From Thalia democratica (Eukaryota), in NCBI GenBank assembly GCA_965202585.1, contig OZ241829.1:25172001-25236000 (forward strand): a stretch of DNA of 64,000 nucleotides, in the 5' to 3' direction. Below, piece after piece: positions 1 through 64,000 of the stretch. A program made the translations under genes and the position numbers. The notes under the pieces are model-generated. The model ran no database searches, was not told the origin of the DNA, and saw nothing but the letters and a program-made list of their open reading frames with translations. Every line of letters starts with the position of its first letter. Positions within the stretch are counted from its first letter, which is position 1.

Positions 1-1180
1 AAAGTAACTTAAAAAACTAGTTTAGTCAACTTTAATTTTTACGTTATGGTGTCCTTACTTATTGCAATTTAAACAGCTTAAAGATTACATGAAAATTTGT
101 TTTAAATGTTTAGATTAACTAAATAAAAATTATTTACATTAACTAGCAAGTAAGAATTAAAAATTTACAAATATAGCACTTATTATGTATGATAATTTTT
201 CATCGTTTCACTCTTTTACCTTTCAAAAATACTAAGTAAGACTAAAGCTTTTTTTAATCCTTACTGTTTTTATGATTTTCTAGATTGAACTGAGTTTCTA
301 GATTTTTATTGGCTGTTTTAACATAATCAAAATAATTACAAAAAAACTTGCTGACATTGCTGAACTAGCGTGTATGAACTGTAGTATAAATTATTAAAAT
401 TTTAGTGTAATAATTGTATAAAAAACTCGATGTTTTGATGATTTCTATATTGTTCAGTACATTAGCATTACATTCTAGTACTCTCAATCTAAAACAAAAA
501 TGGCTTTTAATATATTTTTGAAAAAGCCAATTTAACAAAATAGGTTTAATAGTGCTCTAAAAACCTTACACACTGTTGTATATTTGCTGATTAACACAGG
601 CTAAAGTAGGAGCTCTAAAAAAGTAGCCTATACAAATCTAGTACCTAAAATTAGTAAATGTTAAGAAACATTTTAGTCCTATTCAGTTTTTTAGTAAGTT
701 TTATGAGGTAAGAGAGTGAAAATTAAAACAGTTATCCAACACATTAAGTACTATATTTGTAGTTGTCTATTTTTAATTTCTCGTATGTTTAAAAAAGTAT
801 GTTAATTAACTAAATTATAAATATTTACAACATATTATATGTGTTTTTTGTATTATTTATAATGTAACAAGTCAGGACCCCTGAAATGTAAAACTTAAAT
901 TGACCAAACTCTTTGTTTAAATAACTTCTTATTACAAAATTGCTTAAAATTTTAAGAAAATTTCTTACATTAGAAAAATAAAGTTTAATTTTTTTTTGTA
1001 GAATGATTGTAACTTTAGAAAGGGTAAAAAATACTTTGTCAAAAAAACTATGTTGTGTTTATTTACCGCCAAGTATTTGTTAATTACTGATCAGCAGTTA
1101 AAAGTATCTTTTGAGTTTTTTCAATTTTATCTATACTTTTCAAAATAAATATTCTCTAAGATTATAAGTAGTTTAACTAA

Positions 1181-1620
1181 CAGGGTTGCCACATACTTAG
1201 GGAACTCAGGGAATTCAGGTAAACTCAGGGAATTTTCAAGCTATAGAAAATCTCAGGGAAACTCAGGAAAATCATTTTGGTTCTTTTTTTTTTATCAGGG
1301 AAACTCAGGGCAGTTTTGGTTTTTTCTTAAAAATTCAGGGAAATTTTTAGATTTTTAAAACAATCTCATGGAAAACTTTTTCAAGATCTAGAACAAAATT
1401 TAATTAATCCAGTTTCAATATTTTGTTCAAAAAAGTTAGTTTTATTTAATTTTTGTGTTTATTTAGAAATTTTTTAGCCTTGCGGCTAGATCTTCAATAT
1501 TCTTAGAATTAAAATTGTAATTTCTAAATAAATAGTAATATTTTTATGGTTTTGAAAAAAACTCAGGGAAGTTTAATTTTACTCAGGGAAGATTTTTTGA
1601 CTCAAAGAGTGACAACCCTG
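1181..1620. mobile_element. Non-autonomous TIR element (MITE) with subterminal repeat array and 6-bp TSD
   Basis: TIRs cagggttgccac (1181-1192) / gtgacaaccctg (1609-1620), 11/12 match; aactaa directly flanks both ends (1175-1180, 1621-1626); about a dozen same-orientation (c)tcagggaa motifs inside; no ORF. Confidence 0.85.
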
Positions 1621-1642
1621 AACTAATTAAAATTATTTAAAG

Positions 1643-1996
1643 CAGGGTTTCCCAAAGTAGGTTATTTCATAAATTTAAAGACCACAAGCTGAAAAGGGGC
1701 CAAAGGGGGGTATAAAGTCATATTTTGAAAGTTTTGCTAAATATTTAGGAGTTTATCATAAAAAGCAAAAAAAAAAAAAAAAACACAGCTTCCTAAAGTA
1801 GGATAGTTTAGAAAAACCGTTAAGGGAGAATAAGGTCAAATTTTAAAATTTCATAAGTACACTAGATGTTCTTGAGTGGGTGTTTAAAAGCAAAAAAGGT
1901 TCTCGGGTAGTTTTTAAAGAAACCTTATTATGGGAGGCTATCAATTTTTTTATTTCTTCAAAGGGGGCCTTATGAAAAAAGAACTGCAAAGTCCTG
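1643..1996. mobile_element. Degenerate hAT-type MITE (CAGGGTTTCCCAAAGT family)
   Basis: Left end cagggtttcccaaagt at 1643; eroded right end ...caaagtcctg at 1996; flanks atttaaag / gtttaaag (7/8, 8-bp TSD typical of hAT). Related ends at 13909, 45846 and 48077. Confidence 0.55.
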
Positions 1997-2742
1997 GTTT
2001 AAAGTTTACTAAATTACTCAGGATGACTAAATTTTTGTATGAAATCCCATCTATTTTGTGTTTTTTCATTATAGATCAACTTGTAAAACAACATCAACTA
2101 AGATTAGTTTTTCTTGTTAATAGATAAAGAAGCTAGTTATTGAAAATTTTTATTTCTAATTATTTAGCATTGTAGTACGTGGCTTTATATATGAACTTCA
2201 ATTAAGATTTAAACAATAGTTTTTTGACTTCTACTTTACTTAAACAAAACTATTGGTATTTAGTTGTTAAAAAATACTTAACCTTACTTTCATATACAAC
2301 TTTTTTGTAAAATAAAATAATTTTTATAAGACTATTTACTTTTTATTTATAGTATATACTTTTTTTTACTTATTAAAATTCTACAACTTTTTTTTTTCTT
2401 AAAACTAATTGATTAATCTAAAGTTTAAATGGAAGCCCAATAAAACAAAAAATATGAAAGTAATCAGTAAAATTTTCAATAGCTTATTATAAATCTATTA
2501 ATTAAAACTTAATATATAAAAAAAAATACTTAAATTACAGTGTAAATTGTAGTTAATTAGTATTTAATTCTATAAAACTGTAGTCAACGTTTTTTGATTG
2601 AGGTGAGATGTTTTTTATTGATCAGTTATAATAAACTAGTTCAGCGTACTTTATTTGCAGATTCCTTAGTTTTACAACTAACTTTGTGTGTATAATATAA
2701 AAGTTTACTTTTGCAGTATTTATTAAAACATTCAACAAAGCA

Positions 2743-4314
2743 ATGGATTCTACAATTCCGCGAAAAATACAAAGACTTAAAGATGATTTTAGCCACTACA
2801 AAAACTTTAGTAAAGAGACACAAGCTAACCAAGAAGAACTACAAATTATAGATCAAAGTTCTGTGAAAGTTCTTTTAAACGGGGACTTCATTTTAACCGT
2901 CAACAAAGAAAAAATCACTGAAAAGTCTTCATATTTCCGAGCAATGCTGAGCACTCGTTTTATCAACCACAAATCTGATTTTGTCGAGGTGAACTTCAAC
3001 ACGAGTGTCAGCACATTCGAGCAAGTCATGGAGTTTCTCAACACAGGTTCAACTTGCATCGACTTCCTGAACTTGTTTGAAGTTTACAAGCTTTCATTGT
3101 ACTTGCAAGTGGAAGAGTTACTGCAGCTTTGCTTCGACTACTTTGTAGAAAACCTGAAACCAAAGTACTTAGAAGCTTATGAAGATTTTTTAGAAAAGTC
3201 TCAGCTCGATGACAGTGCACTTGGAGACATAGTTAATAACTTCAAAAAAAGTACCAGGCCATCAATACCAGGATTTTATGTTCTGAAGACAATAAAGAAC
3301 AAATGCTACATCAATATGTTGTCTGAAGATTTGAAAAAAGTTTACGAGGTACCAAATGCAGTAGTAGAGTACGAGTCACGTGTGGAAAGCGTTCAACTGG
3401 AAAAATTTAACAACAAACTTTTGTTTTGCGTAACATCAAAAAACCCACAATCAGTCAGTTCACTGCATGAATATGACATTATAAGAAACGAAATGAGAGA
3501 TGTCACTTCAATAAAAGACGGTCAAACTGTTATTTGTTCGGACAAAAATAACTTTTTCACAGCCAGCGTCGTTGAAGACGGTTTGAATAAAAGCTTAATA
3601 TCTTTAACAGTTTATGGTGTGAAGTACAGAAATGATGACATGAGTTTACAACTAACAAAAAGATTTCCGCCTTTTTTCGAAAAAGTTAAAAATCCCGCAA
3701 GTGAAGTTTTAAAACCAAATTTACTGTTCTCTCACACTGCTAATGACCAAGTGTATATTTTTTATTACGCTGGAAAACTCACGTGTGATGATTTGTACCT
3801 TGATAAAGTGTATTTGATGACGATATGTAAAAAATCCATGCTTTTAGTGAAAGCTGACAAACTTACAAACTTGATTTCAAAGCCGAAAAACAGCACGATG
3901 TCACTAAACGTCAAACAGAGGCGCTTCAGAAAGATGTTCACGCACAAACAAGAAGAAAAAGTGTACATTATGTTGAACGAACTGCACAATACGATCCTTG
4001 TTTTCGACTGCAACCCTTATTTTAAACATCCTTTCTACTTTAGCACAAAACAGATGCCTTACACTTTCGACTGCAATGTTCCAATCGCGACTAAAGAAGG
4101 AGTTTTGTATTCGATTGGTGTGCAAGGGGGCGGGTATACAGAAAGGAAAAGAAGGTTTGAAAAAGTGTGGGTTGAGACGAAGTCATACCAGTGCGAAAAC
4201 GATTTTCTTTTAGATGATAACAAGAAGATAAAGACTAATGAGATAGAAGTTAAAGATCGTAGGGATGTTGGCGTTATGGCGGCCTGTTATGTAAAAAATA
4301 ATTTTAAAATGTAA
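2743..4314 (+). CDS. Intronless BTB/POZ-domain protein (N-terminal BTB plus BACK-like helices, divergent beta-rich C-terminus; Kelch-like/CUL3 adaptor type), 523 aa
   Basis: Long ORF; VKVLLNGDFILTVNKEKITEKSSYFRAML...FEQVMEFLNTGSTCI...EVYKLSLYLQVEELLQLCFDY matches the BTB pattern (S.YF.AM, F..Y.G, A..LQ...L...C). AATAAA at about 4313-4318 overlaps the stop. Confidence 0.85.
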   Translation: MDSTIPRKIQRLKDDFSHYKNFSKETQANQEELQIIDQSSVKVLLNGDFILTVNKEKITEKSSYFRAMLSTRFINHKSDFVEVNFNTSVSTFEQVMEFLNTGSTCIDFLNLFEVYKLSLYLQVEELLQLCFDYFVENLKPKYLEAYEDFLEKSQLDDSALGDIVNNFKKSTRPSIPGFYVLKTIKNKCYINMLSEDLKKVYEVPNAVVEYESRVESVQLEKFNNKLLFCVTSKNPQSVSSLHEYDIIRNEMRDVTSIKDGQTVICSDKNNFFTASVVEDGLNKSLISLTVYGVKYRNDDMSLQLTKRFPPFFEKVKNPASEVLKPNLLFSHTANDQVYIFYYAGKLTCDDLYLDKVYLMTICKKSMLLVKADKLTNLISKPKNSTMSLNVKQRRFRKMFTHKQEEKVYIMLNELHNTILVFDCNPYFKHPFYFSTKQMPYTFDCNVPIATKEGVLYSIGVQGGGYTERKRRFEKVWVETKSYQCENDFLLDDNKKIKTNEIEVKDRRDVGVMAACYVKNNFKM

Positions 4315-5192
4315 TAAAAGCAGTTAATAAGTACAACACTTTTTTTTTTCAAAAAAAAACTTTTTACAACAAAAAATTATTAAATTCTACTTGTTTTTCT
4401 AAGAAATAACAATTTTATTGTTTTATTTTGAACCAGATTTGTAATCTTAGCGTTATTGCGGCCTGTTATGATAAGAAAGTTTTGAAAATATATTAATTTA
4501 ACAAGTTCTTGAATTTATTTCGTATTTATGTTAGAAGTCTGCTTTAAGTCATAAAACCAATTTTTCCTCAGTGTTTTTATTTTAAACTGACGAGGCTGCT
4601 CGTTTGTTTTGAAACAACATTAATGGAACGGATTCAAGTCAATATATTATTATTAGACTCAAATGTAAAAACGATCCTTATTGAAGTGTTTTAGTTATAT
4701 TTTTAGATTTAAAAATTAAATTGAGATTTACCTTTAAAGTTAGTAAACTATAAACTAAAAAAAAAACAGTGAATAACTCACTTTTTAAGCCGATTATACC
4801 ACACTTATTTTAGTTAACGTTTATCTTGTTTAAGTAACAGTACATTGATTGGAACGTCTTCGAGCTTATATAATGTGGCATACATGTAAAAACTTTGTTA
4901 AAGTAAGAAAATTTACTTTTTTAGAATTAAAAAGAGAATATGGTTTATATTCACTTGATAAAGTTAGTAAAATAATAGTTTTAAAAGTTCTAGCAAATAG
5001 TACTTTTTTGTAATACAAATACTTTTTCAACTAAAAACTATCTGTATTAAGCTAAGAAAAGTTAGTTTCTCTCAATAATATTTTTTACCTCAAAAGTAGA
5101 AGTTTTTCTATTTTGTTTGATTTTTATTTTGCACTAACAACATAATTATCAACCTTGATTTCTACATTTAAAAAATGACAATGATTATATAA

Positions 5193-5309
5193 TCCTGGAC
5201 AAAGCGTTAAAAGGTGTCCGTGGCGTGCGACTTGATAACCGGAAGGTTCTTTGTGCACTAGGTCCGAGGACCAAACTTTTTTTGCAATTTTTTGTCGTTC
5301 AATAAACTA
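5193..5309 (+). repeat. Dispersed ~115-bp structured repeat, copy 1 (SINE/LINE-tail-like)
   Basis: tcctggacaa...gtgcga...gataacc-ggaa-ggtt...tgtgcac-taggtccgaggacc...ttgtcgttcaataaacta aligns with 43156-43272 and 54061-54180. Confidence 0.8.
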
Positions 5310-6424
5310 TACAAAACTATTTGAATATTCAGTTCTTAGAATTAAAAATTAAAACAAACTTTATTTAATTCATCTAAAATAGAAGTAGTACTTAAAAAAT
5401 AATCAAGTTGGAAATACTAATACTATAAGTTGTATTAACAAAATTACAAAAATTATACAGTTATTTAATTTATTTTATTTAATAGTTTTTTCTAAAACTT
5501 CCTGAACGCAAAACATCACTTAAAAAATAATTAGTTTATGAAAAATTTTAGTGAAATTTTAAACGGGTGGCAAATTGAATTCGTATTTTGTAAAAATTAG
5601 AAAACGAAAACCCACTAGAAACTTTAAACGGGTATCAATATAATCAATTTTTAAGGAGTAGCTGTCATAAATGCATTAACGTTATTATTCACTTTGATTT
5701 AATCAAAAAATACCGATTTGAAAAAAATTAGCAAACTATTTATTCATTTATTAGAAATTTACATAAAAGAAGTTTTGAATTATAAAAGTTCTTAATAAGA
5801 ACAGTCAAAGGACGTGCAAAAAAGACTCTGTGCAAAAGTGACCCATTTCCACTTTAAAGACAGTTTTTTGTCATAAACTTTACAAAATTAACAATTCGAT
5901 TTTTCTACATTTCCAGAATACTGAACAACATTATGAAGTGAATTTAAAGCTAAGTTATTAATTATAGTACCATGTTTTAGTACTTATGTAAAATGAATAA
6001 CTAATAACTTTTTGTTTGTTCTGTATCAGGTACGTAGTTTGGTACGTTTCTGCAAATCTTTTTTAACAATTTTGCAAAAGAAAAAAAAGCGGTTTTGTTT
6101 CAATTCTTTTGTTTAAAAACAACCTGCTTTCTTAGTTTTTAGTATTATTTGATACTTAGTTTTACCCTCCTGATAGATAAATCTAAAACATAAACACTCT
6201 TTGCAATTGTAGGGACTAAAAAAATTAAGAAATTAATTATATTTAAACTATATACAACGAACTCAGCTCGGATTCTCTGTGGCAAAAAACAATGCAATGT
6301 AAAAAAATATTTTTGGAAGCTAAAAATTTTTCTAAAGTGAAAGAATGTGAATTAAAAACCTATTCTTAGGTTATTAAACGTCACTAAAATGCGAGAACAA
6401 TAAAACATGTAGTAACAAGTTTAG

Positions 6425-6670
6425 CTTGAGCAGGGGCATGAGCAGGAGCAATTTGAGCAGGAGCAGTTCAAGGAGGGGCAGCTCGATAAGTAGTAACTCG
6501 AGTAGGAACAACTATAGCAAGGATCGAGCAAAGACAACTCGAACAGGAGCAACTTGAGTAAGGACAACTCGATCAGGGACAACTCGAGCAGGAACAACTA
6601 TAGCATGGACAACTTTAGCAAGAGCAAATCGAGCATGAGAAACTCAGGCAGGGGAAATTTATACAGGACC
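6425..6670 (+). repeat. 15-bp minisatellite (consensus about ctcgagcaggagcaa), about 16 degenerate units
   Basis: Visible 15-nt periodicity of ctcgag/cttgag...caa; a reverse-oriented relative lies at 44450-44578. Confidence 0.85.
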
Positions 6671-7663
6671 AGAATAGTTTGAATTAAAAAGAAAAACAAA
6701 TATAACTATTATAAAAACATAACTTTTTACATTAAGTTTTGTTTAATACTTACTTTGATTTTTTTTTAAACAAAAGTTTTTTTACATTGACAAAATAATG
6801 TAAAATGTAATTTAAGAAAGTCTTAAATTAATTCAAGATTTAAGTTCAGAAATATATTTTTGTCCTGCAGCTTCTAATAAAACTCCCACGGTGAGTGTGT
6901 AGCAACATAAACTGTGTTGTATACAGTTACTTCCCATACACCAAAATTTTATTTATTTATGAAGTTTGACATAACTGCATACTTTACTATAAAACAGAAT
7001 AACAATAGAGGATAAATTGTCATGTATTACGTCTTCATGCGTCATCCCTTATGTTTTGCATTTTTGTATTTTGCAGATTCGTAACTTTTTCGAGCTAGCT
7101 ACGTTCCTGTTCTATATTATTATTTAAAATGAATTTTGTTTAGTTTAACTGTTTAATAGATTTAGTATATAAAAAGATTATAGATTTTAGTGTTGCTATA
7201 CTTTTAGACATTCTCAAACTTGAGCTAAATTTTGTAAAAATCACGCTAGCTCACAGTAGTTTGAAGTTTTTTTTGAAAGATTCAGGCTGTTTTATTATTT
7301 TTACTTAAATGAAATTAACAAAATCAGTTTTCAACTGATTAGTTATTAGAGTTTAAAATAAACTATGTTTTTGTCTTTCTTTAACTAGTAAAGCATTAAT
7401 ATTTTGTTTTAGGATTGCCACCTAGTATTAAGTGTATTAAGTTTTGAAAATGGTAAATAGTTTATTAAGACTTAAGTATATTTAGTAAGTTTTATTTCAA
7501 TAAATATGTAAGTTTATAAAAAGCCTTCTGTGTATAGCTAAAAGTAATTTAAACTAACAAAATGAATAAAAGTAAGATCATCAATTAAATTAAATAAATT
7601 TTCTATTGTGTGTGACAAAAATTAAAACCTTACAATTATTTAAGTCCGACTAAAACTAAAACT

Positions 7664-7728
7664 GTGGCCCGCGAAGATTTTAAAACTTGAACTTTGGCCT
7701 CGGAGCACCAATTGCCTACCGACCCCTG
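7664..7728. mobile_element. Solo right end of a hAT/Charlie-type MITE
   Basis: gtggcccgcg...tggcctcgg...ccgacccctg resembles the right end of the intact element at 55508-55719; no left end or TSD found. Confidence 0.55.
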
Positions 7729-9741
7729 ATCTAAAATGAAATAGATATTGAGCAAAATGAAAACAAACTTGATCTAAAAATGAAACAATACGATGATGCT
7801 CGTAAAAATTAAAAAGGGATTTAAATATTATGGCAATTTGAAAATGTCGAGAATGGAAAACGTAAAAGCTGCAGAAGACAGAAAAGAGTACCAAAGAGAA
7901 TGTAGAAAAACGTATAAAGGCAACAGAAAAAGGTAAAGACATAAAAAGTTTTTGGATACCTTAAACTTGATTAAAAAACTGAAGTGGGAGGTACGTTGAA
8001 ATAAATGGTTGCTGAGTTGGTAACAAAAATGAGAAGTAAATAGAAATATATTTTCTTAGATTACAACTGTAATCATAAATGTGCTTTCTTTACAATTTAG
8101 GTCCAAATAAACTGTTATTTAAATTTTTTTTTAAACTATTATAGTTTATAAGTTTGCTTTCCTCAATACACTTAATTAGTGTAAAACATGTAATTTTTTT
8201 CAATAAAAACTCAATTGAATTCTTTTTTAACTAAAAGCTTGAAAGTTTTATAAGTGATAGGTAAACAAAACTATTCAAACCTTTTTGTAAGAAATCCTTG
8301 ATATTTTACGCTAATAGAAAAGTTACTGAAATAATTGAATATTAGTCTCAAATTATATATTTCTGAGACAGTGTTAGTAAATTTAAACTATTTTTGGAAA
8401 ATATGAATTTTTGTATAGTACATAAAAATTACTAAGTTAAGTTCTTAGAAAATCAAAACAACAAACTCTTTGACACATACAATATAAAAGTTTATATGTT
8501 ATAAGAGTCTAAGCGATCTAGTTCAGACGGTCTGAAAATAGATATCAGAGAAAAAAAGTTTATCTTTATATCAATTCTGAACGATTTTTAGTAACAAAAA
8601 CATTTGAAATATTTTAATCAGCTTTATAAAGTTATCTGAAAAGTCTAAGTTAAAAAAAAACTAAAACTAACTGCTGAACTAAACGACACAGTTTTCTGTA
8701 TTTAATTATTCAAAAACTTATTATTCAAAAAAAAAATAGTTTGTTAAATCTTTGTAAATGTTTAGTTTGAATTTATAATACTTTAGTAAACTACTGGATC
8801 AAATCTAAAAGTATAAAACAAGTTTTACACATCTTTTTGTTTGAAAACAAAGAATGTAAACAATTAAATAACCACCAACCTTATCTAAAAAAAACCAGCA
8901 TAAGAAATAAAATGTTTTAAACTGTTTTAGTAACGAGTAAACTAACAAAGACATATATTTTATGGTTTGAGAAGTTTTACGTTTAACATTATAAAATTTG
9001 AAGTTTACAAAACTTAATTACGCGTTATAGAAAATATTTGCTCTATTCATTGTTCAGCTGCTAAACATAACTCATTTTACTAATTTAATTAAGTTTCAAA
9101 ATAAGGTAAAATATTTTGGCGATGATTACTTTGAAAAAGTTTTATTAAACTTAAAATAACAATTTTACTTCCAAGTTAAAAATAATCAATTATTTAGTTC
9201 AAAATTTTAGTTTTCAAACAATGTACTATGTAACATTCAGTTATTTTAAAAAACTACCAGATTGTTTCATTATCAAAAGTTTTTTACAAAAACTAAAGGT
9301 AGTTTTACACAAAAAAATTTACTGCACAAGGTAGATGAATAAGTTTTAAAAATTAGTATTTATATTTGAAGGCAAACTTATTTTCTGTTAAACAGAAAAC
9401 TGAAAATAGACAAAAAAGGTAGTTGTCGTTTATATTTTTTAAAGATTTTGTTTAACAAACCACTTTGTTGTACAAAATTAAATAACACTTTTCACAATTG
9501 TATACCTCATTTCTAACCCACTTTATAGCAACTAGTTACGAAATGACCTAAAAATAAATGACTGATTGAAGGAGCAAACAGTTTAATTGGCAGGCCGTAT
9601 TGCTAACTCGTATGCACATAGGTGTGAATTGGTAAGTACTTGCGTGGTTGTATGCAAATAAATGTCGCAATGAGCGAAAAAAGAGATTGAAAGCAAATAA
9701 CAAGCTTAAAAGCTTCAAACACTGCTTAGCGCAAGTAAAAA

Positions 9742-10165
9742 ATGCAAATCAGTGTCACTTTTTCCGTACTGCTAATCTGTTTGACCAGTAGTTCAGAATG
9801 CCTGAAGTGCTTCAACTGTACTGACGCGCCAACGGGCCCCGACGAGTGCAACTCGGAAACAACGAAGTTACAGGAAACGACTCGGGTTACTGCGTGTCGG
9901 CATCGTTCAGAAGCGTCCCCGATGCGCCGTTTGAGTGTGGAGAAAAGGAGTATTGTGTCGTGGTGCATCAGTAGAGAATTTTTCATGACGCATGGAACGT
10001 ACCGCATCTCTCTTAACGCAGTTTGACAGTGTCTTGCTCTGCAGGGGATTTTGTAACAGCGAGTTTGAGTTTGACGTTAACTCAGCTCAAGGACTCGGAA
10101 CAAACTTTTATATTATTGTCATGGTAGTTTTTGCCATTTATTACAGTTTGTTGTTTAAGTTGTGA
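9742..10165 (+). pseudogene. Ly6/uPAR (three-finger) GPI-anchored protein, disrupted by 2 frameshifts and 2 in-frame stops
   Basis: Frame 1: signal peptide + LKCFNCTDAPTGPDECNSET. Frame 2: NDSGYCVSASFRSVPDAPFECGEKEYCVVVHQ*RIFHDAWNVPHLS*RSLTVSCSAGDF. Frame 3 (10052-10165): CNSEFEFDVNSAQGLGTNFYIIVMVVFAIYYSLLFKL*, i.e. the terminal CN motif plus a hydrophobic GPI signal. AATAAA at about 10169. Probable 5'UTR intron 9632-9729 (GTAAGT...TTAG). Confidence 0.8.
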
Positions 10166-13100
10166 TAAAATAAATACTTTTGTAATACAAATAAAAATAT
10201 ATTTTTTGTTTTTGTTTTGATATTTTTGTTTTCGTTTTCTGATCACTTTTTTCTTAGATAGTAAATAAATATTGTTTTCTCAATATAAGACAAAAAAAAC
10301 AGTTTTGAACATTTTATACCTTTTTAGACGAATTTTATTCAGATTAAAACTATTAAAAACTGTTGTTTAATATATACTTATGTTTCAAATTGATATTTGC
10401 GAGTAAAACTGATTTCATAATAGTTTGTTTAATTTAAAAATATTAACTTAGTTGATAACTTTGCTAATAATCTATATAGTATTACAAAAACTAATAATAA
10501 TTTATGACAATTATAATCATTAAACATTTTGATTTTTACAAAAATTCGTTGGGATGAGTCTGCAAAGATTAAAAAACGAAAATACTTTAAAATAAGTAAG
10601 AAACATTTTATGTCATATATGAATAAATTTTATATAAAAACCAAGGCCAACTAAACGACTGTAAACTAGTATTGAAACTTGAATATCAATTAAATTTTAA
10701 AAGAAAATGCAATTTTAAATCAAAATTTAACAAGTGTTTTGAAAAAATACAAACTTTTAATTGTTTTTAGTCTAAGTTTTAATTGACTTCCTTTTTATAA
10801 ATAAAATTATTAGCCGCAAAATACCTATTATTTTAAGTATTTAAAAGATTAATTTCCAAAATTTTTAAAATTTTAGATTTTGATAGTTATAACTTTTTTT
10901 TATCATAAACAAATTTTTAAAGTCTTAAGTCAAGCCGTTAAAAACATAGTGTTTTATTTTTATTTTTTATTAGCTTTCAATAATAAAATAATCTTACTAA
11001 ATAAGTAAATTCAACAATTTATGTTGATAAGCAAAAAATTGTTTATAAAAATGCTCAATTTGAATTTCTATTCTGTTGTATTTTTATAAATGCAAAGTGG
11101 TTTTGATTTGTATAAATCAGTGAAAAATTATCGACTAGAAACAGTTCAAATAGCTCTGCTCTATTTTCAAAAGTTGTATAAAGCATTACAAAATAATTGT
11201 AGTGTATATATTTTATTACATAATTCTATTTTTGATGTTAAATAATTGAGTTCAACTTAATTTTATTAATTAAACATATTTTAAAAGTTTGTAGCAGCTT
11301 ATTTATATTAAAATTCTTAGTTAAAAAACAAACTGTTTAAAGTTTTAAAGTTTTCAAACTTTCTGTTTCAAGTTACAACCGGTAGTTGTACTTTAATTTG
11401 ACGGATAATTTTTGGCACGAGTTTACTGCAATAATTTTTATTTAAGTTTGAGTAATTTGGTTATTAATTCGGGTGAAAGTTGTCTTTTCATAATACACAT
11501 TAGTTTGCATTTAGTTGGCAAATTGACAAGCAATAAAGCTGAATTACCTCTTCAAATTTAAAAAGATTAAAAACAATTAAACAACGAATGTAGTTTTTCA
11601 ATATTAAACTAAACTAAACTTTTAATTATTTTAAAAAGTGATGAGTTGACTCTTTCCTTTACGTTTTGTGCAATTAGAAAAAAAACTCTTTGAATTTAAA
11701 GTATCATTTTTCAAATAAAGTTACGTTATGAATAAGATTACTTTAGTACTTGTCTACATAACTGAAGATCATGGTGTGGAAACTTTTACATTACATTTCA
11801 AATTAGATAATAACAAACTTTACAGAAACATTTTTATAACTGTTAATTTTTATCAGTGAGTTTAAAGTGAAATTCGTAATATTAAAAACATTGCAAAATA
11901 AAAGATAATAAAGCTTTATAAATCTAATATTAGCATTTCTATATTTAAAAACATAATAGTAATTATGATTATTAAAAGTTTATTGTCTATACGATAAACC
12001 TAGGCATCAAAACCTAGGCCACTTAAACTGAAAGACACATAACAAAAAAACCATAGATATATATAAAACAAAAAATTAATTTTATTTAAAATAAAGATGA
12101 AAACATAAATTTTAATAAATGTTGTATATTAACATGAAAATCAAATTTTCTAACCACAAACTTATACTTATTTACGCTTTGATGTTGAACGATCAACATC
12201 AAATATTTAAATGTATTAACTAACAACATAAAAACCTAAAGCCCCAAGCACATTAACAATAGACTGGCCAGATAAATAACCATTGAAAATATTGCTAACA
12301 ATTCCAAAGTTTTACTTTCAATACCTAAATAGTTTTAGTTTTTAACCGTAGTTGTAATAAAAATATTTAAAACCTAAGGTTGTATATAAAAGCTAAGGTA
12401 AAGCAAGTTTCCAGTCAAAAAGTTTACTGCAAATAGTTAAAAAAAACTAAAGGACATTGGATCGACGTACTATGATATTTATAAACAAATTAAATTGTAC
12501 CTAGTTTAGCATAATAAACTGCTTCCGGCAGTATTACATGCAATAAAAACGTGGGAAAAGCATCCAGCTTAAAAAGTTATGTAGTCAGTAAAAAACAAAA
12601 CTTTTATATAGTCCAGCAGACTAATTTTTCAAACTCTTTTTTATTTTGGAAATACTAATAAATCAGACTTTAGAATTTAACAGTTAGTTGTAATCTATAA
12701 AAGTTAAATAACTGAAAAAATTCAAAAAAATTATTAAAATCAATTGCCCAAACAAAAGCATACATGTTTACTTTTATTTATATTTAAAAAAGTCAGTTTT
12801 TTTACCTCCAAAACCTGGTAGTGAATGAAACATTTAATTTCAACTAATATTAAAATTTAAAACATTTATTGTAAAATGGTACTTAAAATATAGTAAAAAA
12901 AAATATTAGATAAATTTAATTTCTAACAACGAACTTTGTTTTCAGTGTCTAATATCACATACTTTTAGCTACTAAATGGTATGTGCAAACCAATATTTTT
13001 ACCGATTTACTAGTATTAAGCTTTAAAAAAAAAATAACTATCATACAACAATATATTTAGACATATACAACACTTAAAATACTGTTTTTTTTACTTTTGA

Positions 13101-13908
13101 TGCAACAACTCATCGTTTTATGATTTTAGCTCGTTTAGTTTTTCTTTTAAAAACCAACAAACAATAATATTTAGGTTTAGAAAATGTGGAAGTAAAACTT
13201 TATTAAATTTAGAGTTTTATTTGATTGTTTATGCTCAATTCGTCTTGAAAGAGCATAGTAAGTTTAAAAAGAAAATTAAAGATGGTTATAACTAATTTTT
13301 TACTTGAGTATTTTCACAAGTTGTTTCGTAATTTAATTAAACTCAAACATCAAAGATATTCGTGACGAAACAGAAATATTTTGCGTTTTTGCTAAAATAA
13401 GCAAACGAGTAATACCAATGAAAATTAACAAATTGTTACGTAAAAGCCGTTGGTATTACTAGCACGCAAGTCATAATAGAACAAACAACGAAAGCGCTTT
13501 AATCATATTGCTTTTGGTTTGATATTTAATTTGTTCGCATTTAATTGTGACTTGCAACGACTACAGTAACAAGTTTCTGTCTAAAGAAGTTCGCTACAAA
13601 AAGTTCTTAATACCACAACAATGCCTTGCCAAGGAGTTAGTTTGAATTATTTAATTGTTTTTAACTAAGTATGTTTTTGAAACAAAAGATAGTAACTGCT
13701 TAGAACTTATTTTATATTTGATATTGAAACGCCAAAAGTTTAACCAACTGAAAGTTTTACATAAAAGAAGTGCCATACATTCCTTAAAATTTCTGGAGTC
13801 AAATTTGTATAAACACCTATTTATACAAGCTTTTCGACAATATAAAGCTAAAATTTTATTACAAATGCAAGTAACAGAAAACTTTAACTAATACTGTATA
13901 ATCTAACT

Positions 13909-14090
13909 TATGATTTCTTAAAGTGGGCGATACCGCCCCTTAAAGTAATTTAGACGAAGGGGAAAATAAGTATTTAGGGGGGTAAAAAAGTGAACGGGCA
14001 ATTAACTAATATGGTGTATCATAAAGACGGGTGGTTATTTATTATATTGCTGCTAATGGGCGAGTATGAACATGAAACTGGGAAGCTCTG
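13909..14090. mobile_element. Degenerate hAT MITE (~180 bp)
   Basis: Eroded left end tatgatttcttaaagtgggcgataccgcccc, right end tgggaagctctg; flanks atctaact / ctctaact (7/8 TSD). Confidence 0.65.
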
Positions 14091-15010
14091 CTCTAACTAT
14101 ATAGTAAAATCATAGTCTAAAGTTTTGCAATTTTTTACAAACATGAAATGAAAAAGTTAGTTTTTGAAATAAATAAAGGCATTTAGTTATTCTCATAAAT
14201 TAGCATATTTGTATTATAAAGCTTAACTTATGATTACGAAGCTTAAACTTTGAGACTAAGATATATCTAAACTATTTGATCTAATAATTATGTATTTAAC
14301 TAATATGCGTTCATAGAACAACACTAAATTGCGCATTGAGCTTAATTATAAGAATATTTTGTTATTACGCAGTATTTTCTTACTACTTACTAATTAATAA
14401 AATATCTTAGCTACAAAGTTAGTTTTTATATGAAATTAATAAAACTAATGACCTCATTTGCTAGAAACTTTCCGTTAAAACAATTAATTTCTAATATATA
14501 TTATATATTGTACAATACCAATAGCTATAACATTATGATTTTTTTTTCTAATTTGATGTACAATTGTTTAAACAGCACAGAAAAAAAGTTTGAACAAAAC
14601 AGATTAAGGCAGTAGAATTGTTTTTTAATGCAATAGACTTACAGTCAATTTCAAGAAGTCATTTTAGTGAAAAATATACTTTTAGTCCGAACATAATAAT
14701 TAAATCCTAGACGACACATTTATAAATGTAGTTCAGTTTATAAGCATTTAAAAACATCAGAAAAGCTAATTTGTGAACGAGCTTTAACTAAGCACTGTAA
14801 AATTTAATAAACTTGTTTGAATACAACCACACCAGTAGCACGTTTTAAATACCAATAATATGTATTGTGACACACACTTTAAAGCTTTAGTTCTCTTGCA
14901 ATCTTTCTTTTTGAAATAAAGTTTACATACTTAACTATTACAGAACAGTCATTAGGCGCTCATACACTTGTGAGCTAAACATGATTAAACACAACTTTTG
15001 TTTTTAACAG

Positions 15011-15056
15011 AACTCACCAGCAAGACATCGATCCGGAAACAATGAAGCCAACGGAG
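15011..15056 (+). CDS. Small exon (contains ATG at 15042: MKPTE) upstream of the acidic-helix exon
   Basis: tttttaacAG acceptor at 15009-15010, gagGTAAAT donor at 15057; open frame; phase 0 matches the next exon at 15291. Confidence 0.6.
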
Positions 15057-15290
15057 GTAAATATGATTAAAAAAAATTTAGCCAAATGATTTTGCTTTAT
15101 TGTAAATCCAATTGAAGGTGACGCTAACTCGCGACCTTACAACTTACTAATTCTTTGTCAAAAACCTTTTACAAAATGACTTGAGATCAAAACTCAAAAA
15201 AGTTCTGCTTGTATACTCCTTAAAAAACCACTAAAAAACATAAAGCAGTATTGGTGTTTAAGCTGAAAAACTCCTAGTAGTTTCCTGTAG

Positions 15291-15527
15291 AAAACTTTAT
15301 TTCAACAAACATCAGAAGGAAGCGGCGATTGGAGGGACCAGCAGGTTGGGTCGAGGAGGGCGAGCAGCTCCTCCTACATGGATCAGCTGAACGAGTTCAT
15401 GGAGGACATCGACGAGATCATGGAGGACATCGAAGAGGAGTACCAGGAGTGGAAGGAGGAGTTTCCCCAGTACGCCAAGGAAGGTTCGGATTGCTTGTGT
15501 AGATGTAGCTGTAGGCACAGTGGTTGA
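15291..15527 (+). CDS. Exon encoding an acidic amphipathic helix and Cys-rich tail (KTLFQQTSEG...MDQLNEFMEDIDEIMEDIEEEYQEWKEEFPQYAKEGSDCLCRCSCRHSG*)
   Basis: tttcctgtAG acceptor at 15289-15290; GC-rich codon bias against an AT-rich background; TGA at 15525-15527; AATAAA at 15623. A possible internal phase-1 donor AAG|GTTCGG follows 15483. Missed by the ORF track on this strand. Confidence 0.7.
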   Translation, partial: KTLFQQTSEGSGDWRDQQVGSRRASSSSYMDQLNEFMEDIDEIMEDIEEEYQEWKEEFPQYAKEGSDCLCRCSCRHSG

Positions 15528-17200
15528 TTAGTGTTTGTGTGGGTAGATCAGTGATAAAAAGTAGTTTTAAAAACAGTAACAACGTAGCTGATAAATTTGT
15601 AGCTTGTTAAAAACACAGCTTGAATAAACATTGTTTAAAGTTCGTTTTTTTAATAATTTATTCGTAACAATGTTTTGGTCATTTTTATTTGTGCTTGCAC
15701 AATTCCTTTAAAATTTCGATGAAAATAAATTAGTGCTTTATAACTTTAATGAAATATATGCTACTTTGTATGCGGGCGTGGCGGAACAAAACTTTAAAGT
15801 TAGTTTTAGTAATTTTAAATAAAGCTAGAACAAGCTATTAGTTGTTGGGATGAAAAAATTGATTTTGTGTTTATTGCAATCTCATTAAAAGTTAAGATTT
15901 TAATTAAATTTTTGCTTAATCATATTTTTGTTGAAGTGTGAACAAGTTGTACGCGGTTTAATTTTCAAGCTGATGATATGTGAGTAATTTTATAAACGCG
16001 TAACACACTTTGTCATTTTCAGTAACCAACAAAAGTTTTAAAGTAGTTTGGTGTGAAACGTTTTGAACTTAATCAGTCTGTAGCTTTAATAAACGAGTTT
16101 ATTTGCAAAAGAATGGAAGCAAAAGTTAAAATTTCTAACAACTAAAAAGGTTACTATGGTTTCTAACATATAGTTATAAAAATAAAGTTTAAAACGTAAG
16201 GATATTTAAAACATATCTAATGCAAACTTAAAAAAAAAATGTCCTAGGGTACAATAGTATATCTCGTAAAGAAAGAATGATATAAAGGTGTTAGAACTTA
16301 ATTGTTTTTATATAGAAATCGTAACTTTTTAATGCCAAAAACAAATTAATTTGTTTTTAAGACGTTAATAAATGTAAATTCCTAAACTCTGAGTAGTTTT
16401 AGCTAATAATTTAAAAAAAAAATATGCTATTCAGTTTTCTAAAAGCAGTTGGAATTTTTTTTTTAATTTTAAAACTTTATGTTACTGTATTACACCAAAT
16501 TTTTTTCCGATAATAAAATACTGTTATACATACTTACGTCATTATGCAACAACATGTATTACACATGAAATGTTGATTTTGTAATGTTAAAATTTAGTTA
16601 TGAAGTTTCAAACACACCGTTTTTTCAAAGTTTTCAAGTTTACAACAAGTAAAGCAAATAGGTTCTTCGTTTGATTTTTTGTTTGATTGCTATTAACATA
16701 CGCTACACAAATAAGATTACTACAAAGTTATCGAACTATACTGGTTTTGTTTGGTAGCTTTTTTGTACTTTAATTTATTATACAAGCTCAAAGAAGTAAA
16801 TAATTAAGTGAAAGTTATTTTTTAAGTGTAACTTTGCCTAAAAAAGTAATTTTACAAGACTATTAGAAGTTATATAAGTCTGTAATTAAAATTTTGATGT
16901 CCAAATCAATAAAATAAGTTTTTTTAAATGTAAACATACATTAAAGAAACTAAGAAAAATTTGTTTTGAATTAGATTCAAGTAAACAGGCAAAATTTAAA
17001 TTAAACTTAAAAAGGGGGAATAAATTGATTCTTATTTGAAACTATTTCAAGTTGATAGGACTGTTTTAAAAATTACTTCGGCAAATAAGTTTTTAGAAGA
17101 AAAAAATTTGTAAATACTTTTACTGTTTTTTATTTAAAGTCGTACACTTGCAAACTTAATTTAAAACTGAACAACACAAACACATCACTAATTAACGCAG

Positions 17201-20200
17201 ATGAAAAAACCACTAGCAAAAGCACGTTTTCCAAGAAGACCACTGTGAAGACATCGGGAACGAGCGAAGGTGCGAACCCCCAGGCATCTAGAACGACAAC
17301 GACAACCACAACAACAACAACGCAACAGGTCTCCGGGCCGGGTAAGACGCAGACCAGCGGACAAACAACTACTCAAACTTCGCAGGAAAGCCAAATCAGC
17401 CAGAGCTCAGTGGAAAAAAGTTCGGGCGGTGTTAAAACGTTCCAAGGTACAGGGTCTCAATCTTCAAGCTCGAAAACAACAGTACAAAGTTTGAAGTCAG
17501 TGGAGACGAGTGAAAACAAATCAGGTCAAACACAATCTGGCGGTGGTAAAACGAATCAAGAAAATAAAGGTAGTAAACAAACGTCTCAAAGTACAACAAT
17601 TAATGCAGTAGGTGAAAATTCATCTGACACTAAAGAAGTTGATAAAACTGAAGAAAAGAAGACTACAGCAAATACAGAAACTACTGCAAATACAAAAACT
17701 ACAGAAACAACTAAAACAGAGACTGCTCAAGAAAGCAAAACTACAGAAACTACAGAAACAGCCGAAGCAAAGAATACAGAAACTACAGAAACAACTGCAA
17801 ATACTGAAACTACAGAAACAACTGAAACAAAGACTGCTCAAGAAAGCAAAAGTACAGAAACAAATGCAAATACAGAAACAACAGAAACTACAGAAACAAC
17901 CGAAGCAAAGAATACAGAAACTACTGCAAATACAAAAACTACAGAAATAACTGAAACAAAGACTGCTAAAGAAAGCAAAACTGCAGAAACTGCTAAATCT
18001 ACAGAAACAACTGCAAATACAGAAACAACTGCAAATACTGAAACTACAGAAACAACTGAAACAAAGACTGCTCAAGAAAGCAAAACTAAAGAAACAACTG
18101 CAAATACAGAAACAACTGAAACAAAGAATACTGCAGAAAGCAAAACTACAGAAACAACTGCAAATACAGAAACAACTGAAACAACTAAAGCAAAGAATAC
18201 TGCAGAAAGCAAAACAACAGAAACTACAGAAACAACCGAAGCAAAGAATACAGAAACTACTGCAAATACAGAAAGTAAGGAAACAACTGAAACAAAGACT
18301 GCTGAAGAAAGCAAAACTACTGCAACAACTTCAAACACAGAAACAACTGCAAATAAAGAAACTACTGAAACAACTGAAACAAAGACCGCTGAAGAAAGCA
18401 AAACTACAGAAACTACAGAAAATACAGCAACTACTGCGAATACAGAAACTACAGAAACAACTGAAACAAAGACTGCTAAAGAAAGCAAAACTGCAGAAAC
18501 TGCTGAAACTACAGAAACAACTGCAAATACTAAAACTACAGAAACAACTGAAACAAAGACTGCTCAAGAAAGCAAAACTAAAGAAACAACTGCAAATACA
18601 GAAACAACTGAAACAAAGAATACTGCAGAAAGCGAAACTACAGAAACAACTGCAAATACAAAAACAACTGAAACAACTAAAGCAAAGAATACTGCAGAAA
18701 GCAAAACAACAGAAACTACAGAAACAACCGAAGCAAAGAATACAGAAACTACTGCAAATACAGAAAGTAAGGAAACAACTGAAACAAAGACTGCTGAAGA
18801 AAGCAAAACTACTGCAACAACTTCAAACACAGAAACAACTGCAAATAAAGAAACTACTGAAACAACTGAAACAAAGACCGCTGAAGAAAGCAAAACTACA
18901 GAAACTACAGAAAATACAGCAACTACTGCGAATACAGAAACTACAGAAACAACTGAAACAAAGACTGCTAAAGAAAGCAAAACTGCAGAAACTGCTGAAA
19001 CTACAGAAACAACTGCAAATACTAAAACTACAGAAACAACTGAAACAAAGACTGCTCAAGAAAGCAAAACTAAAGAAACAACTGCAAATACAGAAACAAC
19101 TGAAACAAAGAATACTGCAGAAAGCGAAACTACAGAAACAACTGCAAATACAAAAACAACTGAAACAACTAAAGCAAAGAATACTGCAGAAAGCAAAACA
19201 ACAGAAACTACAGAAACAACCGAAGCAAAGAATACAGAAACTACTGCAAATACAGAAAGTAAGGAAACAACTGAAACAAAGACCGCTGAAGAAAGCAAAA
19301 CTACTGAAACAACTTCAAACACAGAAACAACTGCAAATAAAGAAACTACTGAAACAACTGAAACAAAGACTGCTGAAGAAAGCAAAACTACAGAAACTAC
19401 AGAAAATACAGCAACTACTGCGAATACAAAAACTACAGAAACAACTGAAACAAAGACTGCTAAAGAAAGCAAAACTGCAGAAACTGCTGAAACTACAGAA
19501 ACAACTGCAAATACTGAAACTACAGAAACAACTGAAACAAAGACTGCTCGAGAAAGCAAAACTAAAGAAACAACTGCAAATACAGAAACAACTGAAACAA
19601 AGAATACTGCAGAAAGCAAAACTACAGAAACAACTGCAAATACAGAAACAACTGAAACAACTAAAGCAAAGAATACTGCAGAAAGCAAAACAACAGAAAC
19701 TACAGAAACAACCGAAGCAAAGAATACAGAAACTACTGCAAATACAGAAAGTAAGGAAACAACTGAAACAAAGACTGCTGAAGAAAGCAAAACTACAGAA
19801 ACTACAGAAAATACAGCAACTACTGCGAATACAGAAACTACAGAAACAACTGAAACAAAGACTGCTAAAGAAAGCAAAACTACAGAAACTACAGAAACTA
19901 CAGAAACAACTGCAAATACAGAAACTACAGAAACAACTGAAACAAAGACTGCTGAAGAAAGCAAAACTGCAGAAACTGCTGAAACTACAGAAACAATTGC
20001 AAATACTAAAACTACAGAAACAACTGAAACAAAGACTGCTGAAGAAAGCAAAACTACAGAAACTACAGAAAATACAGCAACTACTGCGAATACAGAAACT
20101 ACAGAAACAACTGAAACAAAGACTGCTAAAGAAAGCAAAACTGCAGAAACTGCTGAAACTACAGAAACAACTGCAAATACTAAAACTACAGAAACAACTG

Positions 20201-23200
20201 AAACAAAGACTGCTCAAGAAAGCAAAACTAAAGAAACAACTGCAAATAAAGAAACAACTGAAACGACTGAAACAAAGAATAGTGCAGAAAGCAAGACTAC
20301 AGAAACAACTGCAAATACAGAAACAACTGAAACAACTAAAGCAAAGAATACTGCAGAAAGAAAAACAACAGAAACTACAGAAACAACCGAAGCAAAGAAT
20401 ACAGAAACTACTGCAAATACAGAAAGTAAGGAAACAACTGAAACAAAGACTGCTGAAGAAAGCAAAACTACTGCAACAACTTCAAACACAGAAACAACTG
20501 CAAATACAGAAACTACTAAAACAACTGAAACAAAGACTGCTGAAGAAAGCAAAACTACAGAAACTACAGAAAATACAGCAACTACTGCGAATACAGAAAC
20601 TACAGAAACAACTGAAACAAAGACTGCTAAAGAAAGCAAAACTGCAGAAACTGCTGAAACTACAGAAACAACTGCAAATACTAAAACTACAGAAACAACT
20701 GAAACAAAGACTGCTGAAGAAAGCAAAACTAAAGAAACAACTGCAAATACAGAAACAACTGAAACAGCTAAAGCAAAGAATACTGCAGAAAGCAAAACAA
20801 CAGAAACTACAGAAACAACCGAAGCAAAGAATACAGAAACTACTGCAAATACAGAAAGTAAGAAAACAACTGAAACAAAGACTGCTGAAGAAAGCAAAAC
20901 TACTGCAACAACTTCAAACACAGAAATAACTGCAAATAAAGAAACTACTGAAACAACTGAAACAAAGACTGCTGAAGAAAGCAAAACTACAGAAACTACA
21001 GAAAATACAGTAACTACTGCGAATACAGAAACTTCAGAAACAACTGAAACAAAGACTGCTAAAGAAAGCAAAACTGCAGAAACTGCTGAAACTACAGAAA
21101 CAACTGCAAATACTAAAACTACAGAAACAACTGAAACAAAGACTGCTGAAGAAAGCAAAGCTAAAGAAACAACTGCAAATATAGAAACAACTGAAACAAC
21201 TGAAACAAAGAATACTGCAGAAAGCAAAACTACAGAAACAACTGCAAATACAGTAACAACTGAAACAACTAAAGCAAAGAATACTGCAGAAAGCAAAACA
21301 ACAGAAACTACAGAAACAACCGAAGCAAAGAATACAGAAACTACTGCAAATACAGAAAGTAAGGAAACAACTGAAACAAAGACCGCTGAAGAAAGCAAAA
21401 CTACAGAAACTACAGAAAATACAGCAACTACTGCGAATACGGAAACTACAGAAACAACTAAAACAAAGACTGCTGAAGAAAGCAAAACTGCAGAAACTGC
21501 TGAAACTACAGAAACAACTGCAAATAATAAAACTACAGAAACAACTGAAACAAAGACTGCTCAAGAAAGCAAAACTAAAGAAACAACTGCAAATACAGAA
21601 ACAACTGAAACGACTGAAACAAAGAATACTGCAGAAAGCAAAACTAAAGAAACAACTGCAAATACAGAAACAACTGAAACAATTGAAACAAAGACTGCTG
21701 AAGAAAGCAAAACTACAGAAACAACTGCAAATACAGAAGCAACTGAAACAACTAAAGCAAAGAATACTGCAGAAAGCAAAACAACAGAAACTACAGAAAC
21801 AACCGAAGCAAAGAATACAGAAACTACTGCCAATACAGAAAGTAAGGAAACAACTGAAACAAAGACTGCTGAAGAAAGCAAAACTACAGAAACTACAGAA
21901 AATACAGCAACTACTGCGAATACAGAAACTACAGAAACAACTGAAACAAAGACTGCTGAAGAAAGCAAAACTGCAGAAACTGCTGAAACTACAGAAACAA
22001 CTGCAAATAAAGAAACTACAGAAACAACTGAAACAAAGACTGCTGAAGAAAGCAAAAGTACAGAAACTACAGAAAATATAGCAACTACTGCGAATACAGA
22101 AACTACTGAAACAACTGAAACAAAGACTGCTAAAGAAAGCAATACTGCAGAAACTGCTGAAAATACAGAAACAACGGCAAATAATAAAACTACAGAAACA
22201 ACTGAAACAAAAACTGCTCAAGAAAGCAAAACTAAAGAAACAACTGCAAATACAGAAACAACTAAAACGACTGAAACAAAGAATACTGCAGAAAGCAAAA
22301 CTACAGAAACAACTGCAAATACAGAAACAATTGAAACAACTAAAGCAAAGAATACGGCAGAAAGCAAAACAACAGAAACTACAGAAACAACCGAAGCAAA
22401 GAATACAGAAACTACTGCAAATACAGAAAGTAAGGAAACAACTAAAACAAAGACTGCTGAAGAAAGCAAAACTACTGCAACAACTGCAAACACAGAAACA
22501 ACTGCAAATACAAAAACTACTGAAACAACTGAAACAAAGACTGCTGAAGAAAGCAAAACTACAGAAACTACAGAAAATACAGCAACTACTGCAAATACAG
22601 AAACTACAGAAACAACTAAAACAAAGAATACTGCAGAAAGCAAAACAACAGAAACTACAGAAACAACCGAAGCAAAGAATACAGAAACTACAGAAACTAC
22701 TGCAAACACAGATAGTAAGGAAACAACTGAAACAAAGAATACTGCAGAAAGCAAAACTACAGAAACAACTGCAAATACTGAAACAACTGAAACAACTAAA
22801 GCACAGAATACTGCAGAAAGCAAAACTACAGAAACTACAGAAACAACCGAAGCAAAGAATACAAAAACTACTGCAAAAACAGAAAGTAAGGAAACAACTG
22901 AAAAAAAGACTGCTGATGAAAGCAAAACAACAGAAACAACTGCAAATACAGAAACAACTAAAGCAAAGAATACTGCAGAAAGAAAAACAACAGAAACTAC
23001 AGAAACAACCGAAGCAAAGAATACAGAAACTACTGCAAATACAGAAAGTAAGGAAACAACTGAAACAAAGACTGCTGAAGAAAGCAAAACTACTGCAACA
23101 ACTGCAAACACAGAAACAACTGCAAATACAGAAACTACTGAAACAACTGAAACAAAGACTACTGAAGAAAGCAAAACTACAGAAACAACTGCAAATACAG

Positions 23201-25647
23201 AAACAACTGCAAATACAGAAACTACTGCAAATACAGCAACTACTGCAAATACAGAAACTACAGAAACAACTGTAACAAATAATACTGCAGAAAGCAAAAC
23301 TACAGAATCTACTGAAACTACAGAAACAACTGCAAATACAGAAACTACAGAAACAACTGAAACAAAGACTGCTGAAGAAAGCAAAACTACAGAATCTACT
23401 GAAACTACAGAAACAACTGCAAATACAGAAACTACAGAAACAATCGAAATAAAGACTGCTCAAGAAAACAAAACTACAGAAACAACTGAAAATACAGAAA
23501 CTACAGAAACAACTGAAACAAAGACTGCTCAAGAAAGCAAAACTAAAGAAACTACAGAAACAACTGCAGATACAGAAACTACAGAAACAACCGAAACAAA
23601 GACTGCTGAAAAAAGCAAAACAACAGACACTACTGAAACTTCAGAAACTACTAAAACAAAGAAAACTGAAAAAAGCAAAACTACAGAAACTACAGAAAAT
23701 ACAGAAACTACTGAAACAACTGAAACAAAGAATACTGAAAAAAGCAAAACTACAGAAACTACAGAAAATACAGAAACTACAGAAACAACTGAAACAAAGA
23801 ATACTGAAAAAAGCAAAACTACAGAAACTACAGAAAATACAGAAACTACTGAAACAACTGAAAAAAAGACAGCTGAAGAAAGCAAAACTAAAGAAACTAC
23901 AGAAACTACAGAAACAACTGCAAATAGAGAAACTACTGAAACAACTGAAACAAAGACTGCTGAAGAAATCAAAACTACAGAATCAACTGCAAATACAGAA
24001 ACAACTGCAAATACAGAAACTACAGAAACAACTGAAACAAAGACTGCTGAAGAAAACAAAACTACAGAAACTACTGAAACTACAGAAACAACAGCAAATA
24101 CTGAAACTACAGAAACAACTGAAACAAAGACTGCCCAAGAAAGCAAAACTACAGAAACAACTGCAAATACAGAAACAACTGCAAATACAGAAACTACAGA
24201 AACAACTGAAACAAAGACTGCTGAAGAAAGCAAAACTACAGAAACTACTGAAACTACAGAAACAACTGAAACAAAGAATGCTGAAGAAATCAAAACTACA
24301 GAAACTACTGAGACTACAGAAACTACTGAAACTACAGAAACAACTGAGACAAAGACTGCTGAAACTACAGAAACAACTGAAACAAAGAGTGCTGAAGAAA
24401 TCAAAACTACAGAAACAACTGCAAATACAGAAACTACAGAAACAATTGAAACAAAGACTGCTGAAGAAAGCAAAACTACAGAAACTACTGAAACTACAGA
24501 AACAACTGAAACAAAGAATGCTGAAGAAATCAAAACTACAGAAACTACTGAAACTACAGAAACTACTGAAACTACAGAAACAACTGTAAATACCGAAACT
24601 ACAGAAACAACCGAAACAAAGACTGCTGAAGAAAGCAAAACTACAGAAACTACTGAAACTACAGAAACAACTGCAAATACAGAAACTACAGAAACAACTG
24701 AAACAAAGACTGCTGAAGAAATCAAAACTACAGAAACAACTGCAAATACAGAAACTACAGAAACAACTGAAACAAAGACTGCTCAAGAAAGCAAAACTAC
24801 AGAATCTACTCAAACTACAGAAACAACTGCAAATACTGAAACTACAGAAACAACTGAAACAAAGACTGCTGAAGAAAGCAAAACTACAGAAACTACTGAA
24901 ACTACAGAAACAACTGCAAATACAGAAACTACAGAAACAACTGAAACAAAGAATGCTGAAGAAATCAAAACTACACAATCTACTGAAACTACAGAAACAA
25001 CTGCAAATACAGAAACTACAGAAACAACTGAGACAAAGACTGCTGAATCTACAGAAATAACTGAAACAAAGACAGCTGAAGAAATCAAAACTACAGAAAC
25101 AACTGCAAATACAGAAACTACAGAAACAACTGAAACAAAGACTGCTGAAGAAAGCAAAACTACAGAAGCTACTGAAACTACAGAAACAACTGCAAATACA
25201 GAAACTACTGAAACAACTGAAACAAAGACTGCTGAAGAAAGCAAAACTACAGCAACTACTGAAGCTACAGAAACTACTGAAACAAAAGAAACTACTGCAA
25301 ATACAAAATCTACAGAAACAACTGAAACAAAGACTGCTGAAGAAAGCAAAACTACAGAAACTACTGAAACTACAGAAACAACAGCAACTACTGAAACTAC
25401 AGAAACAACAGCAACAACTGTGACAACTACGGTTGTAGTTGAAGAGAATGAGGTTACTGAAACAACCCAGCCTCAAACAATTGAGGAAGCCCAGGAGCAA
25501 ATTGAGAAGCAAGTCGATGAGATCAAAGATAGATTGAGGAGCATGTTCGCTGAATTCGAAGACGATGAAGATGTCGGCGAAGATGACGGAGTAAACCCTT
25601 CAGAACCACCTCAACCTTCTAAAGGTCCGCCTTGTGCTATTATGTAA
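17201..25647 (+). CDS. Giant terminal exon: ~2800-aa Thr/Glu/Lys/Ala/Asn-rich repeat protein ending in an acidic helix and CaaX box (CAIM)
   Basis: Uninterrupted 8.4-kb frame; branch point/acceptor ctaattaacgcAG at 17188-17200 (phase 1; the ORF-track GTG start at 17245 is internal); unique C-terminus EEAQEQIEKQVDEIKDRLRSMFAEF...KGPPCAIM*; AATAAA at 25754. Confidence 0.85.
17660..25420 (+). repeat. Coding tandem repeat: 9-nt (TET) base unit organised into higher-order units including a 492-bp (164-aa) period
   Basis: acagaaact/acagaaaca/actgaaaca units; the marker motif tg(c/a)aacaacttcaaacac recurs at 18321, 18813 and 19305 (exactly 492 apart). Confidence 0.95.
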
Positions 25648-27050
25648 ATATTCACAAGGTGTTTTAGTTCAAGCCATAAATAGGTTTACTTTTTTTTATT
25701 TTACAAGTTTTTATATTACGTTATATAAGTAAAGTTTTCGGAATAGTGTACGTAATAAATAATTTTGTAAATGTTTAAAATGTTTGTTTTTCGAGGTTAC
25801 AAAACAATTTTTAGTCAAACTAAACTTTATTTTTACTTAGTGAAAAAATGCTTATAAAGATTATTTTCCTCCCAATCTAGTTTTTCTAAGCTTTTTTTTA
25901 GACTTCATTGATTCTATACTGTCTTGTCCTTGTGTCAAGTTTTAAAACTAAATTATTTTTGGTTTTTAATTGTGTTTTGTAAGCTTATCAGAAAAAAACT
26001 AGTCAAAGAAAGTTTTATAAGATTAACTTGTTCTTCTTTGTTTTCCTTTACTAAATTGTTATTAAACTATAAGTTTCTCTAATTTTCCTTTAAAAATAGA
26101 CGTTTAAGTTTGCTAAAAAACACTGTATTTTTAAGAATATAAGTTAATGAAAATGTAAATGAGATTTTATAATTCACTGGCTTTGTTATTATTTTATTAT
26201 TAACTAAATATTCTTTTTGAGCTAAAGCTAACTGTTCTCACAAACTGCTACTTTTTAACTTGAAAGATACAATTTAGTAATAAAAAACTTGACAACGTTG
26301 TATTTTATTTGCTATCAAAAAATTAAATTAAAAAAAAATCTTATCAATAGTTTAAACAACTTCTTAAAGTTTAGATTTAGGTTTTTAAGATTAAACTTTG
26401 TTTTATAAGACTAATTCTCCTCCCATATTAGTTTAATAAAACAAACTACTTATCTATAACTTTAAAACTGAAATTAAACGATATTTAAAACTTTAATTGC
26501 AAGTTTTAAAACAAAAAAAGTTGTGTTTTATCAAGTCGTTACATATTTTACATTATGTGTGTTTTTATGCAGATAAATGTAGTACTTGTATTTTTTAATT
26601 TTTTTCAAAGATGAAAAAATAATTATATGATAATTTTCATATTTTCCACCAATAATTATTAATATTTTTTTACATATTATTATTATTGCATGTTTATTGT
26701 TAATACTATGGTATAATAAACTTATTATCAAAAATGAATTACATAGTACATATACTTATTTTACTTATAATGTTAGCATTATCATACAATTAAGCTTATT
26801 TCTTATTATTTTTTACGATTATGCATAAATTAAAAAAATAAGTTATAACCTTTTATCTGAAATTTTTTTTTATGAAGTTTAATGTGTGAATTAAAGCGTT
26901 TGCTTTCACAAAAAGTAATTTAATAGGCTATAAATTTACTGATTTATCTTTGCCAGTGCTTTTTTATTGCTTATTTCAACACATTTTTATATTTCTTACT
27001 ACAACAGTTTTAAAGCAAATGAAGCTCGTGAAAGATTTTTTTCTTTAATT

Positions 27051-27085
27051 TTGGCCCGACACTTCAAAAAGGCTGCCGACCCCTG
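27051..27085. mobile_element. Solo right end of a hAT/Charlie-type MITE
   Basis: ttggcccgacacttcaaaaaggctgccgacccctg ends in the same tgccgacccctg TIR as 55708-55719. Confidence 0.6.
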
Positions 27086-30000
27086 AACCTAACTAAAATA
27101 CCAAAATGAAAACGTTTATTACGAAGTATTGTTTTTAAAGATACGAACAATAATGAATGATTTATCAATGAAATCATTTATGCTAATGTTTTATTTGCAG
27201 TTCGTCCCTGTTTTTCCTTATTAGATTTATATCTAAACTTTAAAATATTTATTTTGAAAATAAATTTTTTTTTTAATAACATTAAGTTTATTAATTGACT
27301 AACTATACTTCAAACAAAAATTACGTAGCGTAAGTTGAATGAATATGCTTAGCTTAAACTGTAAGTTTACTTAACAATACCTAATTTTTACACCCACTAA
27401 TAGTATGTTTTTATTTTAGTGAGTGCTTAACGTTTTAGATATCACAAAAGTAAGACTGTGTTTTTTTTCTCGTTTTTTTGAAAATAAAGTTAAAAGTTTC
27501 TTGTACTAATATCGCATCTTTTATAAAATGTCAGATTATAAATTACTTAAGCGAATTATCTTATTCAACTATTACGGTTTTTTATCGGATTTTATTTTTT
27601 TGTAATTCTTTCAAAGTAAAAAAAAAAACTTAGCTAAAATGTTCTAATAAGTTCTGTTAAGTTTAATTTTGTTTTCGGGCATAGTTTAAAACTTGTATTA
27701 AAAACAGCTATTAAGAAACCCTCAGTTTGGAGTTTAAACATGTGTTTGAGCTAACTATAAGTTAAAAAAGTTAGTGAACATCAAGTGTGACAAGTTATAA
27801 ATGACATTATCAGTAAATTGCATTCTTACTGCAAACAACTACTTTGTTGCAGTTGCTTGATGCTTTGTTTCATTTTTATTCAGCATTTGTAAAAGCTTTT
27901 GTGAATACAAACAGTATGACATTATGTGATGTTGTTTACGAGAATTACTTTCTTGATCAACTTGAAAAGTTTGATTTAGTCGTTGTTTAGCCAAGATAAT
28001 AAAAATTAATATTTTTTGTTCTGTAGGTTCTACAAACAGTTTCAATTATGTTTACCATACAAGTTTTTAAATATTACAGTTAATTAAAATAGCTTACAAA
28101 ACGAGTTTAGTGTATTCTATCTAATTAATAAATCTTAGCTGTTGTCGTTTTTGTTTTTCCAGTAATATAATTGTATACATTTAAGTATTAAGGAAGTTTC
28201 AAAAAAAAAACAATCAAAAAAAAAAAAACCAAACTAGTTTATGCTTAAATAGCAAAATTACTATAGTTTTCAAAAATTATCAAAGTTGTTTTAGTCTTAT
28301 TTAGCATTTGTGAATATTATCTTTTAATATAAACAGTATGTTACTCTGATTTTAATATTACTAATACTTATTTGTTAACAATTTTACAAGTTTTAGTTTA
28401 AATGAGACAAAGTCGAAATTAAATAAAGAAACTTTTTTAACTTTTACAGCTTCTACAAGAAACTTCAGCTGTATTTTTACTACAAGTGTATTAATTTTAA
28501 AGTTACAGTAAAAGTAGCTTACTAAGCGAGTATAGTGTTAAGTGTTTAATTAATACAGCTTAATTATTATCGTGTGGTTTTGTCTAACGATGTAATTATA
28601 TACACTCACGCTGTAAGGAAGTCCAAAAAAAGTTAAAAAATTCTACTTGTTAGAAATACTCTAAAAAATCAAAATAGAAGTTTTTTGTTTAAAATTCATT
28701 TTTCGAGTTAGAAAAGTGATATTTCTGTTTAAAAAAAAACTACAAAATTCTGCTTTGTAGTGAACTGAGTTTATGAAAAAATGTAAATAATATTGTTTAC
28801 TTTATAACCATTAGCAAATAACAAAAAGCAAACGTTCATATTTTTTGTGATTTTGAAACAGTTCAAAGAGTAGTGTAATTAAGTTTAGATAATTTCAAAT
28901 TAGAAGCATTAATAAAACTAGGCAAAATATATAAATTTTAATTCAATTAGATCATGTTTTCAATCGTACTATAAGTTGTAACTTTACAAAGTACTTCATA
29001 ATTTGTTTTCAGTGAAATATTTTTAATTTATTATCAAATCGTTTCAACGTATTTTACGACTAACTACAAAAACTAGTACAACGAGTACAAAACAATTTCA
29101 AACTAAGTCACCAATGTATTAATTTTAAATTTCAAAATAGTTAAGATAAGGGTCGATTTTTTTAAAACAGAGAATAATGTATAAACAGCTACAAACCAGT
29201 TAAAGTTGTTGTATTTTATTATAGTTTTAGACAAAAACTAATTTTATATACTTTTAATATATATTTAACTTTTGGTTTTACTTTATTGTCGAAAATAGTA
29301 TGTTTAGTATACAGAGTTAAATTGTGAACTAAAAAAAAATTACTTTAACTTTATTAAAATACATTTTTTTGAATGTTACTTGTAAAATCTTCGAGCTTTA
29401 GTAAAAGCGACGTGATTTTATATTGCTTAATGTTTAAAGCACGTATTGTAAACAATAATGTTTGTAAATAAAAGCAAATAAAATGTTTACTTTAACTTAC
29501 ATTAAGGATATGTGCAATAATTGTGGTCAAAACTTTGAATATTTCAACCAGTGTAGTAAAGCTGGTTTACACAATACTTTAGAGTGTATAAATAATTAAA
29601 GTAAGTGTACCAAAACAAAAGCTTCATGTTTCACAAGTCATGTCAGCAGCGAAGTTCATAAATTTTGATGATCAATTTTATTAAGATTGATTTTGTGAAA
29701 AGAAGGTTTTGTTTGTAACATCAACAAACTTGTTTATTAGCAGCTATACTTTTTACAATTTAATTAATTCATTAGAAAATTAGAACAAATGGTACAGAAA
29801 AAAATTATGAAACATGTTATTGTTGGAATTTTTAATAAGCTTGCTTTTGTTGTTACCAGGAAGTATTTTCATTATAGTCGACCAAAGCGTGCATACAGTA
29901 ACAAAGTGTCAGTGAAGTGTTACTTAGCAAGTTTGTAAACACTGATGGATATAAATACTCTACATCATAAGATTATAACTTGTGTTTTTTGTAGGCCTTT

Positions 30001-31894
30001 TGTTTGCTTTCAACTTTAGTTATTTGTGTTTTAGAATATTTTTATTAACTTTAGTTTTACCGAAGTCTTAAGTATAAATGATTGGTTAGCATTTATTTTA
30101 GATCGGTTCGTTTTAAACTTCCATTGTTGTTTTTCAATTAAAATTTTGTCATAAGTGAATATTTTTTACCTAAAATTTGAAGCTTCGTTTAACTTTATTT
30201 AAGAAAACTCATTTTTATCTTTAGAGAAATAATAATGTGTTTTTTGATATTTATTTATTTTCTTGTAAAACAGTGTGTTAATTAGCGTCTTCTTGATATA
30301 ATTATTTAGCTACTAAATGATATTAAACTACTAAAGTTATTTATAAAATGTTTTTTTTTACGATCACAATTAATTGTTTTTATACTTAAGCTTTAATTTA
30401 AATTCATTAACAACATAGGGTTAAACTATTGATTCAAAGCTGTTTGTACTTAAATTTAAAGATCTCTTTTAATAACTATCTATGTTTAAATCTAACACCC
30501 TTGGTAAAAACGATATGATTTTAAAATATCAAATGTTCTAAGCATGTATCTAAAGTAAACAAAATTTGTAATCAAAGGTAAAAAATGTTTACTTTAACCT
30601 ACACTAAGCACATGTTAATAAATTATGGTTATCTTTTGAAAACGTTTAAGATTTTAACAAGTACAGTAAGTTTAGTTTCACCAATATAAAATGACTTTGT
30701 AGTCATGCCAATAGTAACGTTCGTAAGACTTTGTGATAAGTTTGATAAATAGTTTATTTATCATAGATATATTTTTATTTGTATAATCAAAATCTTTTTT
30801 ATTTGCAGTTACTGTTTATGATTAAACTAAGCCATTTTTTAAATATAGCAAACGGTATGAAAATATTAATTTATGTTGAATTTTCAATAATCTTGCTTTT
30901 ATTTTACTATAGTTAACTAAAGAACGCTTATAAAAGCAAAGAGTTACTAAAGTAAACTTAAAGAAGTTTATAAACACTTGGTGGCTATAAATACTTTGCA
31001 CAGTTTGATTTTAACTTGTGTTCGTATAGTTTATTTTTGTTTGCTTTTAACTTTCAACGTTTAGAATTAAAATTATTATATTAAATTTTAACTTTACTTG
31101 AATCTATAAATGAAAGGTAAGATCAAATAAGTTTATCTTAAATCTACATTATTTTTTTTTAACTAAAGTTTAGTCATAAATTAGTTTTTTAGTTACTTAA
31201 CATTGAAATTTAGGTTTATTTTATTTAAGAAAACATGTTTAATTTAAGAGAAATAGTTATGTAATTTTATCTTCTAATTTAAATTTATATAACACAGTTG
31301 GCGTTTCATTAATCTAAGTGTTTAACTGCTAAATTCATAATCTTGTTTTTTTTTTATTTATTCTTACTAATCGTAAAAACACTCAAAGTTTCTTGCTGTA
31401 TGTAAAAACTAATTACTACACAACATTTATATTTTGTTAGTTGTGATACTGAGTTTAAACTTCAGTTTAAGATAGAATGAACTCAAGCTGTTTGTTTAGT
31501 TGGTTAACAAAAGACAAAGCTTTTTACTTTATGACGCTATTGCAAGTGTGCTTACTATAAGTAGTAATGTTATTTGTTTTTCCTAAGTTTTTTTAACTTC
31601 GTTTTTAAACTATTGAAACAAAAGTCTAAGTTAGTTACAACTTATAAAACTTTAATAAACTTTGAAAACAAAACTTATTTCCTATTGCCATTTCTTTGAA
31701 ATAGTTGGTTTTTGTAGAATTATAAAAGTTTAAAAAATAAAAAGAAAAAAAAATGTTTAGTTGTTATAACAACGCTTATAAAGTTATACTTTGAAAACAA
31801 AAACGTTTTACAACTTTTTTACTTTTCGTGCTTTTAACACAGCTCTATTAACCTTACTCAATTTCCCAGGTTTTCAATTACAGTTTAATTCAAA

Positions 31895-33331
31895 ATGCTT
31901 CAAAAAAGCCTCACATGGGTAACGGCGGTGGTTGAAAACTTATTCTTCGCCGGTATCGTGTTCGGGTGGGCCAACCTGTACCCGGTGCTGGTGAGAGAAA
32001 ACTTCTTTTCCGAAAGCTGCCATCATTCAAAAACGTCACTAAACTTCACAATGACGTCACCGAACGTCACAGTTCCCTGCGAGTCGCAGAAGCAGTCGCT
32101 CTCTTCCGTCTTCGTCGCCAGCACGTCGCTGGGCCTCTTTTCCTCGGTGCTGGTCGGCGCGGCGCTGGACCGCTTCGGCATCTGGTCGGTGCGGACGGTG
32201 CTGGTCAACATGGCGGTGTGCAGTCTGCTGGCCACCGCCCGCTTGTCAGCAGGGGACTCGCACCTGCTGACGGTCACAGTTTCGGTTTTGCACGTGAGCG
32301 GGCTGGGGCTGCACATGACCAACCTGCAAGTTGCCAACATTTTCAACGAGGACAGGAACATGTACGTGGCGTTCGTGTCGGGCGCCCTCGGGTCCGGGTC
32401 GGCCTCTTTCCTCATCCTCAACTACCTCTACTTTGAATTGAACGTCAGCTTCGAGGTCCTGTTCACGGCGTTCGCCTGCTGCTACTTCCTGCTGAACCTC
32501 AGGACGTTCCTGCTCACTCCCAGGTTTCGCGCTCCTGAGAACGCTCCGGAAGACTACAAGTACGGGTACAAGCAGCTTGGTAACTCGAGCAGATCGGACT
32601 ATCAAATGGTTGAAAAAACAAAGCAGAAAGGGGAGAAAACAAAACTTGTTGAAAAGGACACTTTCAAACAGTTCATCACTAAAAAAGTTTTCATCTTCAC
32701 TGTTTTATCAAACGCGGTGTTGAACTTCACAAGCATGATGTACATATCGGTGTTAAACGACTTCATGACGAGCCTACTCGAGCGGAACGAAGAAGTCGAC
32801 TTTTATGTCAATGTGTTTGGAATAATCCAGTTCGTGGGGTTCGTTTTCTCTCCGCTTAGCGGCGCCATAACGCAGTACTTCAAGCGAACCTCAAATGAAG
32901 AGGAACGGACCGCCGCGATACGGTCGTGCACCGTCGGCCTGTTCGTCGGTGGGTTCTGCGCCGTCGTCATGGAAACGTGCATGGTGCTCCCCTCGCCTCG
33001 CCTCCAGCTGGTTTCAATGTCGGCGCAGGTTCTTAGCAAGGCCTTCTTCGTCAGCAGCAGCAACGCGCTCATCAGCGTCGTTTTTCCCGCCAAAATGTTC
33101 GGCAAGCTATACAGCGTGATGGCGGTCTGCCAGGCATTGATGCTCCTCCTTCAGCAGCCGCTGATGACGTTTTTGACGGAAACTTTGAACGGCGACTTTG
33201 TCATTTTCAACTCGATTGTTTCCCTGGTGTCCTTGTTGACGCTGGCACAGCCGGTCTACGTGGCCTTCTTTTATTTGAAAAAGCAAAACGGGTTTTACGA
33301 TAAGACGAACGAAGAAAGTTTGCTGAGATGA
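31895..33331 (+). CDS. Intronless SLC43-family (LAT3/LAT4/SLC43A3-like) MFS transporter, 478 aa
   Basis: N-terminal TAVVENLFFAGIVFGWANLYPVL matches SLC43 TM1; MFS motif G...DRFG in loop 2-3; LHMTNLQVANIF; about 12 hydrophobic segments with a central loop; VFPAKMFGKLY in the C-terminal half. Exact orthologue not assignable. Confidence 0.9.
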   Translation: MLQKSLTWVTAVVENLFFAGIVFGWANLYPVLVRENFFSESCHHSKTSLNFTMTSPNVTVPCESQKQSLSSVFVASTSLGLFSSVLVGAALDRFGIWSVRTVLVNMAVCSLLATARLSAGDSHLLTVTVSVLHVSGLGLHMTNLQVANIFNEDRNMYVAFVSGALGSGSASFLILNYLYFELNVSFEVLFTAFACCYFLLNLRTFLLTPRFRAPENAPEDYKYGYKQLGNSSRSDYQMVEKTKQKGEKTKLVEKDTFKQFITKKVFIFTVLSNAVLNFTSMMYISVLNDFMTSLLERNEEVDFYVNVFGIIQFVGFVFSPLSGAITQYFKRTSNEEERTAAIRSCTVGLFVGGFCAVVMETCMVLPSPRLQLVSMSAQVLSKAFFVSSSNALISVVFPAKMFGKLYSVMAVCQALMLLLQQPLMTFLTETLNGDFVIFNSIVSLVSLLTLAQPVYVAFFYLKKQNGFYDKTNEESLLR

Positions 33332-35540
33332 TACTTGCTGGATTTTAATTAAACTTTTTAACTTTTAAATAAACACTTTGTTGCCAGTTTAAATAATCAT
33401 TTTTAAAACTTTAAGTTTGTGCAATGCAATGTTTTGTAGGCTAATAAAAAATTAATTTGCTTGAGATATGTTGCTGTGTTGTAGAAAAGGTAAAAGTGTA
33501 ATTTTTATAGTATAAAAACTATATACAAACTTTATAGTATAAAAGCTTAAATTAATTCCAATTATTGCTCGAATAGTTACAAGCTTCTACTTTTTGTTTG
33601 ATAAACAATAGTATTTATTTTATAAACAATAGTATTTGTTTTGATTGACTTTAAAACAATTATTTAAAATTGGTTTGTCAAATACTCTTTAAAATAAAAT
33701 TTTAATAAAACTCTTATACAATTTTTAAAACTTAAACGTTTTAATGTAATTTTTGATGTCGTATAAAGTACTAGATATATTGTGCACTAATGTTTTAGAA
33801 ACATTTTTATAGTTTTAAATTTTAAAAAGAATTCTTTTTTATGTTCTGTTTATTTCAATAGTTATTTTACACGTGTAGAAGTATATTTAAGTTTTGTTTT
33901 TATTACTTAATATGTTGCATATTTTAGATTTTTTGTTGTGTTTTCATTATACAATAGTTTTTTCTTACTATCAAGTGCAAGATTTTGTTTGAAAAACAAT
34001 CTTTTTCCCAGTAGATTTTTTTGTTATAAATTAAATCTTAAATAGGTATCCAAAATAAATAAAAGTAAGAAAAATGTTGGATAATGAAGGTTTTGTGCAC
34101 GATTTTTTGACAATAAGTTGTACGTTTTTTAAATTTAGTGTAAACAAGCCATCTATAAATAAAAAACCTAATAGCATCTTTCTTTTAAAAAATACAAACT
34201 AATATTTAAACTGTATTTCTCAAACTTTGTTATAAGTATAACACTGAAAACTAAAACTTCAGTAGTTGTGAGGCATACTAATATCTTCTATATTTAAACA
34301 AAAGTTGTTTTACAGTAAAAACAAAGCTAACATTGATAAATTGTTTTAGATACTCAACATTAAAAATTTTGTATACATTTTACGTGAACATTTTTGGAAA
34401 AAAAAATCAAAGGTTATGTTATTGCAAAATAAATTATAAAAAAAAAGTAAAGTATTTTTAAACTAATGATAAACGAAATTAATAAACTAGAAAATTCTAT
34501 TGATTATTATTAAATATTATATATTTCTAAAAAAAAATGACTGAAGTTGAAAAGAATTAATATTTTAAAGTAAAATTTTACTCAAGTTATTAAATATAAA
34601 AATACTGAAAAGCCGTTTTACATTCTCGTAAAATTTTACTAAAGTCTTATAGAAATCTTTAATAATTAAGTTCTTATTCAAAGCTAAACTATAAATAGTT
34701 CGATATATACTTTTTAAATCATATTGTATATTGTAAAAAAAGTCTGATTTAACGTTCAGTACTTTTACCAAAGAAATGTAAGTATTTTGACTAACAACAA
34801 GTTTTTTTGAACTTTTATTTAAATTTTTTTCTAAGACAAAAAATTCATTACATAATAAGAAAAAACTAAGTTTCATACCAGTCTTAACTATTTTATTTTT
34901 AAAAGTCGCGGAAACTAAGTTTTAAGTGTTGACAATTTGTTGTTATTCTGACAAGTGTTTATTTTACGCGTAAAAAAGTAAATAAAACAAATTTTATGAG
35001 GCTTGTAGCTTTTGTGCAATATGTGTTTTGTTACCAACTTTTGTTTATATTAAAGCAATCATAAACTATTTTACATTTTAGTACTTACTACTAACAGTTG
35101 TAATTGTATTGTCATAATTATTTATTTAAAAAAAGTTCTGTACAACCAGGATATTTTGGCACATGGTGTAACAAAAAGAAAACTAACTTTGATAACCAAC
35201 TAATGTTAAATAGCGGGCTCTTGAAAAAAGTATAGTCTGCTTATGATTGGTCACTGAATTAAAAAAACATACATGATTACATTTCTTTTACTGTTTTGTC
35301 ATTTTTGAAATTATCACCTATAAAAACCCTGTTAGAAACCTATAAGTTACTTATTTTAACTTACTTTTATGTTTATAATACACCTAAACATAAGACATAT
35401 ACAAAACAAAAATTGCTTTCAAACATTAATGCATAGCTAAAACGTCCTTAAGCTTGTTCACTTTAAAAAACTATAATTAAGTTAAAAGCTTTTATGTACA
35501 ATAGGTTTGGTTTTTGTAAATGCTTTAGATATGTATATAC

Positions 35541-36616
35541 CAGTGGCGTAGCGTGGTATTTTGGTCATGGGGTGCGCAAATTTTTTTCTCAAAAAATCCT
35601 CTAAATTAAAACTTTTGTAGTTAGCTATAAAGAAACTTTTTTTAAGTAATATAACTAAAATAAATTTATTGACTAAAATAAGATCGTTAACTGTTTTAGA
35701 AAATATTTATATATTACAAAATTAAACATTTAAATAAAAGTATAAATTTCATTAAAATTACTTATACTTGCAAAAATGTAAACTTACTAAATAAAAATTG
35801 TTTTTATTACTCATAGTAAACTTTATATCTTTAAAAATTAATATATTTAATAAAACGAAAGTATCTGTTTTATTTAAGAAATAAATATCAATCTCTTTAA
35901 TATACAATACAACAGTGATAACAACACCTCATTACACATGATTTTAATAAAGTTACACAGAAGTTAAAATAGACCAACTTTATAACTGTTATTACAGTTT
36001 ATTACAACTTTGTAAAATAGTTAAAAGTATACTTTTTAAATTTAATTCATTTGATTGTATTTTTTTTAAATAAAAATCACAAACAAAGTTTATTTCTCAT
36101 AGGCCGACACGCTTATCTTGTATGTTTACAAAAACAAAGTTCAGAAAACTAGCAGTAATCTTAACAATGTAGCATAAAAAAAAAATTGTAAAATTGTTTA
36201 ATTTTTCTTTAAGCGTGACGTGTTTTGTAAACTTTTTGTAGAAAAATAATCTGCTATAAGGTTATACTACAGCGGTGCGCTATATTAATTGCGTGCTTTT
36301 TGAGTCAAAATTCTTATGAAGTTAATGAACTTATAAAGTTTTTCCTTATGGAGTTTTTCATCAACATCGGTCCGCATTTGCAATTACGCACTGAATCAGT
36401 GTATTGAGTAATAACATGTACTTTCCTAACTTAAAACTAATTGGTATTCAAAATTTCGTTTAACTTTTTGAATACTAGATAAACATAGTTGAAAAAAGGC
36501 AAATTAAGCAGAAAAAATAAACTATAAAGGATAAAGATATTACATTCTTTTTTCTACATTTTTATTTTTTTGGGTGGCACGCATGCGCCAGTGTCCCTCC
36601 CCACGCTACGCCCCTG
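35541..36616. mobile_element. hAT-type non-autonomous element (CAGTGGCGTAGC family), ~1.08 kb
   Basis: TIRs cagtggcgtagcgtgg / ccacgctacgcccctg (15/16); flanks gtatatac / gtacttaa (5/8, eroded TSD). Confidence 0.8.
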
Positions 36617-37459
36617 GTACTTAAAAAAAAAGAAAAACAAACATTTTTTCTATTTAAAATGTTTTTGCTTATTTTAAGCACTGACAAGCTCTTTGAGCGA
36701 AGCTTAGTTTTCAAATATACTTTTTTTAATAAAACGTACAAAAGCTTTTATGTACTATATTTCTACACTAATGCAATATAAAGCTATTAGTTTAAAAGAT
36801 TTTCTGAATAAGTAATTAACTTACTTGAACTAAGAATTTGTAAGTTTTAAGATTACATCAGCTTTATTTACAAAACAGCTTTTTTTTATAATATGGCATT
36901 AGGACTAAATTACTAAAAGATTAGACTTCACTTAAAAACTTACTAAGTTTTCTTTCAAAGTCCAAAGAAGTAAATTCCTAAACATAAGTAACATTTAAAA
37001 AAAAAAAAAAACATTTTAATATGCTTTTGTCAATTTATTAATGTAGGAACTATCAATTCTAACGTAATTTCCTTGAAAATAATGTGAGTTTTACAGTCTT
37101 ACTTATTTAGCCTTACTGTTTGTTGTGAGGCTCTTTAAAAAAATCAGTAGTAAAATTTAAAACAGCCCTACAGTAAAATAAAAATAAAACTGTGCTTCAG
37201 TAAAAACAAATGCTTTTGATACTAATTTATTTATATTCTAAACAAGATGAACGCAGTCAAAATTTAAACTTAAGTAACACCAAAACTATCATACTGCCCA
37301 TAAAGCTTATCAATTGTATGCAGTTTTAAATAGCAAGTTCGTATATACGCCATTAACAAGCAAAAACACGTTAAACACTTTATTTTACACGAATTTCATT
37401 AAAACTTCGATAAAAAAACTATAACTACAAAACATCATCGTGGTTTCCACGACAACTGT

Positions 37460-37619
37460 TCACATGACGACGCGAACCGGAAGCATGTCTTTAGTGACGT
37501 GTGGAGGGGGGGAGGCCATCTTGGTGACGAGTATAAAGGTGAAGTTGGCTGCAAATTGGTGCATGAAGTTGTTGCTCTGGTACATCTGTTCATCGCTACT
37601 CTTCACCAAGCTCATGTAG
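37460..37619 (-). CDS. IQANK1: IQANK1-like gene, terminal coding exon ((N)YMSLVKSSDEQMYQSNNF...FILVTKMASPPPHVTKDMLPVRVVM*)
   Basis: ttacAG acceptor at 37621-37620; phase matches the upstream exon; resembles the IQANK1 C-terminus as recalled (YLSL...Y...F..F..VTK...P...LPVRV); minus-strand AATAAA near 37380. Confidence 0.85.
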
Positions 37620-38660
37620 CTGTAACATATTGTCCGCTAAGTGGCGAATTTTTTGAGTTTAAAAGTAAAAGGGTAGGATGCTTTCGGTGAGGCTATAAGT
37701 TTTAGTGATTACTATTCTTTTTATATAAAAAAAACTACATTTAAAAAGATAAATTATATGATCCCGTGTCCGTTTATTTATTGATAGTGATAGTTATAAA
37801 CATAATATTTGAAATCATGGTTTGGAATTTTGAAAATATGCTATTAAGTAAAAAAACTTCGGACCTATTAAGTTTATTTTCGATTGTCTATTTACCTTTT
37901 TACTTATATAAAATCATAATAATGATTAAAACTAATATTCTTACCGAGAGTTTGAACACGAAAAAAACCTTAAGAGTAGACTGTTGATTAAAAACTCTGT
38001 ATACTCTAAATTACAGCTAACTTATTTGTTAAAAAACAAAATTGTTAATCCATGTAAGCTAACCTTTATAAAAAAGTGATTAAAGTTAGCATAAAAATAG
38101 AGTTTAAACAAATTTTTCCTGGAATGTTTTTTTGTTAAAAAATTAATAGTTTTAATGAGTTATTGTGCACAGTTAAAAAAAAACTACGAGGGTTTAAGAG
38201 CATGTTTGAAAACATATGTTCAAATGATATTTTCAAAGTGACACATTTTATTATTTTCGTTTTAATTTTTTTTTTATCAAACAAATTGTTTAATCTGTCT
38301 ATAAGTTATTTGCATTTATGAGAGAAAGAAAAAGTTTTATAACACTTTTATGTTTTGAGATTAGATTTCATTAATAATGAGAAATAGTTATCTTTTTATT
38401 TCGACAGTAATGCTCTGGTTGCCCAAGTATTATTTGTAAATAAAAGTATTATACTTTTAAAAATATAAAAAACCAACCCATTTTAATTAAAATAAACAAA
38501 TTTTTTGAAATGGGCTTAAACTAAACATTTTGCGTATAGCTCTGATAGCTCTGATAAGAATAACTCTATAACACTTTGGTTACAACTTGTTTAGACTTGA
38601 ACAATATACTAAGCACGTTTGTGCAAATCCCCCATATCAAATTTGAACAAAGCAACTTAC

Positions 38661-38789
38661 TTTTCATCTAGGAGCAGTTTCTTGCTCAGCAGGTCTTGCA
38701 TGAGGTTCGGTCGAATTTTGTTGACTGCTTCAGTCACTGCGTTCAGCAAGTCTGCATCCATCATGTCAATCACAAGCGGCTTGCCGTGT
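38661..38789 (-). CDS. IQANK1: IQANK1-like gene, internal exon ((R)HGKPLVIDMMDADLLNAVTEAVNKIRPNLMQDLLSKKLLLDE)
   Basis: aagcAG / GTAAGT boundaries, 129 nt, phase 2-2; matches the IQANK1 RYGKPLVFDL...LL...LL.NE segment. Confidence 0.85.
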
Positions 38790-40483
38790 CTGCTTGAAAT
38801 GATATACACTTGCAATTGCTTGAGTTTATTTCTTAAAGCAAGCATAATTCGTACAGTAGGTTTTTATGCATGCATTTATGATTAGTTCAAGTAAACTTTT
38901 ACGAGTTTATAGATTGTAGCTTTTTTTTGTCGAACCAGATTAGTGTTTTTTGAAAAACATCGTAAATTGGTCAAAATGTAAAAATAATTTCGTAGTCAGT
39001 TTAGAAACGACTAGAGTAACAAGTTTAAGAAAACTTTAACTTAACAAAAAGAAAAACATAAAATTTACGTTAAAATTTCCTATCCCCAGATTATCGATTC
39101 ATTTTTCTTAACATTGAATTTTCTGATTTATGTTTTGTATTTTATATTTGTCAATCACTTAGCTTTGAAACTTTTTGATACAATTGAGCTATCAAAAAAA
39201 GCACTTTTTATTTAAAAAACAATCAACGTTGAAACTACATCAGGAAAGCGAAAACATACCTTAACAAAACAAAAGATAGTTGTAACAGGTAAAAAAGCAT
39301 TTGTTTTTAACGCTAGAATTCAGCTTTAGAACATTACTTTAAGCTTAAATTTTTTCAACAAAGTTAAAAAAGATAGAGTTATAACCAAAAACAATTGAGC
39401 TTTTTTTAGAAAAACTATTTTTTAATCAAATAGCCACCTACTATCGTGAAAACAATACAAAACATACACGAAAAAATTCGTTGTATAACTTTCAACTAAA
39501 ATCACTAATTAGTTCTTGAAATAATGGTTTCATTGTTAAGAAAATATAATACCAACAGATCATATACATTTTGTACATCTTAATTTATTTATTGCAATGC
39601 TACAAAACAAAACCTACTCTTGGTATAATTTTTAGCACAGAAAAGACTTATGTTATTAAAATGCACAACAATTAGTGTTCAAAAATATGAACTATAAAAC
39701 ATACAGCTATTTTAAATCACATTTTATACTGTGTTAACATTTACGCACACAACTGTGCACATGTAAACACTCTGAAAAGCTGTTATATTACGTGTTTAGT
39801 ACAACATTTAGAACTTTCGAGATTTAAATGGTTTTTATGATTTGTCTTAAAAACGTATTGTTGCAGTTTATAGTAAAAAAATTAAATAGTAGTATACAAA
39901 CAAAAATAACAATAAAATAATTTTAGTCATCATTAAGTGACAAGACAATGTAAAAACCACACATACTTAAATTAGAAAAAAAACATCACCAAATTACTAA
40001 AAGCATTTATTCAGGTAATAGCTAGTAATAAGGTACAAAATCATAAAATGTAGCCAATAAACCATCTTTTAGAGCAAATAACTTAGATTTGTAGTTACAT
40101 AAGGATTGCTTTAATGTATTATTGTTGCATAAAACCGTCTTATTTCTTTAAAAACAAAAACATACTTTCTGAAACGTTAAACTAAAACTAATGTATTTAA
40201 AATAAAATTCAGCAAAGATTAGACAAATAAAACGTTCACATATCAGTCCTTTCGAGGTGTAAATAAAAACTCTATAAGTGTTTTAAAAAATATTTGACTT
40301 AGTAAAACTTCATAACTACGAGTAAGTAGTTTAACACAGACAGAAAACCTCAGTAACTTTTTTCAAAATTAAAAATAAATCTTAAAAAACTATCTAAAAA
40401 AAATTAATAACTATAAGTAACTGTCTTCAATAAAAAATAAAAAACACAACTAAAAACAAAATCAGAAAAAAAAACTTAACCAC

Positions 40484-40570
40484 CTGATGGCGCCGATGAG
40501 CGCCAGCCTGATTCTTTCTGGCTGCATTTCGTTCTGGTTGAGAGCGTTCAGGTAGTTAACGTTCCTGTAC
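40484..40570 (-). CDS. IQANK1: IQANK1-like gene, internal exon ((R)YRNVNYLNALNQNEMQPERIRLALIGAI(R))
   Basis: tttcacAG / GTGGTT boundaries, 87 nt, phase 2-2; matches IQANK1 RY.DTNY...P..L.PE...LALLGALR. Not in the ORF track. Confidence 0.85.
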
Positions 40571-40872
40571 CTGTGAAAACAAATATTGAAAGTTTCATTA
40601 GTGGTGTGATTTTTTCCACTCACTTGTATATTTCATAGGTGTGTTGTGAGAGTAGAAAGTTAATAGATTGCAAACAGCAACCACGAAAAATTTATGTTTA
40701 AAGTTTTATTCAACCTTTTGTACTAGGTGTAAAATTATTGTTTTTGTCATTCAAATAAAAACAATACTCATAAACAAAAGTTTAAGCGCATTTAAATCTT
40801 CCACACCGCCTGATAAAACAAACCAACAAATGCATAATAAAATTATTCCCGCCCTAATTCTAACAAGAGAAC

Positions 40873-40999
40873 CTGAGAAAGGTGAGAGCCGCTCCGCTGG
40901 TGTCTATCAGCAGAGGGTATTTCCCTGAATTTTTTATTTTTCCCTCCTCGTCGTTCAACAAAACGTCGGCTGTTTCTTTGAAGGGGACTTTCAGCTCTT
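40873..40999 (-). CDS. IQANK1: IQANK1-like gene, most upstream confidently seen exon (ELKVPFKETADVLLNDEEGKIKNSGKYPLLIDTSGAALTFL)
   Basis: tttttcAG acceptor, GTTCTC donor, 127 nt, phase 1-2; matches IQANK1 L...V.EL.DVL..D...I...GRWPLVID..G.AATFLR (dynein AAA5-like motif). Confidence 0.8.
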
Positions 41000-42420
41000 C
41001 TGAAAAACAACTTGAGTTTTGAAACTGGGACAATTTAAAAAAAATAAACTTCTTGATATTTTCAAAACAAGTCGGATTTAAGCTTTTTCTTAACAAAATT
41101 TTTTGCTTAAAAATAGAATATAAATTTAAGAAGCTTATTTTTTTACCAATAGTTTGTTATGAAACAAAAACTGTTTGAAATACTCAACTTTAACTAGTGT
41201 TAGGATAAAATTAATTTTTTCAACTCTTCTGAAAAACAGTTTGATTTTACACTTTAACAATCTAGAAAGTCAACAAAAAATCAAATCCAAAAAATAAATT
41301 TGATCAAAAGCTTAAACTTACCTATTTTTAACGAAGTATTTTAATTTAAGTTCAGAAAACTGTGCCAAGAAGGTTTTTTTTTGCTTTTATTAAAAACATA
41401 TTATTTTAAATACTTAACTTCGATTTAAAAGCAGGGTTTATCAAAGGTGCATCGCACCTATGAGAAAACAATTTTGTTTATAAAGAACTACTAGTTATCT
41501 TTAAAAGAAAAATCAAGCGACTGTTTTCATACGCACTTAACTATGATAAGCTCTTCTAAATTTAAAAACTTTCATAATTTGAACTTTTTATATATAAAGA
41601 TGTCAAAGCTTTATATTTTATAGACAGCTAAACGCCGTTATCAAATAAAGTATTTACAAACAAAGCAATTGTTTCTTATTTTCAATTAAATTTTTTTATT
41701 ACTAACTTAAGAGTAAAAAGCAAAAAGTGTATAAAGTATATAAAAGTTATGAAGTAAATTTTTTAACTTGCTCGCTTTAAACTTATAACGAATTCTTTAA
41801 ACATTTAAAACAAATTAAACCTTTTTCAGATGTAGTAGAATTATCAAGTTTACTTATAAAGAATTTTTTATACTAAGTATTTTTTATGTACTGGTGGTTT
41901 TAAAACCAAAGAATCAACAAATATTATTACGGTAAGAAATAAATTTACGTTTTATAATATTTTAGATTAAATTAAAAAGCTAAATAAAATACAAAGTTAT
42001 AAAAAACTAACCTGACATATTTGAAGTTTTTACTAGCTTCGTAATACCAAAAATAAAAGTAAAACAAAACTGAAACAAAAGTAAAGCAAAAATTTGCTTA
42101 TCACTCAAGCTTATGCAAACAAGTTTAAAGCTCAAGAAAAGCAAGTTTTATTTACACACTTAAATAAACGCCAACTTGAACAAATACAATGGACGCTGAA
42201 ATTCATTCAAATTTGTCTGTAAAGGTTGCTATTTACTCAGCCTATTATGACGAACATTGCTAATAAGCTTTTCGTGGGAAGGATTCTAACTCTAAGTAAG
42301 TTTTTAGTTTTATATTTGTTATTTCATTTGTGTAAATCGAAAAGTAAACGATGTATTTAATTGCAAATAACTTAAATGGGTATACTTACAAAATTTAAAC
42401 AATACTCTTTAATAGTTTTA

Positions 42421-42515
42421 ATCAACAAAAGTATCTTTCGTATGCCGTTAAACAAAACTCAAGTTTAACAAAATGGTTGATCATACTAATTTGATCATCA
42501 GACCACAAGCCCTCG
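42421..42515 (-). mobile_element. Truncated copy of the hammerhead-bearing ~300-nt repeat (3' tail only)
   Basis: atcaacaaaa...ctttcgtatgccgtt...tttaacaaaatggttgatcatactaatttgatcatcagaccacaag aligns with 62272-62385, with an internal deletion; shares the same aatcaac boundary. Confidence 0.8.
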
Positions 42516-43155
42516 GTTTTTTATAATAGCTTTATCAAAAAATATTATTTTATTTCTTTAAAAACCCTCTCGGTAAGCTAAAGTTAAGAAATACATTTGT
42601 ACAACTTTATTTATCAATTAACAACATTATTTGAAACTTTTTGAATACATCAACGAATGAAACATCTTTGACTTATTTATCTTTTTTTTCAATTACTTAG
42701 ACTATACAGAAAACAAAAAATATAAAACAAAAAATTTAATGAGAATAATCCGTTTCCTTTTATTTAAGATGTTGTGAGATTGAGTAACAGTCTGTAAATT
42801 CTAAATATAAAAAGAATCTTAAGTTAAAATCCTATGACTGAAACAAGATTACTAAAAACAAAATTAAAACAATAATAAAACACTAAATTAATCAACATAA
42901 TTTAATTTGGTTTTGATATAATAAAAACTATTTTTATGCTTCAAAAATGAAAACTTTCAATGATGTTACGTAGGATATTTTTTGTCTTTATTATCAAGCA
43001 TTTGCTAAAAATATTCAAAATATTTTCAAGTTTTATTGTTTATTTTGTCAGTTTTTTTAAACTGAAATAGAAAAATATTTTCATGTCAGCTAACTTGAGT
43101 TTTAAAAAATAATGGAAAGTAATTTTTTGTAGTTTGAATAGTTTATAAAAAGTAT

Positions 43156-43272
43156 GTCCTGGACAAGACGTTAAAATGTATCTGTTGTGTACGATTCGAT
43201 AACCGAAAGGTTCTTGTGCACCAGGTCCTAGGACCAAATGTTTTGAGCGCTTTTTTGTCATTCAATAAACTA
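43156..43272 (+). repeat. Dispersed ~115-bp structured repeat, copy 2
   Basis: gtcctggacaagacgttaaaa...gtgtacgattcgataaccgaaaggttcttgtgcaccaggtcctaggacc...ttgtcattcaataaacta. Confidence 0.8.
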
Positions 43273-44076
43273 ACAACATAAGTTTTAGATAAAAAACCTA
43301 ACACAAAACAGAAACGTAGCTTTTCATTTCTTAATGATCTTGTTGTTTAATTTTTTATCTATTGATAATATAACTATCTATCTAACTAAAATGCAAACTT
43401 ATTACGCAAACTTTTTTTTCACGTTTTTTTATAAGTCATTATTAAAAGTATAATCTAATAGTATAAAGAATTGCAACATCTACAGCCATAAAGAAAATTT
43501 AAGAATTTTAAACTTCTTAGGTTATCAAAGTAAGCAAATTGTTATATTATTGAGGATAGATAAAAAGTTAAAGAATTTGACTTAAATTACTTATTGGATA
43601 AATAAACTTAGTCATGAGTTATACGCTATACACATCGAAATAAAATTTTATAGAGTAAAGGTTTTTAGAAATCTATAAATTTTTACAATCAATTGAGAAC
43701 TTCAATTACATTCAATTATATAGGGAACTTTATAGACTCTAAACATTTATAGAATATAAATTTTATACTTTAAAGAGTTTTATAGGAGGCCAACTTATTG
43801 CTCTATTTTCTTTATTTTAATATGAATTGTATCAAAACTTGAGTTCTGTAAACAAATTAAACTATTTGTAAGTATATTTGTTTTTGTTTTTAATAACTAA
43901 CTCTAATAGTAAAGCACAATGAATAATTTAAGCGTAAAAAATTGATTAGGTTCAGAACTATCGTATGTTAGAAAATTTGTATGTTTAGAAACGTTAGTTG
44001 ATAATGTACTAAAGTTATTGAATGTAAGCATTAAAAGTATTCAAATTTTTTTCTGCCAGTTTTATTTGATGCTTTT

Positions 44077-45093
44077 CAGTGGCGTCGCGTGGTTTTTCTT
44101 TTAGAGGGTGCTGCAGATTGACATTGTCAAGTAAAAAAATACCCTAGCTTGAAACATTTAGATTTAAATTCTTTAAAATCATCAAGGTAATATGAGGAAA
44201 TAGCAAATTTTTCAGAAAGAAAAGTAGAACCTTTTTTTTAATCAAATAATATATAAAACATAAAAATTAAATATAAAAAAAGTATACCTCATACCTTTGT
44301 ATATCATCACCCATTCTTAACAACTAAATCTGCTTTAATTTTTATTTATGTCCATGTAAGTTTTTGTGTGTGCACAAATATAAATTTACTAACTTAATTT
44401 TACGACTTGTCTAACTAGTAAAAAAAAAACGCAAATAACTTAAAAAAACGAGGTTGCCCCTACTCGAGTTTTCCTTGCTCGAGTTGCTCCTGCTCGAGTT
44501 TGTTCCTTCTCGAGTTGCCCCTCCTCGAGTTGTTCCTGCTCGAGTTGCCTCTGCTTGAGTATTCCCTCCTCGAGTTCAACTTGTCTTATTTTTTCTCGCG
44601 TTGTAGTAAATTTTACAACGATCATGATTTAATTCACTTGGTGCTGAAAGTTCATGCAGCTTTAACGTTTAGCTATTCAACATTTTTTGTAAATTTGAAA
44701 ATTTGTAAACATTTAAGATGCAGCTGACACAGAGATTGAGCTTGCAGCTCCAATTTTACTAACATTTTGAACAACAAATACAAAAAAAAAAAAAAAAGTA
44801 ATTTAGCAGGGAAATTAACGACGTTCATGTACATATATGGCTGTACTTTTTGTACAACTTCATGATAACATAACTTTCTTATTTTTTAAGCTAATATAAA
44901 AAATCTAATATCATTTTAAAGCTCAATTCCTCAGCTTTATAATAAAGTTACTTAGACGTAGTTTTGCAGCTGAAGAATAGGCCCATTTAAAGCAGCGTGT
45001 TTCAAGGCTTAAACTCTAAAATCAAAAAAGTAAATTAGCATAGTTTTACAGTTTAGCTTCAGTTCAAGCATTCCTCCCAACGCAACGTTCCTA
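44077..45093. mobile_element. hAT-type non-autonomous element (CAGTGGCGT family), ~1.02 kb, with perfect 8-bp TSD
   Basis: Left end cagtggcgtcgcgtgg; eroded right end cctcccaacgcaacgttccta (compare 36596-36616); atgctttt at both 44069-44076 and 45094-45101. Confidence 0.8.
44450..44578 (-). repeat. 15-bp minisatellite (ctcgagttgctcctg), about 8 units, inside the hAT element
   Basis: Reverse complement of the 6425-6670 unit; also shares an adjacent gcgagaa..aata..acaagtt flank with that copy. Confidence 0.85.
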
Positions 45094-45845
45094 ATGCTTT
45101 TTCGATATTTAACTTTGCAAACTCGTAACTTGAACTTTTGTTTCGAGTAACTGACATTTTTTAACGGGTGTTTTTAATTTTAACACCAGCAGTTCTTAGC
45201 TAGCTTCATTTGGAAAATTTTTGTTCATTTTAGAGATTATTGTCTTAACTAAAAAGATAATAAGTAAGTTTTGTTTGTCCAAAGGTTTATTAATACAACG
45301 ATTTGTTAATAATTTTATATTTTTTTTATACTTTAATGTTTTAGTTAAAGAAACTTGTTGGATATTAATAACTATATTTGATTATGTATTTTACAATGAT
45401 TTTTTTTTCATTTAAGCTAGTATGAAAAGCAAACAATGGTGGAATGGTTAAACTGAAGAAAAACGTAGGGTTGTGTTTTGAAATTCAGAAGCTTTTCATT
45501 ATACAAACTAAACTTTTTATTCATTTTCAACTAGTTAGTAATCATAATTGATCAAGAAAGTCCTAAAAAATCACTTATTAATAAAACATACTAGGACAAC
45601 TTGTAAACGATATGTTTAGTTGTCATGTACAAAAGTACTAAGTTTATAATTATACATAAATGGCTTAAACTACAGTTTGTTCTAAATTTTATTCCACCTT
45701 AGAACTAAAAGTTCATAAATCTGAACCATATTTGCAAATAATAAAACTGCACTCGTTAAGCTGTTTTTTAATAATATTATTTTACTTTTGAAATCTTGAT
45801 AAAAAGTTTATGGTTTATTACACTCCATGGTCTTATAATATAGAG

Positions 45846-46121
45846 CAGGGTTTCCTAAACGTTTTCACAAAGCCCCCTAACAGAAATAAAAAAAAAGCTA
45901 TGGCCTGCTCCGAAGAGATTTTTCAATAAACTAATTACGCTTAAGACCTTTTTTTTTGCTCTTTGTCATCAATCCCAGAATATCTAAAATAACTTTCAAA
46001 TTATGGCCTCATAGTCCCTTTACTACTCATAACTTCCCTTTAGCTCCTTTGCAGCTTATGACCCCCTAAACTTCTGAAATGACCCCCGAGAGGGCCACAT
46101 GGCCCACTTGTGAAAATCCTG
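45846..46121. mobile_element. Degenerate hAT-type MITE
   Basis: cagggtttcctaaac left end, gtgaaaatcctg right end with a typical gggcc..ggccc subterminal; TSD only 4/8. Confidence 0.55.
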
Positions 46122-47519
46122 TGTTAGATCATGTTTAAATAAAATGTCAAAAACACCCTATACACTCGTTATTAATATTGTTTTCTTAACTTAGTTGACT
46201 TTATACTTTGCATCTACAAAACATCTACAAGCTGTTTGAACCTTAAACTAGTTAAAATATGATTTAAATTTTCATCTATCTTTAGTTAAAAATAACTGTA
46301 TTTCAGATAGACATTGAATTAAATAAGTTTGTCCTGGACAAGGAGCTGTACCGTGGAGTATGTTTCGAAAGGCTCCTTTTCGTTATTCAACAAACAAAAA
46401 ATAGAAAAAATAATAAACAATAAGATTTTAGGAAGTTACTAGCTTAAGTCTTATAGTTTTTGTGATAAAAGATGTTTAAATTGTGTTTTGAAGAATTAAT
46501 TGGTATAGTCTTCACTAACACACAGTGTTTAGTTCAGTGCGATTTAAGTCCGCTGTAACAGTAATAAGCATATCAGGAAATCTACAGTGTTTGTATTAGG
46601 CAAACTAGTAGATTAAACAAGACATAGTTTTTCGGTGGTAAAATAAAAAAAGTATGACTAAAGAAATAAAAAACAAAGATGTTAATGCGAATATATTTGT
46701 TCTTTAAAAAAAAAAGGTTATTTTCTAAACGTAGGAATAAAACTAAAATTGTCAAAATCAGACCATAAAACATGTTTTGTATAAATTAAATCAAACAACC
46801 AATAAGAAAAAATAACCACTACAACGAATTAGGTAAGTGACCTTATTTACAAAGTAATTATAAACTTTAGAAATCTTTAGAATGCTACTTTTTTAAACAC
46901 TAACAAAGTCGTAAAGATAAAACACCTAAACTAATCTAAACGGTGAGTTATAAAATAGCTGTTTAGCTTTAAGTACTAATTTTAAATCATTGTCACCGAA
47001 AAGAATCCTTTTAATTGAATTAAAATTAGTCCTTCGATGTTAATAACAAAAGTAAAATAGAAATTAAATCTTGCCTTCAGAAACCAGTGCTTTTCTGCCT
47101 TTACAAAATAACTAGCTCGAATATCACACATGCTTTAAAGGTTGTTTACTGTCAAACAATGTATACATTTTTTTATCAAAAAACTTATAAAAAACAAAAC
47201 AATTAAAAACATGTAAATTTGTTTTAGTAGCTAGTTTTTGTGTTAAAGCATTGCACAGGTTTATTTGCATAAGTTAAAATTGTGAAATAAGTACAACTGT
47301 TATGAGCATAATTATTGTATATATATATGTAAATATTCAAAGGGTAAAAAACTACTAGTACTACCGGTAGCAGCGTGATACATAAAAATGTATTTCATTT
47401 TGTTGTTAGAACAAAAAAAAACTAATAAAACTGTATGGTGAATTATTTTAATGAAAAAATAAGACAAATAAGTTTGAACAAAGTACTAGCTTATAATTAA
47501 TTGTAAAAATCTTTTTTAA

Positions 47520-47746
47520 TTTTGAAAAGCTTAGTTACTTTAAAATACTAAGTTTCGGCATTCAAGCTTACAAATTCGAAACTAATAAAAGTAAGACAAG
47601 CCGCTTTCACAATATGCACACAAATATATTTTTTTTCTCGTCCTTTATTTGTTTATTCTTCGCAACGTCAGTAACAAGTACATCAGGATCGTAATCTAAA
47701 TGTTCTAAATTAATAATGTTCCAAACAGTAATAAAAAAATTCCAAA
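47520..47746 (-). pseudogene. Degenerate duplicate of the 3' end and 3' flank of the 51573-52148 gene
   Basis: Minus strand encodes LEHLDYDPDVLVTD versus LEYLDYDTDALVID in the intact copy, followed by a small deletion; the flank aagcttagttact..aaatactaa.tttcgg.att.aagctta is shared with 51455-51520. Confidence 0.75.
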
Positions 47747-48029
47747 TCCCAAACTTTATTTTCAAATTGCCCCTTTAAAGAAACCAAAAAACTTATTGCC
47801 TCCTCCAACAAAACTACTCAAAAAGCTATCTTTTATAACAATCAGACCTTTTTTGCTCTTTATCTGCAACTCCAGAACACCTAGTGTAAGTTTCAAAATT
47901 CCAAATAAAAACACCTCAAACCTTTTTTTCTTTTTGTTCTTCATCTGCATCTCAAGAATGTCTAGTTTAGGTTTCAAAATTTTAAAATCCCCCCTCCTTT
48001 CGCCCATTTACTATTTATTGCCCCCAACT

Positions 48030-48077
48030 TACTAAAAACGCCACCAGGGGTTATATTGCCCACTTTGGGAAACCTTG
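48030..48077 (-). mobile_element. hAT MITE end (reverse-oriented CAAGGTTTCCCAAAGTGGGC)
   Basis: Reverse complement caaggtttcccaaagtgggcaatataacccctggtggcg matches the left ends at 1643 and 13909; opposite end not resolved. Confidence 0.6.
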
Positions 48078-48937
48078 GTTTAATGTTTTGATTAAGTTCT
48101 AAAATTACAGTTCAGAATAAAAGAAAACTTAAGCTTGCTTAAAAATTCTAGTTGTTTAATTAAAACAAAAACAATCTAAAAGCTAATTTGTTGCGATTAT
48201 TTTTAGTTTAAACAAAAAAAACATTACTCATTAAAACGTCATTATTCAAAGTTAAATATTTTATTTGTCATTAAGTAAAGCTTATTCGATGACTTAAACA
48301 AAGTTTAACTGAAAACATTTCTTGTTACAATTATATTACTTTTTCTATTTCAATTTAGCTTACATGTTTTTGTAACTTCAAAAAACTAGGGACAATCTTA
48401 GAAACTTTACAACGTTATAAAAAGTTACAAAGTTTTTGTAATATAAATTTTGTTGAATTCATCAAGTATCTGTTCTAAAAAACTTGGAAATAAAAGTATG
48501 TTTTACATACAGTTAATTATCATTTAAGCTTATTTTAAAGCTTTTATTTATTTTAAAGATGTGTAACAGTATAATCACTAGTAAGTTATGCAGTTTTAAA
48601 ACTAGTACTGTAGTGCATTTTTATGTTAAGCTCAAAATATAAATAAGTCAACTGATGCAAAAAAATATAAATAATTGTGACATTATTAACATAAATTTAT
48701 ACTGCTTTACTTATAATAAAACAAAATTAATTTATTTTTCGGACAAAAATGATTAATTTTAGTTCTTTTGCAGTATAAATGTAAAACTAGTGTATAGATT
48801 AGAACAAGATATATAAAAACAATAAGTTGAAAATAATTGAAAAAATAAACTTTTTGCGAAGATAAAAATTTTGAAGATTTCGTGTAAGATAATGCGACTT
48901 GATTTAGTATTTTAGACTCTCTAGTGAGATAAAATAA

Positions 48938-50107
48938 ATGCTTGAAAACATAACAAAAAGCTTAAAAGGTAGACAACTGAATATCGAGTTCAACCCGGAG
49001 AACTTTGTCAACGTCAATTATTTCAACGACTCCATGATGAAAAGAATGCGAATCGAACACAAAGTTTCGCACGGGTCGGAACCTTGGGACCAGCATGTCC
49101 AGTGCACATCGTGGAACAGCAACGGGTTCTTGTTTGCCTGCGGGAAGTACGAAGGAGGAGTGCGGATATTCAAACCGTTCCTAAACACCGAAGCTAGCGC
49201 CGTACCGGTCCCCGATGAGCACTACTTGACTGACGCGTTGTTTTTGCATCAACACGACAACCTCATTGCCGTTTGCTCGAGAAGCAACAGGTCGTTCTTT
49301 TGGAACCAACCAAACGGACTGGAATCAGGAAACTACGTGAGAATATGGGACGTTCGGACAAAAAGTGTTGTAAGGTCTCACAATTTCAAAGGCTTCGTCA
49401 AACAAGTTGCAACTTCCAAAGCTCTCCCCAACTGCGTTTGGTTCAATATTGATCATAGAACGAAGCAAATAGCAGAAGCAGACATAAGATCCCCTTCATA
49501 CAGATGCTTGCAACTAAAAAACACTGAAAGTAACACAAGTTTATTTCAATCAGGAAGTTTTGACATCAATCCTGTTGACGAAGTCACAATCGTCGTCAAC
49601 GACGGAAATAAGATAAATTTTTACGATCGAAGAATGATGAGTTTTTCTAGAGCAAACCATCCTTTTAAAACTATCGACACAAGCTCACTGAGCGGCGACA
49701 GGTCTTTCATCGTGAAGGTCAAGTACAACCCAAGCGGAAACAAGTTGTTCGTCACGAGCTCACATAGCTTCAAAGTCTCGCAGTACGTCGCGCCCGCAGC
49801 GAACACCGACGTCGAAAGCTTGCGGGAGTTCACGTTTCGGGACCAGTTGGCGGTTGCCACCGTGACCAAGCACCCGTCTTTTCTCGGGGAAAATCACGTG
49901 CTGTTCGACACGTACTTTAGAAACTACTCCGTTGTGTTCAACCACGAAGACATGCGTTACGTCGGCAAAATAAATCTTTTAGGTCAATCGAATTATTTTT
50001 CTGACATAAGCAGCTTGCCGCACCCATTTTATTGCCTGATCGCTTCAACAAACCAAGACACGACAAACTTTATCACTCCAACATTCGCTACAACGGATGA
50101 AATGTAG
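48938..50107 (+). CDS. Intronless divergent WD40-repeat protein (first repeat DCAF8/WDTC1-like), 389 aa
   Basis: HVQCTSWNSNGFLFACGKYEGGVRIF resembles the first WD repeat of DCAF8/WDTC1; VRIWDVRTK, AEADIRS and INFYDRR are WD-end motifs; GC-richer codons than the flanks. Confidence 0.8.
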   Translation: MLENITKSLKGRQLNIEFNPENFVNVNYFNDSMMKRMRIEHKVSHGSEPWDQHVQCTSWNSNGFLFACGKYEGGVRIFKPFLNTEASAVPVPDEHYLTDALFLHQHDNLIAVCSRSNRSFFWNQPNGLESGNYVRIWDVRTKSVVRSHNFKGFVKQVATSKALPNCVWFNIDHRTKQIAEADIRSPSYRCLQLKNTESNTSLFQSGSFDINPVDEVTIVVNDGNKINFYDRRMMSFSRANHPFKTIDTSSLSGDRSFIVKVKYNPSGNKLFVTSSHSFKVSQYVAPAANTDVESLREFTFRDQLAVATVTKHPSFLGENHVLFDTYFRNYSVVFNHEDMRYVGKINLLGQSNYFSDISSLPHPFYCLIASTNQDTTNFITPTFATTDEM

Positions 50108-50181
50108 TAGTATTAACAAAATACTTTTATTTTGTTATACGTTTTGAAACTAGGTTCTGTTGTAATTGAACAAGAGCCAAA

Positions 50182-50500
50182 ACTGTGGTCTGAAGATCGA
50201 GGTAGTATGAAACTTTCTGCTAACCTTAGCTTGTCTCACGGCGCTTTTAAGACCGGCCTTTTGCTCTGATAGACTTTCGCCGATACTGCCGTTGATCATA
50301 TTCAAAAGTGTACCAGCTGTGCCAATGAAAAATTTATGAATCGCTTAACGGAAATTAAACAAGAATTGACGACATTTAACATACCAGCAATAGTAAAACA
50401 ACACAAAACGTTTAAAAAAAGTTTTTTCGGCTGACTGCAAGTTTCAATAAAAACGAAACCCGGGTCTCCGTCTACAAAAAGCTTGCGGTCTGATGGTCTA
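50182..50500 (+). mobile_element. Diverged tandem-type copy of the hammerhead-bearing ~300-nt repeat (tail + spacer + ribozyme + start of next tail)
   Basis: tgtggtctgaagatcga...agcttgtctcacggc...agactttcgccgat...gttgat aligns to the reverse complement of 62272-62385; the tg(t/c)ggtctga motif repeats about 301 nt later at 50484. Confidence 0.8.
50429..50472 (+). ncRNA. Decayed type I hammerhead ribozyme
   Basis: ggctga-CTGCAA (core CUGAUGA damaged)-gttt-caataa-aaac-GAAAC-ccgg-GTC-tccgtc; stems II and III are retained by compensatory changes relative to 62470-62512. Confidence 0.7.
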
Positions 50501-51572
50501 AGTAAGCCAAAACTTTATGTAGTTGTTACTAGCATTAAAACATATTTTCTTACATATTACTAAAAGTAAGGTAACATTAAATTTTAACCGTTATATGTAT
50601 GTTATAACTTCTACAAACTTGAAGAAGTATTTACTAAACAAACATTTAACTTCAAAGTTTTGTGAAATTCTTAAATTTTGGAACATTTAGTTTCGTAAAA
50701 AAAATATTTTAGTATTTTGATAATTGCTAATAGATTGTGAGCTTGTTATATCCTTTAAACCGTTAAACTAGCTTTATTGTACTTATTCGTTGAACTGTTA
50801 GCGGTGTTGCATTAATAAACTAAACAAACTAAAATTATCCTACTAGCTTTTTTTATAAAATAAAAACAACAATATTACGCATACAAACGTCATTGTTTGA
50901 ACTTAAAATTATTTATCTTGTCATTAAGAACAACTTTAGTTATTTTGTTATTAAAGTTTAACTAAGTAAAGTTGTTTTTACTTTAATCTATTATTATTGA
51001 GTAAAGTGATATTAAATAAAAAAACAGTAGTATATTTTAACATTGAACATTAACGCTAACGAGTTTTAATGCGTTATTTAAACTAATTTTACTTTAATTA
51101 ATATTGTGTACTTAGCATTATAATTTAAAAAATACAAATAAGTAGTAAAAAGTTTTAAAAGTGGAGAACTAAATAAGAAAGTAACAAGTTAAGTCTGAGT
51201 GTTTTTAAGCTACAATAGTGGATTTCCTTTATTAAGTAAAGTTTACTTAATTTATATAACTTTTCAATAAAAGACTGAAAACAAAAACAATAATTTAATC
51301 TATATATTACTAGTGCGGATAACGTAAAATTTTTCTTTAAACAATTATAATAATAAAGACAACTACTTAACAGCTCAATGAGTTTATTCATATAAAAAAG
51401 GCAGCAAAATTAAAACTAATTATTACAAACTTTAAGAATGTTAATTAAAATTTGCAAAGCTTAGTTACTCTTAAATACTAAATTTCGGTATTTAAGCTTA
51501 TAAACTTGAAAATAATAAAAGCAACACGAGAATATGTAAATTAATATTTTTTTCTAGTCCGTTATTACTTCT

Positions 51573-52148
51573 TTATTCTTCACAACTTAAGTCAATGACT
51601 AGTGCATCAGTATCGTAGTCTAAATATTCCAAACCAGCGTAATATTTATGCTCCAAATGTGTTGGTTCGTTTGGTTTATCTTTTTCGTCGCTTGTCAGAA
51701 CACAACTTGTGCAGTTGTGCGTACCCTCTTTGCAAACACATTCTGAAAAAGAGCTTTGTCCTATACAAGATTTCTTGCGGTAACCATTCAGAGGTGAAAC
51801 ATAACTTTGATAAACGCTACCATAAGAATTGAAGTTTTTGTTTAGATTTGTACTGCTTAGCTTATCCATTTCCGGACAAGGTAAGTTTGTACTTTCGATA
51901 ATAGTTTTTGTAATAATTTTTTCGTCTTCAGCTACTGACTTCTTCTTTCCAGAGCTTTTTTTCGGCAACATATTGTTGACTTCCTCCTCCAAGAAGCTTG
52001 AGGTTGTGTCATGCTTCTTATACTGCTTGGCAGCTTTTTCCCCTTCTTCGAGATCATTTGATATTTTTCTTCTTTTTCGCTTCTTTGTCAGCTTAGACTC
52101 TTTCTTCATCAGTTCAGATAATTTTTCCTTAACACTTTGAGAGAACAT
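51573..52148 (-). CDS. Uncharacterised 191-aa protein with basic NLS (KKRKRRK), Cys cluster (CVC...C..C) and C-terminal SIM-like LVIDLS motif
   Basis: Open frame; polypyrimidine/AG acceptor immediately upstream of the ATG (tctctctcttaaAG|aATG); a degenerate paralogous tail at 47.6-47.7 kb. May be the last exon of a longer gene. Confidence 0.6.
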   Translation of the reverse strand: MFSQSVKEKLSELMKKESKLTKKRKRRKISNDLEEGEKAAKQYKKHDTTSSFLEEEVNNMLPKKSSGKKKSVAEDEKIITKTIIESTNLPCPEMDKLSSTNLNKNFNSYGSVYQSYVSPLNGYRKKSCIGQSSFSECVCKEGTHNCTSCVLTSDEKDKPNEPTHLEHKYYAGLEYLDYDTDALVIDLSCEE

Positions 52149-53393
52149 TCTTTAAGAGAGAGAAGTATGTATATATATTGTAAAAAGAAATAAGACACAA
52201 ATTCATTAAACTAGATATACTTTAGCAACTCTTATCAGTAGAATACAAATCTAACATGAGATAAGTTTTTTTTTATTTCTATAATAACAAAGTAATCATA
52301 AAGTAACCAAAAGAATAATATACAAAAATAGTAATTGGCAACAATTAAAAGTACTAATGTTAGTTCTTATAGTTTAATTATTTAAATTTAAATAAATTTG
52401 CTAAAACTGTAACATTACATTGAGTATAAATAATGCTTAGTTATAAGTTGTAATATATGTATGTTTTTTTTTCTGTTTGTAGTTTGTTAGTGCATTAGTA
52501 AACATTTCATAGTCTACATTTTATGTGTATAAATAAAATTATTAGTCTCTAAATATATTATTGCCAGGAAACAAAGAAAGTTAAATATTTAAATCATCAG
52601 CTGAAATCACTGATAAAATTTAAAACTAGTGTTAGGTTGACTTATTTTATGATTATTAGTGTTTTTTTTCTTATCTATTTTATTATTATTATAAATTTCA
52701 AAGAAAAAAATATTTACTATTTTAAGTCTTTTTTTTTGTGGTTGTTTACATTATAGTTTTGGTATAGTTAAACTTCTGTATTTAGACATTTATTCAAGAT
52801 TGTAAAAACTGATAGTTTTAATTAAAAGGGTATACTTATTTTAAACTTTTTATCTAGTTTAAGCAAAAATTTTTTTTTTATGGATACAGCTTTATTTACT
52901 ATTTCTTTTGAATATTGCAGCTTTATTATAAATATTTATTTTTTATTTTCAATGTTATAGCTTTAATTTACTTTTGCTTATTTTTTAATAAGTTGATATT
53001 AGAGTACAATTTCTTAAACATACTTTTAAAGAAAAACTTCAATTTTTTTTCTAATCATGTAACAGGTTAAATTATTTGCTAAAATTATTGGTAATTTTTA
53101 AAGTTACTTTTTGACGTAGAGATTAATATATATTTTATGTGTATATAATGTTAGATATATGTGTGTATAATTTGTTTTTTGATTTGTTTTTTTAGAAAAA
53201 TGTTTAATGTTGTAAAGTTTAATAGTCTCATTTTTTATAGAGTGTTTTGTTTTAGAATTTAAATTTTGACTATAAAGTTAATTTTTTCATTTGTTGCTCA
53301 TTATAATTTTGATTAAGTTAGGTAATTTTGAGCAATTTTTCGTTTTTGTGCAATAAACCACACTATAAAGTTAAAAATGGATAGCATACTTAA

Positions 53394-53592
53394 AGGTCAG
53401 TCTGATTTGCATGTTTGGTGAATCAGCAAAAAAACTAGATTTTTTTAATGTTATTTACAATTTCAATTGTAGAAACTTTGTTTTTAAATTAATTTTTGAT
53501 ATTTTGGGTAAAGTTGACTGAGGATGTAAATAAAAAAAAATCAATTTTTTTTTAATTTACTGGTTCAGCAAATATGCAATCCAAACTGACCT
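53394..53592. mobile_element. Kolobok-type MITE (199 bp) with TTAA TSD
   Basis: Termini AGG...CCT flanked by TTAA (53390-53393, 53593-53596); ~37-bp imperfect TIR aggtcagtctgatttgcatgtttggtgaatcagcaaa / tttactggttcagcaaatatgcaatccaaactgacct. Confidence 0.85.
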
Positions 53593-54060
53593 TTAAGTAT
53601 ACTTTCCGTAAAAAATACAAAATTTTTCTATTAAATAAATATAACAAACTATTATTTACTCCAACTATCATCTAAATTTTGTTTTAATCTTTTTATCTTA
53701 ACAACGTTAAAGAAAACCTTTTTCGTTGTTATATATATCCAAATTTTGAAACACTAAACACAACTTTGAATAACTACTAAAAGTATTTTATTTACAGGAT
53801 ATCAGTCTAAATCACCAAACAGAATTAGAATATATGCTTGTAAAAAGTTGTGTTAACTTGTAAAACATAATAGTTTTAATAACATTTAATTATTAACTGA
53901 ACCTTAAACATTTTTTGTTTTATAGATTAAATGTAATTAAACCTTTTCACGTTACTGTTTCGCAAGAAATTTAAATATCAAAACAATGATAGAATTAATT
54001 TTTCTATATATTATTGATTTTTCAACATTTAAATTTCAACACTTTTATTTAATATATCTC

Positions 54061-54180
54061 GTCCTGGACAAGACCTTAAAAGGTATCCTTTGTGTGCGAC
54101 TCGATAACTGACAGTTTTTTCGTGCACCAGGTCCTAGGATAAAACATTTTGAGTGTCATTTGTTTGTCATTCTAAAAATT
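54061..54180 (+). repeat. Dispersed ~115-bp structured repeat, copy 3
   Basis: gtcctggacaagaccttaaaagg...gtgtgcgactcgataactgacagtttttcgtgcaccaggtcctaggat...ttgtcattc. Confidence 0.8.
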
Positions 54181-55507
54181 ATAAAAGTTGTATATTAGTT
54201 TGAAAAGAATAATGTAACTTAAACAGTAGTTGTTTAAAGATAATACATATATATATAAACTAAGAACAAAACTTTTTAGAAATAAAAATCTTTCTCTTAT
54301 CTTTTACTAAAATAATTTTAATGCGTTTAAAAGCCTTTTACATTTAATTAGTTGTCAGATTGGCTAACAGCAAGACACAAAATATTATTCGAGCTTGACA
54401 CTTAAAATTAAAACAATCAGACGTTTATTCAGCATTCAGCATTTTTATTCTACTTGATTTCCGGTAAACCAGCCACAGTGAGATTGTATTTTGTTTAAAA
54501 AAATATTTACTTTAACTACTGTCGTTGTGCACGAAACTCATTATGTGTTGGTTTCATCTCAGATTTCAGATATTTCATGTAGGTTTTTTAGGTTATCTTA
54601 ATATTTATTTTAGTTTAAAGGAAAAGTAGTTTTTTCACTTAACTTACCCTTATTTGTATTTTGTTAGCAGTATTGTTTGCAATAGTTACTAAGAGGTATA
54701 TAGGTTAAGCTGCTATAGTTTAAAAACTTATCCACTAGTTATAAGTACATTATTCAAGTATATAATTACATACTATTCTAAGCTCTAGTCTAGTAGATTA
54801 ACAACATATGATAAGTTGCAAGGTTAAAAATCAACTACTGTTACAGTAGTACTGTACTATATTTGTTCTTATAATTTTATATTCACTATTTTAATCTTTA
54901 GCAGATAAAGTTTGTAATGTTTTAAAAACTTGAACTTTATGTTTTTTTATCAAAATAACATCTTTAACAAAGTTATAAAAAATAAATAATTAATAAACTG
55001 AATAAAAAACTTAAATTGTAATTGACATAAAAAAAATATTCACGAAATATGCTAGTTATTTTGTACATATTTTTTTTATGTCAATTGACTTAGATTAATT
55101 AATCTAAATCTAAATGTTAAGTTATAAATCTTAACAAAAGCGTTTTTATGAACTCGACATGTTTTTATTTGTTGTTGTGTATAAAAGTTTCTTTTTTTGC
55201 TTACTGTTCTTAGTAAGTTTAAGCTTATAAAGTTGTTGCCACAAAATATTCTTTAATACATAAAAACAAATGCTTTAATGCTTTCTTGTAAAACCCTATG
55301 TTAGAAAAGTCAAGATAATATTTTAACTTAAGTTATTACAAAAACTGTGCGTGCGTAAATAAGTTTTATTAAAAAACTGCTGTGTTTATATTAATCAAGT
55401 TCAAACGTTTAATAAATTAATCTCGTCATAATATACAACCACTAGTAGTTTTAATTATTTAAAATTTTAAGGTACACGTAATTTAAAAATATTTTTTTGG
55501 TCTAAGA

Positions 55508-55719
55508 CAGGGGTCGGCAAACTGCGGCCCGCGGGTCACATTAAAATTTTTATTCAACTAGTTTAATATACTAATACTCTCGAAAACATTATTATAAAAA
55601 TTTAATGTTTTATTTAAAGGATAATTTATCGCCTAAATTTTATTTGTTCAAAAAAATTGTCTTTAAATATGTTTTTTAAGCAGATAAAAAAATGTTCCTT
55701 TTTGACCTGCCGACCCCTG
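55508..55719. mobile_element. Intact hAT/Charlie-type MITE (212 bp)
   Basis: Perfect 12-bp TIRs caggggtcggca / tgccgacccctg; perfect 8-bp TSD gtctaaga (55500-55507, 55720-55727). Confidence 0.95.
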
Positions 55720-57493
55720 GTCTAAGACATATGTTAAGCTAATAAAACATAATACCTCTTTAAATCAGTTTATTAGAAAAATATAAAATAAGTTAGAATC
55801 TCTTAATTTGTTAATATCTTTAATTACTTTTAAAGCTATTTATAAAAATTATTTTTTGAATAAACGGTTTTTTAATAAAATATAAATAAATGTATGTAAT
55901 AAATTTTGATAATACAATAATTACATGTAGTACGCAAAACATTACACTGATAGACGAATGTGCTGTTTTTTTTATAATTAAAATTTTAATGCACAATGTG
56001 CACAGTTAGTTAATTGTCTTATAACTGTACATTAACTGTTAGAGCACAGTAAACTTTTTAATTTTTTTTTAATTTTTAGACTGCGCATCTAAAGCATAAG
56101 TCGTACGTTAGAATTAAGGACTAGACCTTTGATAACCAATAACTATAAATGGTTTACCTTTTAAAAAGATGTTAAGCTAAAATGGCCATGACTTTGGAAT
56201 CTCAAAACAAAATTACATTTTCTTCTCAAAAATAAAAGCATAACTAATTAAATTGAGCTTAAGAAGCTTTGTATAACTAATACTTATTGTTTTAGTTTAA
56301 ATAAAAATTATAAATTTTTGTTTTATATAAAGAAAACCTATATTTTGTTTGAAGAGAGTATCCAATTCAGATGAAATTTTAAAGAATCATATTTAAATAG
56401 TTAAAAATGCTTATAAAAATTAAAATGCGTAGTAAAATACTAATAAGGTTTGCAAGAAGCTATTCCTTTGTATAACAAAGTTTTTTTAAGTTGTATATTT
56501 TATAAATTCAACTCTTTATAACCAGTAAAAAATTAATGTTGAAAAAGTTATTTTAAATCATAACTACGATTTATTTTTGTACAACTTAATAGAATTAATT
56601 CTAATCCTGTTTCGCAAAACTAAATTTCTTATACAAAATATTTTTAAAATAAATTAAAAAGTTTAAACTAAAACAAAAGTTCATATACGTTAACAATACA
56701 TCAAAACTAAATCTAGTCATCATCACAAGAAAATTAAATTTTTAAAATCAGTTGTATTTTTTAAAAGCTTTAAAAACTATTTTTTTTAAGGTAAAGCTTT
56801 TAGCTTTTATAAACGTTACGTTTAGAGCTAAAACAAAAAGTTTAAGTAGTAAAATCTTAATTAAATCTTATTTAATAACAACTTTTTCTAAATAATATAA
56901 GACTTCGAATGTTTTGATTAAAGATAAATATAAATTCTGCGATACAGTGCAAAAAAAATGTTAACTGTATTTAAACCAACTGTCAAAAACAACTTTACAT
57001 CTTTACAAACTTTTGTAGTTTTTGAATACTTTCATACGCTCATCAATATCTGTAAAACAACTACAGTTTCTAAAATGTTTGTTTTAAATTAAGCTCTAAT
57101 TTTTTTTTAATGTCTTTAAAGTTTTTAAACAAGTAACTTTTTTAATAAAATTTAGTTAAAATCTTTAATTTTTTTATAACTTAAAAAATGCCTAATTTTA
57201 TAAAAGAAATTAACAAATGTCATTTTTGACATGATTAATTTTTTTAATTTAAAGTAATACCGTTTTAGTACTGTTTTGTTTATGTTTATTAAACCTACCT
57301 TTAGCTACCAAAAAACCAGATGAGCTTGCCAAAACAGCTGAAAATTACTGATTTATTTTAAAAAACATTACGTTATATTTTATTCCAGGTTTAAGAATGA
57401 AGTTCCTTTTAGTTTCTATAGGAATTTTCTTCCTTTTTAAATCCGCTTTGAGTTTTTATTAATTATAAGTACTTTCAAATAGAGTGCTATAGT

Positions 57494-57560
57494 TTATTTT
57501 GTTTAACAACAGCTGTTTCGAAAGACAGATAGTCAATCTCTTCAGGCTTCAACAAAATAA
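57494..57560 (-). ncRNA. Type I hammerhead ribozyme in the Penelope 3' pLTR
   Basis: Minus strand: ttattttgttgaagc-CUGAAGA-gauugac(uaucu)gucuuuc-GAAA-CAGCUG-UU/guuaaacaaaauaa. Palindromic stem III ACAGCUGU; stem I has 3 bp, an internal loop and 10 bp; predicted cleavage after GUU, between 57508 and 57507. Confidence 0.8.
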
Positions 57561-57984
57561 GAATAAGCACGTTTTAGGCAACTAATAATAAATACAAAAT
57601 AACTATTCATGCGTAAAAAGAAAGTAAATGACAGTAAAAAGAGAGAGAAAAAAGAGAGAGAGAAAGTAGAAATACTTTTTGTAAATTATTTTGATTAGAT
57701 TAAGTTAGCAATTAGAAAAATGTATTGTATTGTAATTATAATAATAATATCAAAATGTTTGATTATAGTTAAAGGTTTTGGCAAGAGGATTGGCTTTAAT
57801 TCTTAATATACTTCGAAATAACACAAAACATTAAAAAGCAACATATTAACTAGTAATGGTTAAACACAATGCATGAATTTAATTTAATTTAAGTTGAAAC
57901 GGAATATTTAACATTTAACAAAACAAAATAATAAAAAACAAATAAAACTCAAAATTCAAAACCCTAATTTGAACATTTGTTATG

Positions 57985-58986
57985 CTAGCTAATAGCTTGC
58001 TTCCAATTCATCAACAGAAATTTGTTCCTATGTCTGCAACTGCCCATGAGTTCGGATTTTTTGTTGATACAGTTGTTACTTGCTTGTAATATCTTGAGGG
58101 CTTCTTTCAAGCAAAGCTTGCATGTTGTTTTTCCTGGTTGGTGTTTGTTTACTTTTTCTAGGATCTTCCAATTCAATTTGTAATCCTCTCCTTCGTTTTT
58201 CAATTTGTGAATTAATTTTGATAGTTCTGTTGAATTAACGTATTTATTGTAGTTTCTGTTATCAGGTTTGCAATTGATTGTTGTATTGTGCGTTGAAATT
58301 CTTTTCTTTAATTGGTTTGCAGTTATTCCAATATATGTTTTGGTTTCGTTTTTTGCGCTTACTGAAGCTTCATATATGACGTTTTCAGTTCTACAATTGC
58401 CACCTTTCAGGGGGCATTTATTTTTGTCCCTGCAATTGCACGTCTCATCTGTGGTTTTTTCTTTATTCAACAGTTTTTTGTTGTGGCTTTTGATTGTCAT
58501 TTCGATATTTGGCATACAGCTGTAACTTAGCTTTATGCAGTTGCTGTTGACATACTTATTTAGTTTGCTTTCTTTGCTAAAATGCTTCTTTATTATTTTT
58601 AAGAATTTGTTTCCCACATTTGTTTTCACTGAACAGCAAAACGGTGGGTTGAACCATATACATTTTCTTTTTCTTTTTCTCTTTTTCACAGTTGTTTCAT
58701 TGGTTATTTTTGTATAATTTATGTCATGACTGTATCCATTTAGTTTTAACGCTTCATTATATTCTTTTTTTATACTGTCAAATAGTTTTTTACTGCTTGA
58801 ATTTTTGGCTAATCTATTTTCTATCATCTTTGGGATTTGTTTGATAATTGCTGGTGGATGGTTAGAATTTGCATTTACATAATTGATTCTGTTGTTTGGT
58901 TTTCTGTATGGGAAGAAGCTGTGTTTTTTTAGATTTAAGTTTAGGTCCAGGAAGTTTATTTGAAACGCTGGGTTTTCGATGATTAT
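57985..58986 (-). CDS. Penelope-like RT C-terminus/thumb + GIY-YIG endonuclease (fragment)
   Basis: The frame stays open 53 codons upstream of the ORF-track ATG: INFLDLNL...FPYRKPNN..YVNANSNHPPAIIKQIP. Then WFNPPF, KLSYSCMPN, CNCR..CPL.G.C, VIYEA...YIG...KKRISTH, and CKLCLKE: a Naiad/Neptune-type PLE layout. Confidence 0.92.
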   Translation of the reverse strand: MIIENPAFQINFLDLNLNLKKHSFFPYRKPNNRINYVNANSNHPPAIIKQIPKMIENRLAKNSSSKKLFDSIKKEYNEALKLNGYSHDINYTKITNETTVKKRKRKRKCIWFNPPFCCSVKTNVGNKFLKIIKKHFSKESKLNKYVNSNCIKLSYSCMPNIEMTIKSHNKKLLNKEKTTDETCNCRDKNKCPLKGGNCRTENVIYEASVSAKNETKTYIGITANQLKKRISTHNTTINCKPDNRNYNKYVNSTELSKLIHKLKNEGEDYKLNWKILEKVNKHQPGKTTCKLCLKEALKILQASNNCINKKSELMGSCRHRNKFLLMNWKQAIS

Positions 58987-61900
58987 TTATAACTTGCTTC
59001 TTTGCTTTTTCATGTTTGTTAGGTTAATAAACCGTATTCAGCACAAATGAAAACATAAGTACAGACTATTTACATCTATAAAGATGTTTACTACTTATAA
59101 TATGTTAGAGGCTTATGTATTTAATAACGTTGTTTAAAATTATAAAAGGTAACTTTTGGTTATTAAAATAGTAATAAAACAAAAATTCATGGCATTATTT
59201 TTGCACAGGTGACACTCCATAAAAACTGACAAAGAATCTAAACAGAATTCTATGTGATTTTTTTAAGTAAAATGAAAAATTGACTTAAAATCTACAAGTT
59301 ATTAAATCATACTAAAACTTTTAAATGCATCGAGTACTACATTTATCTTTAGAGAAATAATATTTTAATTTACTGAAGATTACAGTAGTTATTGAAAGAA
59401 CTTTAAAAACCAGAAATTATTATCATTCTATGTTTATAGAATGACAAAAAGAGAAACGCTCAAAAAGTTTGGTTTAAGGACATAGTGTACGAAAAAGTCT
59501 TTCGTTTGTCCATTTATACAACACGGATACAGTTTACTGTCCTGTTTAGGACTTTAAACAACTTGTATACTTTTAAAACTTTTAACCATTTTAACTTTCC
59601 ACTAAAATTGTTACACTAAAAATAAATATTTTTTTTTTTCAGCTAAAGAATTTAAGTTAATTGGAAGATTTTCTTGCAAAAAAATTTTTACAGTTTTTTA
59701 AAAAAATCTATAAAATCACTGCATTTTTGTTTATAAAAAAAAATTAATCAAAACTTTATAAGTTCAACAATTTTTTTAAACTTTTTGAACATTAGATTAA
59801 GAAAGTTTAAAAAAGAGTGATCAAAATAATTTTAATTGATGTATATTTTTATTGAAACAGTCTTTTTTGTCTTTAAAGTTTGCACCTTCTTTAAAAAACG
59901 TACACACTTTTATGACATATATCTCTAAAGTTACGATAATAAGTAACTGGTAGCTTAGCTATTAATAAAAAAATAAAACTTAAACGAAAAGTTGATTTAC
60001 TTCCAGTAGTTTATGATAACTTTAAAAGTTGATTACTTTTAAAATATTATGGACAGGTTAGTTTATATTGTGTTGGCTAGATGGCTTAATGACGTTTTTT
60101 CTTATAGCATTTAAAAAAAAATCTAACTTTTGAGATAATTGTGTAATTGTAAAAAGTGTAACTTTTTAAGAAAAGTTTAGACTTAGTTAGTTTAGTTATA
60201 AACTAAAAAAAAGTTTATTTACACAGTGAGTAATTAACTTTTTCTAGTTCATCAATTAATATAAAATATATTTTTTAACTGTGGAGGAGATATTTTAATT
60301 CTTAGTACTAATAAATACACAAACACAAGAAAAATGAGTTTACTAAATAAAAGTATATCGACTTTTCATCAGAAACTTTCACAGACTTTGGAAAACACAG
60401 TTTATAGTACATTAGTATAAAAAATTGACCTTGTGTTTGTACTTGTCTTATTTTATGATACTTGTTAAAAACAGATTTTTGTTAGTTGTTAATTTTTCTT
60501 AGTTATAACGTAACTTTTAAGCTTAGTGTTTTGTACTGGTGTATTATTTATTAAAGTTTGTTTTATAAATACTTGACAATAAATAATTAAAAACCTTAAA
60601 ATCTTTATGTCATAAATTTATATTTTTTACTTGTGTATAAGTTTACATAAAAAATTATTGAACATTAAAAAATAAGAAAAAAATTAATTTCATCATGACA
60701 AACTTCGGGAATAAGCATTGAAATGTTACTATGAGAAGTAACCAGCATATTTATAAAGTTACTATATGTCATTATACCTTATTGATAAAACGTAATAATT
60801 TGACTTTTTATTAGTTAAATAAACTTTAAACTAATTTAAATTGGAAAATAGAAAAGTCAAGATAGCACTATATTTTACTAGTAAAAGTTCTGTTGACTAA
60901 AACTGCTTAAACTAAAGTCATTAAAATGTAATTTTTGTTTTGTTTGATCATAAGATATTTACTGTCACAAAGTTAAATTTGATAATGTTACTTAAATAAA
61001 TGACACCGATAAAAATAAAAATTAATAATAATATCTTAAAGTTGTCTAACCGGTCGTAATGTAAATATAGTTATGATAAATTTGAACCTAAATAAAATCA
61101 TCGAAGTTTCAGAATTTAAATCAGTGAAGTCTGAAATATTTATAGAGTGTAAATGCTTCTAAGCTGAGAACGTAGAATTTTTAACCAAATGTTTTTTTAA
61201 ACTAAGTAGAAAACTGTTCGTTATCTAAATTTTAAACGATGGAACTGTACATAAAACTAAAATTTTAATAAATTAAAGCTACAAAATTACTTAAGATGTC
61301 ATAATGAGTTTTCTCCACTAGTAGTTGAGATCTCTTTATTTATTTTCTTAGAACCAAAATATATAATAATTGAGTTTAATTAAGTTCAAAAAAAAACTTT
61401 AAATAATATATTTGACTCATTAAACAAAAAAGAAGAAATGTCATTAAAAAATAGAAAAGTTTCACTGATCGCAGTATTAATTAAGTACTACAATTATTTT
61501 GTAAACATTACAACTAAAAAACGTTTAAGTTCCGATAAAAATTGTTATAAAATGAAAACTATCCTAGCTTCTCGCAACTTATTATTTCATAACCGTTGTG
61601 AAAATTATAATTGCAACTGTCAAAAATACTTTAGATTAAAATTAAAATTTTAAAGTTTAAAACCTCAATAATTGAAGAGACATAGCTTTTTGATATTGAA
61701 ATAACTTTATTGAGTTTTCAAACTTTGGATTAAGGAAGTTTAATAGTCGATAATGAAATTTGTAAGTCAAAACTTTCAAGTAATTTAGTTTGACTTTTTA
61801 AATTTTGTATGTATAAGTTTAACTAGTCGAAAGTTTAGTTGTCATAGTTTAGATTATAAGAATTTGAACTACTGCGGTTTTAATTATCAGAATTTTAATT

Positions 61901-62392
61901 TTACAATAACCAGTTTAAAGCTGCTATTTGTATTCACAAAGTTAGTTTTATTTTTCAGCTTGTTTTTAATCAAGTTAAATACAAAACAAGAAAGATAGTT
62001 TTATTTTTGAACAAAGCAAAATTAATTAACCACAAAAAAAGATGTCGATATGTTTATAAAAATAATACTTAATAAACAACTTTACGAAAAGTATATAAAA
62101 AAGATAATAAAAATTTACAATTTGTTGCATAGTTGAAAATTAATTAAACTTTATCTATAGAATTTTGGTATGTAGTTTTAACATACCATTGAACATATCT
62201 TACAGATAACAAGTATAATATTATTAAACTTTCAGTTTTTACGGAAGAAAGGTTGTTATTAAAATAACTTAATCAACAAAATCGGCGAAAGTCTGCAGAA
62301 CAAGTCCGGACTTTCGTTTGCCGTGAGACAAGCTCAAATTTAACAAAAGGGTTGATCATGCCAATTCGATCATCAGACCACAAGTTTCGGTA

Positions 62393-62435
62393 GACTGAGA
62401 CCGGTTTCGTCCTTATTAGGACTCATCAGTCAGTC
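62393..62435 (-). ncRNA. Type I hammerhead ribozyme (minus-strand arm of the palindrome)
   Basis: Exact reverse complement of 62470-62512. Confidence 0.92.
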
Positions 62436-62469
62436 ACAACCGAAAAACGACTACAAGTTTTTCGGTTGT

Positions 62470-62512
62470 GACTGACTGATGAGTCCTAATAAGGACGAAA
62501 CCGGTCTCAGTC
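62470..62512 (+). ncRNA. Type I hammerhead ribozyme (plus-strand arm of the palindrome)
   Basis: gactga-CTGATGA-gtcc(taataa)ggac-GAAA-CCGG-TC/tcagtc: perfect core, 4-bp stem II, minimal palindromic stem III ACCGGT, GUC cleavage triplet (cut after 62506), 6-bp stem I extendable by tttcggt/accgaaa (62460-62466 / 62514-62520). Confidence 0.93.
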
Positions 62513-64000
62513 TACCGAAACTTGTGGTCTGATGATCGAATTGGCATGATCAACCCTTTTGTTAAAATAACTTACGTATAAATTTGTTTTAACGTTTAAA
62601 AAAAACTTTCTTATCTATTTTTTATATTATAACTAGTGCTTATTGTTAACGAAAAATGTATATTACACATTGTAAATACTGTTTATTTGTTTTTAACTTA
62701 ATTCTTATTATTATAAACTTTTAAAATCTGTTAACGGTTTACAACTTGTTAAATATTTTTAAGCATAAAATGTTGCTTATTATGCAACAAAGTTCTTTAT
62801 ACGTTTTTTTATTTCATATTAAAAAATTTGTAAACCATTTATACATTTTTTCTTTTCGCACGATTTAAATAAAGTATAAAACTATTGACACTTGTTGAAT
62901 GCCTTATAAAGTTCGCTTCCTTTTTCAAGTACAAATTACGTACTTCCGTTTTCATGAAGTTTTTCAAGTCACATGTAGAATTCATTTTGTTTGGGCTGTT
63001 TTTTAATTTTACTTCACGTAATACACAAAGTAAAGTTAGTATGAAAATATTAACAGAGCTTTGCGCAAGTAAAGCTACTGTCCATATTAGATTCAATAAT
63101 ATTTAGGCAATTATGTTATGTATTACAGTAACGTTTTCAAACAAATCCTTTAATTTTTAAAACAGCTTCAAAAAGCATTCAGCTTAGCTTTTTTCAACCA
63201 TTTTAGAGTAGTTTAACTGATACTGTTCTTCAAAGGCGCTAAAGAAATTAAATAGAAATGCGGTACTACATACAATCAAATAAAACATACTAAACTGAAA
63301 TTAATGAACTTATTTGTGTTTATTTAACTTCTGTCTGATCATTTCCATCTAAACAAAACCTTTTTTCATAATCTAAGAAAGTTATAAATACATTACTTTT
63401 ACTAACAACTTTTAAATAAGTAATTATTTAAATTTTGTTTTTAAATAAAATTTATTTAAAATTTTACTACTAAAACGCTCTTATACACCTACACCTAAAA
63501 AACATAAAATGTTGGTTATTAAAAAAAAGTGCAAACTTGTTTCTGAGCTTAATAGTTTTTATTATGTCTTAATTTTTATATAATGGTTGTACTGAGTTAA
63601 TCAAGATTCTTAATTACTTACAAAATTGATATATTGTTTAAATACGTTTTACTACGAAACCTTCGTTTGAACAGGTTATTTTTCCAGTGGGTTTTAAAGC
63701 AATAGGTATAATATGTAAAAAAATTGAAAAGAAAAAAAAGTGTGTTATTATAACTAACCATGATTTGTAAAATATTAAGTCGTTAAAGTAATAAGTTGTA
63801 AAAAATACACCGATACAAAAAAAAAAAAAAATAACTAATATAACTACAAGTTTACGTTGATTTAGTTTCGGAATAAACAATGCGACCTGCTAGTTTAGAT
63901 TGCAATGTGACTAAACCGTTATTTTTTAAAATACCCTACAACTTAACATAGTTAATCAAAGGTTACTAAGCATGCTTTTGTTTTTTTCAAAAAAAAAAAT

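Follow-up and report, generated by a model that had tools for sequence, protein, structure and literature searches.

A gene of at least two exons, encoding an orphan protein of approximately 2,850 residues, is located on the forward strand of Thalia democratica contig OZ241829.1 (GCA_965202585.1). The window, i.e., the whole stretch of DNA analysed, comprises 64,000 nt (25,172,001–25,236,000 of the contig, forward strand), and all positions below are those of the window. The host DNA is AT-rich and animal-like. In the N- to C-terminal direction the modelled product consists of an acidic helix (~30 aa), an S/T/G/Q linker (~150 aa), repeats (~2,600 aa), an amphipathic helix, an acidic Pro-rich linker and the tetrapeptide CAIM. 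The protein is tentatively regarded, at a little under an even chance, as a disordered polyanion of the cytosol that is farnesylated and serves as a tether or spacer, lipid-anchored rather than a secreted mucin.

Positions 17201–25647 (+) form a single open exon of ~2,815 codons without a stop. No stop interrupts the frame of 17203 between 17089 and its TAA (25645–25647). The ATG at 17201–17203 is out of this frame and, read from there, runs into a stop after 15 codons; the first in-frame Met of the long frame is found only in the tail. Since no in-frame Met precedes the tail, 17201 is taken as an exon start after ...cgcag and not as a start codon. The giant open frame of the original prediction was therefore retained, but its left boundary became a splice acceptor. 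Within the repeat array the real frame contains no stop, though 898 single-base changes would create one. The three other near-open frames of the array contain 10, 8 and 12 stops per 1618, 759 and 626 stop-creating single-base changes, respectively. At these rates 5 to 17 stops are expected in the real frame; with none observed, its openness is more than chance. The unique flanks of the array are of coding-type composition.

The proposed first coding exon (15378–15483, +) begins with the putative start codon ATG 15378 (A at −3, G at +4), comprises 35 codons plus one base (phase 1) and ends in the donor AAG/GTTCGG. The residues that it encodes (MDQLNEFMEDIDEIMEDIEEEYQEWKEEF...) are predicted to form a helix, acidic and amphipathic. 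A proposed intron of 1,717 nt (15484–17200, +) separates it from the acceptor cgcag/AT at 17200/17201, the sole acceptor within 17089–17260 that fits the phase-1 donor (phases counted by hand) and situated precisely where the long frame requires one. Joining 15378–15483 to 17201 yields one clean ORF of 2,850 codons. GC3 declines smoothly along the junction (0.80, 0.57, 0.50, 0.25, 0.10); it is 0.89 before the donor at 15483 and ~0.43 over the next 14 codons (hand count). In GTTCGG the T at +3 is uncommon for a donor; by its generic score of 1.5 the site ranks among the best 5% of all GT. At 15510 a second phase-1 donor scores equally, and its use would add a short stretch that includes a Cys. 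Over the first 29 residues the net charge is −13, and a helix is predicted there with confidence (pLDDT 93–95). This helix is amphipathic, with a hydrophobic moment of 0.49 that was reached by 0 of 2000 shuffles. In the best model the N-terminus supplied by the upstream exon would thus be a strongly acidic amphipathic helix, not a signal peptide.

Upstream of ATG 15378 the main frame is open for 20 codons with GC3 0.85. This GC-rich start of the exon (15316–15377, +), after the acceptor ...aacatcag, is either 5′UTR or a coding continuation from an exon further upstream. The frame is also open through a candidate 5′ mini-exon of 46 nt (15011–15056, +; good acceptor ttttgtttttaacag and good donor GAG/GTAAAT), the own ATG of which is out of the main-ORF frame, while the compatible frame is open and without ATG. 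The mini-exon is, uncertainly, a 5′UTR exon or a coding extension. Because of the high-GC3 open frame above the ATG and through the mini-exon, translation may begin upstream of 15378, in an additional 5′ exon that could also encode a signal peptide. The ORF at 14011–14103 (MVYHKDGWLFIILLLMG...) resembles a signal peptide, ends in a phase-0 GT and is phase-compatible with the mini-exon. It is a weak candidate: its donor ATA/GTAAAA is poor (score −5.6, attained by 42% of all GT sites), and hydrophobic ATG-ORFs occur about once per kb across the AT-rich DNA here. The original statement that no candidate upstream exon encodes a signal peptide is kept for the best model, which starts with the acidic helix, but has to be softened in view of 14011–14103.

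The large exon starts with a non-repeat, low-complexity linker rich in S/T/G/Q (17201–17656, +; ~150 aa), with a run of ten Thr and GC3 changing from ~0.57 to 0.25. The tandem array (17657–25419, +) encodes ~2,600 aa of T/E/K/A/N/S modules, mainly as 164-aa super-units in the 5′ two-thirds and as 29-aa units in the 3′ third. Periods in the DNA of the array are 9 nt (~898 copies) and 492 nt (super-unit, 15.3 copies); the 492-bp units at 18190–18681 and 18682–19173 are identical. The array is divided into ~95 modules ending E-S/I/N-K, most commonly 29 aa in length. The listed ORF of 2,800 aa contains T (42.6%), E (21.7%), K (10.5%), A (9.3%), N (6.0%) and S (5.0%), together with nine Pro, one Cys, three Phe and neither Trp nor Tyr. 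The core of 2,610 residues is 98% T/E/K/A/N/S (T 44.5%, S 4.3%, Pro 0%), with zero P, G, C, F, L, M, W and Y, as had been predicted of repeats essentially without Pro, Cys or aromatics. Of the 168 Asn in the listed ORF, 139 directly precede a T (NTE 90, NTA 32, NTK 14, NTV 2, NTD 1), and 7 are within N-x-S/T sequons. The predicted preference of Asn for a following T and the rarity of sequons are thereby confirmed; being a consequence of a handful of repeated motifs, the few sequons are not independent evidence for either compartment. The net charge of the whole protein is −331. T-x-E motifs (n=414) and classic CK2 sites (n=73) are present. T-x-E recalls the S-x-E motif of secretory-pathway kinases. 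No hydrophobic segment was detected: the top 19-residue Kyte–Doolittle mean is 0.30, hence no transmembrane segment and no GPI-type tail, in agreement with the original prediction. No domain was matched in a Pfam search of the whole ORF and both ends. No homologues of the tail or of the whole protein were found in protein sets of 5.8 billion and 1.84 billion. Matches in metagenomes were rejected as spurious, on high-GC (63–71%) contigs.

The transition out of the array (25420–25479, +) reads VVVEENEVTETTQPQTIEEA. It is followed by a predicted C-terminal helix of ~27 residues (25480–25560, +; pLDDT 80–87). The overlapping 27-mer TIEEAQ...SMFAEF (25465–25545) has a hydrophobic moment of 0.49, attained by 0.4% of shuffles. 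Next is a flexible, acidic, Pro/Gly/Ser-rich linker of low pLDDT (25561–25632, +). The 26 residues from the Glu one residue before this linker through the CaaX Cys have a net charge of −8. A farnesyl group alone beside an acidic linker gives weak membrane binding. The CaaX box Cys-Ala-Ile-Met with its TAA stop occupies 25633–25647 (+), so that the product ends ...SKGPPCAIM, and the predicted terminus KGPPCAIM stands. Downstream of the stop, no plus-strand open stretch of at least 45 codons exceeds background GC3 (all ≤0.30), and AATAAA, a possible polyadenylation signal, is present at 25754–25759 (+), 107 nt past the stop, in DNA where such hexamers occur ~0.8 times per 150 nt. On these sequence grounds the CAIM end is taken as the true C-terminus. 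The GTAA at the stop is no evidence of a donor, since it arises automatically from ATG+TAA.

In a CaaX box the Cys is at −4 from the true C-terminus, two mostly aliphatic residues follow, and the X residue selects the enzyme, with M, S, Q, A or C for farnesyltransferase (FTase). Prenyltransferase substrates need a flexible, accessible linker upstream of the box and a C-terminus that faces the cytosol or nucleus. Here Cys at −4 (Cys2847), the sole Cys in the preferred model, is followed by an aliphatic pair and X = Met, and the 24 residues before it are P/G/S/D/E-rich, of low pLDDT and without predicted secondary structure. CAIM is the lamin B box; on a reporter, human FTase farnesylates it completely, and in yeast reporters either RCE1 or ZMPSTE24 carries out the cleavage (PMC11152559). 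The farnesylation put forward originally is supported as to the canonical motif, its single Cys and its linker; attachment of the lipid is what we infer from them.

According to the preferred model of a cytosolic tether, synthesis would proceed on free ribosomes, since the best model has no signal peptide. Farnesyltransferase would modify Cys2847, after which the -AIM tripeptide would be removed and the new C-terminus methylated at the cytosolic face of the ER. The farnesyl would hold the C-terminal end at a cytosolic membrane face or in the lipid-binding pocket of a partner. A scan of the 2,850 residues for K/R clusters of two kinds (run of at least three K/R, or K/R-K/R-x-K/R) yielded none, which leaves the protein without a polybasic patch or a classical NLS of the monopartite type. 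As no polybasic or palmitoyl second signal is available, endomembranes or a partner protein appear more likely than the plasma membrane. A brush on the inner face of the plasma or nuclear membrane, as first suggested, is doubtful given the missing K/R cluster, the missing second Cys for palmitoylation and the charge of −8 before the box. The repeat region would be a hydrated, strongly negative, probably multiply phosphorylated spacer of ~1 μm at most if fully stretched. The N-terminal helix would be the distal binding end carried by the repeat, the whole acting as a tether, long and flexible, or as a repulsive brush. A bolder version, which is rather unlikely, is a class of protein not described before, an ‘inside-out mucin’ of the cytoplasm. 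In it a polyanionic Thr repeat without Pro, of micrometre scale and anchored by farnesyl, would serve as a coat or spacer on the cytosolic side of an organelle or cortical membrane, or would tether cargo via the distal acidic helix. Mass Thr phosphorylation or O-GlcNAc would allow both the thickness and the charge of such a layer to be tuned.

Secretion, the chief alternative, is unlikely. The protein would then be a secreted or cell-surface polyanion, either an O-glycoprotein of mucin type that lacks Pro or a phosphoprotein resembling phosphophoryn, with a missed signal-peptide exon further upstream and a luminal, functionless CAIM. Thr-rich tandem repeats of mucin size, the open frame of GC3 0.85 above ATG 15378 and through 15011–15056, the phase-0 signal-peptide-like ORF at 14011–14103 and the S/T-x-E motifs (n=414) are consistent with this reading. 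(E-T-T)n is moreover a conservative variant of dentin phosphoprotein (D-S-S)n, and one paper on DSS-derived peptides (PMC2798077) reportedly contains the string TTETTETTET. The absence of Pro, used originally as an argument against a mucin, is not decisive: neutral Pro-free T-rich stretches of fly glue mucins carry O-GalNAc (PMC12776162). The conserved GalNAc-T sequon with its proline pocket, T/S-P-x-P (bioRxiv 10.1101/2020.06.25.171371), is nevertheless missing from all 2,610 core residues; the candidate signal exon has the poor donor and belongs to the common class of hydrophobic ATG-ORFs described above; Cys-rich, VWD, SEA, transmembrane and GPI modules were not found by Pfam and hydropathy; and the sole Cys makes a perfect CaaX at the exact C-terminus.

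Somewhat less probable is a soluble farnesylated protein, in which the lipid would be a protein–protein handle, not a membrane anchor; PEX19, Spindly and CENP-E/F are examples of such use. PEX19 has been documented to bind protein in a farnesyl-dependent manner (PMC5353646); the absence of a second membrane signal, the acidic surroundings of the box and the two amphipathic helices, which suggest protein partners, fit as well. Neither a partner nor a known domain was identified, and a handle and a membrane anchor are not separable by sequence alone. A nuclear location, the second option of the original prediction, is improbable. The protein would be a farnesylated polyanion of the nuclear envelope or nucleus, residing at the inner nuclear membrane in the manner of lamin B or Kugelkern, or else an acidic phosphoprotein resembling Nopp140/treacle. 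Acidic T clusters alternating with K/A stretches recall Nopp140. The box is that of lamin B (PMC11152559), and the nuclear membrane is where Kugelkern acts, a protein of restricted lineage in which a coiled-coil motif is combined with an NLS and a CaaX (PMC2947476). Opposed to this are the lack of a classical monopartite NLS by the two K/R patterns scanned in 2,850 residues (bipartite and non-classical NLS being outside the scan), the lack of an intermediate-filament rod or Ig fold by Pfam, and the size of ~300 kDa, at which passive nuclear entry is impossible. Least probable of all is a non-functional sequence, i.e., a 9-bp microsatellite expanded in a dead or very young gene, or an assembly artefact, its open frame being a by-product of low complexity. 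The other frames of the array are indeed near-open (8–12 stops in 2,590 codons), a pair of 492-bp units agrees at 100% of positions and no homologue exists in the two protein sets. Zero stops and no frameshift across 7.8 kb, where 5–17 stops are expected, speak against it, as do the upstream exon in phase and the unique N- and C-terminal parts, with a codon bias typical of coding sequence, confidently predicted helices and, directly at the stop, a precise motif.

If the preferred tether model is right, mucin-scale Thr repeats extend beyond the secretory pathway, and a cell could equip the cytosolic face of a membrane with a polymer brush or tether that is anchored by a lipid and tunable in its charge. 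The small group to which paralemmin, MARCKS, GAP-43 and BASP1 belong, disordered proteins with a lipid anchor, would be extended by an order of magnitude in length, and a natural test case for entropic-spacer ideas would be available. If a signal-peptide exon exists, the protein is simply a secreted one of mucin or phosphophoryn type, unusual in being acidic and free of Pro, and its CaaX is a coincidence.

Mucins (PTS tandem repeats; Drosophila Sgs1/Sgs3) share with the present protein kilobase-scale, rapidly homogenised, Thr-dominated repeats, low complexity and predicted disorder. It differs from them in Pro (0 of 2,610), 22% Glu with strong negative charge and the CaaX end, as well as in the absence of a signal peptide (best model) and of Cys-rich, SEA, VWD and transmembrane modules. 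Dentin phosphoprotein (DSS) and Nopp140/treacle are similar in their period-3 hydroxyl/acid repeats, E-T-T here corresponding to D-S-S. Such repeats would permit hierarchical phosphorylation and cation binding. The present protein has Thr for Ser, a CaaX end and no sequence homology to any of the three; it lacks a signal peptide in the best model, unlike phosphophoryn, and a classical NLS, unlike Nopp140. With lamin B it shares the identical CAIM tetrapeptide, and with Kugelkern the lineage restriction, a helical N-terminal motif and the CaaX. It has, in contrast to both, no classical NLS, rod or Ig fold, its body being a disordered repeat with only two predicted helices of ~27–30 aa. Golgin-type tethers (GMAP-210) are likewise very long and C-terminally anchored, and their distal N-terminal end bears a short amphipathic motif. 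Golgins are coiled coils with transmembrane, GRIP or GRAB anchors, whereas here the body is disordered and the proposed anchor is a farnesyl; the N-terminal helix, unlike the golgin motif, is too acidic for membrane binding. GAP-43, CAP-23/BASP1 and MARCKS are functional relatives of paralemmin. Paralemmin itself is an acidic, largely unstructured phosphoprotein held at the cytoplasmic membrane face by C-terminal CaaX lipidation, with a three-Cys cluster carrying prenyl and palmitoyl as its anchor (PMC2148134). It is 42 kDa in size, with conserved cassettes and a Pfam family; the present protein is ~7 times longer, with a single Cys, tandem repeats and no Pfam match. The architecture, originally described as unrecognised, is unusual, but lipid-anchored acidic disordered proteins such as paralemmin are already known (PMC2148134), and the protein is an orphan variant of them.

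The window is AT-rich, with 22–30% G + C in most 2-kb bins, and is without any N. One plus-strand frame is open from 17089 to the TAA at 25645–25647. The product is strongly biased in composition, T making up 42.6% of it, E 21.7%, K 10.5%, A 9.3%, N 6.0% and S 5.0%; none of the 2,610 residues of its repeat core is Pro, Gly, Cys, Leu, Met, Phe, Trp or Tyr. The tandem array (17657–25419) has a basic period of 9 nt (about 898 copies) and a super-unit of 492 nt (15.3 copies, 78% matches; both by Tandem Repeats Finder). In the protein it reads as about 95 modules, each closed by E-S/I/N-K, the commonest lengths being 29, 23, 22 and 12 residues. Of 168 Asn, 139 have Thr as the next residue and just 7 belong to N-x-S/T sequons. 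Net charge of the protein is −331. Averaged over 19 residues, hydropathy nowhere exceeds 0.30, which leaves no transmembrane or GPI-type segment. A scan of the whole protein for K/R runs of at least three and for K/R-K/R-x-K/R finds neither. The C-terminus is SKGPPCAIM. By these counts and the hydropathy scan, the original prediction described composition, sequon rarity, lack of membrane or GPI segments and the CAIM end accurately.

Length of the open frame alone is little proof of a gene, since the repeat DNA is stop-poor in several frames. ORFs on the minus strand, the longest of 832 aa, are rejected as genes and regarded as by-products of the repeat. Single-base paths to a stop were counted per frame at 17650–25420. 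In the real frame there are 898 such paths and no stop; three other nearly open array frames have 1618, 759 and 626 paths, with 10, 8 and 12 stops, respectively. At the rates of these frames 5–17 stops are expected in the real one, which is also free of frameshifts over 7.8 kb. Absence of stops and frameshifts, combined with flanks that are unique and coding-like, speaks for a gene that has been maintained. Two neighbouring 492-bp super-units at 18190–19173 (+) are 100% identical, so the array is either young or undergoing active homogenisation, and its length is provisional; the identity indicates a very recent duplication, gene conversion or a collapse in the assembly. The dN/dS between super-units is uninformative, copies being identical or out of register.

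The ATG at 17201, originally proposed as the start codon, is out of frame and meets a stop 15 codons on; it is rejected, as it would fit the frame only with A7 instead of the A6 run. The first Met of the long frame lies only in the tail, the unique C-terminal part after the array, and a 5' exon is therefore required. In the preferred model translation starts at ATG 15378 (A at −3, G at +4), inside a sharp GC-rich island at 15221–15610 seen in the fine GC profile. Thirty-five codons with GC3 of 0.89 follow, up to the phase-1 donor AAG/GTTCGG at 15483. The sole phase-1-compatible acceptor within 17089–17260 is cgcag/AT at 17200/17201, coinciding with the coordinate first taken for the start; acceptor 17139/17140 is rejected, its phase being wrong for upstream donors. 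The two-exon join is a clean ORF of 2,850 codons, and GC3 falls smoothly across the junction (0.80, 0.57, 0.50, 0.25, 0.10). The donor at 15483 has a rare T at +3 and a generic score of 1.5, in the top 5% of GT sites. An alternative phase-1 donor at 15510 has an equal score and adds about nine residues, including three Cys. The beginning of the proposed intron, 15484–15560 (+), is G/T-rich with TGTAG at 6-nt spacing, giving several phase-1 GT sites; unspliced, the exon would run on to ...GSDCLCRCSCRHSG-stop. Translation could start further upstream than ATG 15378, because the frame is open for the 20 preceding codons (GC3 0.85), after a good acceptor at 15315/15316, and also through a 46-nt mini-exon at 15011–15056 that has good flanks and an out-of-frame ATG.

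GC returns to background after the stop codon. Between 25,650 and 31,800 no plus-strand open stretch of at least 45 codons has GC3 above 0.30. AATAAA occurs 107 nt 3' of the stop; such hexamers are common in the window. A donor at the stop codon is rejected, as ATG plus TAA always includes GTAA. We take CAIM as the true C-terminus. In single-sequence AlphaFold models, residues 17–48 of 55 folded from the upstream exon form an N-terminal helix (pLDDT 93–95), spanning four residues before Met15378 to Phe29 of the model. AlphaFold also gives a C-terminal helix of 27 residues (25480–25560, pLDDT 80–87), with an unstructured acidic Pro-rich stretch between it and the CaaX box. Strands modelled in the repeat (pLDDT 30–60) are disregarded. 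The two terminal helical segments are strongly amphipathic: the hydrophobic moment is 0.49 in each, a value attained by none of 2000 shuffles for the N-terminal segment and by 0.4% of shuffles for the C-terminal one. Net charge is −13 for the N-terminal segment, −4 for the C-terminal segment, and −8 for the stretch that runs from where the C-terminal helix ends to the CaaX Cys inclusive.

None of the justifiable N-termini (Met15378, the mini-exon extension, 17201 if A7) has a signal peptide. The sole signal-peptide-like candidate fitting in phase, 14011–14103, is weak: 42% of all GT sites do as well as or better than its donor (score −5.6), and about one hydrophobic ATG-ORF is met per kb of the AT-rich DNA of the window. 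A signal-peptide ORF at 9742 is rejected as exon 1 of the repeat gene and read as a separate small gene (9742–10126, +), with a signal-peptide-like start and a CLKCFNC motif. The reason for this reading is a hydrophobic tail that ends a later frame (translated by eye), suggesting a GPI signal; the Cys pattern looks Ly6/uPAR-like by eye, and the two frame changes are small introns or mark a pseudogene.

Other features of the window are as follows. An intronless gene at 2743–4314 (+) encodes 523 aa, of which the N-terminal part holds a BTB/POZ domain (Pfam E 5e-7) and the C-terminal part no recognised one. The interval 6425–6654 is a degenerate tandem repeat whose 15-nt unit resembles GAGCAGGAGCAACTC, and it has stops in the plus frames. 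A 478-aa intronless MFS transporter at 31895–33331 (+), SLC43A3/ENBT1-related (PDB 9l38, E 3e-43), has 42% GC and GC3 of 0.74 in surroundings of 22–24% GC, possibly as a retrogene or compositional island. The presence of this transporter suggests an animal genome. Dispersed direct repeats of 60–86 nt and 83% identity (47515–47600 with 51445–51530; 43156–43215 with 54061–54120) probably represent pieces of a short interspersed element. A 280-aa ORF at 57985–58827 (−) carries clustered Cys and, reminiscent of mobile-element GIY-YIG nucleases, a YIGIT...ST H motif; it has no Pfam match. A perfect inverted repeat of 110 nt with an 8-nt spacer (62339–62566) forms a long hairpin, possibly a MITE-like element or else an artefact of the assembly. 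Rfam and tRNA scans yield nothing.

Tail, whole exon product and termini have no relatives in protein sets of 5.8 billion and 1.84 billion sequences. The 85-residue tail has no matches as part of the full-length query, a 75-residue tail has none at E ≤0.001 against the 1.84 billion representatives, and the whole exon product has none among 8,000 scored candidates. No Pfam family exceeds its curated cut-off, FtsA_C being sub-threshold and on the tail only (20.5 bits vs. 27.4). PDB sequences give only a designed helical bundle (E 0.18). Five metagenome loci are rejected as spurious, lying on contigs of 63–71% GC with the match limited to DEDVGEDDGV. The missing orthologue match is uninformative, since the protein collections do not contain this genome: three intronless neighbours of the repeat gene have no exact match in them, and the neighbouring intronless WD40 beta-propeller gene (48938–50107, +) matches only short metagenome contigs. 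That gene has 11 relatives (best 79% identity), one from a marine (Tara) sample and none in an annotated genome.

We infer the start codon, lipidation and target membrane of the repeat protein. The best reading, tentatively, is a cytosolic, farnesylated, disordered polyanion; the original interpretation is thereby supported in part. A secreted protein is unlikely, although still a live alternative. The core lacks Pro and hence T/S-P-x-P, a conserved sequon with a proline pocket (bioRxiv 10.1101/2020.06.25.171371); this is no more than suggestive, since fly glue mucins nevertheless carry glycans on their neutral T-rich stretches (PMC12776162). Rarity of N-x-S/T, correctly noted, carries no weight for the compartment, the count resting on three or four repeated motifs; sequon avoidance is, if anything, more sensible in the ER. 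The secreted alternative is kept alive by the 414 occurrences of T-x-E, against 73 classic CK2 sites, and by the likeness of E-T-T to the D-S-S repeat of dentin phosphoprotein, from which it differs conservatively. A literature search with the repeat strings returned one paper only, which deals with dentin-phosphoprotein-derived DSS peptides and contains TTETTETTET (PMC2798077).

For the cytosolic polyanion, the CaaX Cys is the sole Cys in the 2,850 residues of the preferred model. In Ras-type targeting, binding is weak and endomembrane-biased when farnesyl is accompanied by neither a polybasic stretch nor a neighbouring palmitoylatable Cys. Lamin B has the same box, CAIM, which is fully modified by human FTase in a Ydj1 reporter and cleavable by RCE1 or ZMPSTE24 (PMC11152559). 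Farnesyl can also serve as a protein-binding handle, as in PEX19 (PMC5353646). Lack of polybasic and palmitoyl signals and the acidic neighbourhood of the box make an endomembrane or partner-bound tether likelier than the plasma-membrane or nuclear brush originally envisaged. The apparent lack of an NLS would argue against the nuclear-envelope version: Kugelkern carries an NLS and a CaaX box (PMC2947476), whereas the repeat protein has none of the K/R motifs scanned for. Of the families tested, none includes the protein. It would represent a new and very large form, built of repeats, among the lipid-anchored acidic disordered proteins; of those described, paralemmin comes closest (PMC2148134).
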